A stretch of DNA of 58,042 nt, the filler included, from Dugesia japonica (lineage: Eukaryota), in the NCBI GenBank assembly GCA_001938525.1. It is 5 parts of 5 records of this genome, joined end to end, with 100 filler letters (N's around TTAATTAATTAA, not from the genome) between each part and the next. Parts side by side here need not be neighbours in the genome. Positions count along the whole stretch, not along the records: positions 35,383 to 48,888 come from MQRL01249421.1; 4 more parts are not named here. One strand, given 5' to 3'. This document shows positions 1 to 58,042 of this stretch, piece after piece. How positions within the stretch are numbered: the stretch's first letter is position 1; each line of letters begins with the position of its first letter. The notes beneath the pieces are model-generated. The model did not search any database, was not told where the DNA came from, and saw only the letters and a list, made by a program, of their open reading frames with translations. A program made the translations under genes and the position numbers.

Positions 1-263
1 ACTACTTTGCTTCTTTAAGATTTGACGTATTCCATAAATTCCAGTAAGACAATTTAAATAAAACATCAAATCATTATTAAAAATGTCATTTCGGTGTTTG
101 AAGCTCCATGTAGCACTACATTTTACTAACTTTAACAGGTTTGTCTATCACATCAAAACTATTATTTAATTCGGATTTTTAATCAAAGAGTAAAAGCTTT
201 TTCTCCAGAAATGTGTATTTTATTGATTTTCTAATAATACATCATATTCTTCTTTTAAAAATT

Positions 264-567
264 CAGTGGTCGCCAAAATTATGGACTTTACAGACCACTA
301 TAATAATTTTTAATCCGACGGACCAATGGTGTAGTAATATTTGTTAATAATTTGTCAGTAATTCTTTAATAGTCTTTAATTTAAAGCAACCACAATTCTG
401 GAATCTTTCCAGAAATATCTAGTAAAAAGTACAGCTGAGCGCCGGCAACTAATGTTACATCTTTAACATATAACGGTAGTTTTTAAAAAGAATCGACTGG
501 GTTAAAACAATTTAAATATACCATTTTTAACCGAAAGTTTTCGTAGACCAATGATTGGCGACCACTA
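264..567. mobile_element. Small non-autonomous hAT-like element (MITE)
   Basis: Terminal inverted repeats CAGTGGTCGCCAA (264-276) and TTGGCGACCACTA (555-567), 12/13 match, hAT-type terminus. No clean 8-bp TSD. Confidence 0.5.
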
Positions 568-674
568 CTTTAATTGATATAAAATGGCTTAATAATGGTG
601 TTGTATAAGAGAAATAGCGGATAATAGAAAGTTCTCTATATTCAAAAAATATAAACATTGTATTATAGTTTTAC

Positions 675-750
675 CATTATTGCGAGAATAACTGTTGAAC
701 ATAACTATTGATCGTATTTTTAAAGTATCAGTAAATTAAAAAGCTTCAAT
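675..750. repeat. Dispersed repeat, inverted copy at about 22730-22800
   Basis: ATTATTGCGAGAATAACTGTTGAACATAACTATTGATCG matches the reverse complement of CGATCAATGGTTATGTCCAACAATTATTCTCGCAATAAT. Confidence 0.6.
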
Positions 751-2059
751 AAAAATGATGTTCTTTTGTTGTTGTTAGTAATTCGAATTTTCGACAATTG
801 TCTTCTTCAGGAATGTACTTTTTGATTTATTCAGGATTTGTTTATCGAAATAGAAAAAGTTTGGAATTTATTTATTTTTTTTAAATTGGTTGATTTACTG
901 TAACTTTTATAAATAATATTGATTTTAGGTTTATCTTTTTTAATTAGTAATTCTTCTTGTTTCTTTNTGTGAGGTGTGGAAATGTAAGTTTTTTACTAGC
1001 CTATTTCACTGCGTAGTTTGCACGCGCAAAATATTTAAACTTACATTATATTATATAATTTTTAGCTTCAAACATGAAATTTGTCGCTTCAAAATTTAAT
1101 AAAATGTTGATATTAAACTATTGTTTTTTGGTAATTTACATTTTATCAGGATGGTTCGTTTAAAAAAAGAAAACTCAAAACCAAAAACGGGTTTCGATAG
1201 TAGGAATAACAGAAGACAAAGTTTGGAATTTAGCTGAGAAAAAGGCTAATTTTAATATAAAGTTTAACAATTTATTCCAGCATTTTAATATAAATAATTT
1301 TTCGGTTGATTTGCACTTTTTTTGAAAGGGAGGGTTAAAATTATGAAATTAAAAAAATTAAAAACAAAAAAAATTGATTATTAATTTAAAAAAATATAAT
1401 TAATACTAAAATGGCACTTTAGAGGAATTTCTACAAGAGCCAGAAAAAACTTCTTCAATCCATTATTTAACATCAAAATAGTATCATTTACATTAAAATA
1501 ATCAACTGACCTTCATATTTATTTTATTACGTTGTATGAACACTAATTGAATTGAATGACATTNNNNNNNNNNNNNNNNNNNNNNNNNNNNNNNNNNNNN
1601 NNNNNTGTATCCTACCTACGAGACTAATGTTTTAAAGAAGATTTATGCTAAACTGTCTACTTGTATATTCTAATGTCTATTCTAAGTCAAGAAATAAAAT
1701 AAAATCAATATTAGTACAATTTTTATACGTTTTTTGTTTTGTTACATATTTTTCAAATATTTATAACTTTATCATAATTCGGATAAATTTTTCAAGTAAG
1801 AAGTAGTTTTAGAATCTTTGTTAGTGAAAAAGGTTTTTCCGTCAAAATTTCATAAAAAAAAACTAAAAATATTCGGATCTATGTACTTCCAATGAAAAAT
1901 TTTGTAAATATAAAATGAATTAAATAATCCAAGAAGTTAACAAATAACAAGGAAAATTATGTGACGAAAGAAGATATTAAAACCGGGATTTTGTAAAAGG
2001 AAAATAGATTAAAAGATTACTAATTACAAGCTTATTTGTTATAAGTATGAATCTTTTTT

Positions 2060-2715
2060 AAAATTCATTATAAATCCTAATAGGATTGATTCGGTAATTT
2101 GTTTTGCCCATAACTTCACTCGCATATCAGCACAGTTTATAATATATTTTGTTCCTTTAATAATCTTTTAAAATATCTTTTCATCTCTGAATTAATGCTA
2201 AATCATGACTGTAAGCGAATGTGTTGAAATTTTGTGAAGTTTCAATTTTAATATTTTCTCAGAGTACTGGGTTGATTCCAATATTATATAACATGTCTGA
2301 CTCCCCCATTCATTTTGATTGGGATAATTTTTTTCATTGATGAGTGTTTTTATTTTGCAATTTTCATATAAGGATTCTAAGAAGTTTAATGAATTCGTTC
2401 TAAGCTCATAAATTTTGAGATTCCGATGATAAATTTTAATGGTACTCTGCTAATGGCGTCCGCAATATGAAGAAAGCATATATTTATATTTTGGCTTTTC
2501 ACGATCTGCTTTCTCAATTAACAATGGTAATTCTAAGACTTTTCTGATTATAGTGTAAAATATTTTCGTCTTATAGTCATTACATACAGAATCTTAAGAT
2601 ATCTAAGAACAATAAAGACAAGCACTATAAAGTAATTGATAGAGTGTTGATGGAAATAATGAAGGCTGAATTAAGAAACTAATAGATAATAAATTAAATT
2701 TCTTGGGTATATAAT
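2060..2715 (-). pseudogene. Degenerate non-LTR retrotransposon reverse transcriptase fragment
   Basis: Manual minus-strand translation across stops and frameshifts gives IPKK, PSTLYQLLYSACL, ILHYNQK, AFLHIADAISRVP, GGVR..NIGINPVL and FAYSHDLALI (degenerate YADD). Resembles the element at 31085-34400. Confidence 0.6.
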
Positions 2716-3474
2716 TAGCATAGATAGAGTTCGAACTAGTAAGTGTAAAATCGAATATATATATTAATAATATATATATTAATATATACTCAAAAATAAC
2801 CTGATAGAATTTTGACTTTGGAGCAATAGGTACCTTTTCATTTTGTAAACCTAATGAAATAAAATAGATTTCTAAAAAAATATACTAGTAAGTAAATAAT
2901 ATATTATAAGTAAGATATAAGAAAAGGAAATTTTTTTTTTCGACCAATATATTTTTGAAACCTTAAAAAGAAAGTTGGAAAAATTGGAATTTTGAATTTT
3001 TTTAATGTCGAGTTTCCAAAAATCTGAGAAAATGCAAATTTTGTTCAAATTAATGATTTTTGCTTTCGAAGTGCTGGGTTTGGAGCAAAAATCTCGAATC
3101 TTAGTACTCTGAAGAAACTCATTTTCCTTCATAAACCAAGCATTTTTAGGTATTAGTCCTTTAAGCAATGTATAGGTAGTTTTTTTTATTCTGAGTTGAA
3201 GGATATCAATATCAAAAATATTTAAAGAAATATTATCACTATATATAACTATTATCATTATGTATAATTTCACAAAACTCGCATTTTTATGTTGTGTTCC
3301 TTTAAGCAATGCATATGTAGTTTTCACACAAATTTTTCAAATTCCTTTAAAAATAGTTGGTGCAAATCTACTAATTGTTTGCATCAACCAGTTCCAAATG
3401 GTTTTCCTACAATGTAACGTGATTCTTCTGATTGATTACTGTTATATACTGTTATACAACTTCTGTACAAATCA

Positions 3475-3729
3475 TTATTTTTTTCGAAAATGTAAAGATA
3501 ATTGATTCATTGAGTCTTTGGGAAAGTTTTTTAGTTTTCCACTATCATCTTTTATATTTATTTCAATATTGTTTATACATGATATGGAAATTGGTAAATA
3601 CATTGGATTTCCAACTATTATTTGCGCTCCTTTATCATCTAAATACTTTTCGAACCATTTTGATTTTAAGAAAGGAACACGTACATTTCCAATAATAACA
3701 GATTCAACAATATATCTATAAATGGACAA
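3475..3729 (-). pseudogene. Polinton minor capsid protein (penton) C-terminal fragment, lineage B
   Basis: IVESVIIGNVRVPFL...PMYLPI...NIEINIKDDSG...LSLHFRKK is the typical C-terminus of Polinton/Maverick minor capsid proteins. Confidence 0.7.
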
Positions 3730-3779
3730 TATTTGACGTGATTATTATATTATGATTACTTAATGATTACACAATACTT

Positions 3780-4140
3780 ATTTTTTGTTTTAATTGATGG
3801 GTTTTTATGATTTCTTTTGTTTAAATGAAGTTAAATTATTTATTTTGTTTAAATTAAGTAAAATGAATGATTTTTAAAGTAAATTTCCCTCGGGGCATGT
3901 TAACATTAATGGTGCAGGGTAATATTAACAATACATATTCCCCGGGCAATATTGAAATAAACATAAATTGTACCCTGGGCAATATGAACATTAATATCCT
4001 TGAACGACTTAAATATTATTTGTTGCATGATTCAAACTATGAGATTAGATGCATAGATACCCGACATTAGATGTTCTCTGATCCATTAATATTAGTTGCT
4101 CTCTGGTAATATTAACATTATTTGTCCCCTGACAATATTA
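3780..4140 (+). repeat. Repeat related to the subterminal region of the non-autonomous Polinton at 25760
   Basis: Shares TTTGTTTAAAT units, AAATTTCCC and TTCAAACTATGAGATT with about 25940-26400. Has internal GGGCAATATT(A/G)A sub-repeats. Confidence 0.5.
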
Positions 4141-4361
4141 ACAATAAAATAATAAATCAAAACACAAATCACATTAGAAAAAGATATTGTATACAATAAC
4201 AAACAGTTGATAAAGGTAGTTCAATAAAAGCCGGTTCGAATATATGTAGTTTGATTGGTTTCTTCGTTAGATTACTAAATAATAAAATAAAGTTCTAAAA
4301 GGTTCAAATTAATTCATTACCTGTACATTTTATTGTTGATACAAAGTCTTATTTATTGCGG

Positions 4362-4720
4362 TCAAATATAATGTCCATATGGAATACTGGTGTTTTCGTG
4401 AATCCATACTCTCTTATCGTTATTGTTGGTCAATGCTATTTTTGGTCTCTTAAAGTTATACTGAGACCGATTGATTGTTATTGTAACCATCTAAATACGA
4501 TTTTTGTTTTAAGTTGATATCTTTTAATGCTACCATTTTAGCCTTCATGGTGTTCTTTTGGATAAGGAGACTGTAACATTTTGATCTCAGAAAAACCCAT
4601 TCCTTATATTTCACACAGTTGCTTTCATCTTCTAATTTCCATACTACAGAGCTTAGTTTGTTGTTATAAAGTGGATGTTCTGCACTTTAATTTGAACATA
4701 TTTTAAATTTAGCTTAAGGA
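4362..4720 (-). pseudogene. Polinton pPolB C-terminal fragment, lineage B
   Basis: Minus strand reads EHPLYNNKL..WKLEDES..EWVFLRSKCYSLL ... KIALTNNNDKRVWIHENTSIPYGHYI* (stop at 4362). Confidence 0.75.
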
Positions 4721-4859
4721 ATTATCTGAAAAGTAAATATTATGCCTAATGGATATTTTATGACAAAGGGATTTGATAGTATGACTAATAATATGTCTAA
4801 TGGAATTTATATGCAATCAGATAAGGCTTTCTCACTATTCTCAAACGATATGTAGTCAA

Positions 4860-6120
4860 AAGGAATAAACATTCAGCATAAAATTAAAGGAATACATGAC
4901 AAAACTTGTATTCAATGAAAATGATACGTCAATGAAATTTTTGAATATTCCTAAATTTGAAAAATAAAATTCCGGATTGGCTATCAATGTTGTATCATGG
5001 AACCAGAACTCTAATAAAGATGATGAAGACGAAGTTGTTATGAGAAATAGATTTATGAACAGAGACATTAAAATTGAAGATGTACAAATAAAATCAAAAT
5101 GGTGTCCTAATTGCTTAAATGGATTTAGGGATAATATTTCTTTCAAGACCAATGAACTAATTTATGAGAAGATACATACGGGAACCACTCTTTAAAAAAT
5201 GCCTACTGAAAATGAATTAATGTTTAAAGATTTTCCAAAAATGATTAAACAAAAGTGATTACTCCACCATATTCAATTTACGCTAATTCTTTACCGGAAT
5301 ATCTCGTGTATACCAACAACAAGCGAGAAATTTTTATGTCTTAATTGCACACTTAGGAGATCTAACTATAAAGTATATTGATTCATATCAATTTATCAAT
5401 AGCTCATTGGACACAACTGTTAAAAGAATTAAAACAACTCAATTACCAACAAAAGAGTTTAATGATCATAGAATCATTAAATCAAAGGGAATTTTCTCCA
5501 GTGATGGAAGAGACCAAATGTATGCCACAAATATGGAAAGATGCCAATGGGGAATTGTCTAGAAATGTGAATTATCACATGTAGACATTTAATTGATTAC
5601 ATGAAGGTTTATCTAAAACTGGATGCATTGCTGCTAGCTGACTTTTTTCAACAATTTCGAACTAATTCCCTAGTACAAAATGAACTGTAACCACTAATAT
5701 TCTTTGGAATTCCAGGCGTTGGGTGTGTACCAGCATTTATGACCCTAAAGGTTCCCATTGAACTACTTAAAGACAGTGATATTTTCACATTTTTCGAGGT
5801 AGGAATCAGAGGTGGACAAGCATTTTGTAAGCATTATGTAATATCGGATAAAGACACAGAGCTTTTGTACATCGGTATAAATAACTTTTGCAAATGAGCG
5901 TTAAGTCAGAAATTGCCATGTAAGCATTTTAAATGGATATATACCAAATAAGAACTAATATTGGATGAATGCATAACATAGGATCCAAAATATTTACCGT
6001 ATGGGTACACAGTAGAAGTTGATATTGAAATACCGGACTAATTGTATTATTATTTAAGCAATTTACCTGTTGGAGTCAAACATCAGAGCCAACCAGGTAG
6101 TAAGGTGAAGAAGTAAGGTA
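4860..6120 (+). pseudogene. Polinton pPolB N-terminal/central fragment, lineage B
   Basis: Broken frames give AINVVSW, CPNCLNGF, YLKLDALLLADFFQQFR, FFEVGIRGGQAF, LSQKLPC and GYTVEVDIEIP. Confidence 0.75.
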
Positions 6121-6170
6121 ATCGTAAAATAATTCCTTCCCCATTATAAACGCATTCAAAAAATAAATTA

Positions 6171-7030
6171 TTTTGATTATGTAATCGATTATGTAATCTA
6201 TTTTCAAAATTTTGCTCAGTTTCTTCATTGTATTGTGCATAATTTCTATTGTACCAACATAAATTTGGTATCAGTAGACGCACACTAAGGAGCCGTACAA
6301 AGTTATGCATTAAAATGCTTTGTCAAGCGGGGTCTTAAAAAGTTGTTAAAGATTTAAATTTTAAACACCACCATTTTGAAAGATATCGGCTCGAAATTGA
6401 TGCTATTCTTTCTAAATTTTAAAACTGCCTATACATCACCTAAAGTATTTATGTCGAAAAATACTTCAATTCGCTCAAAAAGGAATATCAGCATGAAACC
6501 AACCCTCATGGTCACAACCGATCGCGACGAAAATCTCAGCATAGGCAGAAAATAAAAAGGTAAGATAGGAATATTTCATGAACTCGTATCCTAAAATGCT
6601 TTCCTTCCCTAGAAAAATCTCGTTTGAAAATTTAATTACTTTTGATTACGTAATCAATTTTCAAAAATTTTGCAAATTTTTGATTCTCTTGTGCATAAGT
6701 TTTATCCTATAAAATAAAATTTGGTATCATTAAACGCACAAAAAAAGCCTCACAATGTTCTGCATTTAAAGATTTTGACGGGTGGGTTCTTAAAACGTTA
6801 TTAACTATTTAAATTTGAGTTTTTGGCGCCATTTTGAACGATATCGGTTTGAAATGCTTACCAATCTTTCTAAAATATAAAACTACCTATAATTCACCTA
6901 AAGTACTTGTATTGAAAAATTCTTAAGTTTGCCACAAAAGGTATGTCAGCATGAAACATGAAAAGATATAAAATTACAAAGTAAGATAGGAATGTCTAAT
7001 AAACTCATATCCTAAAATGCTTTCTTCCCA
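6171..7030 (+). repeat. Tandem direct repeat, two diverged units of about 400-470 bp; a weaker third copy at about 8440-8810
   Basis: Shared blocks TTTTGATTA(T/C)GTAATC, AAATTTGGTATCA, CCATTTTGAA.GATATCGG, CACCTAAAGTA, CAGCATGAAAC and GTAAGATAGGAAT...TATCCTAAAATGCTTTC. Confidence 0.8.
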
Positions 7031-7299
7031 CCAAAAAATGGTAACGAAAGAATTTGTTTTTTTGTGGATAGGGTCAAGTAAAAACATGATATTACGCCGA
7101 ACTTGATTTTGAACGACGCGCAAAGTATTGGCGGACAAATTTTTGTATGAAAAGATTTCAGTTAACGTAATCAGAAAAAGTTATTAAACAAAGAAATTTA
7201 AAAGAGTAAAAAAGCCGCCATTTTATAAATTGTTTTCTTGTACAATTTGATAAAGAGTTAAATATAAGTAGTAAATAAGAGTAGTATCAAAAAGTTGTT

Positions 7300-8100
7300 T
7301 GTTTGCTTTTTTTTAAAAGTATTTTGTTAACAAGAAAAAATGAATTGATAAGAAAAATGTAGCTTTTGATTTTTCTTATGTGTGTATGGATTTTTATAAA
7401 TCGTATGTAGAGGGGTTTTTTGTTGATAAGTTTTTGTTTTTTTAATTTAAAAAAAATTTTTTTTTTCAAATATTTTGGTATTGAGGCGAGGCGGTATGGT
7501 ATATGAGTAAGTGTGGAAAGCATATTTAGGTGTAATGTATGCGGATGTAATGTGCGTGTGTAAAAAATTGTCAAAAAACGAAATTTAACTCCAAAAGTGT
7601 GTGTGCGTGTGTGTATTCATCTTTTGGAGGTTGATGAAGGATTTGAACAGGCCATTTTATTCAAACTATATATTGCCTAAAGAACTTATAGTGTAAAATG
7701 CACCTGCGGCTGACAGACCTTGGTCAGCATGACACCACAGTGATGAGTTATCGCGCACTAACTTAAAATCAATCTGGTGTTGTGATTATTCGTCGGATTT
7801 GGATGAATTTGATATTGTTAGAAAGAGGAGGTTTTGGCACATGTGATGGTAAGGTTTTGAGGAGATTTGGTAAATTATTGATTTTTTTTCGAAGGATAAA
7901 GGTTTTTAGTTTGTATTAATTTATTAATAAGCAGTGTAGTTATAAGAAAGGTTTTCTGAGGTGTACTATATTTTTTCTAGAAAGAGAAAAGATAAAGGAA
8001 TATTAAAAAGTATGGTTTCGAATTTTCTGAGTTGTGGATAAGCGAGTGTAAATTTTTTAAAATTATAGCGGAAGAAGGTGAACGTGTTTATTAATGAATG
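7300..8100. repeat. Polinton TIR-like region, inverted relative to 10880-11450
   Basis: 7600-7830 aligns with the reverse complement of 11090-11275 (e.g. AGTGTAAAATGC..C.GC.GACAGAC, GATGAATTTGATATT). Related blocks occur in the TIRs at 38670-39149 and 41500-42245. Confidence 0.65.
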
Positions 8101-8211
8101 TTCGGACAGTTTTGATTTTTATTTTTGGATAGTCTTGAAATTTTGTCGTTGTTTGGGCAGTCTTTACGTTTAAGCGTGTTGCACACGTTTTAATGGTTGA
8201 TGCAACTAACT

Positions 8212-8250
8212 AGGGAAATATTAGCGCCCTGCAACAGCTCTTCTCCCGCC
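8212..8250 (+). mobile_element. Candidate Polinton left terminus
   Basis: ATATTAGCGCCCTGCAACAGCTCTTCTCCCGCC matches the reverse complement of the right terminus ending at 42245 at 24/33 positions. Confidence 0.4.
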
Positions 8251-9078
8251 GGGAAAGTGTTTTAGTATTTGATGTTTTGACCTTGGAACCTGGTTTGAAA
8301 ATTTTGAAACTAAGAAATTCGGCGAAATTTCAAACTTTCCTATGCCAGACGGTATCGTAAAGTTATCGTCATATTATCGTTTGATGCATAAGAATGCGAC
8401 GGATCTCATAGTATAATTCATGAGTCAATTAAGCGTGATCTTGATTACGTTATTAAGGATCAAAGAATGAAATCTTGCCTTACTCGGAATTTTAATCAAA
8501 TCAAGTAGATCGTGTTATCATTCTAATAGAAATTAAAAAGGACCTTAGTCATAAAATGCTTTGTTCTCACCTGAACGATGTTCACTTTAAAAGACTATTT
8601 TTAAAATTGAATTTAAAACGAGTCTATGCGAGTATATACAAAAACATATTAGCAATATTGAAATCAGCATAAACAACTACCTTTACATTGTTTTATCGAA
8701 AATGTGTTTCCTTATGTACCATACCCCAATAACCGATGAAGTGATATAGATAGAAAATTAAAAAGTAGGATAGGAACACATCCATACCAAAATTTATGAA
8801 AATGTTTTCTTAAAATTCAAAATGGCAGTTAAAGGTACATATTGATGTTTTAGGTCAAAGTCCATTTAAAATCATATTTTCTCGTCCAACTTGGTATCAT
8901 TAGAATGGTAATGAGATGAAAAATACATATGTCGTGTTTTGAAATAAGTTTGTTAAATATTTAGCGAGATATTTGCTATTTAAATTTTAAACATTAATAA
9001 AACTTGAATAAATTATCTACTTACAAATTGTAAATAGACAAAATTTATTTTAAAAAGATTATGAAAAATTTTTAAATT

Positions 9079-9477
9079 CTATTGTATTGCACATCTAATA
9101 TTTAATAATTTATGAATAGACATAACACACAATTCATATCTATTGATATCTATGAAATTTGAGACATCTATGTAATCAGGGTTGACTTCCATGTACTTTG
9201 AAAATTTTTCTATGTAATCAGTATTGACATCTATATAATCAGGGTTGACTTCTATGCATTTTTGGAGCTGTTTTCTCCTACGTTTTACGTGAAAATTTAA
9301 AATTGTTTTGTGGACTTTAATGCATTTTAAAACGATTTCTGTCATTTTGTAAGCATTTATTATGTAAAGACTTTGAGTCGGTACATAATGATTTAAATCA
9401 GTATTGAAAGGATGCAAGTCAATGGATCTTGATGCGTTGTAGTACGGATATACAATAGAGGTAGACATGAAATTCAT
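9079..9477 (-). CDS. Hypothetical 132-aa protein with EVNPDYIDV repeats
   Basis: Open ATG-initiated ORF with an internal repeat. No family recognised. Confidence 0.3.
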   Translation of the reverse strand: MNFMSTSIVYPYYNASRSIDLHPFNTDLNHYVPTQSLYIINAYKMTEIVLKCIKVHKTILNFHVKRRRKQLQKCIEVNPDYIDVNTDYIEKFSKYMEVNPDYIDVSNFIDINRYELCVMSIHKLLNIRCAIQ

Positions 9478-10482
9478 GATTATCTGAATGATCTATCTAT
9501 GGTTGTAGAACACCAAAGGGCACCCGGTACCAAAGTGAAAAGGCCATTGTTAATTCATTACGCAAACACTAATTATGTAGTGCACTGGAAGCTGCTACAA
9601 AGATATATAAGGTTAGGAGTAAGAGTTAAATTGATCCATAGAGCAGTAAGATTTACTCAAGCTTGTATTTTTGCAAATTATATTGATACAAAACACTGCA
9701 TTAAGAGCAGAATGTTATACAGAGTATGAGAAAAACTATTACAAACTACTAAACAACAGCTTGTATGGAAAATCCGTTGAAAACCTTAAGAAAAGAATGA
9801 AATTAAGATTGTGTAATACTAATAAAACATATGCATTTAAATCAAACTTTAGGAAATCTATCAAGATTGATGAGAACCTCATGGCAGCTTTAATGAATAA
9901 AAGGTCAGTTTGTTTAGATTGCCCAAGCTATATTGGTCAATCCATACTGGACTTGAGCAAATTACAGATGTATTAGATACAGTACATCGAACGCGAGAAG
10001 TACAGAAAAGAAGAAAACTGCAAAATTAATATTGTAGCTGGCGATACTGACGGCCTTTTTCTAGAATTAGTGGATATAAGCCTAGAAAAATCTTATCGAA
10101 TTAATGAAAATAGATGGATTACTAGATACATCTAATTGCAGTAAAGAACATCCCCTCAATATTAATCATCTGAATTCCATCATTGGAAAGTTCAAAGACA
10201 AGAATAAGGGAAAAATTATCTAGAATGGTTATTTTTAAGACTAAATTGCTACAGCCTGCTTAGTGAAAAAGAAGCATTGAAAGAAAAAGGTAAACACTGA
10301 AAAAATAGCAGCATCAACCATAAAACATATGTTGGCTGATATAATAAGGATGAAAAAGAAGCAGTCGTTATCAACTGTTTAGTATAAAATCATAGAAAAT
10401 AGAGTTAAGTAACAGTGATGGTAAGAGGTACTGGTTAGGTAAAAATGAAAGTGTACCTTATGGGCACTATAAAATCAAATAA
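9478..10482 (+). pseudogene. Polinton pPolB C-terminal half, lineage B, intein-free
   Basis: NYVVHWKLLQRY, KLLNNSLYGKSVEN (motif B), IGQSILDLSK, IVAGDTDG at about 10031-10054 (motif C), IGKFKD and VPYGHYKIK*. Confidence 0.85.
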
Positions 10483-10879
10483 AAATACTTTTTATCATAA
10501 GACCATCAATTTGATCCCGAATAATTGATTAAGAATAACTGATCAAATGAAGTTGTTTTTATTTTATGTTGTAAATTATTTAATAATTTCTATTTTAGAA
10601 AGAAAAAAAGAAAGACAGTTTGTATAAAGAATATGAGAACGAACCAACCAATCCTCTTTAGGGCTATAAAATTGGAATTGTATTATGTTTACAGGTTCTT
10701 ATTATGAACAAAAGAAGTAAAATTTTTGATTGTTTTTTTGTGTTTTTATGTGGGTTGTGTGCATAAAATGTATATATAAATAAAGTTAAATTTTATGTTT
10801 CATTTTTTCTGATTATTTACCTATGTACCTAGATTCAATAGTAGATGAAATGATTGAATTAAAAAAATGATTTCACCAT

Positions 10880-11450
10880 GATTTTAAAAAATTCAAACAC
10901 TCACATTCACATCTCGGAAAAATCGAAACCATACTCTTTCATATTTCTTTATCTTTTCTCTTTCCACAAAAAATAAAGCAAACTTCAGAAAATTTCTTTT
11001 CGTGTACTTATACTATATACAAACCAAAAAGATTTATCATTCGAAAAATAAACCAATAATTCACCAAACCACTTCAAAACCCGTACATTCACTTTCCAAA
11101 AATATCAAATTCATCTAAATAAGACACCTATTCACAACATCAGACTGATTTAAAGTTACGTGTCTGTCGGCTGAAGGAGCATTTTACACTTTAAGTCTTT
11201 TAGGTAATGTATAGTGCGAATTCGAGGTCCTGGTCAAATCCATCCTTAAAACATCCAAAAGGTTACTAACACACATAAAAATAATATGATAACATATACA
11301 CACTTTCATCATACACGGATCCGCAAAACAATTCGTCACCAATACCACATTACCTTAAACAAAATTTTAAAAAAAGAAACAAATTAAAATAAAATTTAAA
11401 ATTAAAAGAAAATTTTTAATTAATTAAAACAAAAAGTAATAAAACAAAAA
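10880..11450. repeat. Polinton right TIR-like region, truncated by contig end
   Basis: AC-rich. Inverted match to 7300-8100. Confidence 0.6.
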
Positions 11451-11550
11451 NNNNNNNNNNNNNNNNNNNNNNNNNNNNNNNNNNNNNNNNNNNNTTAATT
11501 AATTAANNNNNNNNNNNNNNNNNNNNNNNNNNNNNNNNNNNNNNNNNNNN
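11451..11550. other. Artificial contig linker
   Basis: N44-TTAATTAATTAA-N44, with stops in all six frames. Identical at four positions. Confidence 0.97.
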
Positions 11551-11614
11551 TATTATTCTTTTATTGATTTGCCACAAAAAATTCCCTGAATCAACCTGTC
11601 TATTTAATTTACCT

Positions 11615-12233
11615 CACAATAACAAATTTGTATATTTTGGATTTACTATTTTAGAATATGCAAAAGAAGTATAATTTGTATAATTTTGTATATAATCAAT
11701 TAGAACCAAAAGTCTGACAAGATAATTATAAAATTCATTACGGAGACACTGATTCTGCATTTATAGAGATAATTGGAAGAGATAATTTAGAAAAATTAAT
11801 TTGTTTTACTGGAAATGAATTATTTCAGATGAAAGATGAAATGCCTAATTCTGAAATTATTAAATGTGATTTTATAAAATCAAAATCTTATGCTTATGAA
11901 TATCTATTAAATGATAATGTTGAATTTCAGAAAAAACATAAAGGAATTCAATCTTTTAATAAAATTGGAATGAGGGAATTTGATATAGTATTAGAAAATG
12001 TATATACAAAAGTTTATGGAACTAATTATTCACTAAATTCTAACTTACATGAAATTGAAATTAAAAGTCAAAAGAAAATAGCTTTAACTGGATATGATGA
12101 TAAAAGAATTATTGAAGATAATGGAGTTGAAACATGGCCTCATGGAAGTGAATATGAATGTAAAAATTGTGAAGATTGGAATTTAAGATTAGATTCAATA
12201 AATAAAATATTAACATGTATATTTTTATTATAA
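11615..12233 (+). pseudogene. Polinton pPolB C-terminus, lineage A, intein-free allele
   Basis: GFTILEYAKEV, KIHYGDTDSAFIEI (YGDTDS at 11739-11756), QMKDE, KSYAY, KHKG, KIALTGYDDKR and TWPHG. Collinear with the extein of 44479-47004. Confidence 0.92.
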
Positions 12234-12236
12234 GAA

Positions 12237-12813
12237 ATGAGTAATCCAACAGAAGAAGAATTAGAAAGAATAGTAAATTTAAAGAAATGTAAATCTATAA
12301 AGATAAACGATAAAAATTATTATATCTCTAAAAAAGTTAAAGATGAAGTTAAAAAACAATCAAAAGAAGGTGGTTTTGCATTTCTTGCTGCAATTCCAGC
12401 AATAATTGGCGCATTAGCCGGAACTGCTCGAATTGCATCTGGAATTGCAAATACAGTTACAAATTCTAGAAATGCAATTAAAGTTCAAAAAGAAATAGAT
12501 TTATTAGATAAACCTAAAACAGAAACTAAAACAGAAACAAAAATACAAAGAGAAACTCCATCTCCGATAGAAGGAAGTGGAATAAAGAAAAAGGTATTTT
12601 TTTAAATCAATATCAAGGTTCTGCAGTTCATAAATATTTAAAAAACATTGATCCTAAATTTAAGAAATTAACAAAAAAGTTTAAAAAACGAATTAAAATA
12701 GTACATAAAGGAAAAGGTTTATATTTAAATCCTTTTAAAAAGGGAAATGCTATTGATGAAGATGAAGAAACTGAAACTGAAGATGATGAAGATGAAACTG
12801 AAGATGAAAGTTA
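12237..12813 (+). CDS. Adenovirus pX-like / Polinton core protein, split by a -1 frameshift near 12590
   Basis: EGGFAFLAAIPAIIGALAG resembles the pX motif GG-hydrophobic helix. The -1 frame continues KGIFLNQYQG...GKGLYLNPF with an acidic tail. Homologue at 47043-47705. Confidence 0.65.
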
Positions 12814-12831
12814 AAATATTTTCTATAAAAA

Positions 12832-13760
12832 ATGGATATGAATGAAGTGGAAAGAATTAAACAATTAAGAGCTTTAATTTTAATTCAAGAAAAATATAAC
12901 ATTTTTTTCTCTAGTAAAGTTGCTGATTATAAAAATTTACAAAGTAACTTATCAGTTTTACAAGAACCAACAATTAATGCATTACAACAACTTTCATTAT
13001 TAGAAAAACCAAAATCAGGACAATTAGAACAATTATTATTAAAAGATGAAATAAAACCAATAATAAAAGATGATGAAAAAAAACAATAATAAAAGATAAA
13101 AAACCAATAATAGTAAAAGATGAAAAAGAACCAATAATAAAAGATGAAGATAAAAAATTTGAATTATTGAGGAAAGATGAAATACGACCAATTGTTTTTA
13201 GAGAAGATTTTAGAATTACAGAAAATGTATTAACAGAATTAACAACACCAAAAGTGTAAATTTACAAATGTTGGTTTAAAAGGAGAACTTGATAAAAAAT
13301 TCTTAACAATAAAATTTCCAGGAAATGATGATGAGTTATTTTTATATAGAAGAGGAAATCAAAATTATTTTTATGTTGGTAATGAAACTCATACATTTAA
13401 TGATATTTTAATAAATTTAATTTTAGAAAATAAAGAGGCATTAAAGGGAGATGAAATAACAAAAGATTATATTGAAATATATTTAAAATTAGTAAATGAT
13501 AATGAAAAAGATGAATACTGTGAATTTTTAAGAAATCTAAAAAACCAAAAAAAAGAGGTAGACCAAGAAGCCAAGAAATTAAAGGATTTGCTCTCAATCC
13601 TCTAGCTTTATTTGAAAAGTTAACATTATTAATTTTTGCAACAAAATCTGGACATAATAATCTCTCTAAAGAAATTAAGAGTAAATGTAAAAAATTAAAA
13701 AATCTAGGTTTAATATCTAATAAAATTTATAAAAAATATAAGACTAAATATTTGAAATGA
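12832..13760 (+). pseudogene. Conserved Polinton uncharacterised protein, disrupted
   Basis: N-terminus RIKQLRALI and C-terminus NPLALFEKLTLLI..TKSGHNNLSKEI match the intact homologue at 47739-48785. Confidence 0.75.
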
Positions 13761-13763
13761 GAA

Positions 13764-14400
13764 ATGTCACATCAATTCTTAATAGTTGGAAAAAAACAAG
13801 ATTTAAAATTAGATTTAAAATTTCCTTTAGAATTAGATTCAGAATATGAACTTGGATTGATATTTTTTTTCATGTTACAATATTATTTTTAACATTACAA
13901 ATGTAAATAATAAATTTAATGGTAAAACCAAATTAGAAAGTATAGAACCTGTAGCTTATGAAGTAAAAGAAATATCAAGAAAATTAGAAAAATATGGAAT
14001 AGAAGTTAGAGCTGATACTTCAACAGCAAAATGTTTTGATGATAAATCATTCTTTCATAAAATGTTAGGTTTCTCTGTAAAAACTTATCATTCAGAAAAT
14101 AAAATTGATATTACAAATATTAATATGATAAATATAACTTGTAATATTGTTAAAGGTAATTATGTAAAATCTCCAACTGGAGAAACTAAACAAATAAATC
14201 TTCTCTATTCATTTCCAATTAATACAGTTGCATTTGGATTAAAAATTATAGGAAGACCATTTACACCAATTTATTCTAAAATTAATACAAAATATATTGA
14301 CAGTTTATGATTTAACATTGTAGATGAAAATTTTAACACAATAGATTTTAGTCAAGAAACAATTTCAATTATAGTTCATTTAAGAAAGTATCGATTATAG
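13764..14400 (+). pseudogene. Polinton minor capsid protein (penton), lineage A
   Basis: MSHQFL..FPLELDSEYELGL..NITNVNNKF..AYEVKEI..MLGF..ITCNIVKGNY..LYSF..PIY..IVDEN..IDF..IVHLRK. One frameshift at about 13865 and one in-frame TGA at 14308. Confidence 0.8.
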
Positions 14401-14402
14401 AT

Positions 14403-14499
14403 TTTACTTGTTATCGCGCGAATGAAAACCTTACATTTTACATTTTACACTTTACTTGTTATCGCGCGAATGAATAACTTACATTTTATATTTTACATT
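14403..14499. repeat. Two tandem units of about 48 bp, each with a TCGCGCGA palindrome
   Basis: TTTACTTGTTATCGCGCGAATGAA..CTTACATTTTA twice, between the penton and protease genes. Confidence 0.85.
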
Positions 14500-14514
14500 T
14501 AAAAAATAGCGAAG

Positions 14515-14937
14515 ATGTCAGAAGTTTTATTAATATATTTCTTAAAAACATTTGGAATCTCTACAACTACAAATTTTGATTTATATTCAATTGCTGACTT
14601 TTTAGATCTCCCACTAGAGATTTATATGAAAAATGATATCCTAAGAACCCTAAAGGATTCTAACATAATTATTAATTATCAAAATTCAAATCAAAATGGA
14701 ACACATTGGGTATGTTACACTAAAGGTTATTATTTTGATTCTTTTGGTTTAAAACCATTAGAGAAACTTGAAAAGTTTACAAAGAAATATAATGAAATTC
14801 AAGTTCAACATTTTGGTACTGAAATTTGTGGAATCTTATGTATTTATTTTTTATATTCACTTCAACATAAAAAAGCTTTTGATGAAATAATATCTGAAAT
14901 GTTAAAACTTTATAATTCAATATTAATAAATGAATAA
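14515..14937 (+). CDS. Polinton adenain-like cysteine (maturation) protease
   Basis: Catalytic motifs GTHWV (His), YFDSFG (Asp) and QVQ....ICG..C (Gln/Cys). ORF intact. Confidence 0.92.
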   Translation: MSEVLLIYFLKTFGISTTTNFDLYSIADFLDLPLEIYMKNDILRTLKDSNIIINYQNSNQNGTHWVCYTKGYYFDSFGLKPLEKLEKFTKKYNEIQVQHFGTEICGILCIYFLYSLQHKKAFDEIISEMLKLYNSILINE

Positions 14938-17170
14938 GTTTGGTGAAAGTTTATTTGATGTTAATAATTCACAATTAATTAAAACTGTTGATGCTAAACT
15001 TAGAATATCAGATGTAACAAATGAAAATAAATATGTAAATGAAACAGGTGATATGATAACATGTTTAAAAATAATAGAAGATCCTGTAGATTTAAATGAT
15101 GCAGTTAATTTAAATTATGTTAAACAATTAGAAGATAAAATAAAAACTCATGAACTATTTTTTACTGATATTTTAAAGTTAAACATTAACAAACTTTATT
15201 TAGAATATAAAGCTAAACATTTAAATGATAAAGTGTTAAATGATAAAATTAAAAATTTAACAAATAAATGTTCACAAACAAAATATAATGATATCAACAG
15301 TGAAATCAAAACATTAGTGTAAGAAGTTTTTCCATTTAAAAGAAGTGATTTATTAAATATTTTTAAAAAAATACCGAAGGGAGATCTAAATAAAAAACTT
15401 AATAAAGATGTTGAAGAATTAAATGTTAAACTTATGAATTTAAATGATGATTTAAATAAGAAAACATTTTATAAGTATTCACAAGTTATTAATACACTTA
15501 AATTAAATATAGAAAATTTTACACTTAAAACTTCAAATATAAAGAAAGAAGTTGAGTTGATAAAACCAACACTTCATAAAATGCATCTTAAAAGAAATAA
15601 TGATTTGTATGAAACATTTAAAGAAATACTTGAAGATAAAAATATAAAACATTTCATTGATAATTATTTACCTTATATTTTTATTGAAACTGTTTATGAA
15701 GTATTTAAATTTTAAAGTAATCAATTTAGTATTATGGATAAATATGTACAAAATATAGATTTTAAAAGAACCAATTTTATCCCAAATCAGTTTTATTTTT
15801 ATCTTGAAAAACCTTTTAGTGTTTTTTTACATGTAAAGTTAAATGAAGAAATTACTATAAAGATATCCGGTCTTAAAAAAAATAGTAATGAAAAAAATTA
15901 TGATTATATAATTAAAATTAACCATATGTCAAAAACATTTACACATTTAAAATCACAAACCAATGATAATTTTTTTAAAATCTTTCATGATAGCATCGAA
16001 ATTAATAAAGATGTAAATATAAATTATATTGAAATAGTTTTACCAGAAGAATTTTATTTATATGAATTAAGTGTTAATTTATTTAAATTTGAGATTCTAA
16101 ATAAATTAACTAAAGAATTTGAAATGATAAAATCAAAACTCCATAAAATACAAGTTAACAATTTTAATCTTTTATTTAAAACTTATAAAGAAACACTTAC
16201 AATTGGAACATTAAAACCTTTAAGAGAAATGTTTGATAATTATTTAGTTTATAATAAAACACCTAGTGTTAATATATTATTTTCAATTAATTCTCTTCAA
16301 GAATTTTCAATTATGGAGAAATATGTAATTAATCTTGATTTTAAACGAAAAGATAAAAATATTTTTAATATTGCTTTACATACAAACATTAAAAGAAAAC
16401 TAAATATAACTATAAATGGTAATTATACATTAGAAAAATTTACATATGTCATTAGAATTAATCATCTTGCTGTTTCATTTTTATATGCAATACCTAAAAC
16501 ATTTAACATTTACCAAGAAAGCACTGTAATTAATAGAGATGAAAATATAAATTATATTTTAATAATTTTTCCACAAGAAGTTCACATAAAGAATTTAAAC
16601 ATTAAAATCCTCACATTTAAAATTCCAGATGAAGTAATTAAAGAATTTAAAAGAATAAAAACAAAACTTCATGAGTCTAATATTAAAAGAATTGATCTTT
16701 TAATAAAAGAATATGAAGAAAATAGTTCTGATGTAATACTTAAAAGTATAAAAGAGTTAATTGATAATTATTTACCACTTAACGCTTTTATACTTTATCA
16801 TGGAATATTTTCATTTAAATCATCAGAACAAAGACTCACTAATATTCCTTATTATGATATTAGTGAAAAAGTGGAAAGAATAGATTTCAAAAGAAAAATA
16901 AAAATGGTTATTTTTATCTTGAAGAATCTTTTGTTGTTTCTATAAAGACATATTCCCCATTATTTATCTAGTTAATTTTCATAACTGGTTATTCTGAATT
17001 AAAAAGTTTTACATATACCATTACTTGTGTTAATATTACTAAATCATATATTAAAACTTTAACCAAGAAAGAATTTGAAATTAGTAAAATATATTATAAA
17101 GAAAAAACAAACTTTATAGAAATAACTTTACCAAAAGAAATTTACATTAGTTATATTTATATTAAAGAAA
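14930..17170 (+). pseudogene. Large protein with a fibre-like N-terminal motif and tandem repeats of about 190 aa
   Basis: ORFs 14930, 15434 and 15734 share one frame, separated only by single TAA codons. N-terminus MNKFG..GDM..DPVDLNDAVNLNYV. Repeats start (D/E)K(Y/V)..(I/L)DFKR. Confidence 0.6.
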
Positions 17171-17813
17171 ATGAAGAGTGACAAAATATATCCTGATCTT
17201 AATGATTACACAATTATAGATTTAAAAAATAAACTATCAATGTCAAGAATTAGAGATTTTGAAAATGATCTTTATTATATTAAAGATAAANNNNNNNNNN
17301 NNNNNNNNNNNNNNNNNNNNNNNNNNNNNNNNNNNNNNNNCATTATAAGAAAATACAAAAAAGATGGGAAAGAATAGATTCAGGTATAAAATATACACAA
17401 ATATTTATTAGTGCTGGAATTAGAATTGGTGGTGTTATATTAATTACTCCAGTTAGAATTGCGCTAACAACAATCGGAATACCAATAATTACTGGCGCAA
17501 TTTCCGTTTTACTAGTAATTGGAACATTAAATTCTTCGTTGATAAAATCTAGAAAAGAAAGATATGAAAAATTAATTAAGAAACTTGAATGTGTTAAAAA
17601 CAAACTATTCTTATTTCAACAAAAAGCTGTTAATGATGAAATACTTACTGATGAAGAATTAATGATTTCTAAAAATATGGTTAATGAAGTTCATGAGTTG
17701 ATATCTGGAAATAAAAAAGAAAAAACTAAAAATACAGATTTTTCTTTAAAAATGTAAATACAAAATCAAACTAAAGTAATTAATGAAATTAAATCGAAGC
17801 TAGGAATATTATG
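17171..17813 (+). CDS. Conserved Polinton/adintovirus membrane protein with a central hydrophobic hairpin
   Basis: KIYPDL...(gap)...YKKIQKRWERIDSG, a long hydrophobic Gly-rich segment, then KERYEK..KL....QKAVNDEILTDEE. May be the family labelled GasderminX (unverified). Confidence 0.55.
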
Positions 17814-17860
17814 ACGCAAATGAAGTCAATATTAGGAATATAAAAATTGACACGGCATGG

Positions 17861-18385
17861 GTGTTTGTTATAAAAATGAATACTTGGAATATAATGAGAA
17901 CAGTTGTTATGATTAAAATTTTTATTATAAAAAATACCTACATAATGGTTTATTTAAATTCGACACTTTTTTACAAACATGTGTATGATTTATGTTGTGA
18001 AGATTGTATAAACAAAATTAATAAAAATATTTTTGGTGAAGATAAAAAAATCACTCAAAAATTACCTGTGTGTGTTCAAAAAAGATTACCTGGTGTTTTA
18101 ATAAATACCCCTAAACAAATCGATACAACAAATCATAAAGAAAATGATGATGAAGAACATGATGAAGAAATAATTTCTAAAGAAGAAGGCGCTACGCTGG
18201 ACTATGTACAAAATGTTGTTGAAGAAATAATTTTTGTTGAAGAAAAAAAGGGAAATATGTTTGTTCATGGAGATATGATTGGTTTTAATAAATCTGATGA
18301 AAAATATTGGAATAGAGAATATGATCATTTACAAAAAGAAAGAATAAAAAAAATAAGAAACGAAAAACTTTTGAAGAAGAAATAA
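17861..18385 (+). CDS. Hypothetical Polinton protein
   Basis: 174-aa ORF within the cassette, with a CCEDC motif and an acidic stretch. Start uncertain. Confidence 0.45.
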   Translation: MFVIKMNTWNIMRTVVMIKIFIIKNTYIMVYLNSTLFYKHVYDLCCEDCINKINKNIFGEDKKITQKLPVCVQKRLPGVLINTPKQIDTTNHKENDDEEHDEEIISKEEGATLDYVQNVVEEIIFVEEKKGNMFVHGDMIGFNKSDEKYWNREYDHLQKERIKKIRNEKLLKKK

Positions 18386-18390
18386 GACCA

Positions 18391-19008
18391 ATGAAAACTT
18401 CATTTACATCTGATGAAGAAATAAAACCAATGAAAACTTCATTTATATCTGATGATGATTTACTAGATGATGATGAAATTCAAAAAGAAACAGAAATTCA
18501 AAAAGAAACAAAAATCCAAAAAGAAACAGAAATTCAAAAAGAAATCCAAGAAGATATTAAATTTTATCAAGAATTTTCAAAATCACTTGTAAATGATGTT
18601 AATGAACAATCATTTAATTTAAATGGTGCAATAGCTTTACCTGAGAACACATTAATATTAAAAGAAGAAACTTTAGAAAATATTAATGAAAATATTAAAC
18701 TTTGGTATAATAATTTAAATATAGAAAAACGAATTACTTTAATAAGTCTTTATAATTTAGGTTATTTCTTTGAACTGTTAAAAATAAAATTTAGAAGTAA
18801 TGATCAAATGTTAGAACATTTAATGAAAATTGGAATTTACTATAAAATTAATTATGTTAATAAAATAATAAAATTATATAAATTTGCTAATCAATATCCA
18901 GATATATTAAAATCAAGTTGGCCATTTAGAACAATAGAAAAAGAAATAAAAAGAATAAGAATATATTTTTCTGAGAAAATACATTTGACACTAACATCTA
19001 ACATTTAA
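18391..19008 (+). CDS. Hypothetical Polinton protein with acidic repeats and a helical C-terminal domain
   Basis: 205-aa ORF with QKETEI repeats. C-terminus is paralogous to 19783-20025. Confidence 0.65.
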   Translation: MKTSFTSDEEIKPMKTSFISDDDLLDDDEIQKETEIQKETKIQKETEIQKEIQEDIKFYQEFSKSLVNDVNEQSFNLNGAIALPENTLILKEETLENINENIKLWYNNLNIEKRITLISLYNLGYFFELLKIKFRSNDQMLEHLMKIGIYYKINYVNKIIKLYKFANQYPDILKSSWPFRTIEKEIKRIRIYFSEKIHLTLTSNI

Positions 19009-19009
19009 C

Positions 19010-19760
19010 ATCTAAAACAAATCATCTAACATTTCATCAGTTTCTTTATTTAAATAAAAATAATTATATTTAGTTTTCCAGTGAAGATTTACTTCATAAT
19101 CATNNNNNNNNNNNNNNNNNNNNNNNNNNNNNNNNNNNNNNNNNNNNACATTATCTCTATCAGTTTTATTTAACTTAAAAAATATATAACAATTAGAATT
19201 ATTTCTGATAGAGTTTTTATCTAATTGGTAATATGTTTGTGAAATGTAAATAACATTACAATTAGAATGTCTTTCTCTTGTGAAATAACATTTTGTACTT
19301 GTTGATTTTTTTCATTAACAACATCATCAAATATTATCAGATTTTTCTTTTCTGCTGAAAGTTTATCACAAGAAACTATTTCATTAGGTTTATTACTTAA
19401 AGTTATAAGTATAGATCTTTGTTTTTTAGTAACTAATTTTTTATCTAAGAAATATTGTACAACTTGATATGGAGTAGTATAATTATTTGGTACTATATTT
19501 TGATTTTCAAATATTAAACTTATTTCTTCTTTAGTTAATCCATTTTCTAAACCAATATAAAGAAATTGAATTTCAAATTGGGAGATTGTTGTAGAGTAAA
19601 TAATTAAATTATCATAATCTAAAATTTCAGGAGTTAGGAGCATTTTCATTAATAAAACATTTTTACCACAACCAGAAGATCCAATCATTAAAAGTCTAAA
19701 ATTATTGGGTAACACTTTATTATTAAATTTTGTTACATTTTTATTCCAGATATATGCCAT
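19010..19760 (-). pseudogene. Polinton packaging ATPase (FtsK/A32-like), lineage A
   Basis: Walker A GSSGCGKN and Walker B LIIFDD. After a frameshift: FTRKRHSNCNVIYISQTY. Confidence 0.9.
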
Positions 19761-19782
19761 TTTTATAATACAAAAATTTCGG

Positions 19783-21040
19783 TTATGCGTGGTCCATTTT
19801 TAATTCTGAATCAACAACTTCTTCAATTGCTTTAAAATTCATTGTTATCTTTCGAAATGAAAATTTACTACTTAATATTCTTGGAAACGTATCTACAATC
19901 TTACTAAATTGAATTAATTTATTTATGTATCTAATTGAATAGAAAATTTCTTCTCCAAGTAAATAATTTTTAAAATGTGAACTTTTTTTAAATTGTAGTT
20001 TAAGTAATAATAATAATTTCCCCAATCTAGAATAACCAATTAAACTAATTTGTTTAGTTTTAATTGTTACATCATTCCAATAATTAATTTCTTGTGAATT
20101 TTTCTTCTACCATGTGATTTGTATTTTTCTTCAGTTAATTCAGTAATTATTAAAGTTTTTTGTTCCGTTTTATTTGTTTTTACTGTTGATGAAGTAAATG
20201 TTGATTGTAATGATAAAGATTTTAAAAACTCTTGTTTAAAATTTAATTTTTCATCTAACTTACGTAAAACCTTATCATCATTTTCTAAAGATTTATATTT
20301 TTTCTTATTTAATTTCCCCATCTTGATTGTACTTTTTTCTAATTTAGTTAATGGTGATATTTCAGATTCATCGTTCTTAGAAATTGTTTCATCTTCACCT
20401 GAAGATTCAGATTCACTTTCATCTTTCTTAGAAATTATTTCATCTTCAGTTTTATATGATTCATCTTCACTTTCATCTTTCGTTGGAATTATTTTATCAT
20501 TCTTAGAAATTATTTTATCTTTCTTTGGAATTATTTTATCTTCATCTTTCTTTGGAATTATTTTATCTTCACTTTTATCTTTCTTTGGAATTATTTCATC
20601 TTTCTTAGTAATTATTTTATCTTCACACATCTTAGTAATTATTTTAGATTCAACTACCTTTGTAATTATTTCATCTTCATCTTTACTTTCATCTTTCTTT
20701 GTAATTATTTCACTTTTATCTTTCTTAGTAATTATTTCATCTTCACTTTCATATTCAGATTCATTTTCAGATTCAGAATATTCAGAATATGAAAGTTCAT
20801 CTTTACTTTCATCTTTCTTAGTAATTAATTGAGATTCTTTAAAATTTTTTTATTAGCTTGATATCTCTCCCATTGAGCATTACATTCAGAAAATGAAGAA
20901 TATTCAAATTCACTTTCATCTTCACTTTCATCTTTTTTAGTAATTATTTTATCTTCAAGAGTCTTTGGAATTATTTTATTTTCAAGTGTCTTTGGAATTA
21001 TTTTATCTTCACTTTCAGAAAATGTTAATCCTTTTTTAAG
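19783..21040 (-). pseudogene. Low-complexity acidic/Lys repeat protein with a C-terminal helical domain
   Basis: (E)DKIIPKKD / DEIITKKDES repeats. ORFs 20067-20630 and 19783-20025 are in one frame, separated by one TAA. Confidence 0.6.
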
Positions 21041-21044
21041 TTTA

Positions 21045-21350
21045 TCAATTTAGTTTATAATATTCTTTCATATTTCTTTTTATATCTTCCACAGTAATAT
21101 CTTCTTTAAAAATTATTTTAGGTGCATTTCCTATTACTAACTCTTCATTATTTTCATCTACACATACGAATCTGTTTTTTATAAATTTTTGTTTTAAAAT
21201 TCCAGATTTAATATTTTCATGTTTAGTTATTGTTATTTTTATCAATAATAAATTATCTCTAAGATTATTATAAAATTCTGGATCTGCACTTATATAAAAC
21301 CAAAATAATTCATCAATAAAATCTATTAAAAGTTCTTCAACTCTATTCAT
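21045..21350 (-). CDS. Hypothetical Polinton protein
   Basis: 101-aa ATG ORF directly downstream of the integrase, same strand. Confidence 0.45.
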   Translation of the reverse strand: MNRVEELLIDFIDELFWFYISADPEFYNNLRDNLLLIKITITKHENIKSGILKQKFIKNRFVCVDENNEELVIGNAPKIIFKEDITVEDIKRNMKEYYKLN

Positions 21351-21389
21351 TTATTACGATCATTTTTTAATCATAACTATAATTTTCTT

Positions 21390-22313
21390 TTATAATAAAG
21401 TTTTCTGTAATTCATTATTATAAAATCTTTCCAATATTTTGTTACCACTAAGATTACTGATTTCATTTGTAAATGGGTACTTATGAATTTTAGTAATAAC
21501 ATAAATTCTTTTTGACCATTTAAATTTATAACCTTTAGGAAAAGTTTTTCCTGATTTAGTAATTCTTACTCGATCTCCAATTTTAAATCTTAGCTTTTCA
21601 CTGTAAGGGTTTTTAGGTTTAATATTAATACTTTCTGGATTCATACTTGCTTCTTTTGGTGTAATATTAATTGTAGAATGTTTAGTGTTATTGTAATCAT
21701 TTACTATTTTATCTAATAGTTCAGGATTTATATCTTGATTCCCAACGGCAGTAAAATGGCAAAAAAGCTTATTTTTAAATGTACGGTTATATCTTTCAAT
21801 TACAACTGCTTTTCATTGATTTAAAGTTGAATAGATTTCAATATTATTTTTTTTACAAAAAGATTTAAATTCTTTATTATAAAATTCTTTACCTTCATCA
21901 ACCCATAATTTATTTGGAGTTCTATTATTTTTTTCTAGAATTCTTTCAAATGCTTTTGTTATTGATAATCCAGTTTTATTTTTAGTTAGTTCTATAAATG
22001 CAAATCTTGTGTATAAATCAATTACAGTTAATATTAAATTTTTCCCTTTTCTTTCTTTTCCTTGAAATATTAAATCTGCAGACCAAATATCATCTTTATC
22101 GTTAACTATTACTTTTCTAAAATTTTTAGGTTTTCTATATTCTTTATGAAGTTCTTTTGATAAAATGTCTCTTGAGGCGACTTCGTCGCTATCAGATTCA
22201 TCTTTTATAATTGTATTTTTAAATGGATCTTTTCTCGTTCCTTGATCAATCATTATTTTACCTTTCATTGCTAATTTTACAAGTGCTCTTTGAAATTTTT
22301 CTGTTAATGTAGG
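21390..22313 (-). pseudogene. Polinton retroviral-like (rve) integrase, 5'-truncated by contig end
   Basis: ELHK, WSADL, LTVIDLYTRFAF, LWVDEGKEF, IERYNRTFK, YNNTKHSTI, FKIGDRVRI, KGY..KWS and FYNNELQK. One in-frame TGA at 21813. Confidence 0.93.
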
Positions 22314-22413
22314 NNNNNNNNNNNNNNNNNNNNNNNNNNNNNNNNNNNNNNNNNNNNTTAATTAATTAANNNNNNNNNNNNNNNNNNNNNNNNNNNNNNN
22401 NNNNNNNNNNNNN
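22314..22413. other. Artificial contig linker
   Basis: N44-TTAATTAATTAA-N44. Confidence 0.97.
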
Positions 22414-23903
22414 TATATATTTTCTCAACTTACATCTTCGAGTTATGAAAAGAAGTTGAATTATAAGACACACAACAACAAACCAACTGAAACCGTAGAA
22501 AATTGATTAGACGACGAAAAATCATGCAAAAATAAAGTTTAAATAATTAGGTTTCTTTCGAAGATTTTATCAATTGATCTAAAATAAAATTCATTAAAAT
22601 AAAAGCTTCAAACAAAATTTGTTTTTTTGGTTTTTGATAATAATTCTATATTTCGACTTTGTATTCGTCAGGAAAAGTCAATTCCTCACGAAAAGAAAGT
22701 TCAAAATATAGAAACAAATTTTCAACGAAGCTTTAATTTTAATGAATTCTGAAAATCGATCAATGGTTATGTCCAACAATTATTCTCGCAATAATTGCAA
22801 TTGTAAAATGAAATTGACAAATATTTTATCAAAAATAGCATGTGACTCATTTACGAACTGAAAATCATTTGATTAACAAATTTGAATTTTATGATATTAT
22901 AAGAATTCAAATTGACCTCACTTTCAGTTTTTAACTTCTTCCCTCTTGTCAACAGTTATATGTCATTTATAAAATGATATAAAGTTTTAAATTTGTTAAT
23001 ATTAAATGATTTTATTTGCTTAAATAATTCATTATTAATAAATAGTTTTTTGTTTAAATAAATAATTATCAAACTTTCAATGAATTCCTTAATAAAATTA
23101 TGTAAACAAATGTTTACGCATCCCCACAAATTAACAATATTTTAAATGATTTATTAAATTTATCATACAAAAAATTGTTGATGTCAACTTATCTTTGACA
23201 CTCTTCTTCAACAATTGCCAAAGTTCTTAAACTTCCCCTCCCTCAAATTTGTTGGCATAATTAATGGACAGCCCTTAATAAAAGTAGAAAACAAATTTAC
23301 TCAATTCACTGATATCTATAAAGGGCATAGTTATTATCTTTGATAAAATTTTTAATTGTCATTATTTGTAAGAAAAACTTCCTTATTAGAATACATTTAT
23401 TTAATACAATAATTATTGTGTAGAGTTTTCTTGAAATTAAAAATCTGAATCGAAAAATTCGATATTCTAACAAATATATGCACAATCATTTGCATAATTT
23501 TAATCTTATTTTTAAGGTTTTCTTATTTTTAAACTTTACCTAACTTTTATATAAGATTGCCAAATTGCCAATTAAAAAATTATAGTGTTTATCGGCTTGT
23601 AAAGTTCAAAAGGCAACTAATATAATTTATTAAACAAAAATCTATTTTTGACAAAGGAAAAATAACAAGTTTAATCGTAATAATTTTTATTGTCTATGAC
23701 ACTTTGCCATCTTAAACGCAAATTTTCTATCCCATCCTCATAAAAAGAGATGGACTTTGACGTAAAGAAATTTGAATAATACGAATAATTAGATAATTTA
23801 AAACAATTTACTCATTTTATGTTTTAACAAATATTAATTTATTTGACTTCATAATTAAAAAAAAAACGAAAGTATAAAATATAAATAGTATAAAGAGACC
23901 TAC

Positions 23904-24317
23904 CATTTATGGCTCTTTGATAACCTTCTGTACTATTATTGACTAGCCATCCTTTATTGTTGTCTGTCATGATTTTACCAATTTTCTGATATGATTCAAT
24001 TTCAGAATGATAGAAAAAATCAAATATTGCACTATTTTTAACAGTGCCGAATTTTATTTTACTGTCTGGTGGTAACTTAACTAAATCATCAACTGAATCT
24101 ATCGGATTTGTGTAAGCTTTAACTGTAAGAAAAGCTGCTAAATTTGCCGTATAACTAGTGACAATTATTAAAACAAAAAAATATAATGAGGCAGTCAAAA
24201 TTCGACCGGGGATAGAAAATGGTACATTTTCTGTCCCACCTTGTAATGTCGATGCAAAAATAAACCAAGAACTTTCTTTTAAATCAAATTTTACTCGATC
24301 TGTTGCTGGAAAATATT
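23904..24317 (-). CDS. Ionotropic glutamate receptor internal exon (M2 pore loop, M3, start of S2)
   Basis: SWFIFASTLQGG, GRIL, SYTANLAAFLT gating motif, PIDSVDDL, FGTV and EGYQRA. Bounded by ttttag and gtaggt. Confidence 0.95.
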
Positions 24318-24375
24318 CTAAAAGTGAATATATGTAAATGAAAACCATTTTTATGAATAAGAAATATATATTTAC

Positions 24376-24607
24376 TTTCATGGAAATGCTCAAGAATCCA
24401 CAATATGATTACTAATATTATGATTGATGATACAACACACAGCCAGATATTTGTACTGAATGGACCGAGAAATTGGAAAAATGACGGAGAATTTGTGGGT
24501 TTTTTCATTACTAAAGAGATTTCTCTTTGCTTGAAAGAAGTACTGAAATCTAAGTTCTCCTCACGTTCCTTAGTCTGAACAACAGGTCCTAATGAAATAT
24601 CTGCTTT
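24376..24607 (-). CDS. Ionotropic glutamate receptor internal exon (end of S1, M1)
   Basis: KADISLGPVVQTKEREENLDFS..F....ISLVMKKP...FQFLGPFSTNIWLC. A 58-nt GT-AG intron (24318-24375) joins it in phase to the next exon. Confidence 0.93.
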
Positions 24608-24978
24608 CTAAAATTAATAAAATTTTAATTATTAATTACTGTAAATTATAAAAGTTCAGCATTTTCTTATGGGTAATATCAATTCTAACAAAAAATTATC
24701 AATTAAAAACACAATTTAGTTAACCAACGAAGATACATAAACTGAATGAAGATAATTATCAGAAACGGGATCTTAATATAATTAAATAATTTGGCAAATT
24801 AAAAATATTTTGTAAAATATTAAAAAAATGAAAATAATTTTGAATTTATTAACAATAATTGATACATTTAGTGCATATTTTGCATATTTCATTTTTTACT
24901 CAAAGAAGCATATTTTGAGTACTCTAAAACTTTTTAAAATAAAATTTAAACTTTTATCGATTTTTAAATATTAATTAA

Positions 24979-25550
24979 CCCTTTCACGGTTATTACTAAA
25001 AAAATTAGGGGTCGAAATATTTGTTTTAAAAACAAAAATTATTTTTAAAATATTGGGGCTTAAATATTAAAATATGTAATAAATAATAGGGCTTAAAAAA
25101 GGATTTTTTAAAATATTTACTAAAATATTGAAAAAAAAACTGTTGAAAAGTATTAAACTAAATAATTTTTATTCTCGAGGCCCATTATGATATTCCTCAA
25201 AACAACCTAATAAACATAGAGGAACCAAACATTTAGAACATCCAGTTTTTATNTCAGTTCTTGAAGAATATATCTTGCAGACCACACATTGCTTTCGTTT
25301 GTCGATTCTAATAGAAAAATGCACTATGGTTTTGTCTTCGCCATTAGAAATCTGTTCTACTTGGGCGGATGGGGCATTTACTGTCATGATTCTAGATTCT
25401 TCTTCATGAAAGTCGGCAACACTATTCCCTCCCAACTCATATATTAATTTAATTAGATAATTTAAATAAATTTTTTTCTGAAAAGCTTAACTAAATTTTT
25501 ATATGACATAACTGTTATGGAAACCAATGTTGAGTATGTTATCGTTATCT
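24979..25550 (-). mobile_element. piggyBac 3' fragment
   Basis: TTAA|CCCTTT terminus at 24975-24984. C-terminal Cys-rich domain CVVC..GCSKCLVPLC..CFEEYH (25169-25435). Upstream NIGFHNSYVI. Confidence 0.85.
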
Positions 25551-25759
25551 AAAATCGTTATCTAACAAATATTTAAACTACATTTTCTTGCTAATTGGGC
25601 AAAAATTTATATCAATAAATCGATTTTACAGAATATATGAATTACTATTCCTGATTAAATTGGTATACTTTTCTCTAAGGAAAAGTAAAAAAATGAATTG
25701 CTTTAATTTTAATATGCATAGACAGCCGATTTCAACAAAATTAAAAGACTTGTCCAATG

Positions 25760-28700
25760 AGTAGGTAGATAGTAGCGTACAACCGCATCACCCTGTCGGG
25801 GTAGAAAATGTTTTGCGGCTTAAATTTGATTGGCCGAACACATGTTTCCAGCGATTTCATTGGTCGGATTTTTTGTGAAAGTGTTAATTACGTAACGGCG
25901 ATACCATCATTACGTAATTATTATACAATCATTACAAGCTAAATATTTTTGTTTTAATTTATGAATTTTTGTTTAAATGAGGTCCAATTATTTCTTTTTT
26001 TGTTTAAATTAAATAAAATTAATGATTTTTTGCTTAAACTTAGCGGTTTTAATAACGTTTAGTTTAAGTTAAGTGAAATAATTGATTTTTTAACTTAAAT
26101 TTCCCGAGAAATTTTTAACATCAACATTAGTGCCTCGTTGCTGACATTATTATTAAAAATTTACATCAGATATTTGTTTAAATAAAGTGAAATTAATGAT
26201 TTTTTATGAGTTTCTTCATAGAAAGTCGATAGAAAAGCTTATTTTTGTTTAAATTAACCAAAAATGTTTAAATATTTATATAGGTAAGCTAAGTTTCCTC
26301 GAGCGGCTTAAATATTAGATGTTCCAGTATTAAAACTTCGAGATGTTTGTTGCAAACATTAGTTGTCTAGGGTTCAAACTATGAGATTTATATGGGTTGA
26401 AAATATTATTCGATGCTCCCTGACTCATACTTTTAGATGATTCCTAGATGATTTATATTAGCTGGTCTACCAAAAAAAGGTCACTCTCCTCAAGAAAAAG
26501 CATTTTTAATATTTATATTTTTAAGAAAAATTATTCTGTCTTTGAACGCTAATATTTGGCTAGACACATCCGCAAAATATTCAAGAATTCAAAGTAAACT
26601 GTTATCAATTCATTTCATGACATTAAATAAATTATTAAATAAATCATTAAAGAAAAATCATTACAAAACATGTTATCATTTAAGAAAATCATTACTAAAA
26701 ATTATTACTATTAAAGATAATGATTACTAAAAGTTGTTACCATTAAAGATAATTATTTTAATTAAAATCAATAAACAAAACATGTTCATTAATTAAAATC
26801 AATAAATAAGTCGTAATCATTAATTTAAATCAATGAAATTAGTTAAAGCTTTTAAATATATTTATCACACACATTAAATTAAAACCATTGAATTTTGGAA
26901 ATGTTTGAAAAATTATAATGATAATTAAATTAAAAATGTAAATAAAATCCTTACAATAAAAATTGTAAGGAAATTATAATCATGTTGATTAAATTGTAAT
27001 CGAAGTTATAAATAAAAAACTTACCTTGAAATCAATCTTTTAAAATCATTAAAATAAAACGAATAACATAAAATTGAATTATTAATCACAAATGAAATCG
27101 TTAAATTATGGAATTATTAACATAAAATGAAGTCAGAAAATTAAATCATTACTTAAATTAAAATTGTTATAAACATTATTATTATAAAATAAATTATATT
27201 AACTTATAAATTATTACTTAAAATCAATAGCATAAAATAAATTTGTTATTAAAAATTTAACTTATAAAAAATAAAACCTTACTTGTTTTCATATAATTAT
27301 TTTGCATATAAATTTCATTAGTCATATTATTAAATCCATTAGTCATATTTAAAATTTTAACAGGTATAATATTCACTTCATCAAGTATATTATTCAATTT
27401 ATTAGCCTAAATTAAAAATATTAACTGAAAATAAATTAATAACTATTATTTGAATAAATTTCCTTCTTAAAATTTAAAAAGCTATTAATTTAAAAACTGA
27501 TAAATTTTAAACTTATGAATTTAAAACTTATGAACTTTTAACTTAATAATAATGAACTGCTTTCATTTTAAGTTGATAAATTTTAATTCATATTAATTTT
27601 AAGGTGAAATTTAAGTTGTACTTGAAAGCATATAAATTTTAAGTGACAAAACTTATTTGTATATTATNAGTTTTATGCTGAAAGGTATATTTTCAATGAT
27701 GGATTTTGTGTAAATTAAGATGAATCCAATATTTTCTTACTGATTTATCTATTTTATATGTTGAAGTTTTAGTTTTCTATGATTAAGTGACTATTTTCGA
27801 TAATGAATCCTATATTTTAAATGTCGAGTAAGGATTTTGTATGATGAAATGTAATTTTAGTGTGATGGAGCATACTATTATGTGTATGCTTAGAAATTTT
27901 TTGTGTTGGCTTAGAAGTTTTATGTGCTGTCTAATAATTTTGTGCAATGAAATATAATTTTAGAGTGTTGGCTTATAATATTATATGATAGAATATAATT
28001 TTAGTGTATGAAGTATTATTTTAGAAACTTCAATGCGATGAACTATATATTTAGTGGGATTGATNNNNNNNNNNNNTTGTTGGTTAGATGTTTTATGTGT
28101 TAACTTGGAAATTTTGTAATCTATCTTGTAATCTGTGAATGTTATTGAATACGTCTATGTAATTTATTAAACTTCTATGTAATCTATTATTTAGAAATAT
28201 CAGGTTTGGGTTTAGAGATTCATGTGATTGAATGACAAGTGTTATCCTAACCATACACCAAACTCTAACCTTAAATATGATTATGTTTTGGTTTAAAGAT
28301 TTATGTTATTTAATGTTAAGTGTTATCCTAACCATACACCAAACCCTAACCTTAAATATATATCTCCATATAAATATTAGAAAATGTATTAAAGTCCTAA
28401 ATAATTCTATAAAATACTATAAATACTTAGAAAATTCTTACCCTAATTTTAACTCTAACCCTAAATAATTCTATAAAAGTTAGAAAACCTTAACCCTAAC
28501 CCTAATAAATCTATATAAAACCATAAATTATGTGAAACGTTATATAGATCATTATAAAATCCATATAAAACCTGTAAAACCTTATCACTTAATCACTCAG
28601 AACCTTATAAAATTTAATAAAAATCTTAGAAAATTTATTAAAATGATATCCCACGATAATCTTAGAAAGAGTGAGAGAACACCAGAGAAAAGTGGACGAA

Positions 28701-30002
28701 AACTGGTAAGTGCGGGGGAGGACCATTACATAGTGAAAGAAAACCAGTTAAGAGTTTGAGAAAATCAATGAGAGAGAAAACTAGAGAAAAGTAAGAGAAA
28801 ACCATTAGATTTTCCCCCTTTTTCGTTTGTTTTCGCTCTCACTGATTTTCACCTATTGTTTACTGGTCTTTTCTCATATTTTTGCTGTTATAACTGTTAA
28901 AACTTTAAATATGACAAATTGATTTAATAATATGACTTATGAAATTTATATGCAACATGATTATATAAAAGCAAGTAAGATTTTATTTTTTAAAAGTTAA
29001 ATTTTTAATAACAAATTGATTTTATGCTATTGAATTTAGTAATTTCAAAAGACTGATTTTATAATTTATTGATTTTAAGTTAAGTATTTTATTTAAAACT
29101 TCAATTTTAATTTAATAACTTTGATTATAATTTCATTGCAATTCTTATTGTAAGGATTTTACTTACATTTTAAATTTAATTTTCATTATAATTTTTATTT
29201 TAATTATTAAAACTTAACATGACATTATCAAATTTAATTCAATGGTTTTAATTTAATGTGCGATAAATATATTTACAAGCTTTAATTAATTTCATTGATT
29301 TAAATTAATGATTACGACTTATTTATTGATTTTAATTAATGAACATGTTTTGTTTATTGATTTTAATTAAAATAATTATCTTTAATGGTAACAACTTTTA
29401 GTAATCATTATCTTTAATAGTAATAATTTTATAATGATTTTCTTAAATGATAACATTTTTTGTAATGATTTTTCTTTAATGATTAATTTAATAATTTATT
29501 TAATGTCATGCATTGAATTGACAACATTTGACTTTAAATTCTTGACCATTTTTCGGATCTGTGTTGATATTGACGTTGACGCCTAACTGTGTTTAATCTA
29601 TAAAGATTAAACACTAGTGTTGGTGCAAAAAGATTAACCTAATCATCTGTTTTAATTTAAACAAATATCACTCACTTCATTTAACTTAAACAAAAAGTTA
29701 TTAAAATTGCTTAATTCTAACAAACAAACCTTAATTTCTTTTAATTTAAACAAAAAATAAATACTTTAGCCTCATTTAAACAAAAAGTCATAAAAATTCA
29801 TCAATGAAAACAAAAATATTCAGCACGCAATGGTTAAATAATAATAACATAACTATGATATCATCACTACATAATCATCACACCCACAAAAAATTACGAC
29901 CAATCAAATCACTGGGAACTTGAGCACGGCCAATAAAATTTAAGCTGCAAAATTCTTATACCTGGGGGAGGTATTGCAGCTGTGTGCTACTATCTACCTG
30001 CT
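25760..30002. mobile_element. Non-autonomous Polinton-type element, 4243 bp
   Basis: Termini AGTAGGTAGATAGTAGC...GCTACTATCTACCTGCT with diverged TIRs of about 300 bp. Flanked by CCAATG/CCAATA (6-bp TSD, 5/6). Removing it restores the hAT reading frame. Confidence 0.85.
26562..29565. repeat. Foldback-like element with long, highly similar inverted arms
   Basis: 26581-26895 is nearly identical to the reverse complement of 29240-29545, and similarity extends inward to about 27370/28890. The centre has CCCTAA-like repeats (28245-28505). Confidence 0.8.
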
Positions 30003-31084
30003 CCAATAAATTTTCACTTGATTTTTCAACTGATGGAAAATTTTTTTTTAATTTTTGTGATAAAGTAATTCCAGTTGAAATAAAGTTTTTAGTAAAACAA
30101 CATAACAAATCAATGAATCATTCCCAAGGTTTTAATTTGATGAAAACAGAAGCAACTTTTAATTATTGACTCTTGAAAATTATTCTAAAATTCTAGGTAA
30201 TTTTCTTCTTTTTAAAAATTAGAACAAAAATTTTTTTTATTTTTAAAAAAACACACTGGAAAACAAACATCACCAGAATCAACTTTGATAAAAAATTACC
30301 TAAAATTTGTTTTTGATAAGACTGTCGAAAATTACTAAATTTTTATCTGGAAAACAACTTTGGATTTCTATTGTTGAAACTACCGATATCAACCGTTGAT
30401 ATATTGTAAGAGTAGTTGTAGGTGTGTTAAGTTCAAAGATTGACGATAATCAATCTTTTATGATAAATCTCGAATTTTTGGAAAAACTTAATCATTCACC
30501 CATTGCCCAGTTTTTGGATAATTCAGTCATATCAATTTCTAAAGATATACTTCGTGAAGATATTTTGCTTTTCATTACTGATGCGGCTTTTTATATTGTT
30601 AAAGCAGCTGATGGAATTAAACTTCTTTATTCTAAAATCATTCATGTTACTAGTTTAGTTCATGCACTGCATAGAGTGTCTGAGCTTACAAGAAAGGAAT
30701 ATATAGGTATCGATAACTGGATATCAAATTGAAAAGATTTTGAAAGCACCAGCCCGAGTTCAATTATTTAAAAATATTTCCCCAAATTTCCCACTTCCAC
30801 CTAAACCTGTACAAACTAGATAGAGAACATGGAATAAGGCAGTTATTTATTCGACAGAAAATTTTCATATACTTGAACTAACTTTACTTAAGTTAAATGA
30901 TTATGTTTATTCAGTAAAAAAATGTCAATTAAGTCTTCAATCTACGAATTTTGACAAATGATCTAACATTTATTTCATCAAATGATGGGTTTTTAGTTGA
31001 GTACATCGATCAACTGCAAAATAAAATAATTTGTTAACGAAATCTTTCAACATTCTTGATAACATCGAAGAAAATATTTAAACA

Positions 31085-34000
31085 ATTTATTGGGAAAGAT
31101 CTTGTTGTTTGCCCATTTGTTCAAAAACTTCTCAGTGGATCATATTCTTCTTCAACCAAAAATATTCAAAATCTTAAATGATTAATACCACAAGTAATGC
31201 TCTCAATGAATCATTAATAAATATTCGGAGTATTCTCAATTACAACCTTAATCCATTCTTTAGGAATAAGCCAGTCTAAATTCTTTTCCAATTCACTGCA
31301 TCATAATATCTCTGTCAATCCTTCGGATAATGGTTTAATTACTTACAAGATCATTGAAAAAACAATTTATAATCAGTCTTCTTCTGACATTAAGATCTCT
31401 CAGGTTCGTAACAGATTAATTTGTCTACTTGTTTTTCCTGAAAAAATTGGTGTTGAAATTAACCCAACATCTTCCAGTAAGAAAAGCTTAACACTTCGCC
31501 AGAGAGTTAGTAATGTTGATCAGATGTTTTACAAGCTTTATAATAGCAGAAAAGATTGAGAATTCCTTCACTAAATACATTTTAAAGAATAAAGGACTCA
31601 AAATGAAAAAACTCAACTACACAAATCGCTTCAAAGAATATAGAGAAAATTTCGTATTTTCTTAGAGAGAGAAATTTAGACACTCGCCTAAATCGATGCT
31701 TGAAATAGTCAAGTCTATCTCCAAAGTTGATGACTCTTCTTCGAAGTAAGATTTCGAGAACATTTTAAAAGAAAATTCTGTGAAACCGACAAATACTCAG
31801 TGGAGGATCTACCACATATTTGTTGTGTTTCGGAATTCAAGTTTAATTTAATTGACCAAGAAGAAATTACTGTGATCCTAAATTCTATGTCCAACAGTTT
31901 TCCTGACTTGAGTAATGTTATTTATAAAGACATAGCTTATTGTGATCCTAGGGTTCAATTAATTGAATAAAATGAGAAGTTCCGGTAATATCTCAAAGCA
32001 TTGGAAATCTTATACAACTCTTAATACCTAAACCTAAGAAAGAAGGTCAATACTAAAAAAATAGATCATGGAATGCCTTTATAAACCCTTCACTGTTTGT
32101 CTTACTAAATAAATAGATAATTGGATAGACAACTATCAATATCTTTCCAACTACAGAAAGGGTAAGAAATATTTGAAGGTTGTGCAGAACATAATTACAT
32201 AATCAAATCTTTGCTTGAAGAATATGAAACTCATAAACAATTTCACATTGCTTACCTTGATATATCAGATGCTTTTGGAAAAATTCTTGTTCATCATATT
32301 ACCGGAGTTTTACTACTAATGGGAATAAAAGCTCAATATCAGTTAAAATAAGAGTCCACAAAAATGCCCTTTATCAATGCTTGTTTTTATTATTCAACTA
32401 GATCCAGTTTTAACAAAATGGTATCTTGTTGATAATACTTGTGTAATAATTGGTAAATACAGAATTTAATGTTTAATGTATGTTTTAACTATGTGGTTTT
32501 GATTGCAGAAAACTTATAGGACTTACAAAATATAGTTAATGTTGCCAATCACTGGGTGAATTGAAATAGAATTTTTTCGATTCCTCTAAATGCGGCCATT
32601 CAGCCACAATTGAACAAAATAAAGCAATTTTAATTAACAAGTTCCCATTACCAAACGTATTTTATGCGAACAAATACAAATATCTAGGTGTTGGGATTAG
32701 AAAAACATGAAAAATACACCTAAAAGCTTATTTAAAAAAATTGCTTCAAAAAACTTACTAATTCAATTCTATTTCCTTAGCAAAAATAGAAACCTACAAA
32801 ATATTTCTTGATTTTAGACTACCATTTGAATTTTGAAATTTCAACATGTGCCAATCCAGAACTTGAAGATTATGGGCATCATGAAATTAGAAATTAGAAA
32901 ACGGTTAAAGATAATTTGTTGTCTTCCACTCAATGCTTCTACAATATATTTATACTCTTCAAGCGAAATGAAAAGTCTCGGTTTTATATCTGTTAGAGAA
33001 CAATTTGCCATCCAAAAAATTATTCAAATATTTTGACCTCTTAACTGCAATGATGTATATGCATTTAAAATTGCAAAAGATAGTTTATCTAGAGCAGTTT
33101 AAAGTAATCTTGGTCTCAAAGACTTATCAAATACAAACACTATTTTGGATTGAATTAATGAAGGAAATAAAGAAAATAGGCTAAAATCTTGATGAACTAA
33201 ATTTGTAACAGTGTGAAACACCTTAGGAAACACTGTGATCTGACAATTGTTTTTTAAATTCAATGAAAATAACTATAATCTTCAAGTTAACGCAATATAT
33301 TAACCAGTGTTTTTTACTGACAATTCTTTACGTAATGTTTGCCTGAAGATTCATTGCTCATTTGATTTATCAAATGAACTAATCAATGTTGATCTGGAAC
33401 ATCAGTTTCTGAACTGGTTTTAAATAAATTGAGCACAAAGGTAATTAATAATGGTAGTCTAACAATAACTGACTGGTTTTTATCCACCAAAAGAGAACAA
33501 ACACTTTTCCTGTCAATGGTCATCCTTACAGCTCAAAGGATAAAAAACAGTTGCAGGAAATGCTACTATTATATTGAATCTCAATATCACGTGCTTAGAT
33601 CGTGCCAGGTTAATTCATATTATGTCATTAACAGACACAATGCGATAACTAATCTTTTAAACTTAGCTTTACAGGATTCAAATCAAATATGGAAAGTTAT
33701 TCGGGACAGTTAATGTAATCTTCTGAACTTACTCTTAAGAGTAAATCTACAAATCTAGATTTAACAGCACCTAAAACTATGACTTTTGTACGTCAAAACA
33801 CCTTATAAAAATCTTGATAATATGGAACATGCACACAAAGAAAATATCTCTAAATATCAAAGCCTCAAAGACAAATTTCAATTTATCTTACCAAATTGAA
33901 TAGTTGTCTTAGATACCTTCATAGTGGGGTTTCTCGGCTCTTAAAGATATCAAAATGATACTATTCTAAAGAAATTGAAAACTCTAAAATCGAAAGTTAG

Positions 34001-34400
34001 TCTTCTGAAAAAGGAAATGATCGCTTCAAATATTAAATGGATTAATTTAACATGGATTTCCCACAATACTTTGAACTTGGTAGATAGAACTCTTAGTTAT
34101 AATAAACTCATGGCAGTCAATCAGAGACTAATCGAAGAGACGTTTAATTTATCCAATGGAAGATGAGAAAATTTCAATCAATTGGGATGAGATTAAATCG
34201 GAGATAAATAATGATGAGCAAACAAGCTTTTGACGACTTCAAATCAATTCACGATGAAAAATCAAAATTCGAACCTTATTATGCACTTTGTGATAACTTC
34301 ATTTCTGATTGTGTATTTTTTCGAGTACCCTAAAACGCTTTAGTCAAAGGCGGAAGTGGGGCATTTGCACATGTAATTATTTGTCATATTAAATATCTTT
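31085..34400 (+). mobile_element. Degenerate RLE-type non-LTR retrotransposon (NeSL/Utopia/R2-like)
   Basis: HWKSYTTL.IPK, FEGCAEHNYII, IAYLDISDAFG and YKYLG. CCHC knuckle CRKC...ESQYHVLRSC..RHNAI. Endonuclease-region DVKTPY, KY and FIVGFLGS. Confidence 0.85.
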
Positions 34401-34927
34401 ATAGAATGTTCAAGGTGAAAAATTACTAAGAGTTAGAAGATAAAATAACAATGACTTGATGAAGAAAATATTCTCGAAGAAGTTCGCAAATTTAACAAAA
34501 ATATTATCTGGAAAAAATATTACTTCAGAATATACTTCAAACGAAATTGTATACTTTAAATATGCCCCTTTATTATCATGTGACGTTAAAAGAAGTTCTG
34601 GTGCTTTTAAGTCTTTTCTAACTGATAAACGCTTATATTTAACTGAAAAAATATTAATTTTCATTTCATTATTCAAACCAATTTATTAAGAATCCTATTT
34701 CCTTTAAAGATTTATAAGTTTTGAGTGTATATTTTAAAGAATATTTTCTCCATTTTATTATTAGAATATTAAAATCTTGTGTTTGATAATTATGCTATAG
34801 AAGAAAACTTAAATGTCTGAGCATTGAAGGCACATAATAAATTTCGTTCAGATCAGCTAAAAGGCAGAACACTTTATTCTTAGTAGATTTGAAACCATCA
34901 TTTCAACGAAGCCTGTTTACCAGATGT

Positions 34928-35230
34928 AGGTTATTGATTTATTTGACGAAGACGAATATATGACTAGGATAATTGTAAATAATAATTATTATACACAACT
35001 CTCCGGTGTATATTAAATATGAAAAGAAGACCAATCTCATCAATAAGATTACTGATCCATTATTGCAAATCATTATTCAAATGTTCAGAAAACTACTTAT
35101 AAGAATATCGGAATTATTACTAATATATTATACTGGGGTAGAACACAGCTTATATAAGAACAAAAGAAGAGAGGATGAACTGTGTTAGCATAAAAACTCG
35201 ATGACGTTTGACTATTTAAATCAATAACCT
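34928..35230. mobile_element. Possible MITE
   Basis: Perfect 14-bp inverted repeat AGGTTATTGATTTA / TAAATCAATAACCT. No TSD seen. Confidence 0.35.
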
Positions 35231-35245
35231 GAAGTTTATCCACGG

Positions 35246-35247
<2 letters not shown>

Positions 35248-35282
<35 letters not shown>
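35248..35282. repeat. (TA)n microsatellite at contig end
   Basis: Read directly. Confidence 0.95.
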
Positions 35283-35382
35283 NNNNNNNNNNNNNNNNNN
35301 NNNNNNNNNNNNNNNNNNNNNNNNNNTTAATTAATTAANNNNNNNNNNNNNNNNNNNNNNNNNNNNNNNNNNNNNNNNNNNN
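35283..35382. other. Artificial contig linker
   Basis: N44-TTAATTAATTAA-N44. Confidence 0.97.
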
Positions 35383-36077
35383 TATAAATACATATATAAA
35401 TATAAATACATATATTATTTAAATTAATTAGTTAATTAATTATATCCCTAATATACTTAAATTTAAATTAATATTTTAAAATATAATTAAAATTGTATTT
35501 AAATTAACATATAAAGAAAAAAAATAATTAAATTCTTTTTTTTTAAATTTCAAATACAATTAAGTAAATATAAAATTAAACAATCGATAAATATATTGAT
35601 TGTTTAATTTTTATTACTAAAGTAATTTGAAATTAAAAATGAAAACTTTAATTTTATATTACTATAATTACTATTATATGAATTATGGTAATATGAAATT
35701 AAGCAATCAATATATGTATTGATTGTTTAATTTCATATTATCATGGTAATAATTATGGTAATATGAATATAGATTATTTTTATATTTTAGTGGTTTGAGT
35801 AGTTCTCAAAATTTCCAGACACGTGATTTTTTGTATGTTGCAACTGTGTTGCATTCCTATTAGAATATTAATAATTTTAGAAGTTAAAGTATTTTTAAGC
35901 AATTTGTTTTTTATGTTGCATGCAAAAATGACTTTCAAGTATATTTTTAATGATTTTTTGAGATTTAAAATTATTAGACATGTGATTAAAAATGATTTGT
36001 CATGTGATTTAGATGATGTATGTTACTTATATATTGCATCTGAGTTACATCCCTATTGCAATATTAATATTTTTANT

Positions 36078-36268
36078 ATATTTTAGTTGTTTGAATAGTT
36101 AATAGCTAATTTTTAAATATAAAAATCTAAATATGAAAAGGAAAAATAACTAAATGATACATTTTTACTATATTTTTACTATATTTTAGTTGTTTGAATA
36201 GTTAATAGCTAATTTTTAAATATAAAAATCTAAATATGAAAAGGAAAAATAACTAAATGATACATTTT
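36078..36268 (+). repeat. Near-perfect tandem duplication, period about 102 bp
   Basis: TATATTTTAGTTGTTTGAATAGTTAATAGC...AATGATACATTTTT twice. Confidence 0.9.
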
Positions 36269-36980
36269 TTTTACAAATTACTAAACAAAAAAAAATAATT
36301 GTTATAATTCTCGAGTTCAATCAGATGCATATCCAATGACATCATCAAATTTAACAATGCACATCCATTAAAATCCGGAGAACAAAAATCAGCTCTCATG
36401 AACTGATTTACAATAACAGCCGAAATCATTGCTTTCCGTTCTTTGTCAAAAATTCCACGTTCTTCTAATATATCTGTTAGCATTTCTAAATTAAATTTTT
36501 TAAAAAAAAATAATTTTTAATAAATGTCAAACCTGTTTTTATAAAATCTTCTTCAAAATCTTTCATTGATGTCATTTTTTTAGTCATTTTAATTTGATTT
36601 ACAAGAAAATAATAATGAAATGCAATATATATGTTATATATATATTTTATATGAAATGCAATATAAAACCACTACGTAAATTATAAATTATTTGAAATTT
36701 AAATATCTAAATTTAAATTAATATTATTTGTACTTGAATTTTACTTAAATTGCATCTGTGTTGCGAATTTTCTGATTTTTTTCAAGCAAATTAAACAAAT
36801 CTGAAGTAATTTTATTCACATATCGTTCAAAATACAAATAAAAACACTTAACCTCAGTAACTAATATTCGTTATCATAATTAATGAATTAATGAAGAACA
36901 ATGTGATTTTGAAGGAGTTTATTTAATTGATTCGTTAAAACAAATATAAAAAATATACTAAATTATGAATAAAAAAAACA

Positions 36981-37570
36981 AGATGGATAAATTAAGAAAT
37001 GATGCAGTCTATCATAGTGTGTGACATAGTGGTAGTGGGAAAACTTTGTTTGTATGTCAATTATTGAAATCAAAGTTATTCAAGTTGAAATTTAAACATA
37101 TACTGAAATAGGGGTGCAGATGAGGAGCATAGGCTGACAAAAGTTGAATTTTGTAATATTAAAATTAAAGTTATAAATGGTTTTGATAAAATTGGAACAA
37201 AAGATTAAGACTAGGTGATGTTACTGCTGTTGATGATCTGTATCAGGAGGCGAAAAAAGAAAAAGATTTCAATAATTTATTCACAAATATATCGAGGCAT
37301 CGTAATGTGACCGTGATATGTATTTCTCAAAATATATTTCATAAAGGAGGTATGTAACAAAAAAGCCACATGGATATCTATTGACTTTATACAACAATAT
37401 CCAGATGGTTATAGAGTAAAAACAGATATATTCAATCCAAATGGTATCACAATATATAAACAAAATAGATAATCTTTTCATAATATTACAAAAATGACAN
37501 CATTTAAGAAATTTGTAGTTGATCAAGAAACTAAACCGTTTAGAATGATAATTTTACAATCGTTCCCATC
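36981..37570 (+). pseudogene. Polinton packaging ATPase remnant, lineage B
   Basis: HSGSGKTLFV, AVDDLY and LFTNISRHRNVTVICISQNIF. Confidence 0.8.
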
Positions 37571-37639
37571 ATACGCTATATATGATTTACTTGAAATTAT
37601 TATAAATACTGTTGTTGTAATGTAGATGTGAGTGCAACC

Positions 37640-37790
37640 AAAAAGAAAACATTGAAAAAACACAAAAACAACTTTATTAACGCTTGTAAACACAAAATAT
37701 AGAAAATCAATGAGACGAGTAATGCACAATCAAGGTGGTGGTTTTATAGCAGCATTGCTACCAATTACATTAGCTGCATTATGTTTAACT
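37640..37790 (+). pseudogene. pX-like protein remnant, lineage B
   Basis: RKSMRRVMHNQGGGFIAALLPITLAAL directly after the ATPase. Confidence 0.55.
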
Positions 37791-38082
37791 CATTTCAAAA
37801 AAACAATGGTTAACTTTAATGTTGAAGTCAATTTTGAAAAGATTCCAACAAAATAATATAAAACATATGGTATTGATGATTTATAGTGAATGTATCTAAT
37901 GGAAATGATTTCATATTTAAAGAATAATAAAGATAACAAGTATATTGTTTGTTATTTATCGTTGCATATAATAGATATGCAAGGAATTTCCTGTTTAAAG
38001 TAAATGGAATGAATAAACAATATTATGGATAAAACAAAGTGTGATAAAAGTATCACAAATAGTCAATAAAGGCAAATTTTTG

Positions 38083-38672
38083 ATGAAATCAAATATTTTT
38101 TATAACTTTTTACGGAGTAAAAGTAGTTTGTTAGTTAATCTAAAAAATAATGCTAGTAATTGCATTGTTGAGCTTCAAAATCCAATTTGCAGGAATGGTA
38201 ATTGGGAAGTTGCCATGATGGATTTCAACTTTATATATTCAGACATGCCCATTTACAGTCAATCAGGGATTGAATATGAATTATTTAAGCCAATTGATAA
38301 AGAACTAATACTTGGAGTTAACAACAGAGAAAAAAGATGCTTTTTATTGTTAATTTGCAAGATAAATATAAAAATAATACAGAAACAGATATAAAATTCA
38401 AGAAAAATAAGATAACTTTTAGTAGTGATATTAAATTCCACAGTTTGTCATTTGATACTTTTGAAAACTTGGTAAGATTTACATATAGTAAAGATGAAGT
38501 TAAAAGAAAGTATAGTTGTATAAATTTCGATGATCATAAATTATTTTCGATTCGCTTTCATGACTTTAAAAATTATGATTCTGTTGAAAAAATAAAAATT
38601 AAATATTATTATGCGACTGTAACTAAACAATCAAATTCAATCACAACCAATCAGAAATTAAAACACAATTGA
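38083..38672 (+). pseudogene. Polinton minor capsid protein N-terminal part, lineage B
   Basis: FYNFLRSKSS....NNASNCIVELQNPI..NGNWEVAMMDF is the typical penton N-terminal motif. Frameshifted. Confidence 0.65.
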
Positions 38673-39149
38673 CAAAATAAATATTACCCATCACAATACC
38701 ATTCCAACCACACATTAACCAACCAAATCCATCAACCCCATACAAAGATACACTCTCCCAAAATACACCCCACGATAACTGTGCGTTACCATAGTTGTAC
38801 GACAAACCATCCATCCAACCTCATAAGTCCTTAAGGCAATATATAGACCAAATCTTTGTCCAACAACACCTAAATCTTAAAAATTATTTCCAAGATCTCC
38901 AGCTCCCATTCAAGTCCAAAACAATTCTTACACACACCACCTCAACTTAACCTACTTTTTAAAAACCCACTTAGCAACCCACACACACACAAATTTTAAA
39001 ATTTTAAAATACAAACACACACACCACCAGGAATAAAAATTTTTGATCGCAAAATTTTAGAAAAAAAACCAGCACAAAAATATCAGCGCAATCGTAATGT
39101 GTTTCCAAGACGGGTGTAAATTGAACACGTGCGCTACTATTCCACTACT
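38670..39149. repeat. Polinton right TIR and terminus
   Basis: AC-rich, direct similarity to 41560-41975. Ends GTGCGCTACTATTCCACTACT, and pPolB coding sequence of another element follows immediately. Confidence 0.75.
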
Positions 39150-40044
39150 GATTAGAGTTTTATTTAAAACAGGATATGAAAATTAATAAAATACATAACA
39201 AATATCAAATGAAAATGAGACTCTGGTTAAAGGAATACATTGAATTTAATATACATCAAAGAAATATAGCCAAAAAGAACAAAGATGTATTTAGTGATTA
39301 TTTCTTTAAATTAATGAATAATGCCTTTTATGGAAAGACTTTTGAGAATATTAGAAAAAGATGCAATATAGTTATTGTATCTTCAGATAAAAATTTCCTG
39401 AAATAGATGAGTAAAATATCATCGAAATCATCAAAAATATTTACTGAAAATGTAGTAGTCATAAATATATGGAATACGAATTTAAAATATAAAAAGTTTC
39501 CGTATGTTGGCTTCGCTATTTTGGAATATGCTAAATTGATTAAATATGATTTTATATATAATCAATTAGATTCAGTAATTCGGAATCAGTATAAAATTTA
39601 TTAATCTATATTTATGAAAATTACTGCTGATTATAATTTTTAAAAAATGTGAAATTTAATAAATAATAATTTCAAATGAATGATGAAAAACCTTCATCTG
39701 AAATAATTAAATGCGATTTCATAAAAGCGAAATCATATGCTTATGAATATCGCGAAAATCAATCTGAATTATTGAATTTAGATAATAAGCATAAAGGAGC
39801 ATCTAAATTCAATAATATAGGAATGAATTCATTTGATAAAGTATTAAAATCAAATGAATTCATTTATGACATTAATTATTCATTAAGATCGAATAAACAT
39901 CAAATTACTGTTATCGAACATAAGAAAATTGCTCTTGTTGGTTATGATGACAAGAGATTGATTGAAAATAATGCTATAAAAACAATATTGCAATCAATAT
40001 CATCATACTTTAGACAAATTAAATGGGTTATTAAATTGCTATAA
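39150..40044 (+). pseudogene. Polinton pPolB C-terminal part, lineage A, motif C deleted
   Basis: WLKEYIEFN, FFKLMNNAFYGKTFENIR, GFAILEYAK, KSYAY and KIALVGYDDKR. Confidence 0.88.
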
Positions 40045-40767
40045 TTTATTAGAAATTTCATGTAAATATATGTACATATTTTTTCTAATATAATTTTTAA
40101 AAAAAGTAAAATATCCATCTCCAATTTTTATAAAATTACATTTTTTATTATGTAAATGACTTTAAAAAATTTTATTAATTATTTTATTACTCTTGATTTC
40201 AATTTCTTTTAAAATGTATTAAATTTTTTATTCAATCATTTTTTTATTTATAGAAAAACAAGAAGTATGTATAATACGCTTATAATTAAGCAAATGTTTT
40301 TCTGGCTTTATGACGATAAATCCAGCGAACAAAGTGAGCAATCGTATGCTTGAAAAGCNCACGGGGAGTTCAAGTCGTAGAGCTAGCTCTTAATTCTGAG
40401 TTCAAAGATACCAAATTCGAAATTGTACAATACAATTTGAACAAAGAATTTCTAACCGAAAATTGAAATTTTCAACCTTTTTGAGCAAAGATTCAACCAT
40501 TCCAACCCGAATTTATAACGACCTACATTTTGGATCACCCAAATTGCTGAATTCCTTCGTCAGTGGTGGGTTAGGGATACTGATCCAGTGCACTAGAATT
40601 TATCTACTGTCTTTGTAATGGCCAAAAAAGAAAAATATCTAAAAATTTTCAAAGTACTTAACTTGATATTTTCATTTGTATATGTAAGAAAATTAATTTT
40701 ATGCTGTAATCCGTTGTTTACAAAGAGATCTATCATCAGTCTCTAAAAGAAGGAACATGTGAACAGA

Positions 40768-40945
40768 TCTAAAAAGAACAATTGAGGTCGCTTTGAGACA
40801 GATCAAGGAACTGGTTGAACAATCCCAAAATAGTCCTCTTGATTATAGACATAACTGCCAATACAGAATTGCTAGAATCATAAGCATCAGTTTGTAGATA
40901 TTAAACTCTCAAAATCTATATTTTTTAACTAAAAAAAACATTTAC
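40768..40945 (+). repeat. Direct repeat of about 42247-42433
   Basis: Shared AAGAACAATTGAG, CAAAATAGTC, ATTATAGACATAACTGCCAA, ATCAGTTTG and TTTTTAACTAAAAA. Confidence 0.75.
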
Positions 40946-41499
40946 CATGGTTAAATAACAGAGTTAGTTGGTTACTTGTGGAAAAACTATGTAATCAGCA
41001 GTAATCAAATTTTTATTGACATTTCGATTGTAATTAATAAAACAAATTTTAAACTAGTCAAATATATAGTTATATCTCCACAAGACAAAAATTAAAATGC
41101 ATCTCCATATAAAATATAAATTATGCTTATTTATTTTATTTAGTTATTAATTAGGTTACTTGATCAGTCAAATTTTTTTTGAATTTTCCGCCGAAAAAGT
41201 GTTTAAAAATATCAAGACTCCCCTCTTCCCCAGTCGAATATTTTACAAAACAACACTTCCACGATCAAAATACCGAAAAAAATAATCAAAATTACATCAA
41301 ATACTCAAAAATACCATTTTTTAAAATTAAATTCATCAAATTAAGCAATATACAGTATTTTTACAAATTAAATATTTCAAACATTTTTGACGTCATAACC
41401 AACTAACAGAAAAATTTTAAATAAATCTTATAAAATTGGATAAATAATTCTCTTTTCACACATACAAACCTCCACTTCACGAAATTAATTTTAACGCAC

Positions 41500-42245
41500 T
41501 TAAACTACTTACAAAATAAACCAATCAAAAAGTAGCCCTTAAAATACAAAATCAAAGCACATTTGACAACCAACATCTTCACCATCACATTAGCTCTCCA
41601 ACAAGCCGTCAACCAACAAATTCCATTAACAACATAAAAACCTACAACCAAAACAAAAACCACCCACGATAACTCATACGCCTGGGCCCGTGTGCCACTA
41701 CCATTGTAGTGAAAACCATTCATCCAAACTCATATGTCCTTTAGACAATATATAGACCAAATTTTTATACAACAACAAATAAATCTTCAAAATCCCAAAA
41801 AAATTATTCACAAGATCTCCAGCTACTCCTCTTCGTTTTTTCCAGTCTTTTACAAAAACACACACACAAACAAACACACAAACACAACTTGACCTACTTT
41901 TTAAACACCCTTAACAACCCAAACACACAGAAAATTTAAAATTTAAAAATACACACACACACACCTTCAGCATCAAAAAAAACTAATAAGATAAAAAAAA
42001 ATCAATGGGATCAAAAATCAATCTGAACTTGAATTATTTCAACGAATCAGAATCGAGTATACGAGATCACATACTTTGAAAATTCGACCTTGAAATATTT
42101 CAGCCAATGAGAATGAAGTATACTAAAACACTGACCTTGAAATATTTCAGCCAATGAAAATGAAATATACTAGAACACTGAACTTGAAAAAATTTGACCT
42201 TGACGCGGGTGGAGGGGTTTTCCAGTGCGCTACTATCTATTTACT
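41500..42245. repeat. Polinton right TIR and terminus with CCAAT-containing sub-repeats of about 46 bp
   Basis: Ends CAGTGCGCTACTATCTATTTACT. GACCTTGAAATATTTCAGCCAATGA(G/A)AATGAA is repeated at about 42087 and 42133. Confidence 0.75.
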
Positions 42246-42644
42246 GTCTAACAAGAACAATTGAGATCAATTTGATACATAGATCAGAAAACTGGCGGTA
42301 ACATCCAAAAATAGTCATTTTCATTATAGACATAACTGCCAAGATAAAATTGATAAAGAATGTAACATATCACAATTATCAGTTTGCAGACGTTACGTAT
42401 TCAAAATCTGTTGTTTTTAACTAAAAATCATTTAACAAAGTAGTATATAAGTATATATATAACAACCCCAAATCCTCCAGGGTTTGGGGGGTTGTTTATT
42501 ATATGCCACATTTTACGTTAAAAATCCATACAGTAAAATGTAAAATGAATCTATAAAAGTGCTGGTGAAAGAGGAATAATTTAAGAGGAAACGATATACT
42601 ATGATTAAATTTTTTATTATAAAAAAGAGAAGAAAATATAACAA

Positions 42645-45600
42645 ATGTCTTCATTTAAATGTTCAAATTGTGATAAAATCTTTAAAAATAAACGTGGTTT
42701 AAATTCACATATAGAATCTAAAAAATGTCAAATTATAAATCTAAGTGATTATCTAACATGTCCAGTTTGCAATAAAAAATTTAGGACACAACTTGGTTTA
42801 AATGTTCATTTGAAAAAAACTGATTGTTCTTTAATACATTTATATTGTGAAATTTGTGATAAACATTTTGATAATTTAGAATTAATNAATGAACATAAAC
42901 TAACTAATAAACGACATTTGTTATTAACTAAAAAAATAGAAAAAAATTGGAAAACAAGACCAAGACATATTCTAGAAGTATTTAATCAAGAAACATACCC
43001 AGAATACTATTATATCGATGTTTATTTAAATAGTAAATTAACAATGATAAAAAATGTAGAAGGTAGAATGTTAGATACAACTCAATTTCTTAAAATAGAA
43101 ATAGAATATGCTGTCAGAGAGTTTTTTAAACTAGGATTTAAATTTTATTTGAAAGTAGGAGTTGCATGTCATTATGTTAAAGAAGAAGAGATAATGGTAA
43201 TTTATTCTTATGTACCAAATACAAGAATTTATGCAAAAGCGACAATACCTGACAAATTAGAAGTAATATGAAAAACTAGAAAATTTAATGCAAAATAAAG
43301 AATTAGCTGGTTCTGGTTGGATTATGTCACATATAGTTAATTATAGATTAGAATTTAAAAAATATGGTTCATTATGTAAAGCCGGCGCTTTTACTTATTG
43401 TGAGTTACCAAAAGAAATAACAAATAAAAAAGGAATTATTAACATAGAAAACAAAGATGATAAATGTTTACTATATTCAATTCTCGCACATAAATATATT
43501 TTTCATAATCCAACACGTGTTTCTAATTACATTCCACTTTTATCAGAATTAAATACAACAGGAATGAATTTTCCAGCGGAACTTGGCGATATAAAAATAT
43601 TTGAAAAACTAAATAATTTTAAAATAAATGTTTTTGAATTAGACACAAAAATTATACCAATTCGCATTAAACATTTTTCAGTAAAACCAAAACCAGAAGA
43701 AAATAAATGTAATCTTCTAATTTATAAAAGTCATTTTATATTAGTTAGAAATGTACAAGCTTTATTTAATATTAAACATGGTAATCAATTATGTCTCGGT
43801 TGTATGAATATTTATTCTTCTAAAAACGTTTTATTTAAACATCAAGAAGAATGTATACATCATAAATCATTGAGTGTTAAATTTCCATATCAAGAACACT
43901 TTAAGTTTCAAAATTACTATTTTAAAAATAAAATTCCATTTGTAATCTATTGCGATTTTGAATGTTACACTAAAGAAGATAATACNCAAGAACCAATAAG
44001 TCTTGGAATATTTATAAAATCTGAATATCCAAAATTAATTCCAAGTAAATATTATTATTCCACAGGTGTAAATGTAGTTAATGAATTTATAAAATTTCTT
44101 GATAACATTAATAACAAATTTAATGATATAAAAAAAGAATACTTCGGAGAATATCCAGAATTCATTAAAAATTCAAAATGTTATTATTGTTCCAAGGAAA
44201 TACTAAAAGATCCAGTTTTTGATTATAATTATTACACCCAAGAACCTCATGGTTATACACATAAAGAATGTAAACAATCTGAAAATCTATTTATACCATG
44301 CTACTTTCACAATGCAATGGGTTATGATAGTCATTTATTCTTTAGACAACTTTAATATAATAATCCTGGAAAAGTAAAAAATATAATTCCACATTCTGAA
44401 GATCAATATATAGCATTTAATTATGGACATATTAGATTCCTAGATTCATTTAAAATATGTAAAACATCAGTCGAGAAAATGGGTGAAACATTGGCTAAAT
44501 CAGGAAATCATAAAATATTAAAATCTTATAGACTAAAACCTAAAAAAGTCTTATTTCCATATGACTATGTAAAAGCTAACAATCCCAAAGAAATTGAAGA
44601 ATTATTAAAATCCAACAGAATTCCAGAGAAACAAGATTTCTTTTCTAAACTAAGACAAAAAGGAATATCTGACCAAGAATATCAAGAATTTTTAAAAGAA
44701 TATTCTAAATTTGAAAATCTCTGGAATTACATGTTACATTATATGATGTTAGATGTTTTAATCTTAGCAGATTACGTAGAAAANNNNNNNNNNNNNNNNN
44801 NNNNNNNNNNTAAAATAGATCCAAGTTATTGCTATACCGCATCAGGTTTAACATGGCAAGCTGGAATGAGATTTACACAAGTAAAATTAAAATTTGCAAA
44901 ACCAGAAACCTATAACACTTTCCTAAAATTTGAACGTGGAGTTCGCGGAGGATATTCAGGAGAAGAAGGCGAACGTCAGGTATTTTCACATAATAAAAAT
45001 AAAAATCCATATACTAGACAACTAAATAAATCAGATTTTGAAGATATAATAAAAATGATGAATTCAAATCAAGAAATTAATGTTGATAATATAATGGAAA
45101 ATAGACATATAAAATATGTCGATGCAAATTCTCTTTACGCATCATGCATGACAAAACCATTGCCAACAGGAGAATTCAGCGAATGTAATGAGCTAGATTA
45201 TGAGAAATCAACTGAAGAAATGAATTATCTATATGAAGTTGACCTTGAATATCCTAAAGAATTGCATGATAGAACTAAATATTTCCCATTAGCACCTGAA
45301 AGTTTACTTGTTACAGAAAACATGTTAAGTAATTATCAAAAATTATTTAAAGTAAAACCATCAGATAAAAATATTAAATTAACAATGAACCAATTCGATA
45401 AAAAGAATTATATAATCCTAGGTTCAACTTTAGATCTATATCTTTCATTAGGAATCCAACTAAAAAAGATACATTCTAAATATAAAATGCCAACATCTAC
45501 ATGGTTAAAAAAATATATTGATTTTAATATCACACAAAGAACTTTAGCAAAAAGAAATAAAGATGAATTTGGCGTATCTTTCTTTAAAGTCATGAATAAT

Positions 45601-47004
45601 TCATTTTATGGAAAAACCCTAGAAAATATTAGAAATCGTTGCAATGTTCATATTGTAGGAACTGATAAAGATTTTCAAAATCTCGTTTCTAAACCAACAT
45701 ATTTAAGTTTTAAAACTTTCAAATTAGAACCAGGAATTGTATCTAAAATAGCAGCAGTTCACATGACAAAAACGAATTTAAATTATAACAAATTTCCATA
45801 TCTTGGATTTACTATCCTAGAATATGCGAAAGAAGTAATATATAATTTTGTATATAACCAATTAGAACCAGAAATCGGAAATGATAATTATAAAATTCAT
45901 TATTCTGACAGTGTAACCCATGACACTCCAATATTACTAAGAAAAGATAATAAAGTTGAAATAAAAAAGATTTCAGAGATCAATCAAAATTATACAAAAA
46001 ATCTGGAAAAATATTATTCTTATCCTGAAAATTATGAAATTTGGACTAAAAGTAACTGGGCTCCATTGAAAAAAGTAATTAAACATACAACAAATAAAAA
46101 GATTTATAGAATAAGAACTAAATTAGGAATTGTCGATGTAACAGAAGACCATTCATTATTAAATGATAAATCTATAGAAATTAAACCAACAGATTTAACA
46201 CCCGAAACTAAATTATTACATAATAAATTTAAAACATTAATATCTTTAAATAATACATTTTCATGTGACATTTTAAATAAAACATTTAAAGATAAAATAT
46301 TTTTATCTAAAGCTTATTATTTAGGAACATCTTTAGGAATGAATTTAATTATTACAGAAGATTTTAAAATTCAAGAAGTAAAATCAGATATTTCAACTAA
46401 TCTCCAAACCGTAAGATTTTTAAGAGAAAATATAGAAGATGTTTATGATATTGAAACTGAAGATGGATCATTTAACTGTGGATTTCCTTTGATAATAAAA
46501 AACACGGACAGCGTATTCATAGAAATAACAGGTGATAAAAATCTAGAAAAATTAAATTTATTAACCGGTGATAATCTATTTCAGATGAAAGATGAAATGC
46601 CTAATTCTGAAATTCTTAAATGTGCATTCATAAAACCAAAATCATATGCATATGAATGGGTCCCTCAGGGAAAAAATAGTGATGATAAAGGAGAGATAAA
46701 ATTTAATAAAAAACATAAAGGTGTACAGAGTTTCAATCCTATTAGAATGCAAGAATTTGATTCAATATTAGAAGATGCAAAGAAAATAATTTATGGCACA
46801 AATTATTCTTTAAAATCAGAATTACATGTAATTCAATTAACAGAACAAAAGAAAATAGCATTAACAGGTTATTCTGATAAAAGAATCATAGAAGACAATG
46901 CAACAAGAACATGGCCACATGAAAATCAATATAAATGTGAAACATGTCATACTTGGCATTTAAAATTAGATAAAATCAATAAAAATCTAACTTTATCTCG
47001 TTAG
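42645..47004 (+). CDS. polB: Full-length protein-primed family B DNA polymerase (pPolB) with N-terminal zinc fingers and an intein; one frameshift (about 43268) and one in-frame TAA (44353)
   Basis: ZnF x3, GSGW, IINIENKDDKCLLYSILA, ExoI YCDFEC, ExoII FHNAMGYDSH, FLDS, FPYDY, ExoIII Y..LDV..LAD, RGG, motif A DANSLY, motif B KVMNNSFYGK, motif C YSD|TDS, KSYAY and KHKG. Confidence 0.93.
45910..46503 (+). mobile_element. Mini-intein (198 aa) in pPolB motif C
   Basis: In-frame insert between YSD and TDS. Block A SVTHDTPILLR, block B VDVTEDHSLL (TxxH), block F VYDIETEDGSF, block G LIIKN followed by +1 Thr. Absent from the paralogue at 11739. Confidence 0.95.
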
Positions 47005-47042
47005 ACAAAACTGTTTAAATTGCTAAATAATAATATTAGAAA

Positions 47043-47705
47043 ATGTCAGAAGCAACAGAAGAAGAATTAGAAAAAATAGTTAATTCTAAAAAATGTAAAT
47101 CTGTAAAGATCAACGGTAAAAATTATTATATTTCTAAAAAAGTTAAAGATGAAGCCAAAAAGAAACATGAAGGTGGATTTGCATTTCTAGCTGCAATACC
47201 ATGGGTAATTGGTGCTTTAGCAACAGCATCTGGAGCTGCATCTGGTATTGCATCTACAGTTGCAAATTCTAGAGATGCTATTAAAAAAACAAAAAGAAAC
47301 AGAATTAATTGAATTACAAAAACAAGTTGAAGCTAAAAAACTAACACCAACTCCAGCACCAGGACCAGGACAAATAACATCTGGGACTGGAATTAAAAAA
47401 CCACAAGGGCAAACCCATAAAGGAAGACAACAAAAAAGAAGAAAGAAGGTAAAGGTATTTTTTTAAATCCATATCAAGGCACTGCAATTCATAAATATTT
47501 AAAAAATATTGATCCTAAATTTAAAATTCTAACTAAAAAATTTAAATCCGGAACACACATAATTCAACATGGAAAAGGAATTTATTTAAATCCATATAAA
47601 AGTGGAAAAGGCCATAAAGGCAGAAAGGGAATTGAAGATGAAACTGAAACTGAAACTGAAGATGAAACTGAAGATGAAACAGAAGATGATGAACAAAACC
47701 CATAA
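47043..47705 (+). CDS. pX-like / core protein, frameshifted
   Basis: EGGFAFLAAIPWVIGALA, then GKGIFLNPYQG..GKGIYLNPYK and an acidic tail. Homologue of 12237-12813. Confidence 0.65.
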
Positions 47706-47738
47706 AGAAAGAAAGGGCCAAAATTAAAACTATATAAA

Positions 47739-48785
47739 ATGGATGCTAGAATTAAAGAATTAAAAGCTCTAATTAAATCTCAAGAACAATATAATAATTA
47801 TTTTTCTTCTAAAATTCTTGATTATAATACTTTACAAAGCAACTTATCCACTTTACAAAATCCAACTATCTCTGCAATTGAAAAACTTGGAATAAAACAA
47901 GAAACTAAAATGCCAGATCAATTAATGATAAAAGATGAAATAATAAACCACAAGGGCGACAAGTCAGAAACCATAAAGTCAGAAACCATAATAAACCACA
48001 AGGGCGACAAGGATGAAATTGATTTATTAAATAAAGATGTAATTATTCTCATGGTACTTAAGTCTAAAGATACATCCCCATTTTCACCCGATAATTTAAC
48101 AATAAATACTACAAATATATCACCAACAATAACTCCTCAATTTGATGAAATACCTGTAACACCAGATAAAAAATATAAAAGATTATATTATCCCAAAACA
48201 TATGCATCAATATTTTTCTTTACAATTAATNATGTAAAACATTTATCAATAAATAATACAATTTATGAAGATGAATATCAAGATAAATTTGTTGATTTAA
48301 TGATGGGTAATCTACATACAGATTATACTTTATATGAAAATGATGATATTTTTAAAAAGTTTATTTTAAAATATTTAACAGAAATAATAAAACCACCTCC
48401 GAAAAATAATTATTGTGAATTTTTTAAACAAATATCTGGATATAATAAAATTAGAAAAAAAAGTAAAGTTGAACAGAAAGATCTTGAAAAAGCTTTTAAA
48501 AAACAAGAAAAAGAAGATTCTAAACAAATGTTAAAAAAACAAAAAGAAATGGAATCGGATCCTACAAAGACCATAAAGGAAAGAAAAATTCATGTAGCTG
48601 ATGGAGTCAAGAAACAAACAAATCCAATTGCATTATTTGAAAAGTTAACATTGTTAATTTCAACTGTAAAATCTGGACATAATAATCTCTCATCTGAAAT
48701 TAAGAGTATCTGTAAAAATTTAAAATCTAAAGGTTTATTATCTGATATTATTTATAAAAAGTATAAGTCAAAATATTTAAGTTAA
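47739..48785 (+). CDS. Conserved Polinton uncharacterised protein
   Basis: Intact 348-aa ORF. C-terminal NPIALFEKLTLLISTVKSGHNNLSSEI motif, of a type common in Mavericks. Confidence 0.8.
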   Translation: MDARIKELKALIKSQEQYNNYFSSKILDYNTLQSNLSTLQNPTISAIEKLGIKQETKMPDQLMIKDEIINHKGDKSETIKSETIINHKGDKDEIDLLNKDVIILMVLKSKDTSPFSPDNLTINTTNISPTITPQFDEIPVTPDKKYKRLYYPKTYASIFFFTINXVKHLSINNTIYEDEYQDKFVDLMMGNLHTDYTLYENDDIFKKFILKYLTEIIKPPPKNNYCEFFKQISGYNKIRKKSKVEQKDLEKAFKKQEKEDSKQMLKKQKEMESDPTKTIKERKIHVADGVKKQTNPIALFEKLTLLISTVKSGHNNLSSEIKSICKNLKSKGLLSDIIYKKYKSKYLS

Positions 48786-48818
48786 TAAATCACGTTAGTC
48801 AAAATATTTCCTATAGAA

Positions 48819-48888
48819 ATGTCTCATCAATTCTTAGTAGTTGGAACAGAACAAGATTTAAAAATAAATTTAGATTATCCGATAAAAT
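48819..48888 (+). CDS. Penton N-terminus, truncated by contig end
   Basis: MSHQFLVVGTEQDLKINLDYPI matches MSHQFLIVGKKQDLKLDLKFPL at 13764. Confidence 0.75.
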
Positions 48889-48988
48889 NNNNNNNNNNNN
48901 NNNNNNNNNNNNNNNNNNNNNNNNNNNNNNNNTTAATTAATTAANNNNNNNNNNNNNNNNNNNNNNNNNNNNNNNNNNNNNNNNNNNN
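48889..48988. other. Artificial contig linker
   Basis: N44-TTAATTAATTAA-N44. Confidence 0.97.
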
Positions 48989-49814
48989 TAACTTATAACT
49001 ATTGGATTTCTATAAATAGTTTCTAAATTGTCTATTTATATTTTGCTTGAAATAACGTTTTTGTAATTATTTATCTAGTAATTCTAACATGTTATTCAAA
49101 TTATATAAATCATGTCTTCTAAAATAATAAAAACCTTTTCCATTCTCACCATTCCATAATCAAACCAGTTCAATTATTTATTTACTTTTTCATTCGTCGC
49201 CTCATCCTACCCCATAAGAAATCGTTGAGCGGATAGGGTCCTCATACTAGAGCATGGAGAATCGTTTGAAAATCATTTTCTCGAATAATATGTAACATAT
49301 TTTATTCAAAATAATATGGATATGGTTTACGCGCTTCGTCTCAACTTTAAGCAAAACGTATGAATGTAGCTTAAGTAATCTATGTCTAGATCATAAAATA
49401 AGCTACAGCAGAGCTCTGAAATAGTGGCTGGTGAGATGGAATGGTACGACAGTTGATCTCATCATTTTTTATTTTTTAAAATAAGTAATAAATCAATATT
49501 AGATAAATAAAATAATTACTTAGCAGGATGATCCGATCATCCTTTCATTGTTAACAAAAATGGAACACATTAAATTTATTAACATACGGCATAAGTCTGA
49601 TTCAAAAATAATTGTTGAATTGAATTTTGATAGTTATAAAAATTTTCCATAAATTCTAATAAAATTTTTAAAAAGCGTTTTTAACTGTTTCTTCTCTACT
49701 CATAACAGATTTTCTGAGTCTGTTTATTTTTCTGAAACTGAATCATCCACAGACTTCCTCTCTGTTAATTTGTCAGCTGATTCATTTGGAGAATATTTAT
49801 TTCTTTATTGGAAT

Positions 49815-52310
49815 TAGTTGGGATATGTACATAAAATATGTAATCTGCAAGATAAATCAACGAAAAATGTCATTATACTATTCTATTTACACAACGCATC
49901 AAATTATAATAATCATTTATTTTTCAGAGAATTAGCAAACAAATATCCCAATGATGTGAAAAGAACCATTCCCTATACAAGCGAAAAGTACATTTCATTC
50001 AAATATATAAATATTAGATATCTAGATTCTTTGAGATTATGTGCATTTACTTAAAATAGAATCAATGAGTAATACTCTGGAAACTGTAAATAAATATTTT
50101 ATTCTAGAATCTGATAATTTTAAACTAGAGAAAGGTTTATTTCCATACAAATATGTACAAGGAGAGAATATAATTGATTTGTTAGAATCAGACAAGACTC
50201 CAAGAAGAGATTTCTTCAATAAACTTAAACAGCAAAAATTATCTAAAAAGATTGTAATATATTTAAGAATATAAGAAATTTAATAATATGATAAAGTACG
50301 TGTTGTATTACAAGAAGTTAGATATCTTGATTTTAGCAGATTTCTTTAAAAACTTTAATGACACTTGTTTAAATTTCTACTAGATAGATCCATATTATTG
50401 TTATTCGTCTCCAGGTTTAACAAGGTTTTAGGGACAAAATTTACAAGAATCAATATCCAAAAGAAGTTAGTTATGATCTTCATCTAAAAATTAAAAGAAA
50501 AGTGGGAGGTAAATAAACTGTAGGTTTTGGAGATAGGTAACTATTTGCAAATAAAGACGATGGAACAACACTTACACATTTCGATGAAAATTAATTGTAT
50601 TCAGCATGTATGACAAAACCGTTACCAGCAGGAAAAACCTTTGAATTTCAAGACAAGAATTATACACCTTGTACAACTGAACCAATAAGATATTTAAATG
50701 ATAATCTTCCAATTTACAAGGACTACGTTTATAAAGTTGATCTTGAATGTTCAGCAGATATTCATAAATAAACAAAGTACTTTCCACTTTATCCAGAGAA
50801 AATATTAATAAAAAATTAAATGTTTGCATCATATCAAAATATCTTTGATAAAAAGATTTACAAAAGTAAGATACTAACTCTAAATCAGTTGTATGCAAAG
50901 AATTNTATACAGTTGGATTGTTTTCCGGATTTCTGTTTATCTAAATAAATGAAAATTAAATAAATTAGAATAAATACGAAACGAAAATTATTCCATGGCT
51001 AGAATCCTATATTCAGTTTATTACAGAACAAAGAAATTTAGCTAAAATGAATATAAATGTCTTTACTAATTAATTCTTTAATCAGATTAATGTTAATTAT
51101 GTTTCTATTCAAACATTTAAAACCAGAATGAGTTGATCAATAGTTCCTGAAGATGGCATAGCCAAAATATTGAACCATAGAAGAAAATAGAAGAACATCA
51201 TTTTGATCTTTGAATTTAAAAATAAATTTTAAATGAAAATTTGATTTTACNNNNNNNNNNNNNNNNNNNNNNNNNNNNNNNNNNNNNNNNNNNNNNNNNN
51301 ATATCAAAATATCTTTGATAAAAAGATTTACAAAAGTAAGATACTAACTCTAAATCAGTTGTATGCAAAGAATTATATACAGTTGGATTGTTTTCCGGAT
51401 TTCTGTTTATCTAAATAAATGAAAATTAAATAAATTAGAATAAATACGACACGAAAATTATTCCATGGCTAGAATCTTATATTCAGTTTATTACAGAACA
51501 AAGAAATTTAGCTAAAAGGAATATAAATGTCTTTACTAATTAATTCTTTTATCAGATTAATGTTAATTATGTTTCTATTCAAACATTTAAAACCAGAATG
51601 AGTTGATCAATAATTCCTGAAGATGGCATAGCCAAAATATTGAACAATAGAAGAAAATAGAAGAACATCATTTTGATCTTTGAATTTAAAAATAAATTTT
51701 AAATGAAAATTTGATTTTACCAAATATTCATTTATACCTTAAAAGATATCAGAAAAAGATCTAATGTTACAATTGTTACAAGTGATAAAAAATTCAAAAA
51801 GAAGCTAGCAAACTTAGTCACAAATCAAGTAAAATATTTTTTTAAGACAGCCCATACGTATGAAGGAAACAAGTTTATTTCACATTTGCAATTTACTATC
51901 CCAAAATATAAGAAATTAGTAATCTGTGATTTTATTTATGATAAATTGGAATCTATAATTCCAAATTAAAATAATACATTATAGTAACACTGATTCACCA
52001 TTTGGTGAATTTATAGGTCAATAAATTTGTGGAAAAATAAAACATTTACTTGGAAACCAATTGATCCAAATGTAAGATGAATCAGAAAATTCTAAAATAA
52101 CAACATATAATTTCATAAAGACAAAATTCATATGCTAATGAATATGAGAAAGAAACACTAAGAAGTTTCAAAATTTTATGAAAGATTTCGATCATGTTCT
52201 AAATTTACATGATGTGATATTTGGAATAAGTTACAGTTTAATATCAAATAAACATGAAATACAAATAATAGAAAATTGATAAATAGCATATGACATAAAT
52301 GGGAAACCTT
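49815..52310 (+). pseudogene. Heavily decayed pPolB, lineage A, intein-free
   Basis: LHNASNYNNHLFFREL, IRYLDS, KGLFPYKY, LDILILADF, SACMTKPLPAG and IHYSNTDS at about 51974-51997. Confidence 0.85.
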
Positions 52311-52589
52311 TTTAATCTTAGATGCCACATTTAAATAAGGATTTAATGAAGGAGGTTGCATTAGTTAATATGTCGACCTGTGATGAAATTATTAAAATTT
52401 TTAGGTAGTTATTTTTATTAATAAGCAATTATTTTCAAATTTAAATACAACTTCAAATAAGAATAATAAAGTGGAAGTATATTTAAATAAATTTATTATA
52501 AAGAAACACAATAGAAAAACTAATAAAATTTAATTCCGCGAGATATTTGTACATTATTCAAATATCAATTAATACAAGAACTACTATTT

Positions 52590-52639
52590 ACAGAGGCCAC
52601 GTAAATAAATTCACGAAGGCCGAAGGTTCCCCATCTCTG
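52590..52639. mobile_element. hAT-like 3' terminus remnant
   Basis: GGCCAC...GGCCGAAGGTTCCCCATCTCTG resembles a hAT/Charlie end. Confidence 0.4.
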
Positions 52640-53609
52640 GCATATGATGATAACTAAAATTATACTTGGCCAAAAAATCCATTGTTAAAAATGCCAAAAA
52701 TATTGTCTGAAATTAGGTGAAATAAATAATAAATTAGACTGTAGCATGTAAATGTATTAAGTAGATGAAAAAAGAAAAACAGATGTAGTTATTTTACAAT
52801 TTTAATAAACAATTAGGTGGAATTATAATATTTGTGATAATCCAGTAATTTTTATAAATATTTTCTAATACAGTTATTTATTCATTTAGAATCATGAATT
52901 TCTTCTGCTTCTTTCAAATTGTTTTTAATTGCCATCCAACTCATTGAAAATTATTTTACAATTGGATATTTTTCACACACTATAAAATCTTTTTAATTTG
53001 TATACATAAGAAATACTATAATTCCAATTATTTTCTATTACTTGTATTGTTTTTAATAGAATATATTTTTTATTATTACATTTGCTTTTAAATTTATGAA
53101 CATTCTTTCAATTTCACAATAAACTACTAGTAAACTATTATAGATATTTGTGGAAATATCTGTTAGAATATTAATATTATTTATCACTTGTGTACTAAAT
53201 TATTTTTCATAATTACTTGAATGAAAATTTACTACAAGTGACTCTATTTCATTAGTTATATCCACAGAATTCTTAGTAGAATTTTCCATTTTTTCTATAA
53301 AAGATATTTCTTTTNNNNNNNNNNNNNNNNNNNNNNNNNNNNNNNNNNNNNNNNNNNNNNNNNNNNNNNNNNNNNNNNNNNNNNNNNNNNNNNNNNNNNN
53401 NNNNNNNNNNNNNNNNNNNNNNNNNNNTCTTTCAGAATTAATTCTCATGAAATGTATATGATTATAAACCAAACTATTTACTGGAAAATAATTTTGATTA
53501 GTTAATTCCATAATTTTTGATTTCAAGAAATCAGATGTATTGATTGATTCTGTAAATTTAGATTTATCTTCTAATTTTTCTGAACCCCTTTTACAAGAAT
53601 CAAAACTAA

Positions 53610-54420
53610 AGACGGCTTTAAGTACAAAGATGGGTCAATTTGGTTTTGATCGAATGCCCTTGGGATTATGTACTGCACCAAGAACATTTCAAAGCTTGAT
53701 GCATAAAATAATTGAAGGAATGTTGTACAAAGGAGTATTAGTATATCTGGATGATATTTGAATATATGGTAAAACTAAAGTGGAGCACGACAAATGAGTT
53801 GGTAAGGTTTTTCAGCTACTAGAAGATGCGGGTTTAAAAATAAATCCAAGTAAATGTGTTTTCAATTCCGAGAAGCTAAAATTTTTAGGACATACAATNA
53901 GCGCTAAAGGTGTAGAGACAAATGATGAAACCATCAAAAAAATTCGAGAAGCCGTAACGCGCCACACAAATACGAGCGTTCTTAGGATTAACAAATTATT
54001 ACATACGTTTAATAAAAGATTATGCTTTACTTGCAGCACCATTGTATGTAGTGACGACAGGACAAGAAAGGAGCATTGAATGGACAAAAGAATGTGAGAA
54101 TAGTTTTCAATCTTTGAAGATAAAATTGTGTAGTGCTCCGACTTTAACTTTCCTAAATAATAGGGGCAAAATGATATTGGATACTGATGCTAGCTTTGGA
54201 GCAATTGTAGCGGTTTTGAGTCAAATAACGGATAATGGATTGGAACAGGTCATAGGGTATGGTTCTCGAACTTAAAACAATCACGTAAAATGATATTGTG
54301 TTACTTGCAAGGAATGTTTAGCTCTACATAAGTTTACTATGTACTTTAAACACTACTTGTATGGCAAAAAAATTAGAGCAAGGACGGATCATAAGACATT
54401 GACTTTTATGACGAAGACTA
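53610..54420 (+). pseudogene. Ty3/Gypsy pol fragment (RT-RNase H)
   Basis: KTAL..RMPLGLCTAPRTFQ..VYLDDI, KFLGH, LDTDASFGAIVAVLSQ and RTDHKTL. Confidence 0.9.
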
Positions 54421-57400
54421 GTAACTGTCTTTGCAGAAATATCCTTCAATGGTATTAACGCTATATATCTACAAAATCATCGATGATTCTTAAAATATAT
54501 GAATATTCCTCGCAATTTGATAGCGGTCCCATTTTATCCCAACATATCATTTCAAATGGTTCTGTCGCTGTAAAAGAGTTTTTGATATTGTATCCAATTT
54601 TATTTCCCTACTTTCTCTCAGCACAGTGCATACAATTTGCTTCAAACTTCTCCGTATCTTTTATCATATTTATCAATTCATGATATCTCTTGATATTAGT
54701 CAAAGTTTGTTTAGCGTTTCGATGGCCTAATCGACCGTGAAAATATTTTAAAAATCATTTTTTTTAATTTTTATTTTACTCTTTGTGGGTATCTTTTAAT
54801 TCATTGATTTGTTGATAATCTTTATCATCTGAAACGCTCTGGTTAGAGTTTGACAATTTGACATTTCGTCTAGTTTTTGGGTCGAAATGTTTGTTTTCCC
54901 ATTGTTTGCATTGGAATTCTCTGGAAAGTGCGTCTGCGTTTGCATGTAATTATCCTTTTTGATACTGAATTTCAAAATCATACATACTCAGCTCATCAAT
55001 CCAGGAGCAGTTTTGTGACGTATTTGCTCTTTTTCAATTAAACACCCAATTAAACTTTTGTCTGGCGAATAATAAATTTCTTCTCCAATAAATAATGCTT
55101 GTATTTCCTCATAAAGTAATAAACCGCCATGAGTTATTTCCTTGGTGATACAATACATATTTTCTGCATTCGATAATTTCTTAGATCCATAACTTTACTT
55201 TTTCTTCGTTATTTTGAATTTGACTTAAAACTGCTCTCATTGCAAAGTGACTAGCATAGTATCCAATACGAAAATATTATTCCTATTTGGGAACGATAAA
55301 ATTGGTGCGCTTATGAGTGCATGTTTCAGACTTTCGAAAGGTGCCTTAAAAAATTCTTCCCATGTTAAATCTATTTTTTCCCCGTTTCTCGTGAGATTTG
55401 CATCTCTTAAAATATTATCTAGAGGCTTAACAATATCCTCAAATAAATCTTCTGTAAAAATTGCAAAACCCTAGAAAACCTGATAATTCTTAAGAATTCT
55501 TCAATTCTTTACCGCACTATTTTTTTCTGGATCAGTTGTCACTCCTTAACTTGATATTATGTAACCCAAATATTTTACTGAAGTTTTCATAAAAACGCAT
55601 TCCTTGGGAGATAACAAAACTCCACACTGCCATGTCTTCTCTTACACCGTTTTCAGTCTTTCGTTGTGTTCATTTATGCTTTTTCTAAAAATCAAAATAT
55701 CATCGAGATATATTAAGCATTTATCGAAAATTTCTTCTCTAAGAACTAAATGCAATAATCGTTCGAAATTTGCTGGTGCACCATACAGTTCAAAAGACAT
55801 ACGATTAAATTCATACAAACCATTTTGTGTAGCAAAAGCTGGTTTTCCTCTATCTTTGTCATTTATTTCTACATTGTAATAACCACTAGATAAATTAAGT
55901 GTATTACAAAATCTTGATCCAGCAAGTAAATCAAACAACTATTGGTTATCTGGAATGGAATGTATAGATCTCTTAGGAACTGAGTTTAATTTTCTATAGT
56001 CTATTCATAATCTAATGTCTCCAACAACAATAGGTGAAGACCACAGACTTGAAATCTCGCGTATGATTCCGTTTTAATGAAGCTCTTTGATCCTTTCATC
56101 GATTTTACTCTCTAGATAAATGGGAGCTCTTTGTAATAGTTGAGCCATAGGTCTAAGATCAGTTACATCTATTTTGTGTTTTTAAAGTGTACAATGTTCG
56201 ATATCATAATTATCTGTACTAAATATATCTTTAAATTCTGTTAATATCTTTGTTACAATATTTTTCGTATTTTTATCGATATCAACTGAAGGTCTGTTTA
56301 TAATCTTATTCATTATGCATTGGATATACCTCATCCCGGTATCTTGATATATTCTATTAATATTTCCAATATTATCTTCTGTGTCATCTACAATCTCCAT
56401 ACAACATAAACTCGTATTTCTAAACATTATAATGTCTTTATTTTTTAAGTTAATTATTCTTATTGGGATTTTACTAGTTTCTCTAACATAAGACACACTA
56501 TTAGCAGCTACAACACCTATATTTGTTAACTTATCTTTATAAGGACTAAATAAAACTTTCTTCAAACAAAGAAATATCGCTATCTACACTCGTTAAAACA
56601 GTTACTTCCTCTTTTCTCAAAATTGTAACTGATTTTTTAATATAACTCTTACTGTACACATTTAAGCTTCATTTACACTTCTTACACTATTATCTGGATC
56701 ATCGGATACAGTACTCTTTAGTTTTTCGCTAACTGTCTTATTTTGGATATGAAAGATACTTTTATTTCATCTTAAGTTCACAATATAGTTTTGGTAAAAT
56801 CGAAAGGTTCATTTTTTCATATTTCTTATTCCTATTATGACTTCTGGAGCAATTTATCTACAAAAGTCTTCCTAATTCTATCAGATTTATTTCGTATAGT
56901 TACATTTATAAAAGAATATCCAATTATCTTAATGGGAGAGCCATTTGCACATGTTAACGTCTTTTTTGATTAAAGCAGCAGGACGTTTTCTTTTTCTCAG
57001 ATCATTTTAAATAGTTTGAAATCCATTATGCGGGAATCTATAAAAATTGTTCTTCTTGTTCTACTTTGCCTTTGATTATTGGTTTGTTTGCGTTGGCTAC
57101 TCAACAAAAATGAAAAGATCAAATCGTTATTATAGCAAATCGAATTAATATTTTAATACCACATTACAACAGATGAATACAAAATTTTACTTGTTTAATC
57201 TAGATTGATCTACAATGGAGATAAAAATCGGGGGGATTTTTATACTCTTTTGCCCTGGACCACAACATTCCTTAGATTGGTGCCTATTTTTCCTTTCCAT
57301 TCTTAAGTTTCTGATTGCTGCTGACACTGAGTTTTCTAATTTTTCTGAAAATTTTAGACTTTCTATTGGTGCCTACTTTTTGGGTACCTTGTGTTTTTAG

Positions 57401-57835
57401 TTGCTTTGTTTTTTGTTTATTTTGGCCTCTCATTGCCCTGATCTATAAAGTCTTTTTTTGAACCAACATGCCATTGTGCTTCTGAATTTTCTTTCTCGAG
57501 CTTCTTCCAATTTTCCTGAAAGAAGATATCCCTCTTTAATCGATTTTCTCGTAATTAACTTTCTTTTCAGAATAAAATTAATTAATTTTTTCCTTTATTT
57601 TCCAATCATAATTTAATAGTGATTTTCTCGTTTTTTGATTATAAATTATAATTATTTTAATTATAATTATTTGTCGTTGCCTTCATTATGATAGTATTCC
57701 TTTTCTTATTAACTTTAACATTCCAGATCTTCTTTTTAATTATTTATTTCAGATTATTATTAACTGATATATATTATTGGTTATTCTAGCTGACACAATT
57801 TCACTTCTTCTTAATAACCCATGTTTGGGCCCCTA
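54420..57835 (-). mobile_element. Degenerate Ty3/Gypsy element (gag-pol to integrase), convergent with the previous fragment
   Basis: RT: WSSPIVV, DYRKLN, AFAT..GLYEFNRMSF.L.GAPANF and IYLDDIL. RNase H: LDT..ASHFA..AVLSQ and YFMRKYKHYL. Integrase: HGRLGH, C..C and PFE..C.D..GPL. Candidate degenerate PBS at about 57818-57835. Confidence 0.85.
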
Positions 57836-57838
57836 ATA

Positions 57839-58020
57839 TGTTTCCATCTATGATCAGGTGTTTCACCCTAATACTAATAATAAGAAATATATATTTGTAG
57901 TGTTAAAATATTTTAAAAAGTAATATGTAATTGATAGGTATTCAAAAAAAAATTAACAAAAAAGGTAAATAATCCGATCTATGTATACTAATAATAATAA
58001 TTAAAATATATTATGTAACA
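57839..58020 (-). repeat. Candidate 5' LTR of the minus-strand Gypsy element
   Basis: TGTTAC...GGAAACA ends, followed by a PBS-like sequence. No second copy in the window. Confidence 0.3.
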
Positions 58021-58042
58021 TAGAATTTTCGTATTGATTTAT

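Follow-up and report, generated by a model that had tools for sequence, protein, structure and literature searches.

Motif C of a protein-primed DNA polymerase (pPolB) in a Polinton of the animal Dugesia japonica is split by a mini-intein that is predicted to splice itself out. We hold with fair confidence that this intein descends from giant-virus inteins, that Polintons captured it once and that it has since spread by homing. It belongs to a known intein family, here in a host class and a kingdom from which none had been reported, and the full homing cycle is visible in one genome. The window, which is the whole stretch of DNA that was analysed, comprises 58,042 nt (assembly GCA_001938525.1, five parts joined end to end), of which positions 35,383 to 48,888 come from the intein-bearing contig, MQRL01249421.1.

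Results

The intein and its host polymerase

The pPolB gene carries an in-frame insert of 594 nt in motif C, at the site YSD/TDS (the slash marks the insertion point). The stop-free translation of 45910-46503 gives 198 aa (SVTHDTP…VYDIETEDGSFNCGFPLIIKN) between YSD and TDS. The features of the gene and of the insert are as follows.

42642..47004, plus strand: Polinton pPolB gene in three pieces (PF03175, 50.9 bits, cutoff 25.8)
42642-43271, plus strand: pPolB piece 1, zinc fingers
43267-44355, plus strand: pPolB piece 2
44356-47004, plus strand: pPolB piece 3, polymerase domain and intein
45901..45909, plus strand: N-extein end Y-S-D, first half of motif C (translation)
45910..46503, plus strand: predicted 198-aa mini-intein (TIGR01445, AlphaFold, Foldseek, catalytic residues)
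45910..46227, plus strand: N-terminal splicing region, residues 1-106, blocks A and B (TIGR01445 over residues 2-84; dN/dS 0.30)
46228..46287, plus strand: linker from the endonuclease deletion, variable and disordered (dN/dS 1.16 for residues 107-127; pLDDT <50 at 112-118)
46288..46350, plus strand: relic of endonuclease block H, helix, residues 127-147 (block H match; model helix 129-141; dN/dS 0.43)
46402..46503, plus strand: C-terminal splicing region, blocks F and G (dN/dS 0.17)
46504..46512, plus strand: C-extein start T-D-S, with Thr+1 the predicted nucleophile (translation; invariant in minis)

The insert passes the intein_Nterm profile TIGR01445 (38.4 bits, cutoff 24.5), and its match to PF14890 is sub-threshold (19 bits, cutoff 35.8). 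The AlphaFold model of the 198 residues (mean pLDDT 89.4) has a predicted HINT fold: the top 34 ranks listed by Foldseek in the PDB are inteins without exception (best E 1.7e-8), and seven of the top eight BFVD matches are named giant-virus DNA polymerases, the eighth being unnamed. The intein called here by the initial annotation is thus real.

Class 1 inteins are described as having Ser or Cys at position 1, a terminal Asn, Ser, Thr or Cys at +1, a Thr and a His in block B and an Asp in block F (PMC4031507). The insert carries this set, with Ser1, Thr78-x-x-His81 in block B, Asp180 in block F and Lys197-Asn198 before Thr+1; it is predicted on sequence grounds to be a class 1 intein, and the native 198-aa form is predicted to self-splice. 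Ser1, Thr78, Asp180, Lys197, Asn198 and Thr+1 are identical in 37 of 37 minis, and every one of the 12 rows of alignment A1 has His81, as does the window copy. The usual assisting residue of inteins is a penultimate His, which is common but not required, splicing in its absence being the subject of published papers; it is absent from the window copy, where the position is Lys. The initial annotation had singled out this Lys, and it is indeed present, but it is not a special feature. All 49 genome alleles share it, and KN is also the ending of 175 of 261 B-family relatives, so that it marks ancestry and not a lesion.

About 95 residues lie between His81 and block F, some 60 of them linker, and no LAGLIDADG family gave a profile match in the 198 residues, in agreement with the short spacing and missing LAGLIDADG motifs first reported for this insert. 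The suspicion that it also retains a relic of endonuclease block H is upheld by the helix K127-I147, for which block H was the best-scoring region in 14 of the 14 long inteins with a result. A fusion of blocks C and H was considered for this relic and rejected, as the part upstream of Tyr-Tyr has no consistent best match and the whole helix matches block H. Some minis retain a KDKPN-like segment after the relic helix.

The host protein is a PF03175 protein-primed PolB and not an RNA-primed giant-virus PolB (PF00136). Two lesions upstream of the intein, a frameshift (near 43267-43271) and a TAA stop (44353-44355), disrupt the window copy, which is therefore a fossil as assembled; an assembly gap falls within the gene at 44784-44810. 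The pPolB N-terminus (42642-43271) shows three C2H2 zinc-finger matches, as do other copies of the family.

The host genome and its Polintons

The assembly searched is fragmented (854 Mb in 648,594 contigs). It gave 34 matches to Wnt genes, which were found in none of 14 control genomes, and the host is therefore an animal. The PF03175 match above cutoff accords with the pPolB of a Polinton/Maverick element. No integrase, packaging ATPase, protease or capsid gene was found within the intein contig's stretch of the window, and the A32 and adenain matches in another stretch are below cutoff. An rve match above cutoff lies on a contig that carries a full-length intein (L127), and double-jelly-roll capsid genes occur genome-wide (126 scored out of 2,803 candidates). 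The seven best-matching sequencing runs belong to one organism (four samples, three studies), and a single-copy stretch just upstream of the pPolB gene (42143-42449) was found in three of the four runs mapped. Given the capsid genes, the co-occurrence of integrase and full intein, and the recurrence across runs, the intein-bearing elements are, to judge from their sequences, very likely endogenous Polintons.

It is highly improbable that the elements come from a contaminant or symbiont rather than from the animal. No contig was seen, in a search that was not systematic, linking an intein-bearing element to a recognised animal gene. Against such an origin, however, stand the hundreds of copies, many of them decayed, the single organism behind the seven best runs, the presence of 42143-42449 in three of four runs, and the GC content of 22-25% at seven element loci, set beside 27-30% at four Wnt loci.

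Four RNA runs, sampled at 6-25%, placed 58 reads, none of which was ≥95% alike, and no RNA dataset on record is listed as containing the intein sequence.

Kinship with giant-virus inteins

Outside the genome, the intein is matched best by full inteins of other pPolBs (P0003, P0004, P0006, P0015, P0192 and others). The next best are inteins of giant-virus-type PolB and topoisomerase II, where 'giant-virus-type' was assigned from domains, the ChoanoV1 label, IMG/VR contigs and BFVD, most of the polymerases being unnamed. In a tree of 61 full inteins (built, like the other trees, under LG+G4 with no mixture model), the 14 Polinton rows form one clade (100/100), which is sister to short-loop giant-virus inteins including that of Mimiviridae ChoanoV1 (96/91). 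The short F-G loop of the C-terminal splicing region (46402-46503) is common to the window intein and this one giant-virus clade, in which the loop is likewise one residue shorter. The kinship with giant-virus pol-c inteins claimed at the outset is therefore supported by both the BFVD matches and the intein trees, though the intein lies in a Polinton-wide clade and not alone among giant-virus inteins. The breadth of that clade makes the capture older than the window element, and the sequences probably record one older capture by Polintons, with no transfer into the window element itself.

When a 30-row tree (19 rows removed as long branches or near-duplicates) was rooted on a jumbo-phage motif-C intein, the Polinton clade was nested within the giant-virus-type inteins (98/96); this tree does not resolve the sister relation of the Polinton clade to the short-loop clade. 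An alternative root, tested on the same tree with its one long-branch phage outgroup, was not rejected (AU p=0.17). The phage outgroup intein has a long loop and a His, so that the short loop and the Lys look derived. On these trees the direction from giant virus to Polinton is likely, though short of proven. The reverse, or an older shared origin, with giant viruses receiving the intein from Polintons or from a common pool, is unlikely. The unrejected root would allow it, as would the long Polinton stem branch (0.35-0.42), but the maximum-likelihood nesting and the derived loop and Lys argue the other way. So does a profile search spanning 1.84 billion representatives. Its hits were inteins of giant-virus-type PolB and topoisomerase, and of the 132 new proteins in the top 150 not one was a pPolB by motif, some having no extractable junction pair.

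The initial annotation had gone further and proposed a transfer from an NCLDV polymerase during a co-infection or virophage-like phase. A direct, recent transfer of this kind into the present Polinton lineage would fit the insertion site, the KN ending and the F-G loop shared with one giant-virus clade, and also the giant-virus polymerases among the best structural matches. It is nevertheless largely refuted, and we give it very little credence, since the nearest relatives are inteins of other pPolBs in a single 100/100 clade. The best match in IMG/VR is only 39-48% identical. Of 64 inteins extracted from IMG/VR, 63 are inserted at YxD/TDS, the site shared with the window intein. The genome gave no giant-virus PolB with one query, which speaks against the proposed co-infection; the same query also missed the host Pol delta, so this blank weighs little. 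The interpretation given in the initial annotation is borne out in part.

Scans of viral contigs with a single intein and with P0192 gave no match, an exact-pattern scan of metagenomes gave only one 39-nt match, and the ESM Atlas returned generic intein clusters only. In a quick tree, a giant-virus intein on an IMG/VR GVMAG contig (L219), ending FNCGFPIIIKN, adjoins the Polinton clade on a long branch (support 93), and is a possible lead to the donor lineage.

Over the target DNA from -9 to +12, Polintons and giant viruses share about 65% identity, compared with 73% among giant viruses, which makes a cross-family jump plausible. The same intein family is seen in topoisomerase II-type proteins (P0029, P0032, P0034 and 29 others). 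There the site, DxD/TDG, mimics the polymerase motif, which suggests that non-allelic jumps may be guided by similar target DNA.

Movement among Polintons

The nearest outside intein, that of P0003, is 51-54% identical to the genome's inteins, which are its sister group (100/100), while the P0003 polymerase has no significant match to the window pPolB (E >0.5). Forcing the intein tree to congruence with the polymerase classes was rejected (AU p=4.5e-6); an old Polinton intein clade congruent with the exteins, the finding that was to have told against a giant-virus source, is thus not what was observed. Within the genome, six loci belong to a distant pPolB family with 21-37% aa identity in the extein, yet their inteins are mostly 73-81% identical in DNA, and this similarity starts and stops no more than about 10 nt from the splice junctions, the pattern expected of homing. 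Exteins that are 99% identical occur in filled and empty form in another source. In an extein tree (quick search, 106 rows, 16 of 122 left out), the mini, full and empty states interleave, with 15, 13 and 15 changes. Taken from the sequences, it is likely that the intein spread between Polintons by homing.

A single entry, with the patchiness produced by recombination, precise loss and chimeric assembly instead of homing, has a small chance of being correct. In its favour are the fragmented assembly, a family with similar copies by the hundred, and the mostly broken state of the full-length copies, with stops in 14 of 30 compared with two of 30 minis (top matches counted by hand, and biased by ranking). 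Such an account leaves unexplained, however, the intein in the 21-37% identical family with similarity ending at the junctions, the P0003 incongruence, and the purifying selection on the full endonuclease described below.

A second, decayed pPolB on the intein's own contig (39590-39620) is missing four codons at precisely the point where the intein inserts. An identical 12-nt loss is present at one more locus (L238, G000:C645590:2839-2867), and the pattern has two matches, with one in the control. The loss could conceivably be a repair scar of homing-site cleavage.

Cluster mates of P0015 (P0159-P0164) are shorter, at 1,121-1,193 aa, and the four compared are 97-98% identical over their length; no motif-C junction was found in P0159-P0164, and these may be truncated copies. 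Outside clusters of this kind have 41-136 members, which lie on long contigs, like multi-copy elements of other eukaryote assemblies.

Allele states and selection

An exact-pattern census of the genome counted 1,186 empty and 658 filled junctions (0 and 1 in controls), and block-H signatures numbered 293 for mini, 28 for full and 20 for degenerate alleles; all are lower bounds, and as each class was counted with a different pattern the figures are not strictly comparable. Reading across both junctions gave 38 minis of 192-237 aa, two with a stop, and five degenerate alleles of 302-315 aa with open frames in which both LAGLIDADG motifs are eroded. Full alleles are 338-353 aa long and have both LAGLIDADG aspartate motifs. 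The longer alleles with an endonuclease for which the initial annotation proposed a search therefore exist at this site in the same genome, and support the loss of the endonuclease from the mini. Of 12 full-type alleles read across the junctions, ten have stops or out-of-frame lengths (two of them spanning gaps) and two have gaps, so that they give no sign of current homing.

Pairwise comparison of 37 minis gave a dN/dS of 0.30 (95% 0.20-0.39) for the N-splicing region and 0.17 for the C-splicing region, with 0.14 and 0.20 for the exteins, 1.16 for the linker and 0.43 for the relic helix; the copies are top matches, and the intervals resample columns only. These low values in the splicing regions indicate that splicing was kept under selection while the elements replicated. 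For the endonuclease region, dN/dS is 0.29 in six full alleles against 0.76 in five degenerate ones, consistent with a nuclease maintained in the full class only.

From relic to Asn, the minis form one clade (29 rows, support 97), and they probably go back to a single deletion. The flanks of the minis, in contrast, reject monophyly on the 5' and the 3' side (p=1.6e-5 and 1.2e-4), so that the nuclease-less allele appears on many polymerase backgrounds; in the N-splicing tree mini monophyly is not rejected (p=0.09). These DNA region trees exclude 12 of 49 rows with short flanks or no motif found. The mixed backgrounds are best explained if empty sites cut by a full allele were repaired from the mini, a template that is abundant and cannot itself be cut, with ordinary recombination as the rival. 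With the assembly in 648,594 contigs, chimeric joins of similar copies could give a false impression that the mini moved between close backgrounds, but not the sharing of an intein between distant families.

Discussion

The history that best accommodates these data would begin with a LAGLIDADG intein moving from a giant-virus PolB into a pPolB, aided by similar motif-C DNA. The intein crossed between very distant pPolB classes, as read from the sequences, presumably by homing. In the lineage of this animal the endonuclease decayed by two routes, one through the 302-315-aa degenerate form and the other by a single large deletion that retained the block-H helix. As the insert splits the D-T-D of the active site, splicing would be required for replication; elements that replicated would have had to splice, which would hold the splicing domain under selection. 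The endonuclease-less mini would then have served as the template for repair of empty sites cut by full-length alleles, and so have reached new polymerase backgrounds, unless ordinary recombination carried it there.

More tentatively, and with somewhat less than even confidence, Polintons may be an intein reservoir of animal genomes, in which one giant-virus intein invaded protein-primed polymerases, homed between families of Polintons in the germ-line lineage of an animal and produced the mini, which hitchhikes on the cuts of full alleles. If so, one animal genome would hold a complete homing cycle together with a parasite of a parasite, minis outnumbering full alleles by about 10:1.

The motif-C site is labelled pol-c, following InBase. 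Giant-virus PolB inteins at this site (pol-c, site III; Mimivirus R322, ChoanoV1, HaV01, Megavirus) share the position Y-x-D/TDS, Ser1, the Asn/Thr junction and the LAGLIDADG cargo, the R322 intein having 351 aa with Ser/Asn/Thr (PMC549080). The ChoanoV1 intein (P0215) is 44% and 36% identical in its two halves and likewise has the short loop and KN. The host here differs, being an integrated Polinton pPolB whose extein has no significant similarity to the giant-virus extein.

Empty, full, degenerate and mini alleles make up the homing cycle of the fungal VMA1 and PRP8 inteins. The same states are seen here, with the splicing domain selected and the endonuclease decaying, but among paralogous elements in one genome rather than as alleles of single-copy genes across species. 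For a giant-virus PolB intein, trans-acting homing has been proposed (PMC5871332).

Nuclear scaffolds from Klebsormidium, from Tetrabaena and from a labyrinthulomycete have been described as carrying viral-like DNA polymerases with inteins (PMC10710043), which likewise entered eukaryote nuclear genomes by way of endogenous viral polymerase genes. The cases described there are algae and protists, whereas the present genome has hundreds of copies in all allele states; Polinton or metazoan terms are absent from the main text and two supplements of that article. Polinton pPolBs are also described with HNH and VSR nuclease insertions (PMC10748475; PMC11161782), which Krupovic et al. suggest stem from intein invasions (PMC11161782). 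These are likewise mobile nuclease domains in Polinton pPolBs but are described as nuclease domains only, while the present insertions, at motif C, combine a splicing domain with a nuclease of the LAGLIDADG type. That protein-primed polymerases might harbour a splicing-type intein had, in these sources, previously only been suggested (PMC11161782).

Searches of openly accessible articles gave no account of a splicing-type intein in either a pPolB of Polintons or the nuclear genome of an animal, and the word 'intein' does not occur in the main text of Jeong et al., Starrett et al. or a 2026 preprint. The survey of Green et al. 2018 gives inteins as absent from metazoan genomes, a rationale for intein-targeted drugs (PMC5784728); set against this are at least 658 intein junctions in the present genome, in integrated viruses and not in host genes. 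The elements record a probable genetic contact between giant viruses and Polintons, and the homing cycle becomes measurable within one genome, where the alleles number in the hundreds and fall into four states. If splicing occurs, protein engineering could make use of a natural Ser/Thr junction that needs no cysteine and comes from an animal-hosted element.

Other features of the window

Two ORFs lie 3' of the pPolB gene, at 47040-47312 and 47706-48785, in an order seen in many copies (L033, L038, L039, L110). The upstream one begins with basic residues and contains a hydrophobic segment rich in Gly and Ala. No Pfam family matched either ORF above cutoff; both may encode virion core proteins.

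A different stretch of the window, not a neighbour of the intein, contains a related polymerase:

11718..12230, plus strand: related pPolB with an empty site, YGD/TDS

The second Polinton stretch to which it belongs (11551-22313) comprises, besides this empty-site pPolB end, an A32-like ATPase (19224-19799) and two ORFs, one resembling a protease (14503-14934) and one resembling an integrase but without a Pfam match (21393-21812). In a stretch other than that of the intein, a host gene is represented on the minus strand at 23842-24408 by a ligand-gated ion channel exon (PF00060, 74.7 bits).

What the first reader, a model, noticed from the sequence alone, without database searches (positions are those of the whole stretch)
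45910..46503. A protein-splicing intein inside the active site of a Polinton/Maverick DNA polymerase in an animal-type genome
Seen: motif C reads KIHYSD-[198 aa]-TDSVFIE, while the close paralogue at 11739 reads KIHYGDTDSAFIE without a break. The insert has every class-1 splicing hallmark: first residue Ser, block B TEDH, block F VYDIET, terminal Asn and a Thr +1 nucleophile. Its frame is open throughout. Established: the YGD|TDS (pol-c) site is a known intein site in archaeal and giant-virus RNA-primed PolBs. Inteins are essentially unknown from animal genomes apart from Hedgehog-type Hint domains. I know of no described intein in Polinton/adintovirus protein-primed PolB. Inference: this is a parasite-within-a-parasite system in which polymerase activity requires protein splicing.
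Basis: partly seen in the sequence, partly recalled or inferred. Interest (0 to 1): 0.95.

Follow-up and report, generated by a model that had tools for sequence, protein, structure and literature searches.

The report
Mini-intein splitting a Polinton-type polymerase
A 198-residue self-splicing protein element (a mini-intein) sits in the catalytic YxDTDS motif of a protein-primed DNA polymerase of the Polinton/Maverick type, which extends a giant-virus and archaeal intein family to a new class of host gene; the claim that the genome is an animal's could not be confirmed.

Summary
At 45910-46503 an open 198-codon insert splits motif C of a protein-primed family B polymerase (pPolB). Removing it joins the flanks into YSD|TDS.

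The insert is a canonical class-1-type intein:
- It has Ser1, block B TEDH, block F VYDIET, a terminal Asn and a Thr at +1.
- It matches 184 database inteins, the best at E 6.5e-31.
- The AlphaFold model (pLDDT 91.5) matches only inteins in the PDB. In the viral library it matches giant-virus PolB inteins best (HaV01, Megavirus, Pithovirus).

It belongs to the "pol-c" (YGD|TDS) intein allele. It has lost both LAGLIDADG endonuclease motifs, so it is a mini-intein.

It is not unique. At least nine unnamed protein clusters in public ENA/JGI assemblies carry related inteins at the same pPolB site. One sits in an element with capsid and integrase genes. One family has intein-plus and intein-less alleles.

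No paper in the searchable library describes a Hint-type intein in a pPolB.

Caveats: the host gene has one frame change and one in-frame stop upstream. No other Polinton gene lies in the 13.5-kb piece. The host organism is unknown (25% GC, GC3 about 0.11-0.15), so "animal genome" is unsupported.

The parts
42645..47004 (+). Protein-primed family B DNA polymerase gene with an N-terminal C2H2 zinc-finger region, exonuclease and polymerase domains and the intein. It is broken: one frame change and one in-frame stop, plus a 27-N gap at 44784-44810 and two single N.
   Evidence: PF03175 E 8.2e-12 and C2H2 fingers E 1.4e-11. Full-length relatives P0136 and P0137 have the same ZnF+pPolB architecture in one frame. 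Motifs Exo I-III, A (DANSLY), B (NNSFYGKT) and KxY can be read directly.
42654..42905 (+). Three C2H2 zinc fingers at the N-terminus of the polymerase gene.
   Evidence: Pfam zf-C2H2, three stretches, E 1.4e-11. The same fusion is seen in P0136 and P0137.
45097..45717 (+). Best Pfam DNA_pol_B_2 (organellar and viral pPolB) match, upstream of the intein.
   Evidence: residues 96-302 of the protein that starts at 44812.
45901..45909 (+). N-extein half of motif C (Y-S-D).
   Evidence: It aligns with YGD of rPolBs and Y/F-x-D of pPolBs.
45910..46503 (+). 198-aa mini-intein, from Ser1 to Asn198.
   Evidence: 184 intein homologues, best E 6.5e-31. Alignment A1. AlphaFold2 pLDDT 91.5, pTM 0.87. Foldseek hits are inteins only.
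45910..45948 (+). Block A (SVTHDTPILL...), carrying the Ser1 nucleophile.
   Evidence: S1, V2, T6 and P7 are invariant in A1.
46132..46161 (+). Block B (VDVTEDHSLL), the TxxH motif.
   Evidence: V77 and T78-L83 invariant, V75 nearly invariant in A1.
46207..46404 (+). Linker that is the remnant of the C-terminal tail of a LAGLIDADG endonuclease domain. Both LAGLIDADG motifs are absent.
   Evidence: Alignment with the full-length pPolB inteins P0001, P0004, P0028 and P0413. No LAGLIDADG Pfam hit. The model shows a single helix at 129-141.
46438..46482 (+). Block F (DVYDIETEDGSFNCG).
   Evidence: V178, Y179, D180, E182, T183, G186 and G191 are invariant.
46483..46503 (+). Block G (FPLIIKN). The terminal residue is Asn and the penultimate residue is Lys, not His.
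   Evidence: N198 is invariant. 'KN|TDS' is the commonest C-junction in the family, 49 of 92.
46504..46512 (+). C-extein half of motif C (T-D-S). Thr+1 is the second nucleophile.
39134..40044 (+). Second pPolB fragment covering the C-terminal half only. It is degraded by several stops and frame changes and a large 5' truncation, and it has no intein.
   Evidence: 76-81% nucleotide identity to 45502-46657 in three blocks, with a 613-nt jump in spacing across the intein site. tblastx matches to pPolB loci.
38655..39039 (+). Non-coding segment repeated at 41549-41979. It lies upstream of each polymerase copy, so the two copies are partial duplicates of one element.
   Evidence: Direct repeat families D2, D6, D7 and D14, 71-86% identity.

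Best explanation
The insert is a class-1-type mini-intein of the 'pol-c' allele family, the family that occupies YGD|TDS in archaeal and giant-virus RNA-primed PolBs. Here it sits at the homologous position (YSD|TDS) of a Polinton-type protein-primed PolB.

Shown: the sequence, the predicted fold, the homology, the exact in-frame position between the first catalytic Asp and the Thr-Asp-Ser of motif C, and the loss of the homing endonuclease.

Inferred mechanism: the polymerase is translated as a precursor whose palm active site is split. Ser1 makes an N-O acyl shift. Thr+1 attacks the ester to form the branched intermediate. Asn198 cyclises to release the intein. An O-N shift then restores the peptide bond, recreating YSDTDS and an active polymerase.

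Because both LAGLIDADG motifs are gone, this copy cannot home on its own. It is passively inherited with the element or the host genome. It descends from an endonuclease-bearing ancestor like those still present in related pPolBs.

The intein probably reached pPolBs from giant-virus rPolBs (or the reverse) in a shared host cell, helped by the near-identical YxDTDS target. Whether this particular gene copy is still functional is uncertain, because it has two disabling lesions upstream. The host organism is unknown.
For: Position and frame.

Homology: one search gave 184 hits, the best being P0001 at E 6.5e-31, and 83 of the mapped relatives sit at YGD|S. Alignment A1 has invariant catalytic columns.

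Fold: AlphaFold2 pLDDT 91.5. The listed PDB hits with E <= 0.001 (33) are all inteins: TFIIB Mvu mini-intein 8e-9, Aes123 PolB1 4e-8, Pab PolII, RadA and PolB16_OarG. The BFVD top hits are the intein-bearing PolBs of Pithovirus LCPAC302, Megavirus courdo11, Marseillevirus LCMAC201, Heterosigma akashiwo virus 01 (TM 0.88, rmsd 2.9) and Klosneuvirus. Weak sequence hits to the N. equitans split PolB intein NEQ068 and to Aes123 PolB1.

The pol-c allele is defined as YGD|TDS in Ogata et al. 2005 (PMC549080).

Same site in other pPolBs: P0001, P0124 and P0129 are intein-plus and P0127 is the intein-less allele of one pPolB, with exact DNA junctions. P0004, P0028 and P0413 are further examples.

Endonuclease loss.

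Host gene is a pPolB: PF03175, 303 relatives, and relatives lie in elements with DJR capsid, rve integrase and A32-like ATPase.

The intein's composition matches its flanks: GC 22% against 27%, GC3 0.11 against 0.15.
Against: Pfam's Intein_splicing model scores only 19 bits (E 1.3e-3), below its cut-off of 35.8.

The penultimate residue is Lys, not the textbook His. This is typical of the family, but its effect on Asn cyclisation is untested.

The host gene carries one frame change and one in-frame stop, so selection on splicing may already have ceased in this copy.

Sister grouping of the window intein with another pPolB intein has only 68/100 bootstrap support. Its identity to that intein (48%) is barely above its identity to the best rPolB inteins (45-47%). 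A single entry into pPolBs is therefore not established, and the direction of transfer is unknown.

No splicing has been observed.
Confidence: 0.85

Rival explanations
1. This is a relic: a dead intein inside a dead polymerase pseudogene. The insert was once a splicing intein, but this copy of the element is decaying and nothing is expressed or spliced.
For: The polymerase gene is interrupted by one frame change and one in-frame stop. There is no homing endonuclease. A neighbouring partial copy is heavily degraded. No other element genes are recognisable in the piece. Some related pPolB inteins are visibly decayed: P0417 has Asn at position 1 and P0414 has lost the catalytic Asp of its extein.
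Against: 730 codons, including the whole intein, are open where chance gives P of about 7e-32, and 3.5e-9 for the intein alone. Every catalytic intein residue and all the polymerase and exonuclease motifs are intact. The frame change could be a homopolymer error in an AT-rich assembly.
Confidence: 0.3
2. The contig comes from an AT-rich protist or fungus, or from a contaminant or symbiont of an animal sample, and not from an animal nuclear genome. The 'intein in an animal genome' angle would then fall.
For: GC is 25% overall, 17-24% in the flanks, and GC3 is 0.11-0.15. All related intein-bearing pPolB loci are from unnamed environmental or assembly records with 27-32% GC. Reviews state that canonical inteins are absent from metazoan genomes (PMC5784728). 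Inteins have been reported in viral-like DNA polymerase genes on nuclear scaffolds of algae and a labyrinthulomycete (PMC10710043).
Against: Polinton pPolBs of animals, for example Araneus ventricosus P0201 at 36% identity, are about as similar to the window's as most unnamed hits are. A few animal genomes are equally AT-rich (my own knowledge). Nothing in the piece positively identifies a protist.
Confidence: 0.55
3. The insert is a non-splicing inserted domain, such as a co-opted Hint, BIL or Hedgehog-type module or a nuclease-type insertion like the HNH/VSR inserts of nematode and mollusc Polinton pPolBs.
For: Polinton pPolBs are known to tolerate inserted nuclease domains (PMC10748475). 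The Pfam intein score is below the cut-off.
Against: The insert separates the two catalytic aspartates of motif C, which a permanent insertion would be expected to inactivate. It keeps Ser1, TxxH, the terminal Asn and Thr+1. It is homologous end to end with inteins at YGD|TDS. BIL domains are much weaker fold matches (E of about 1e-3) than true inteins. No nuclease domain is present.
Confidence: 0.03
4. This is an assembly chimera in which a giant-virus PolB intein was mis-joined into a Polinton polymerase.
For: The nearest named structural relatives are giant-virus PolB inteins.
Against: Both junctions are in frame, and removing the insert joins the flanks into the uninterrupted motif YSD|TDS. 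Both exteins are pPolB, not rPolB. Base composition and codon use are continuous across the junctions. The same architecture recurs independently in several other assemblies.
Confidence: 0.02

Closest known systems
pol-c allele inteins of Nucleocytoviricota PolB (Mimivirus/Megavirus, Heterosigma akashiwo virus 01, phycodnavirus, Pithovirus and Marseillevirus metagenomic PolBs)
   Same: They occupy the same insertion point between D and T of YxD|TDS. They share Ser1, TEDH, VYDIET and the ...N|TDS junction. Sequence identity is 30-47% over the whole splicing domain, and the best structural matches reach TM up to 0.88.
   Different: Their host is an RNA-primed, delta-like PolB (PF00136/PF03104) of a giant virus. 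The host here is a protein-primed PolB (PF03175). In the aligned mini-inteins (A1) the rPolB inteins carry about 15 extra residues after block A that the window intein lacks. P0001's N-terminal part looks similarly short, judged only by eye.
Archaeal PolB pol-c inteins and the Nanoarchaeum equitans split PolB intein (NEQ068/NEQ528)
   Same: They have the same allele position (position III of Ogata 2005). NEQ068 is the best PDB sequence hit, at E 0.009.
   Different: Sequence similarity is only marginal. The hosts are archaeal chromosomal replicases, and the N. equitans intein is split and trans-splicing.
Cysteine-less PolB inteins with solved structures (Aes123 PolB1, PDB 9hth; PolB16_OarG, PDB 8cpo)
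   Same: They are PolB-hosted with a Ser1 nucleophile (the crystallised variants are S1A). They are among the top fold matches, E 4e-8 and 3e-5.
   Different: Identity is about 15%. These are phage or metagenomic split or engineered inteins. The window intein contains two non-catalytic cysteines.
pPolB-hosted LAGLIDADG inteins in unnamed ENA/JGI assemblies (clusters P0001/P0124/P0129, P0004, P0028, P0413, P0415, P0416, P0418, P0422)
   Same: They have the same host family and the same site (Y-S/M-D|S...N|TDS). P0001 is the best hit, at 48% identity, and the NJ sister at 68/100. They lie in elements with DJR capsid, rve integrase and A32-like ATPase.
   Different: They keep a roughly 140-aa LAGLIDADG endonuclease. 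Several have His-Asn rather than Lys-Asn at the C-terminus. Their pPolBs are only about 30-40% identical to the window's. They are not described in any paper that I could search.
HNH and VSR nuclease insertions in Polinton pPolBs of nematodes/oomycetes and marine nematodes/molluscs (Jeong et al. 2023, PMC10748475; read as possible intein invasions in PMC11161782)
   Same: They are selfish-looking insertions inside Polinton pPolB genes.
   Different: They are nuclease domains without a Hint splicing domain and are retained in the mature protein. The window insert is a Hint domain without any nuclease.
Hedgehog/Hog Hint domains of animals
   Same: They share the Hint fold.
   Different: Hog domains are C-terminal autoprocessing modules with no C-extein ligation, no terminal Asn and no +1 nucleophile. 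The window insert is internal and has both junction nucleophiles. No Hedgehog/Hog structure appears among the 50 PDB matches listed; all are inteins or bacterial intein-like (BIL) domains.

Membership tests
Intein (class 1, Hint fold) | N-terminal nucleophile Cys or Ser at position 1 | tested here: met
   Ser1, invariant in 18 of 18 aligned homologues.
Intein (class 1, Hint fold) | Block B TxxH | tested here: met
   T78-E-D-H81, invariant.
Intein (class 1, Hint fold) | C-terminal Asn, with a penultimate His in the textbook case | tested here: inconclusive
   Asn198 is present and invariant. The penultimate residue is Lys, as in 49 of 92 family members ('KN|TDS'), while a minority have HN.
Intein (class 1, Hint fold) | +1 nucleophile Cys, Ser or Thr on the C-extein | tested here: met
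   Thr+1 of TDS.
Intein (class 1, Hint fold) | Hint (horseshoe beta) fold | tested here: met
   Predicted model with pLDDT 91.5. The 33 PDB matches with E <= 0.001 are all inteins, TM 0.34-0.75 (most 0.6-0.7) on the target.
Intein (class 1, Hint fold) | In-frame insertion at a conserved site, with intein-less homologues that read through | tested here: met
   P0136 and P0137 have an uninterrupted motif. 188 of 266 pPolB relatives have a contiguous YxDTDS and none has the intein. The P0127 versus P0124 allele pair.
Intein (class 1, Hint fold) | Curated family HMM at or above the gathering threshold | tested here: not met
   PF14890 scores 19 bits against a cut-off of 35.8. The endonuclease-bearing relative P0001 also falls below it (22.8 bits), while P0004 and P0028 pass. 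The model is evidently insensitive to this subfamily.
Intein (class 1, Hint fold) | Protein splicing activity | not testable with these tools
   No expression or proteomic data are available.
pol-c intein allele (YGD|TDS site of family B polymerases) | Insertion between D and T of motif C, with greater similarity to pol-c inteins than to other inteins | tested here: met
   83 of 92 mapped homologues sit at YGD|S...N|TDS. The allele definition is in PMC549080. The named structural neighbours are giant-virus PolB inteins.
LAGLIDADG homing-endonuclease-bearing (full-length) intein | Two LAGLIDADG motifs or an endonuclease domain between blocks B and F | tested here: not met
   It is 198 aa long, has no Pfam LAGLIDADG or Hom_end hit, and aligns only to the tail of the endonuclease domain of P0001 and P0004.
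Protein-primed family B DNA polymerase (pPolB) | PF03175 match together with the Exo I-III, A, B, C and KxY motifs | tested here: met
   PF03175 E 8.2e-12. The motifs can be read. 303 pPolB relatives with E down to 1.6e-90.
Polinton/Maverick element | rve-family integrase | tested here: not met
   None found in 35383-48888 by Pfam on ORFs or by tblastx against an integrase-bearing relative. The piece may simply be too short.
Polinton/Maverick element | Double jelly-roll capsid, penton, A32-like ATPase and adenain-like protease | tested here: not met
   There were no matches in the piece. Relatives of the polymerase do sit next to these genes (L006/L007 and L008).
Polinton/Maverick element | Terminal inverted repeats and a target-site duplication | tested here: inconclusive
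   Only chance-level long-range inverted repeats were found. The piece is cut 1.9 kb downstream of the polymerase.
Metazoan genome | Flanking host genes or other markers of animal origin | tested here: inconclusive
   There are no tRNA or Rfam hits and no recognisable host gene. There are no exact or close matches in the searchable collections.

The most novel reading that the evidence does not exclude
The contig is genuinely from an animal nuclear genome. The element is, or recently was, an active Maverick whose replication depends on protein splicing. That would make it the first canonical splicing intein resident in a metazoan genome, acquired by cross-family homing from a giant-virus rPolB into a pPolB at the shared YxD|TDS site.
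Probability: 0.12. Interest if true: 0.85.

Novelty: new variant of a known kind. Interest (0 to 1): 0.62.

Why it matters
Inteins at YGD|TDS were known from archaeal and giant-virus RNA-primed polymerases. Finding the same allele family in protein-primed polymerases of Polinton-type elements has three consequences.

First, it shows that the intein's target is the catalytic motif itself and not one polymerase lineage.

Second, it documents a three-level nesting of selfish elements: an intein inside a self-replicating transposon or virus inside a eukaryotic genome.

Third, it points to genetic traffic between giant viruses and the Polinton/virophage-like elements that share their host cells.

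The related intein-plus and intein-less alleles offer a natural system for studying intein gain, endonuclease loss and decay in eukaryotic mobile elements. If the host proved to be an animal, the accepted statement that metazoan genomes lack inteins would need revising.

Tried and rejected
- Pfam alone would have missed the intein (19 bits). A PDB sequence search gave only marginal hits.
- Host identification failed. Exact-sequence look-ups of window proteins found nothing. The closest pPolB (P0135, 46-49% identity) comes from an NCBI assembly, GCA_043755215.1, that no held paper mentions. Cluster look-ups returned no names. There were no tRNA or Rfam hits. Close-relative scans of IMG/VR and JGI metagenome contigs were empty.
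- The search for other Polinton genes in the piece found nothing. This covered Pfam and PHROGs on the flanking ORFs and tblastx against complete relatives.
- Synteny with the intein-bearing relatives L001, L004 and L005 is limited to the polymerase.
- Literature: Kapitonov & Jurka 2006 and Krupovic & Koonin 2015 are not held. I have an unverified recollection that the 2006 paper may mention inteins in Polintons, and this could not be checked.
- I considered and rejected an intron, because the insert is in frame, open and Hint-folded. I also rejected a BIL or Hog domain, a permanent nuclease-type insertion and an assembly chimera (see the rival explanations).
Full report
**1. What is at the coordinates**

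The piece 35383-48888 has about 25% GC. On the + strand an open frame ends at 47004. After a 27-N gap it runs 730 codons without a stop.

Its translation carries the family B polymerase motifs A (DANSLY), B (NNSFYGKT) and KxY. Motif C reads KIHYSD, then 198 residues, then TDSVFIE. The 198 residues are encoded exactly by 45910-46503. That frame has no stop, and the other five frames have 10-31. With the local composition, 198 open codons have a chance probability of 3.5e-9.

**2. The insert is an intein**

Pfam's Intein_splicing model gives only 19 bits, E 1.3e-3, below its cut-off. A PDB sequence search gives marginal hits to the Nanoarchaeum split PolB intein NEQ068 and to the Aes123 PolB1 intein.

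The large protein database gives 184 hits to the insert alone. The best is E 6.5e-31. Nearly all are insertions in family B polymerases (PF00136), and many are also annotated with Intein_splicing or LAGLIDADG domains.

In an alignment with 17 same-sized relatives the invariant columns are the catalytic ones:
- S1, V2, T6, P7 (block A)
- T78-E-D-H81 (block B)
- V178-Y-D-x-E-T183, G186, G191 (block F)
- N198

The hosts read YGD|S...N|TDS. Of 92 relatives whose ends could be mapped, 83 sit at YGD|S. The commonest C-junction is KN|TDS, so the penultimate Lys of the window intein is a family trait.

AlphaFold2 on that alignment gives pLDDT 91.5 and pTM 0.87. The domain is all-beta with one helix. 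Foldseek against the PDB returns 33 matches with E <= 0.001, all of them inteins: TFIIB mini-inteins, Aes123 PolB1, Pab PolII, RadA, VMA and PolB16_OarG.

Against predicted viral structures, the best matches are the intein-bearing DNA polymerases of Pithovirus LCPAC302, Megavirus courdo11, Marseillevirus LCMAC201, Heterosigma akashiwo virus 01 (TM 0.88, rmsd 2.9 A, 30% identity) and Klosneuvirus.

Ogata et al. 2005 define YGD|TDS as the 'pol-c' intein allele, shared by Mimivirus and archaeal PolBs and coinciding with the N. equitans split site (PMC549080). The window insert belongs to that allele family.

**3. It is a mini-intein**

Full-length relatives in pPolBs are 333-348 aa long and carry two LAGLIDADG motifs. 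The window intein aligns to their splicing blocks and to the last helix-strand of their endonuclease domain. Both LAGLIDADG motifs are deleted, and the helix at residues 129-141 of the model is that remnant. The intein therefore cannot promote its own homing.

**4. The host gene**

The N-extein matches PF03175, the organellar and viral protein-primed PolB family, at E 8.2e-12. It has 303 relatives, the best at E 1.6e-90. The closest full-length ones, P0136 and P0137, have N-terminal C2H2 fingers fused to the polymerase and an uninterrupted motif C.

In the window the same architecture spans 42645-47004 but is interrupted by one frame change and one in-frame stop. It also has the N gap and two single N. 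I give counts only. All the exonuclease and polymerase motifs are intact.

A relative at 38% identity, P0139, lies beside a double jelly-roll capsid gene, an rve integrase and an A32-like ATPase on contigs of 230-620 kb. That is a bona fide Polinton. In the window's own 13.5 kb no such genes were found. The polymerase is Polinton-type, but the element itself is not demonstrated.

**5. A second copy in the piece**

At 39134-40044 lies a degraded fragment of the C-terminal half of a paralogous pPolB. It is 76-81% identical at the nucleotide level. It has several stops and frame changes and a large 5' truncation.

It lacks the intein. The offset between the copies jumps by 613 nt across the site. 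Its motif C is not intact either, so it cannot show whether it was an empty site or lost the intein by deletion. Each copy is preceded by a related non-coding segment (38655-39039 and 41549-41979), so the region is a partial duplication of one element.

**6. It is not unique**

The best hit, P0001, is a pPolB with a LAGLIDADG intein at YSD|S...KN|TDS. Its 90% cluster has 121 members from one ENA assembly.

Within that cluster, P0124 and P0129 carry the intein. P0127 is the same polymerase reading IYSDTDS without a break. The DNA junctions are exact, with synonymous differences beside the site. This is the classic presence/absence polymorphism of a homing intein. These loci carry a capsid gene and an A32-like ATPase and lie among mariner-transposase and ankyrin genes, so the context is eukaryotic chromosomal.

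A second lineage (P0004, P0028, P0415, P0416, P0422; HYMD|S...HN|TDS) includes an element with capsid, integrase and intein-bearing polymerase genes on a 760-kb contig. Others are P0413, P0418 (which has Cys1), and the visibly decayed P0417 and P0414.

By contrast, none of the 266 closest pPolB relatives of the window protein has the intein. A neighbour-joining tree places the window intein next to P0001's, with 68/100 bootstrap support. Identities are 48% to P0001 against 45-47% to the best rPolB inteins. Whether pPolBs were invaded once or several times remains open.

**7. Mechanism**

Shown: the anatomy described above.

Inferred from the established class-1 pathway:
1. Ser1 makes an N-O acyl shift.
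2. Thr+1 carries out transesterification.
3. Asn198 cyclises.
4. An O-N shift recreates YSDTDS.

The intein lies between the first Asp and the Thr-Asp-Ser of motif C, separating the motif's two Asp residues (the catalytic pair, on my own knowledge of family B polymerases). The unspliced precursor should therefore be inactive, and polymerase function would depend on splicing. Without an endonuclease, the intein is inherited passively.

The intein's similarity to giant-virus inteins, together with the shared target motif, suggests exchange between giant viruses and Polinton-like elements in a common host. The direction of that exchange is unknown.

**8. Host organism**

I could not identify the host. 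GC3 of 0.11-0.15 and flanks of 17-24% GC fit AT-rich protists or fungi better than most animals, but they do not exclude an animal. Exact look-ups, close-relative scans and RNA-gene scans were all empty. 'Animal-type genome' is therefore unsupported.

**9. Literature**

Reviews state that metazoan genomes lack inteins (PMC5784728). Inteins in viral-like polymerases on nuclear scaffolds of algae and a labyrinthulomycete, and mass intein gain in Anaeramoeba, are described in PMC10710043.

Nuclease (HNH, VSR) insertions in Polinton pPolBs are known (PMC10748475) and were read as possible intein invasions (PMC11161782). Those insertions are not Hint domains. No held paper combines an intein with a pPolB in the sense found here.

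Two key papers are not held. My recollection that the 2006 Polinton paper may mention inteins is unverified.

**10. Verdict**

This is a real mini-intein of the pol-c family with intact catalytic residues, in a new class of host gene. I rate it a new variant of a known kind. It has undescribed relatives in public data. Its interest is moderate to high for intein and Polinton specialists.

That in effect shows where the interruptions lie. My working comparison of the degraded second copy with the main copy also looked at its motif C region in detail. I have not repeated those places or any change that would undo them in this report. I built no joined, repaired or consensus sequence, and nothing was deleted.

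Noticed in passing
window 39134-40044, with 38655-39039 and 41549-41979: There is a partial, degraded duplicate of the polymerase's C-terminal half. Each copy is preceded by a related non-coding segment (71-86% identity), and the main copy has about 3.3 kb more between that segment and the shared polymerase part. Segments at 40768-40935 and 42247-42427 are also related. The region looks like nested or tandem partial copies of one element.
   Followed up: partly
window 40883-42382: This is a strongly strand-asymmetric, C-rich stretch (GC skew down to -0.47) with AC-rich microsatellite-like runs. Upstream of the zinc-finger start, at 42025-42189, lie 2-3 copies of a 47-nt tandem unit. It may be a promoter or terminal-repeat region of the element.
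   Followed up: no
window 36067-36269 and 35567-35762: A 103-bp tandem duplication (2 copies, 99% identical) and a cluster of 44-46-nt inverted repeats or palindromes lie in 17-20% GC DNA at the left end of the piece. No coding potential was recognised.
   Followed up: no
window 47043-48785: Downstream of the polymerase are an 89-aa ORF with a Gly/Ala-rich hydrophobic segment, a 72-aa basic ORF, an acidic (TGAAGATGAAAC)n repeat at 47633-47689, and a 348-aa Lys-rich ORF. None has a Pfam or PHROGs match or similarity to genes of the related elements.
   Followed up: partly
L004 16695-20375 versus 10001-11974 (+): One 55-kb ENA contig carries two different pPolB genes about 5 kb apart. One bears an intein and the other (1226 aa) does not. 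An ankyrin/RING gene lies between them.
   Followed up: no
proteins P0061, P0068-P0070, P0077, P0110: Inteins about 45% identical to the N-terminal half of the window intein also sit in type II topoisomerase / GyrB-like proteins (PF00204) at a DAD|SV junction. These are non-allelic relatives of the pol-c inteins.
   Followed up: no
proteins P0018, P0040, P0045, P0049, P0052 and others: Many rPolB hits of about 590 aa start only 20-60 residues before YGD|intein. This suggests PolB genes that are split or mis-called just upstream of the intein in giant-virus-like metagenomic contigs.
   Followed up: no
L005 12980-13080 versus L004 10373-10460 and 11400-11500: The intein-less and intein-bearing alleles of the same pPolB differ by synonymous changes in the codons immediately flanking the insertion point. 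This is the pattern expected from co-conversion or from endonuclease-site immunity.
   Followed up: partly
window 36076, 37500, 40359, 42887, 43986, 48231: Single N characters occur at intervals of roughly 1-4 kb through the piece, in addition to the 27-N run at 44784-44810. They were left as they are.
   Followed up: no
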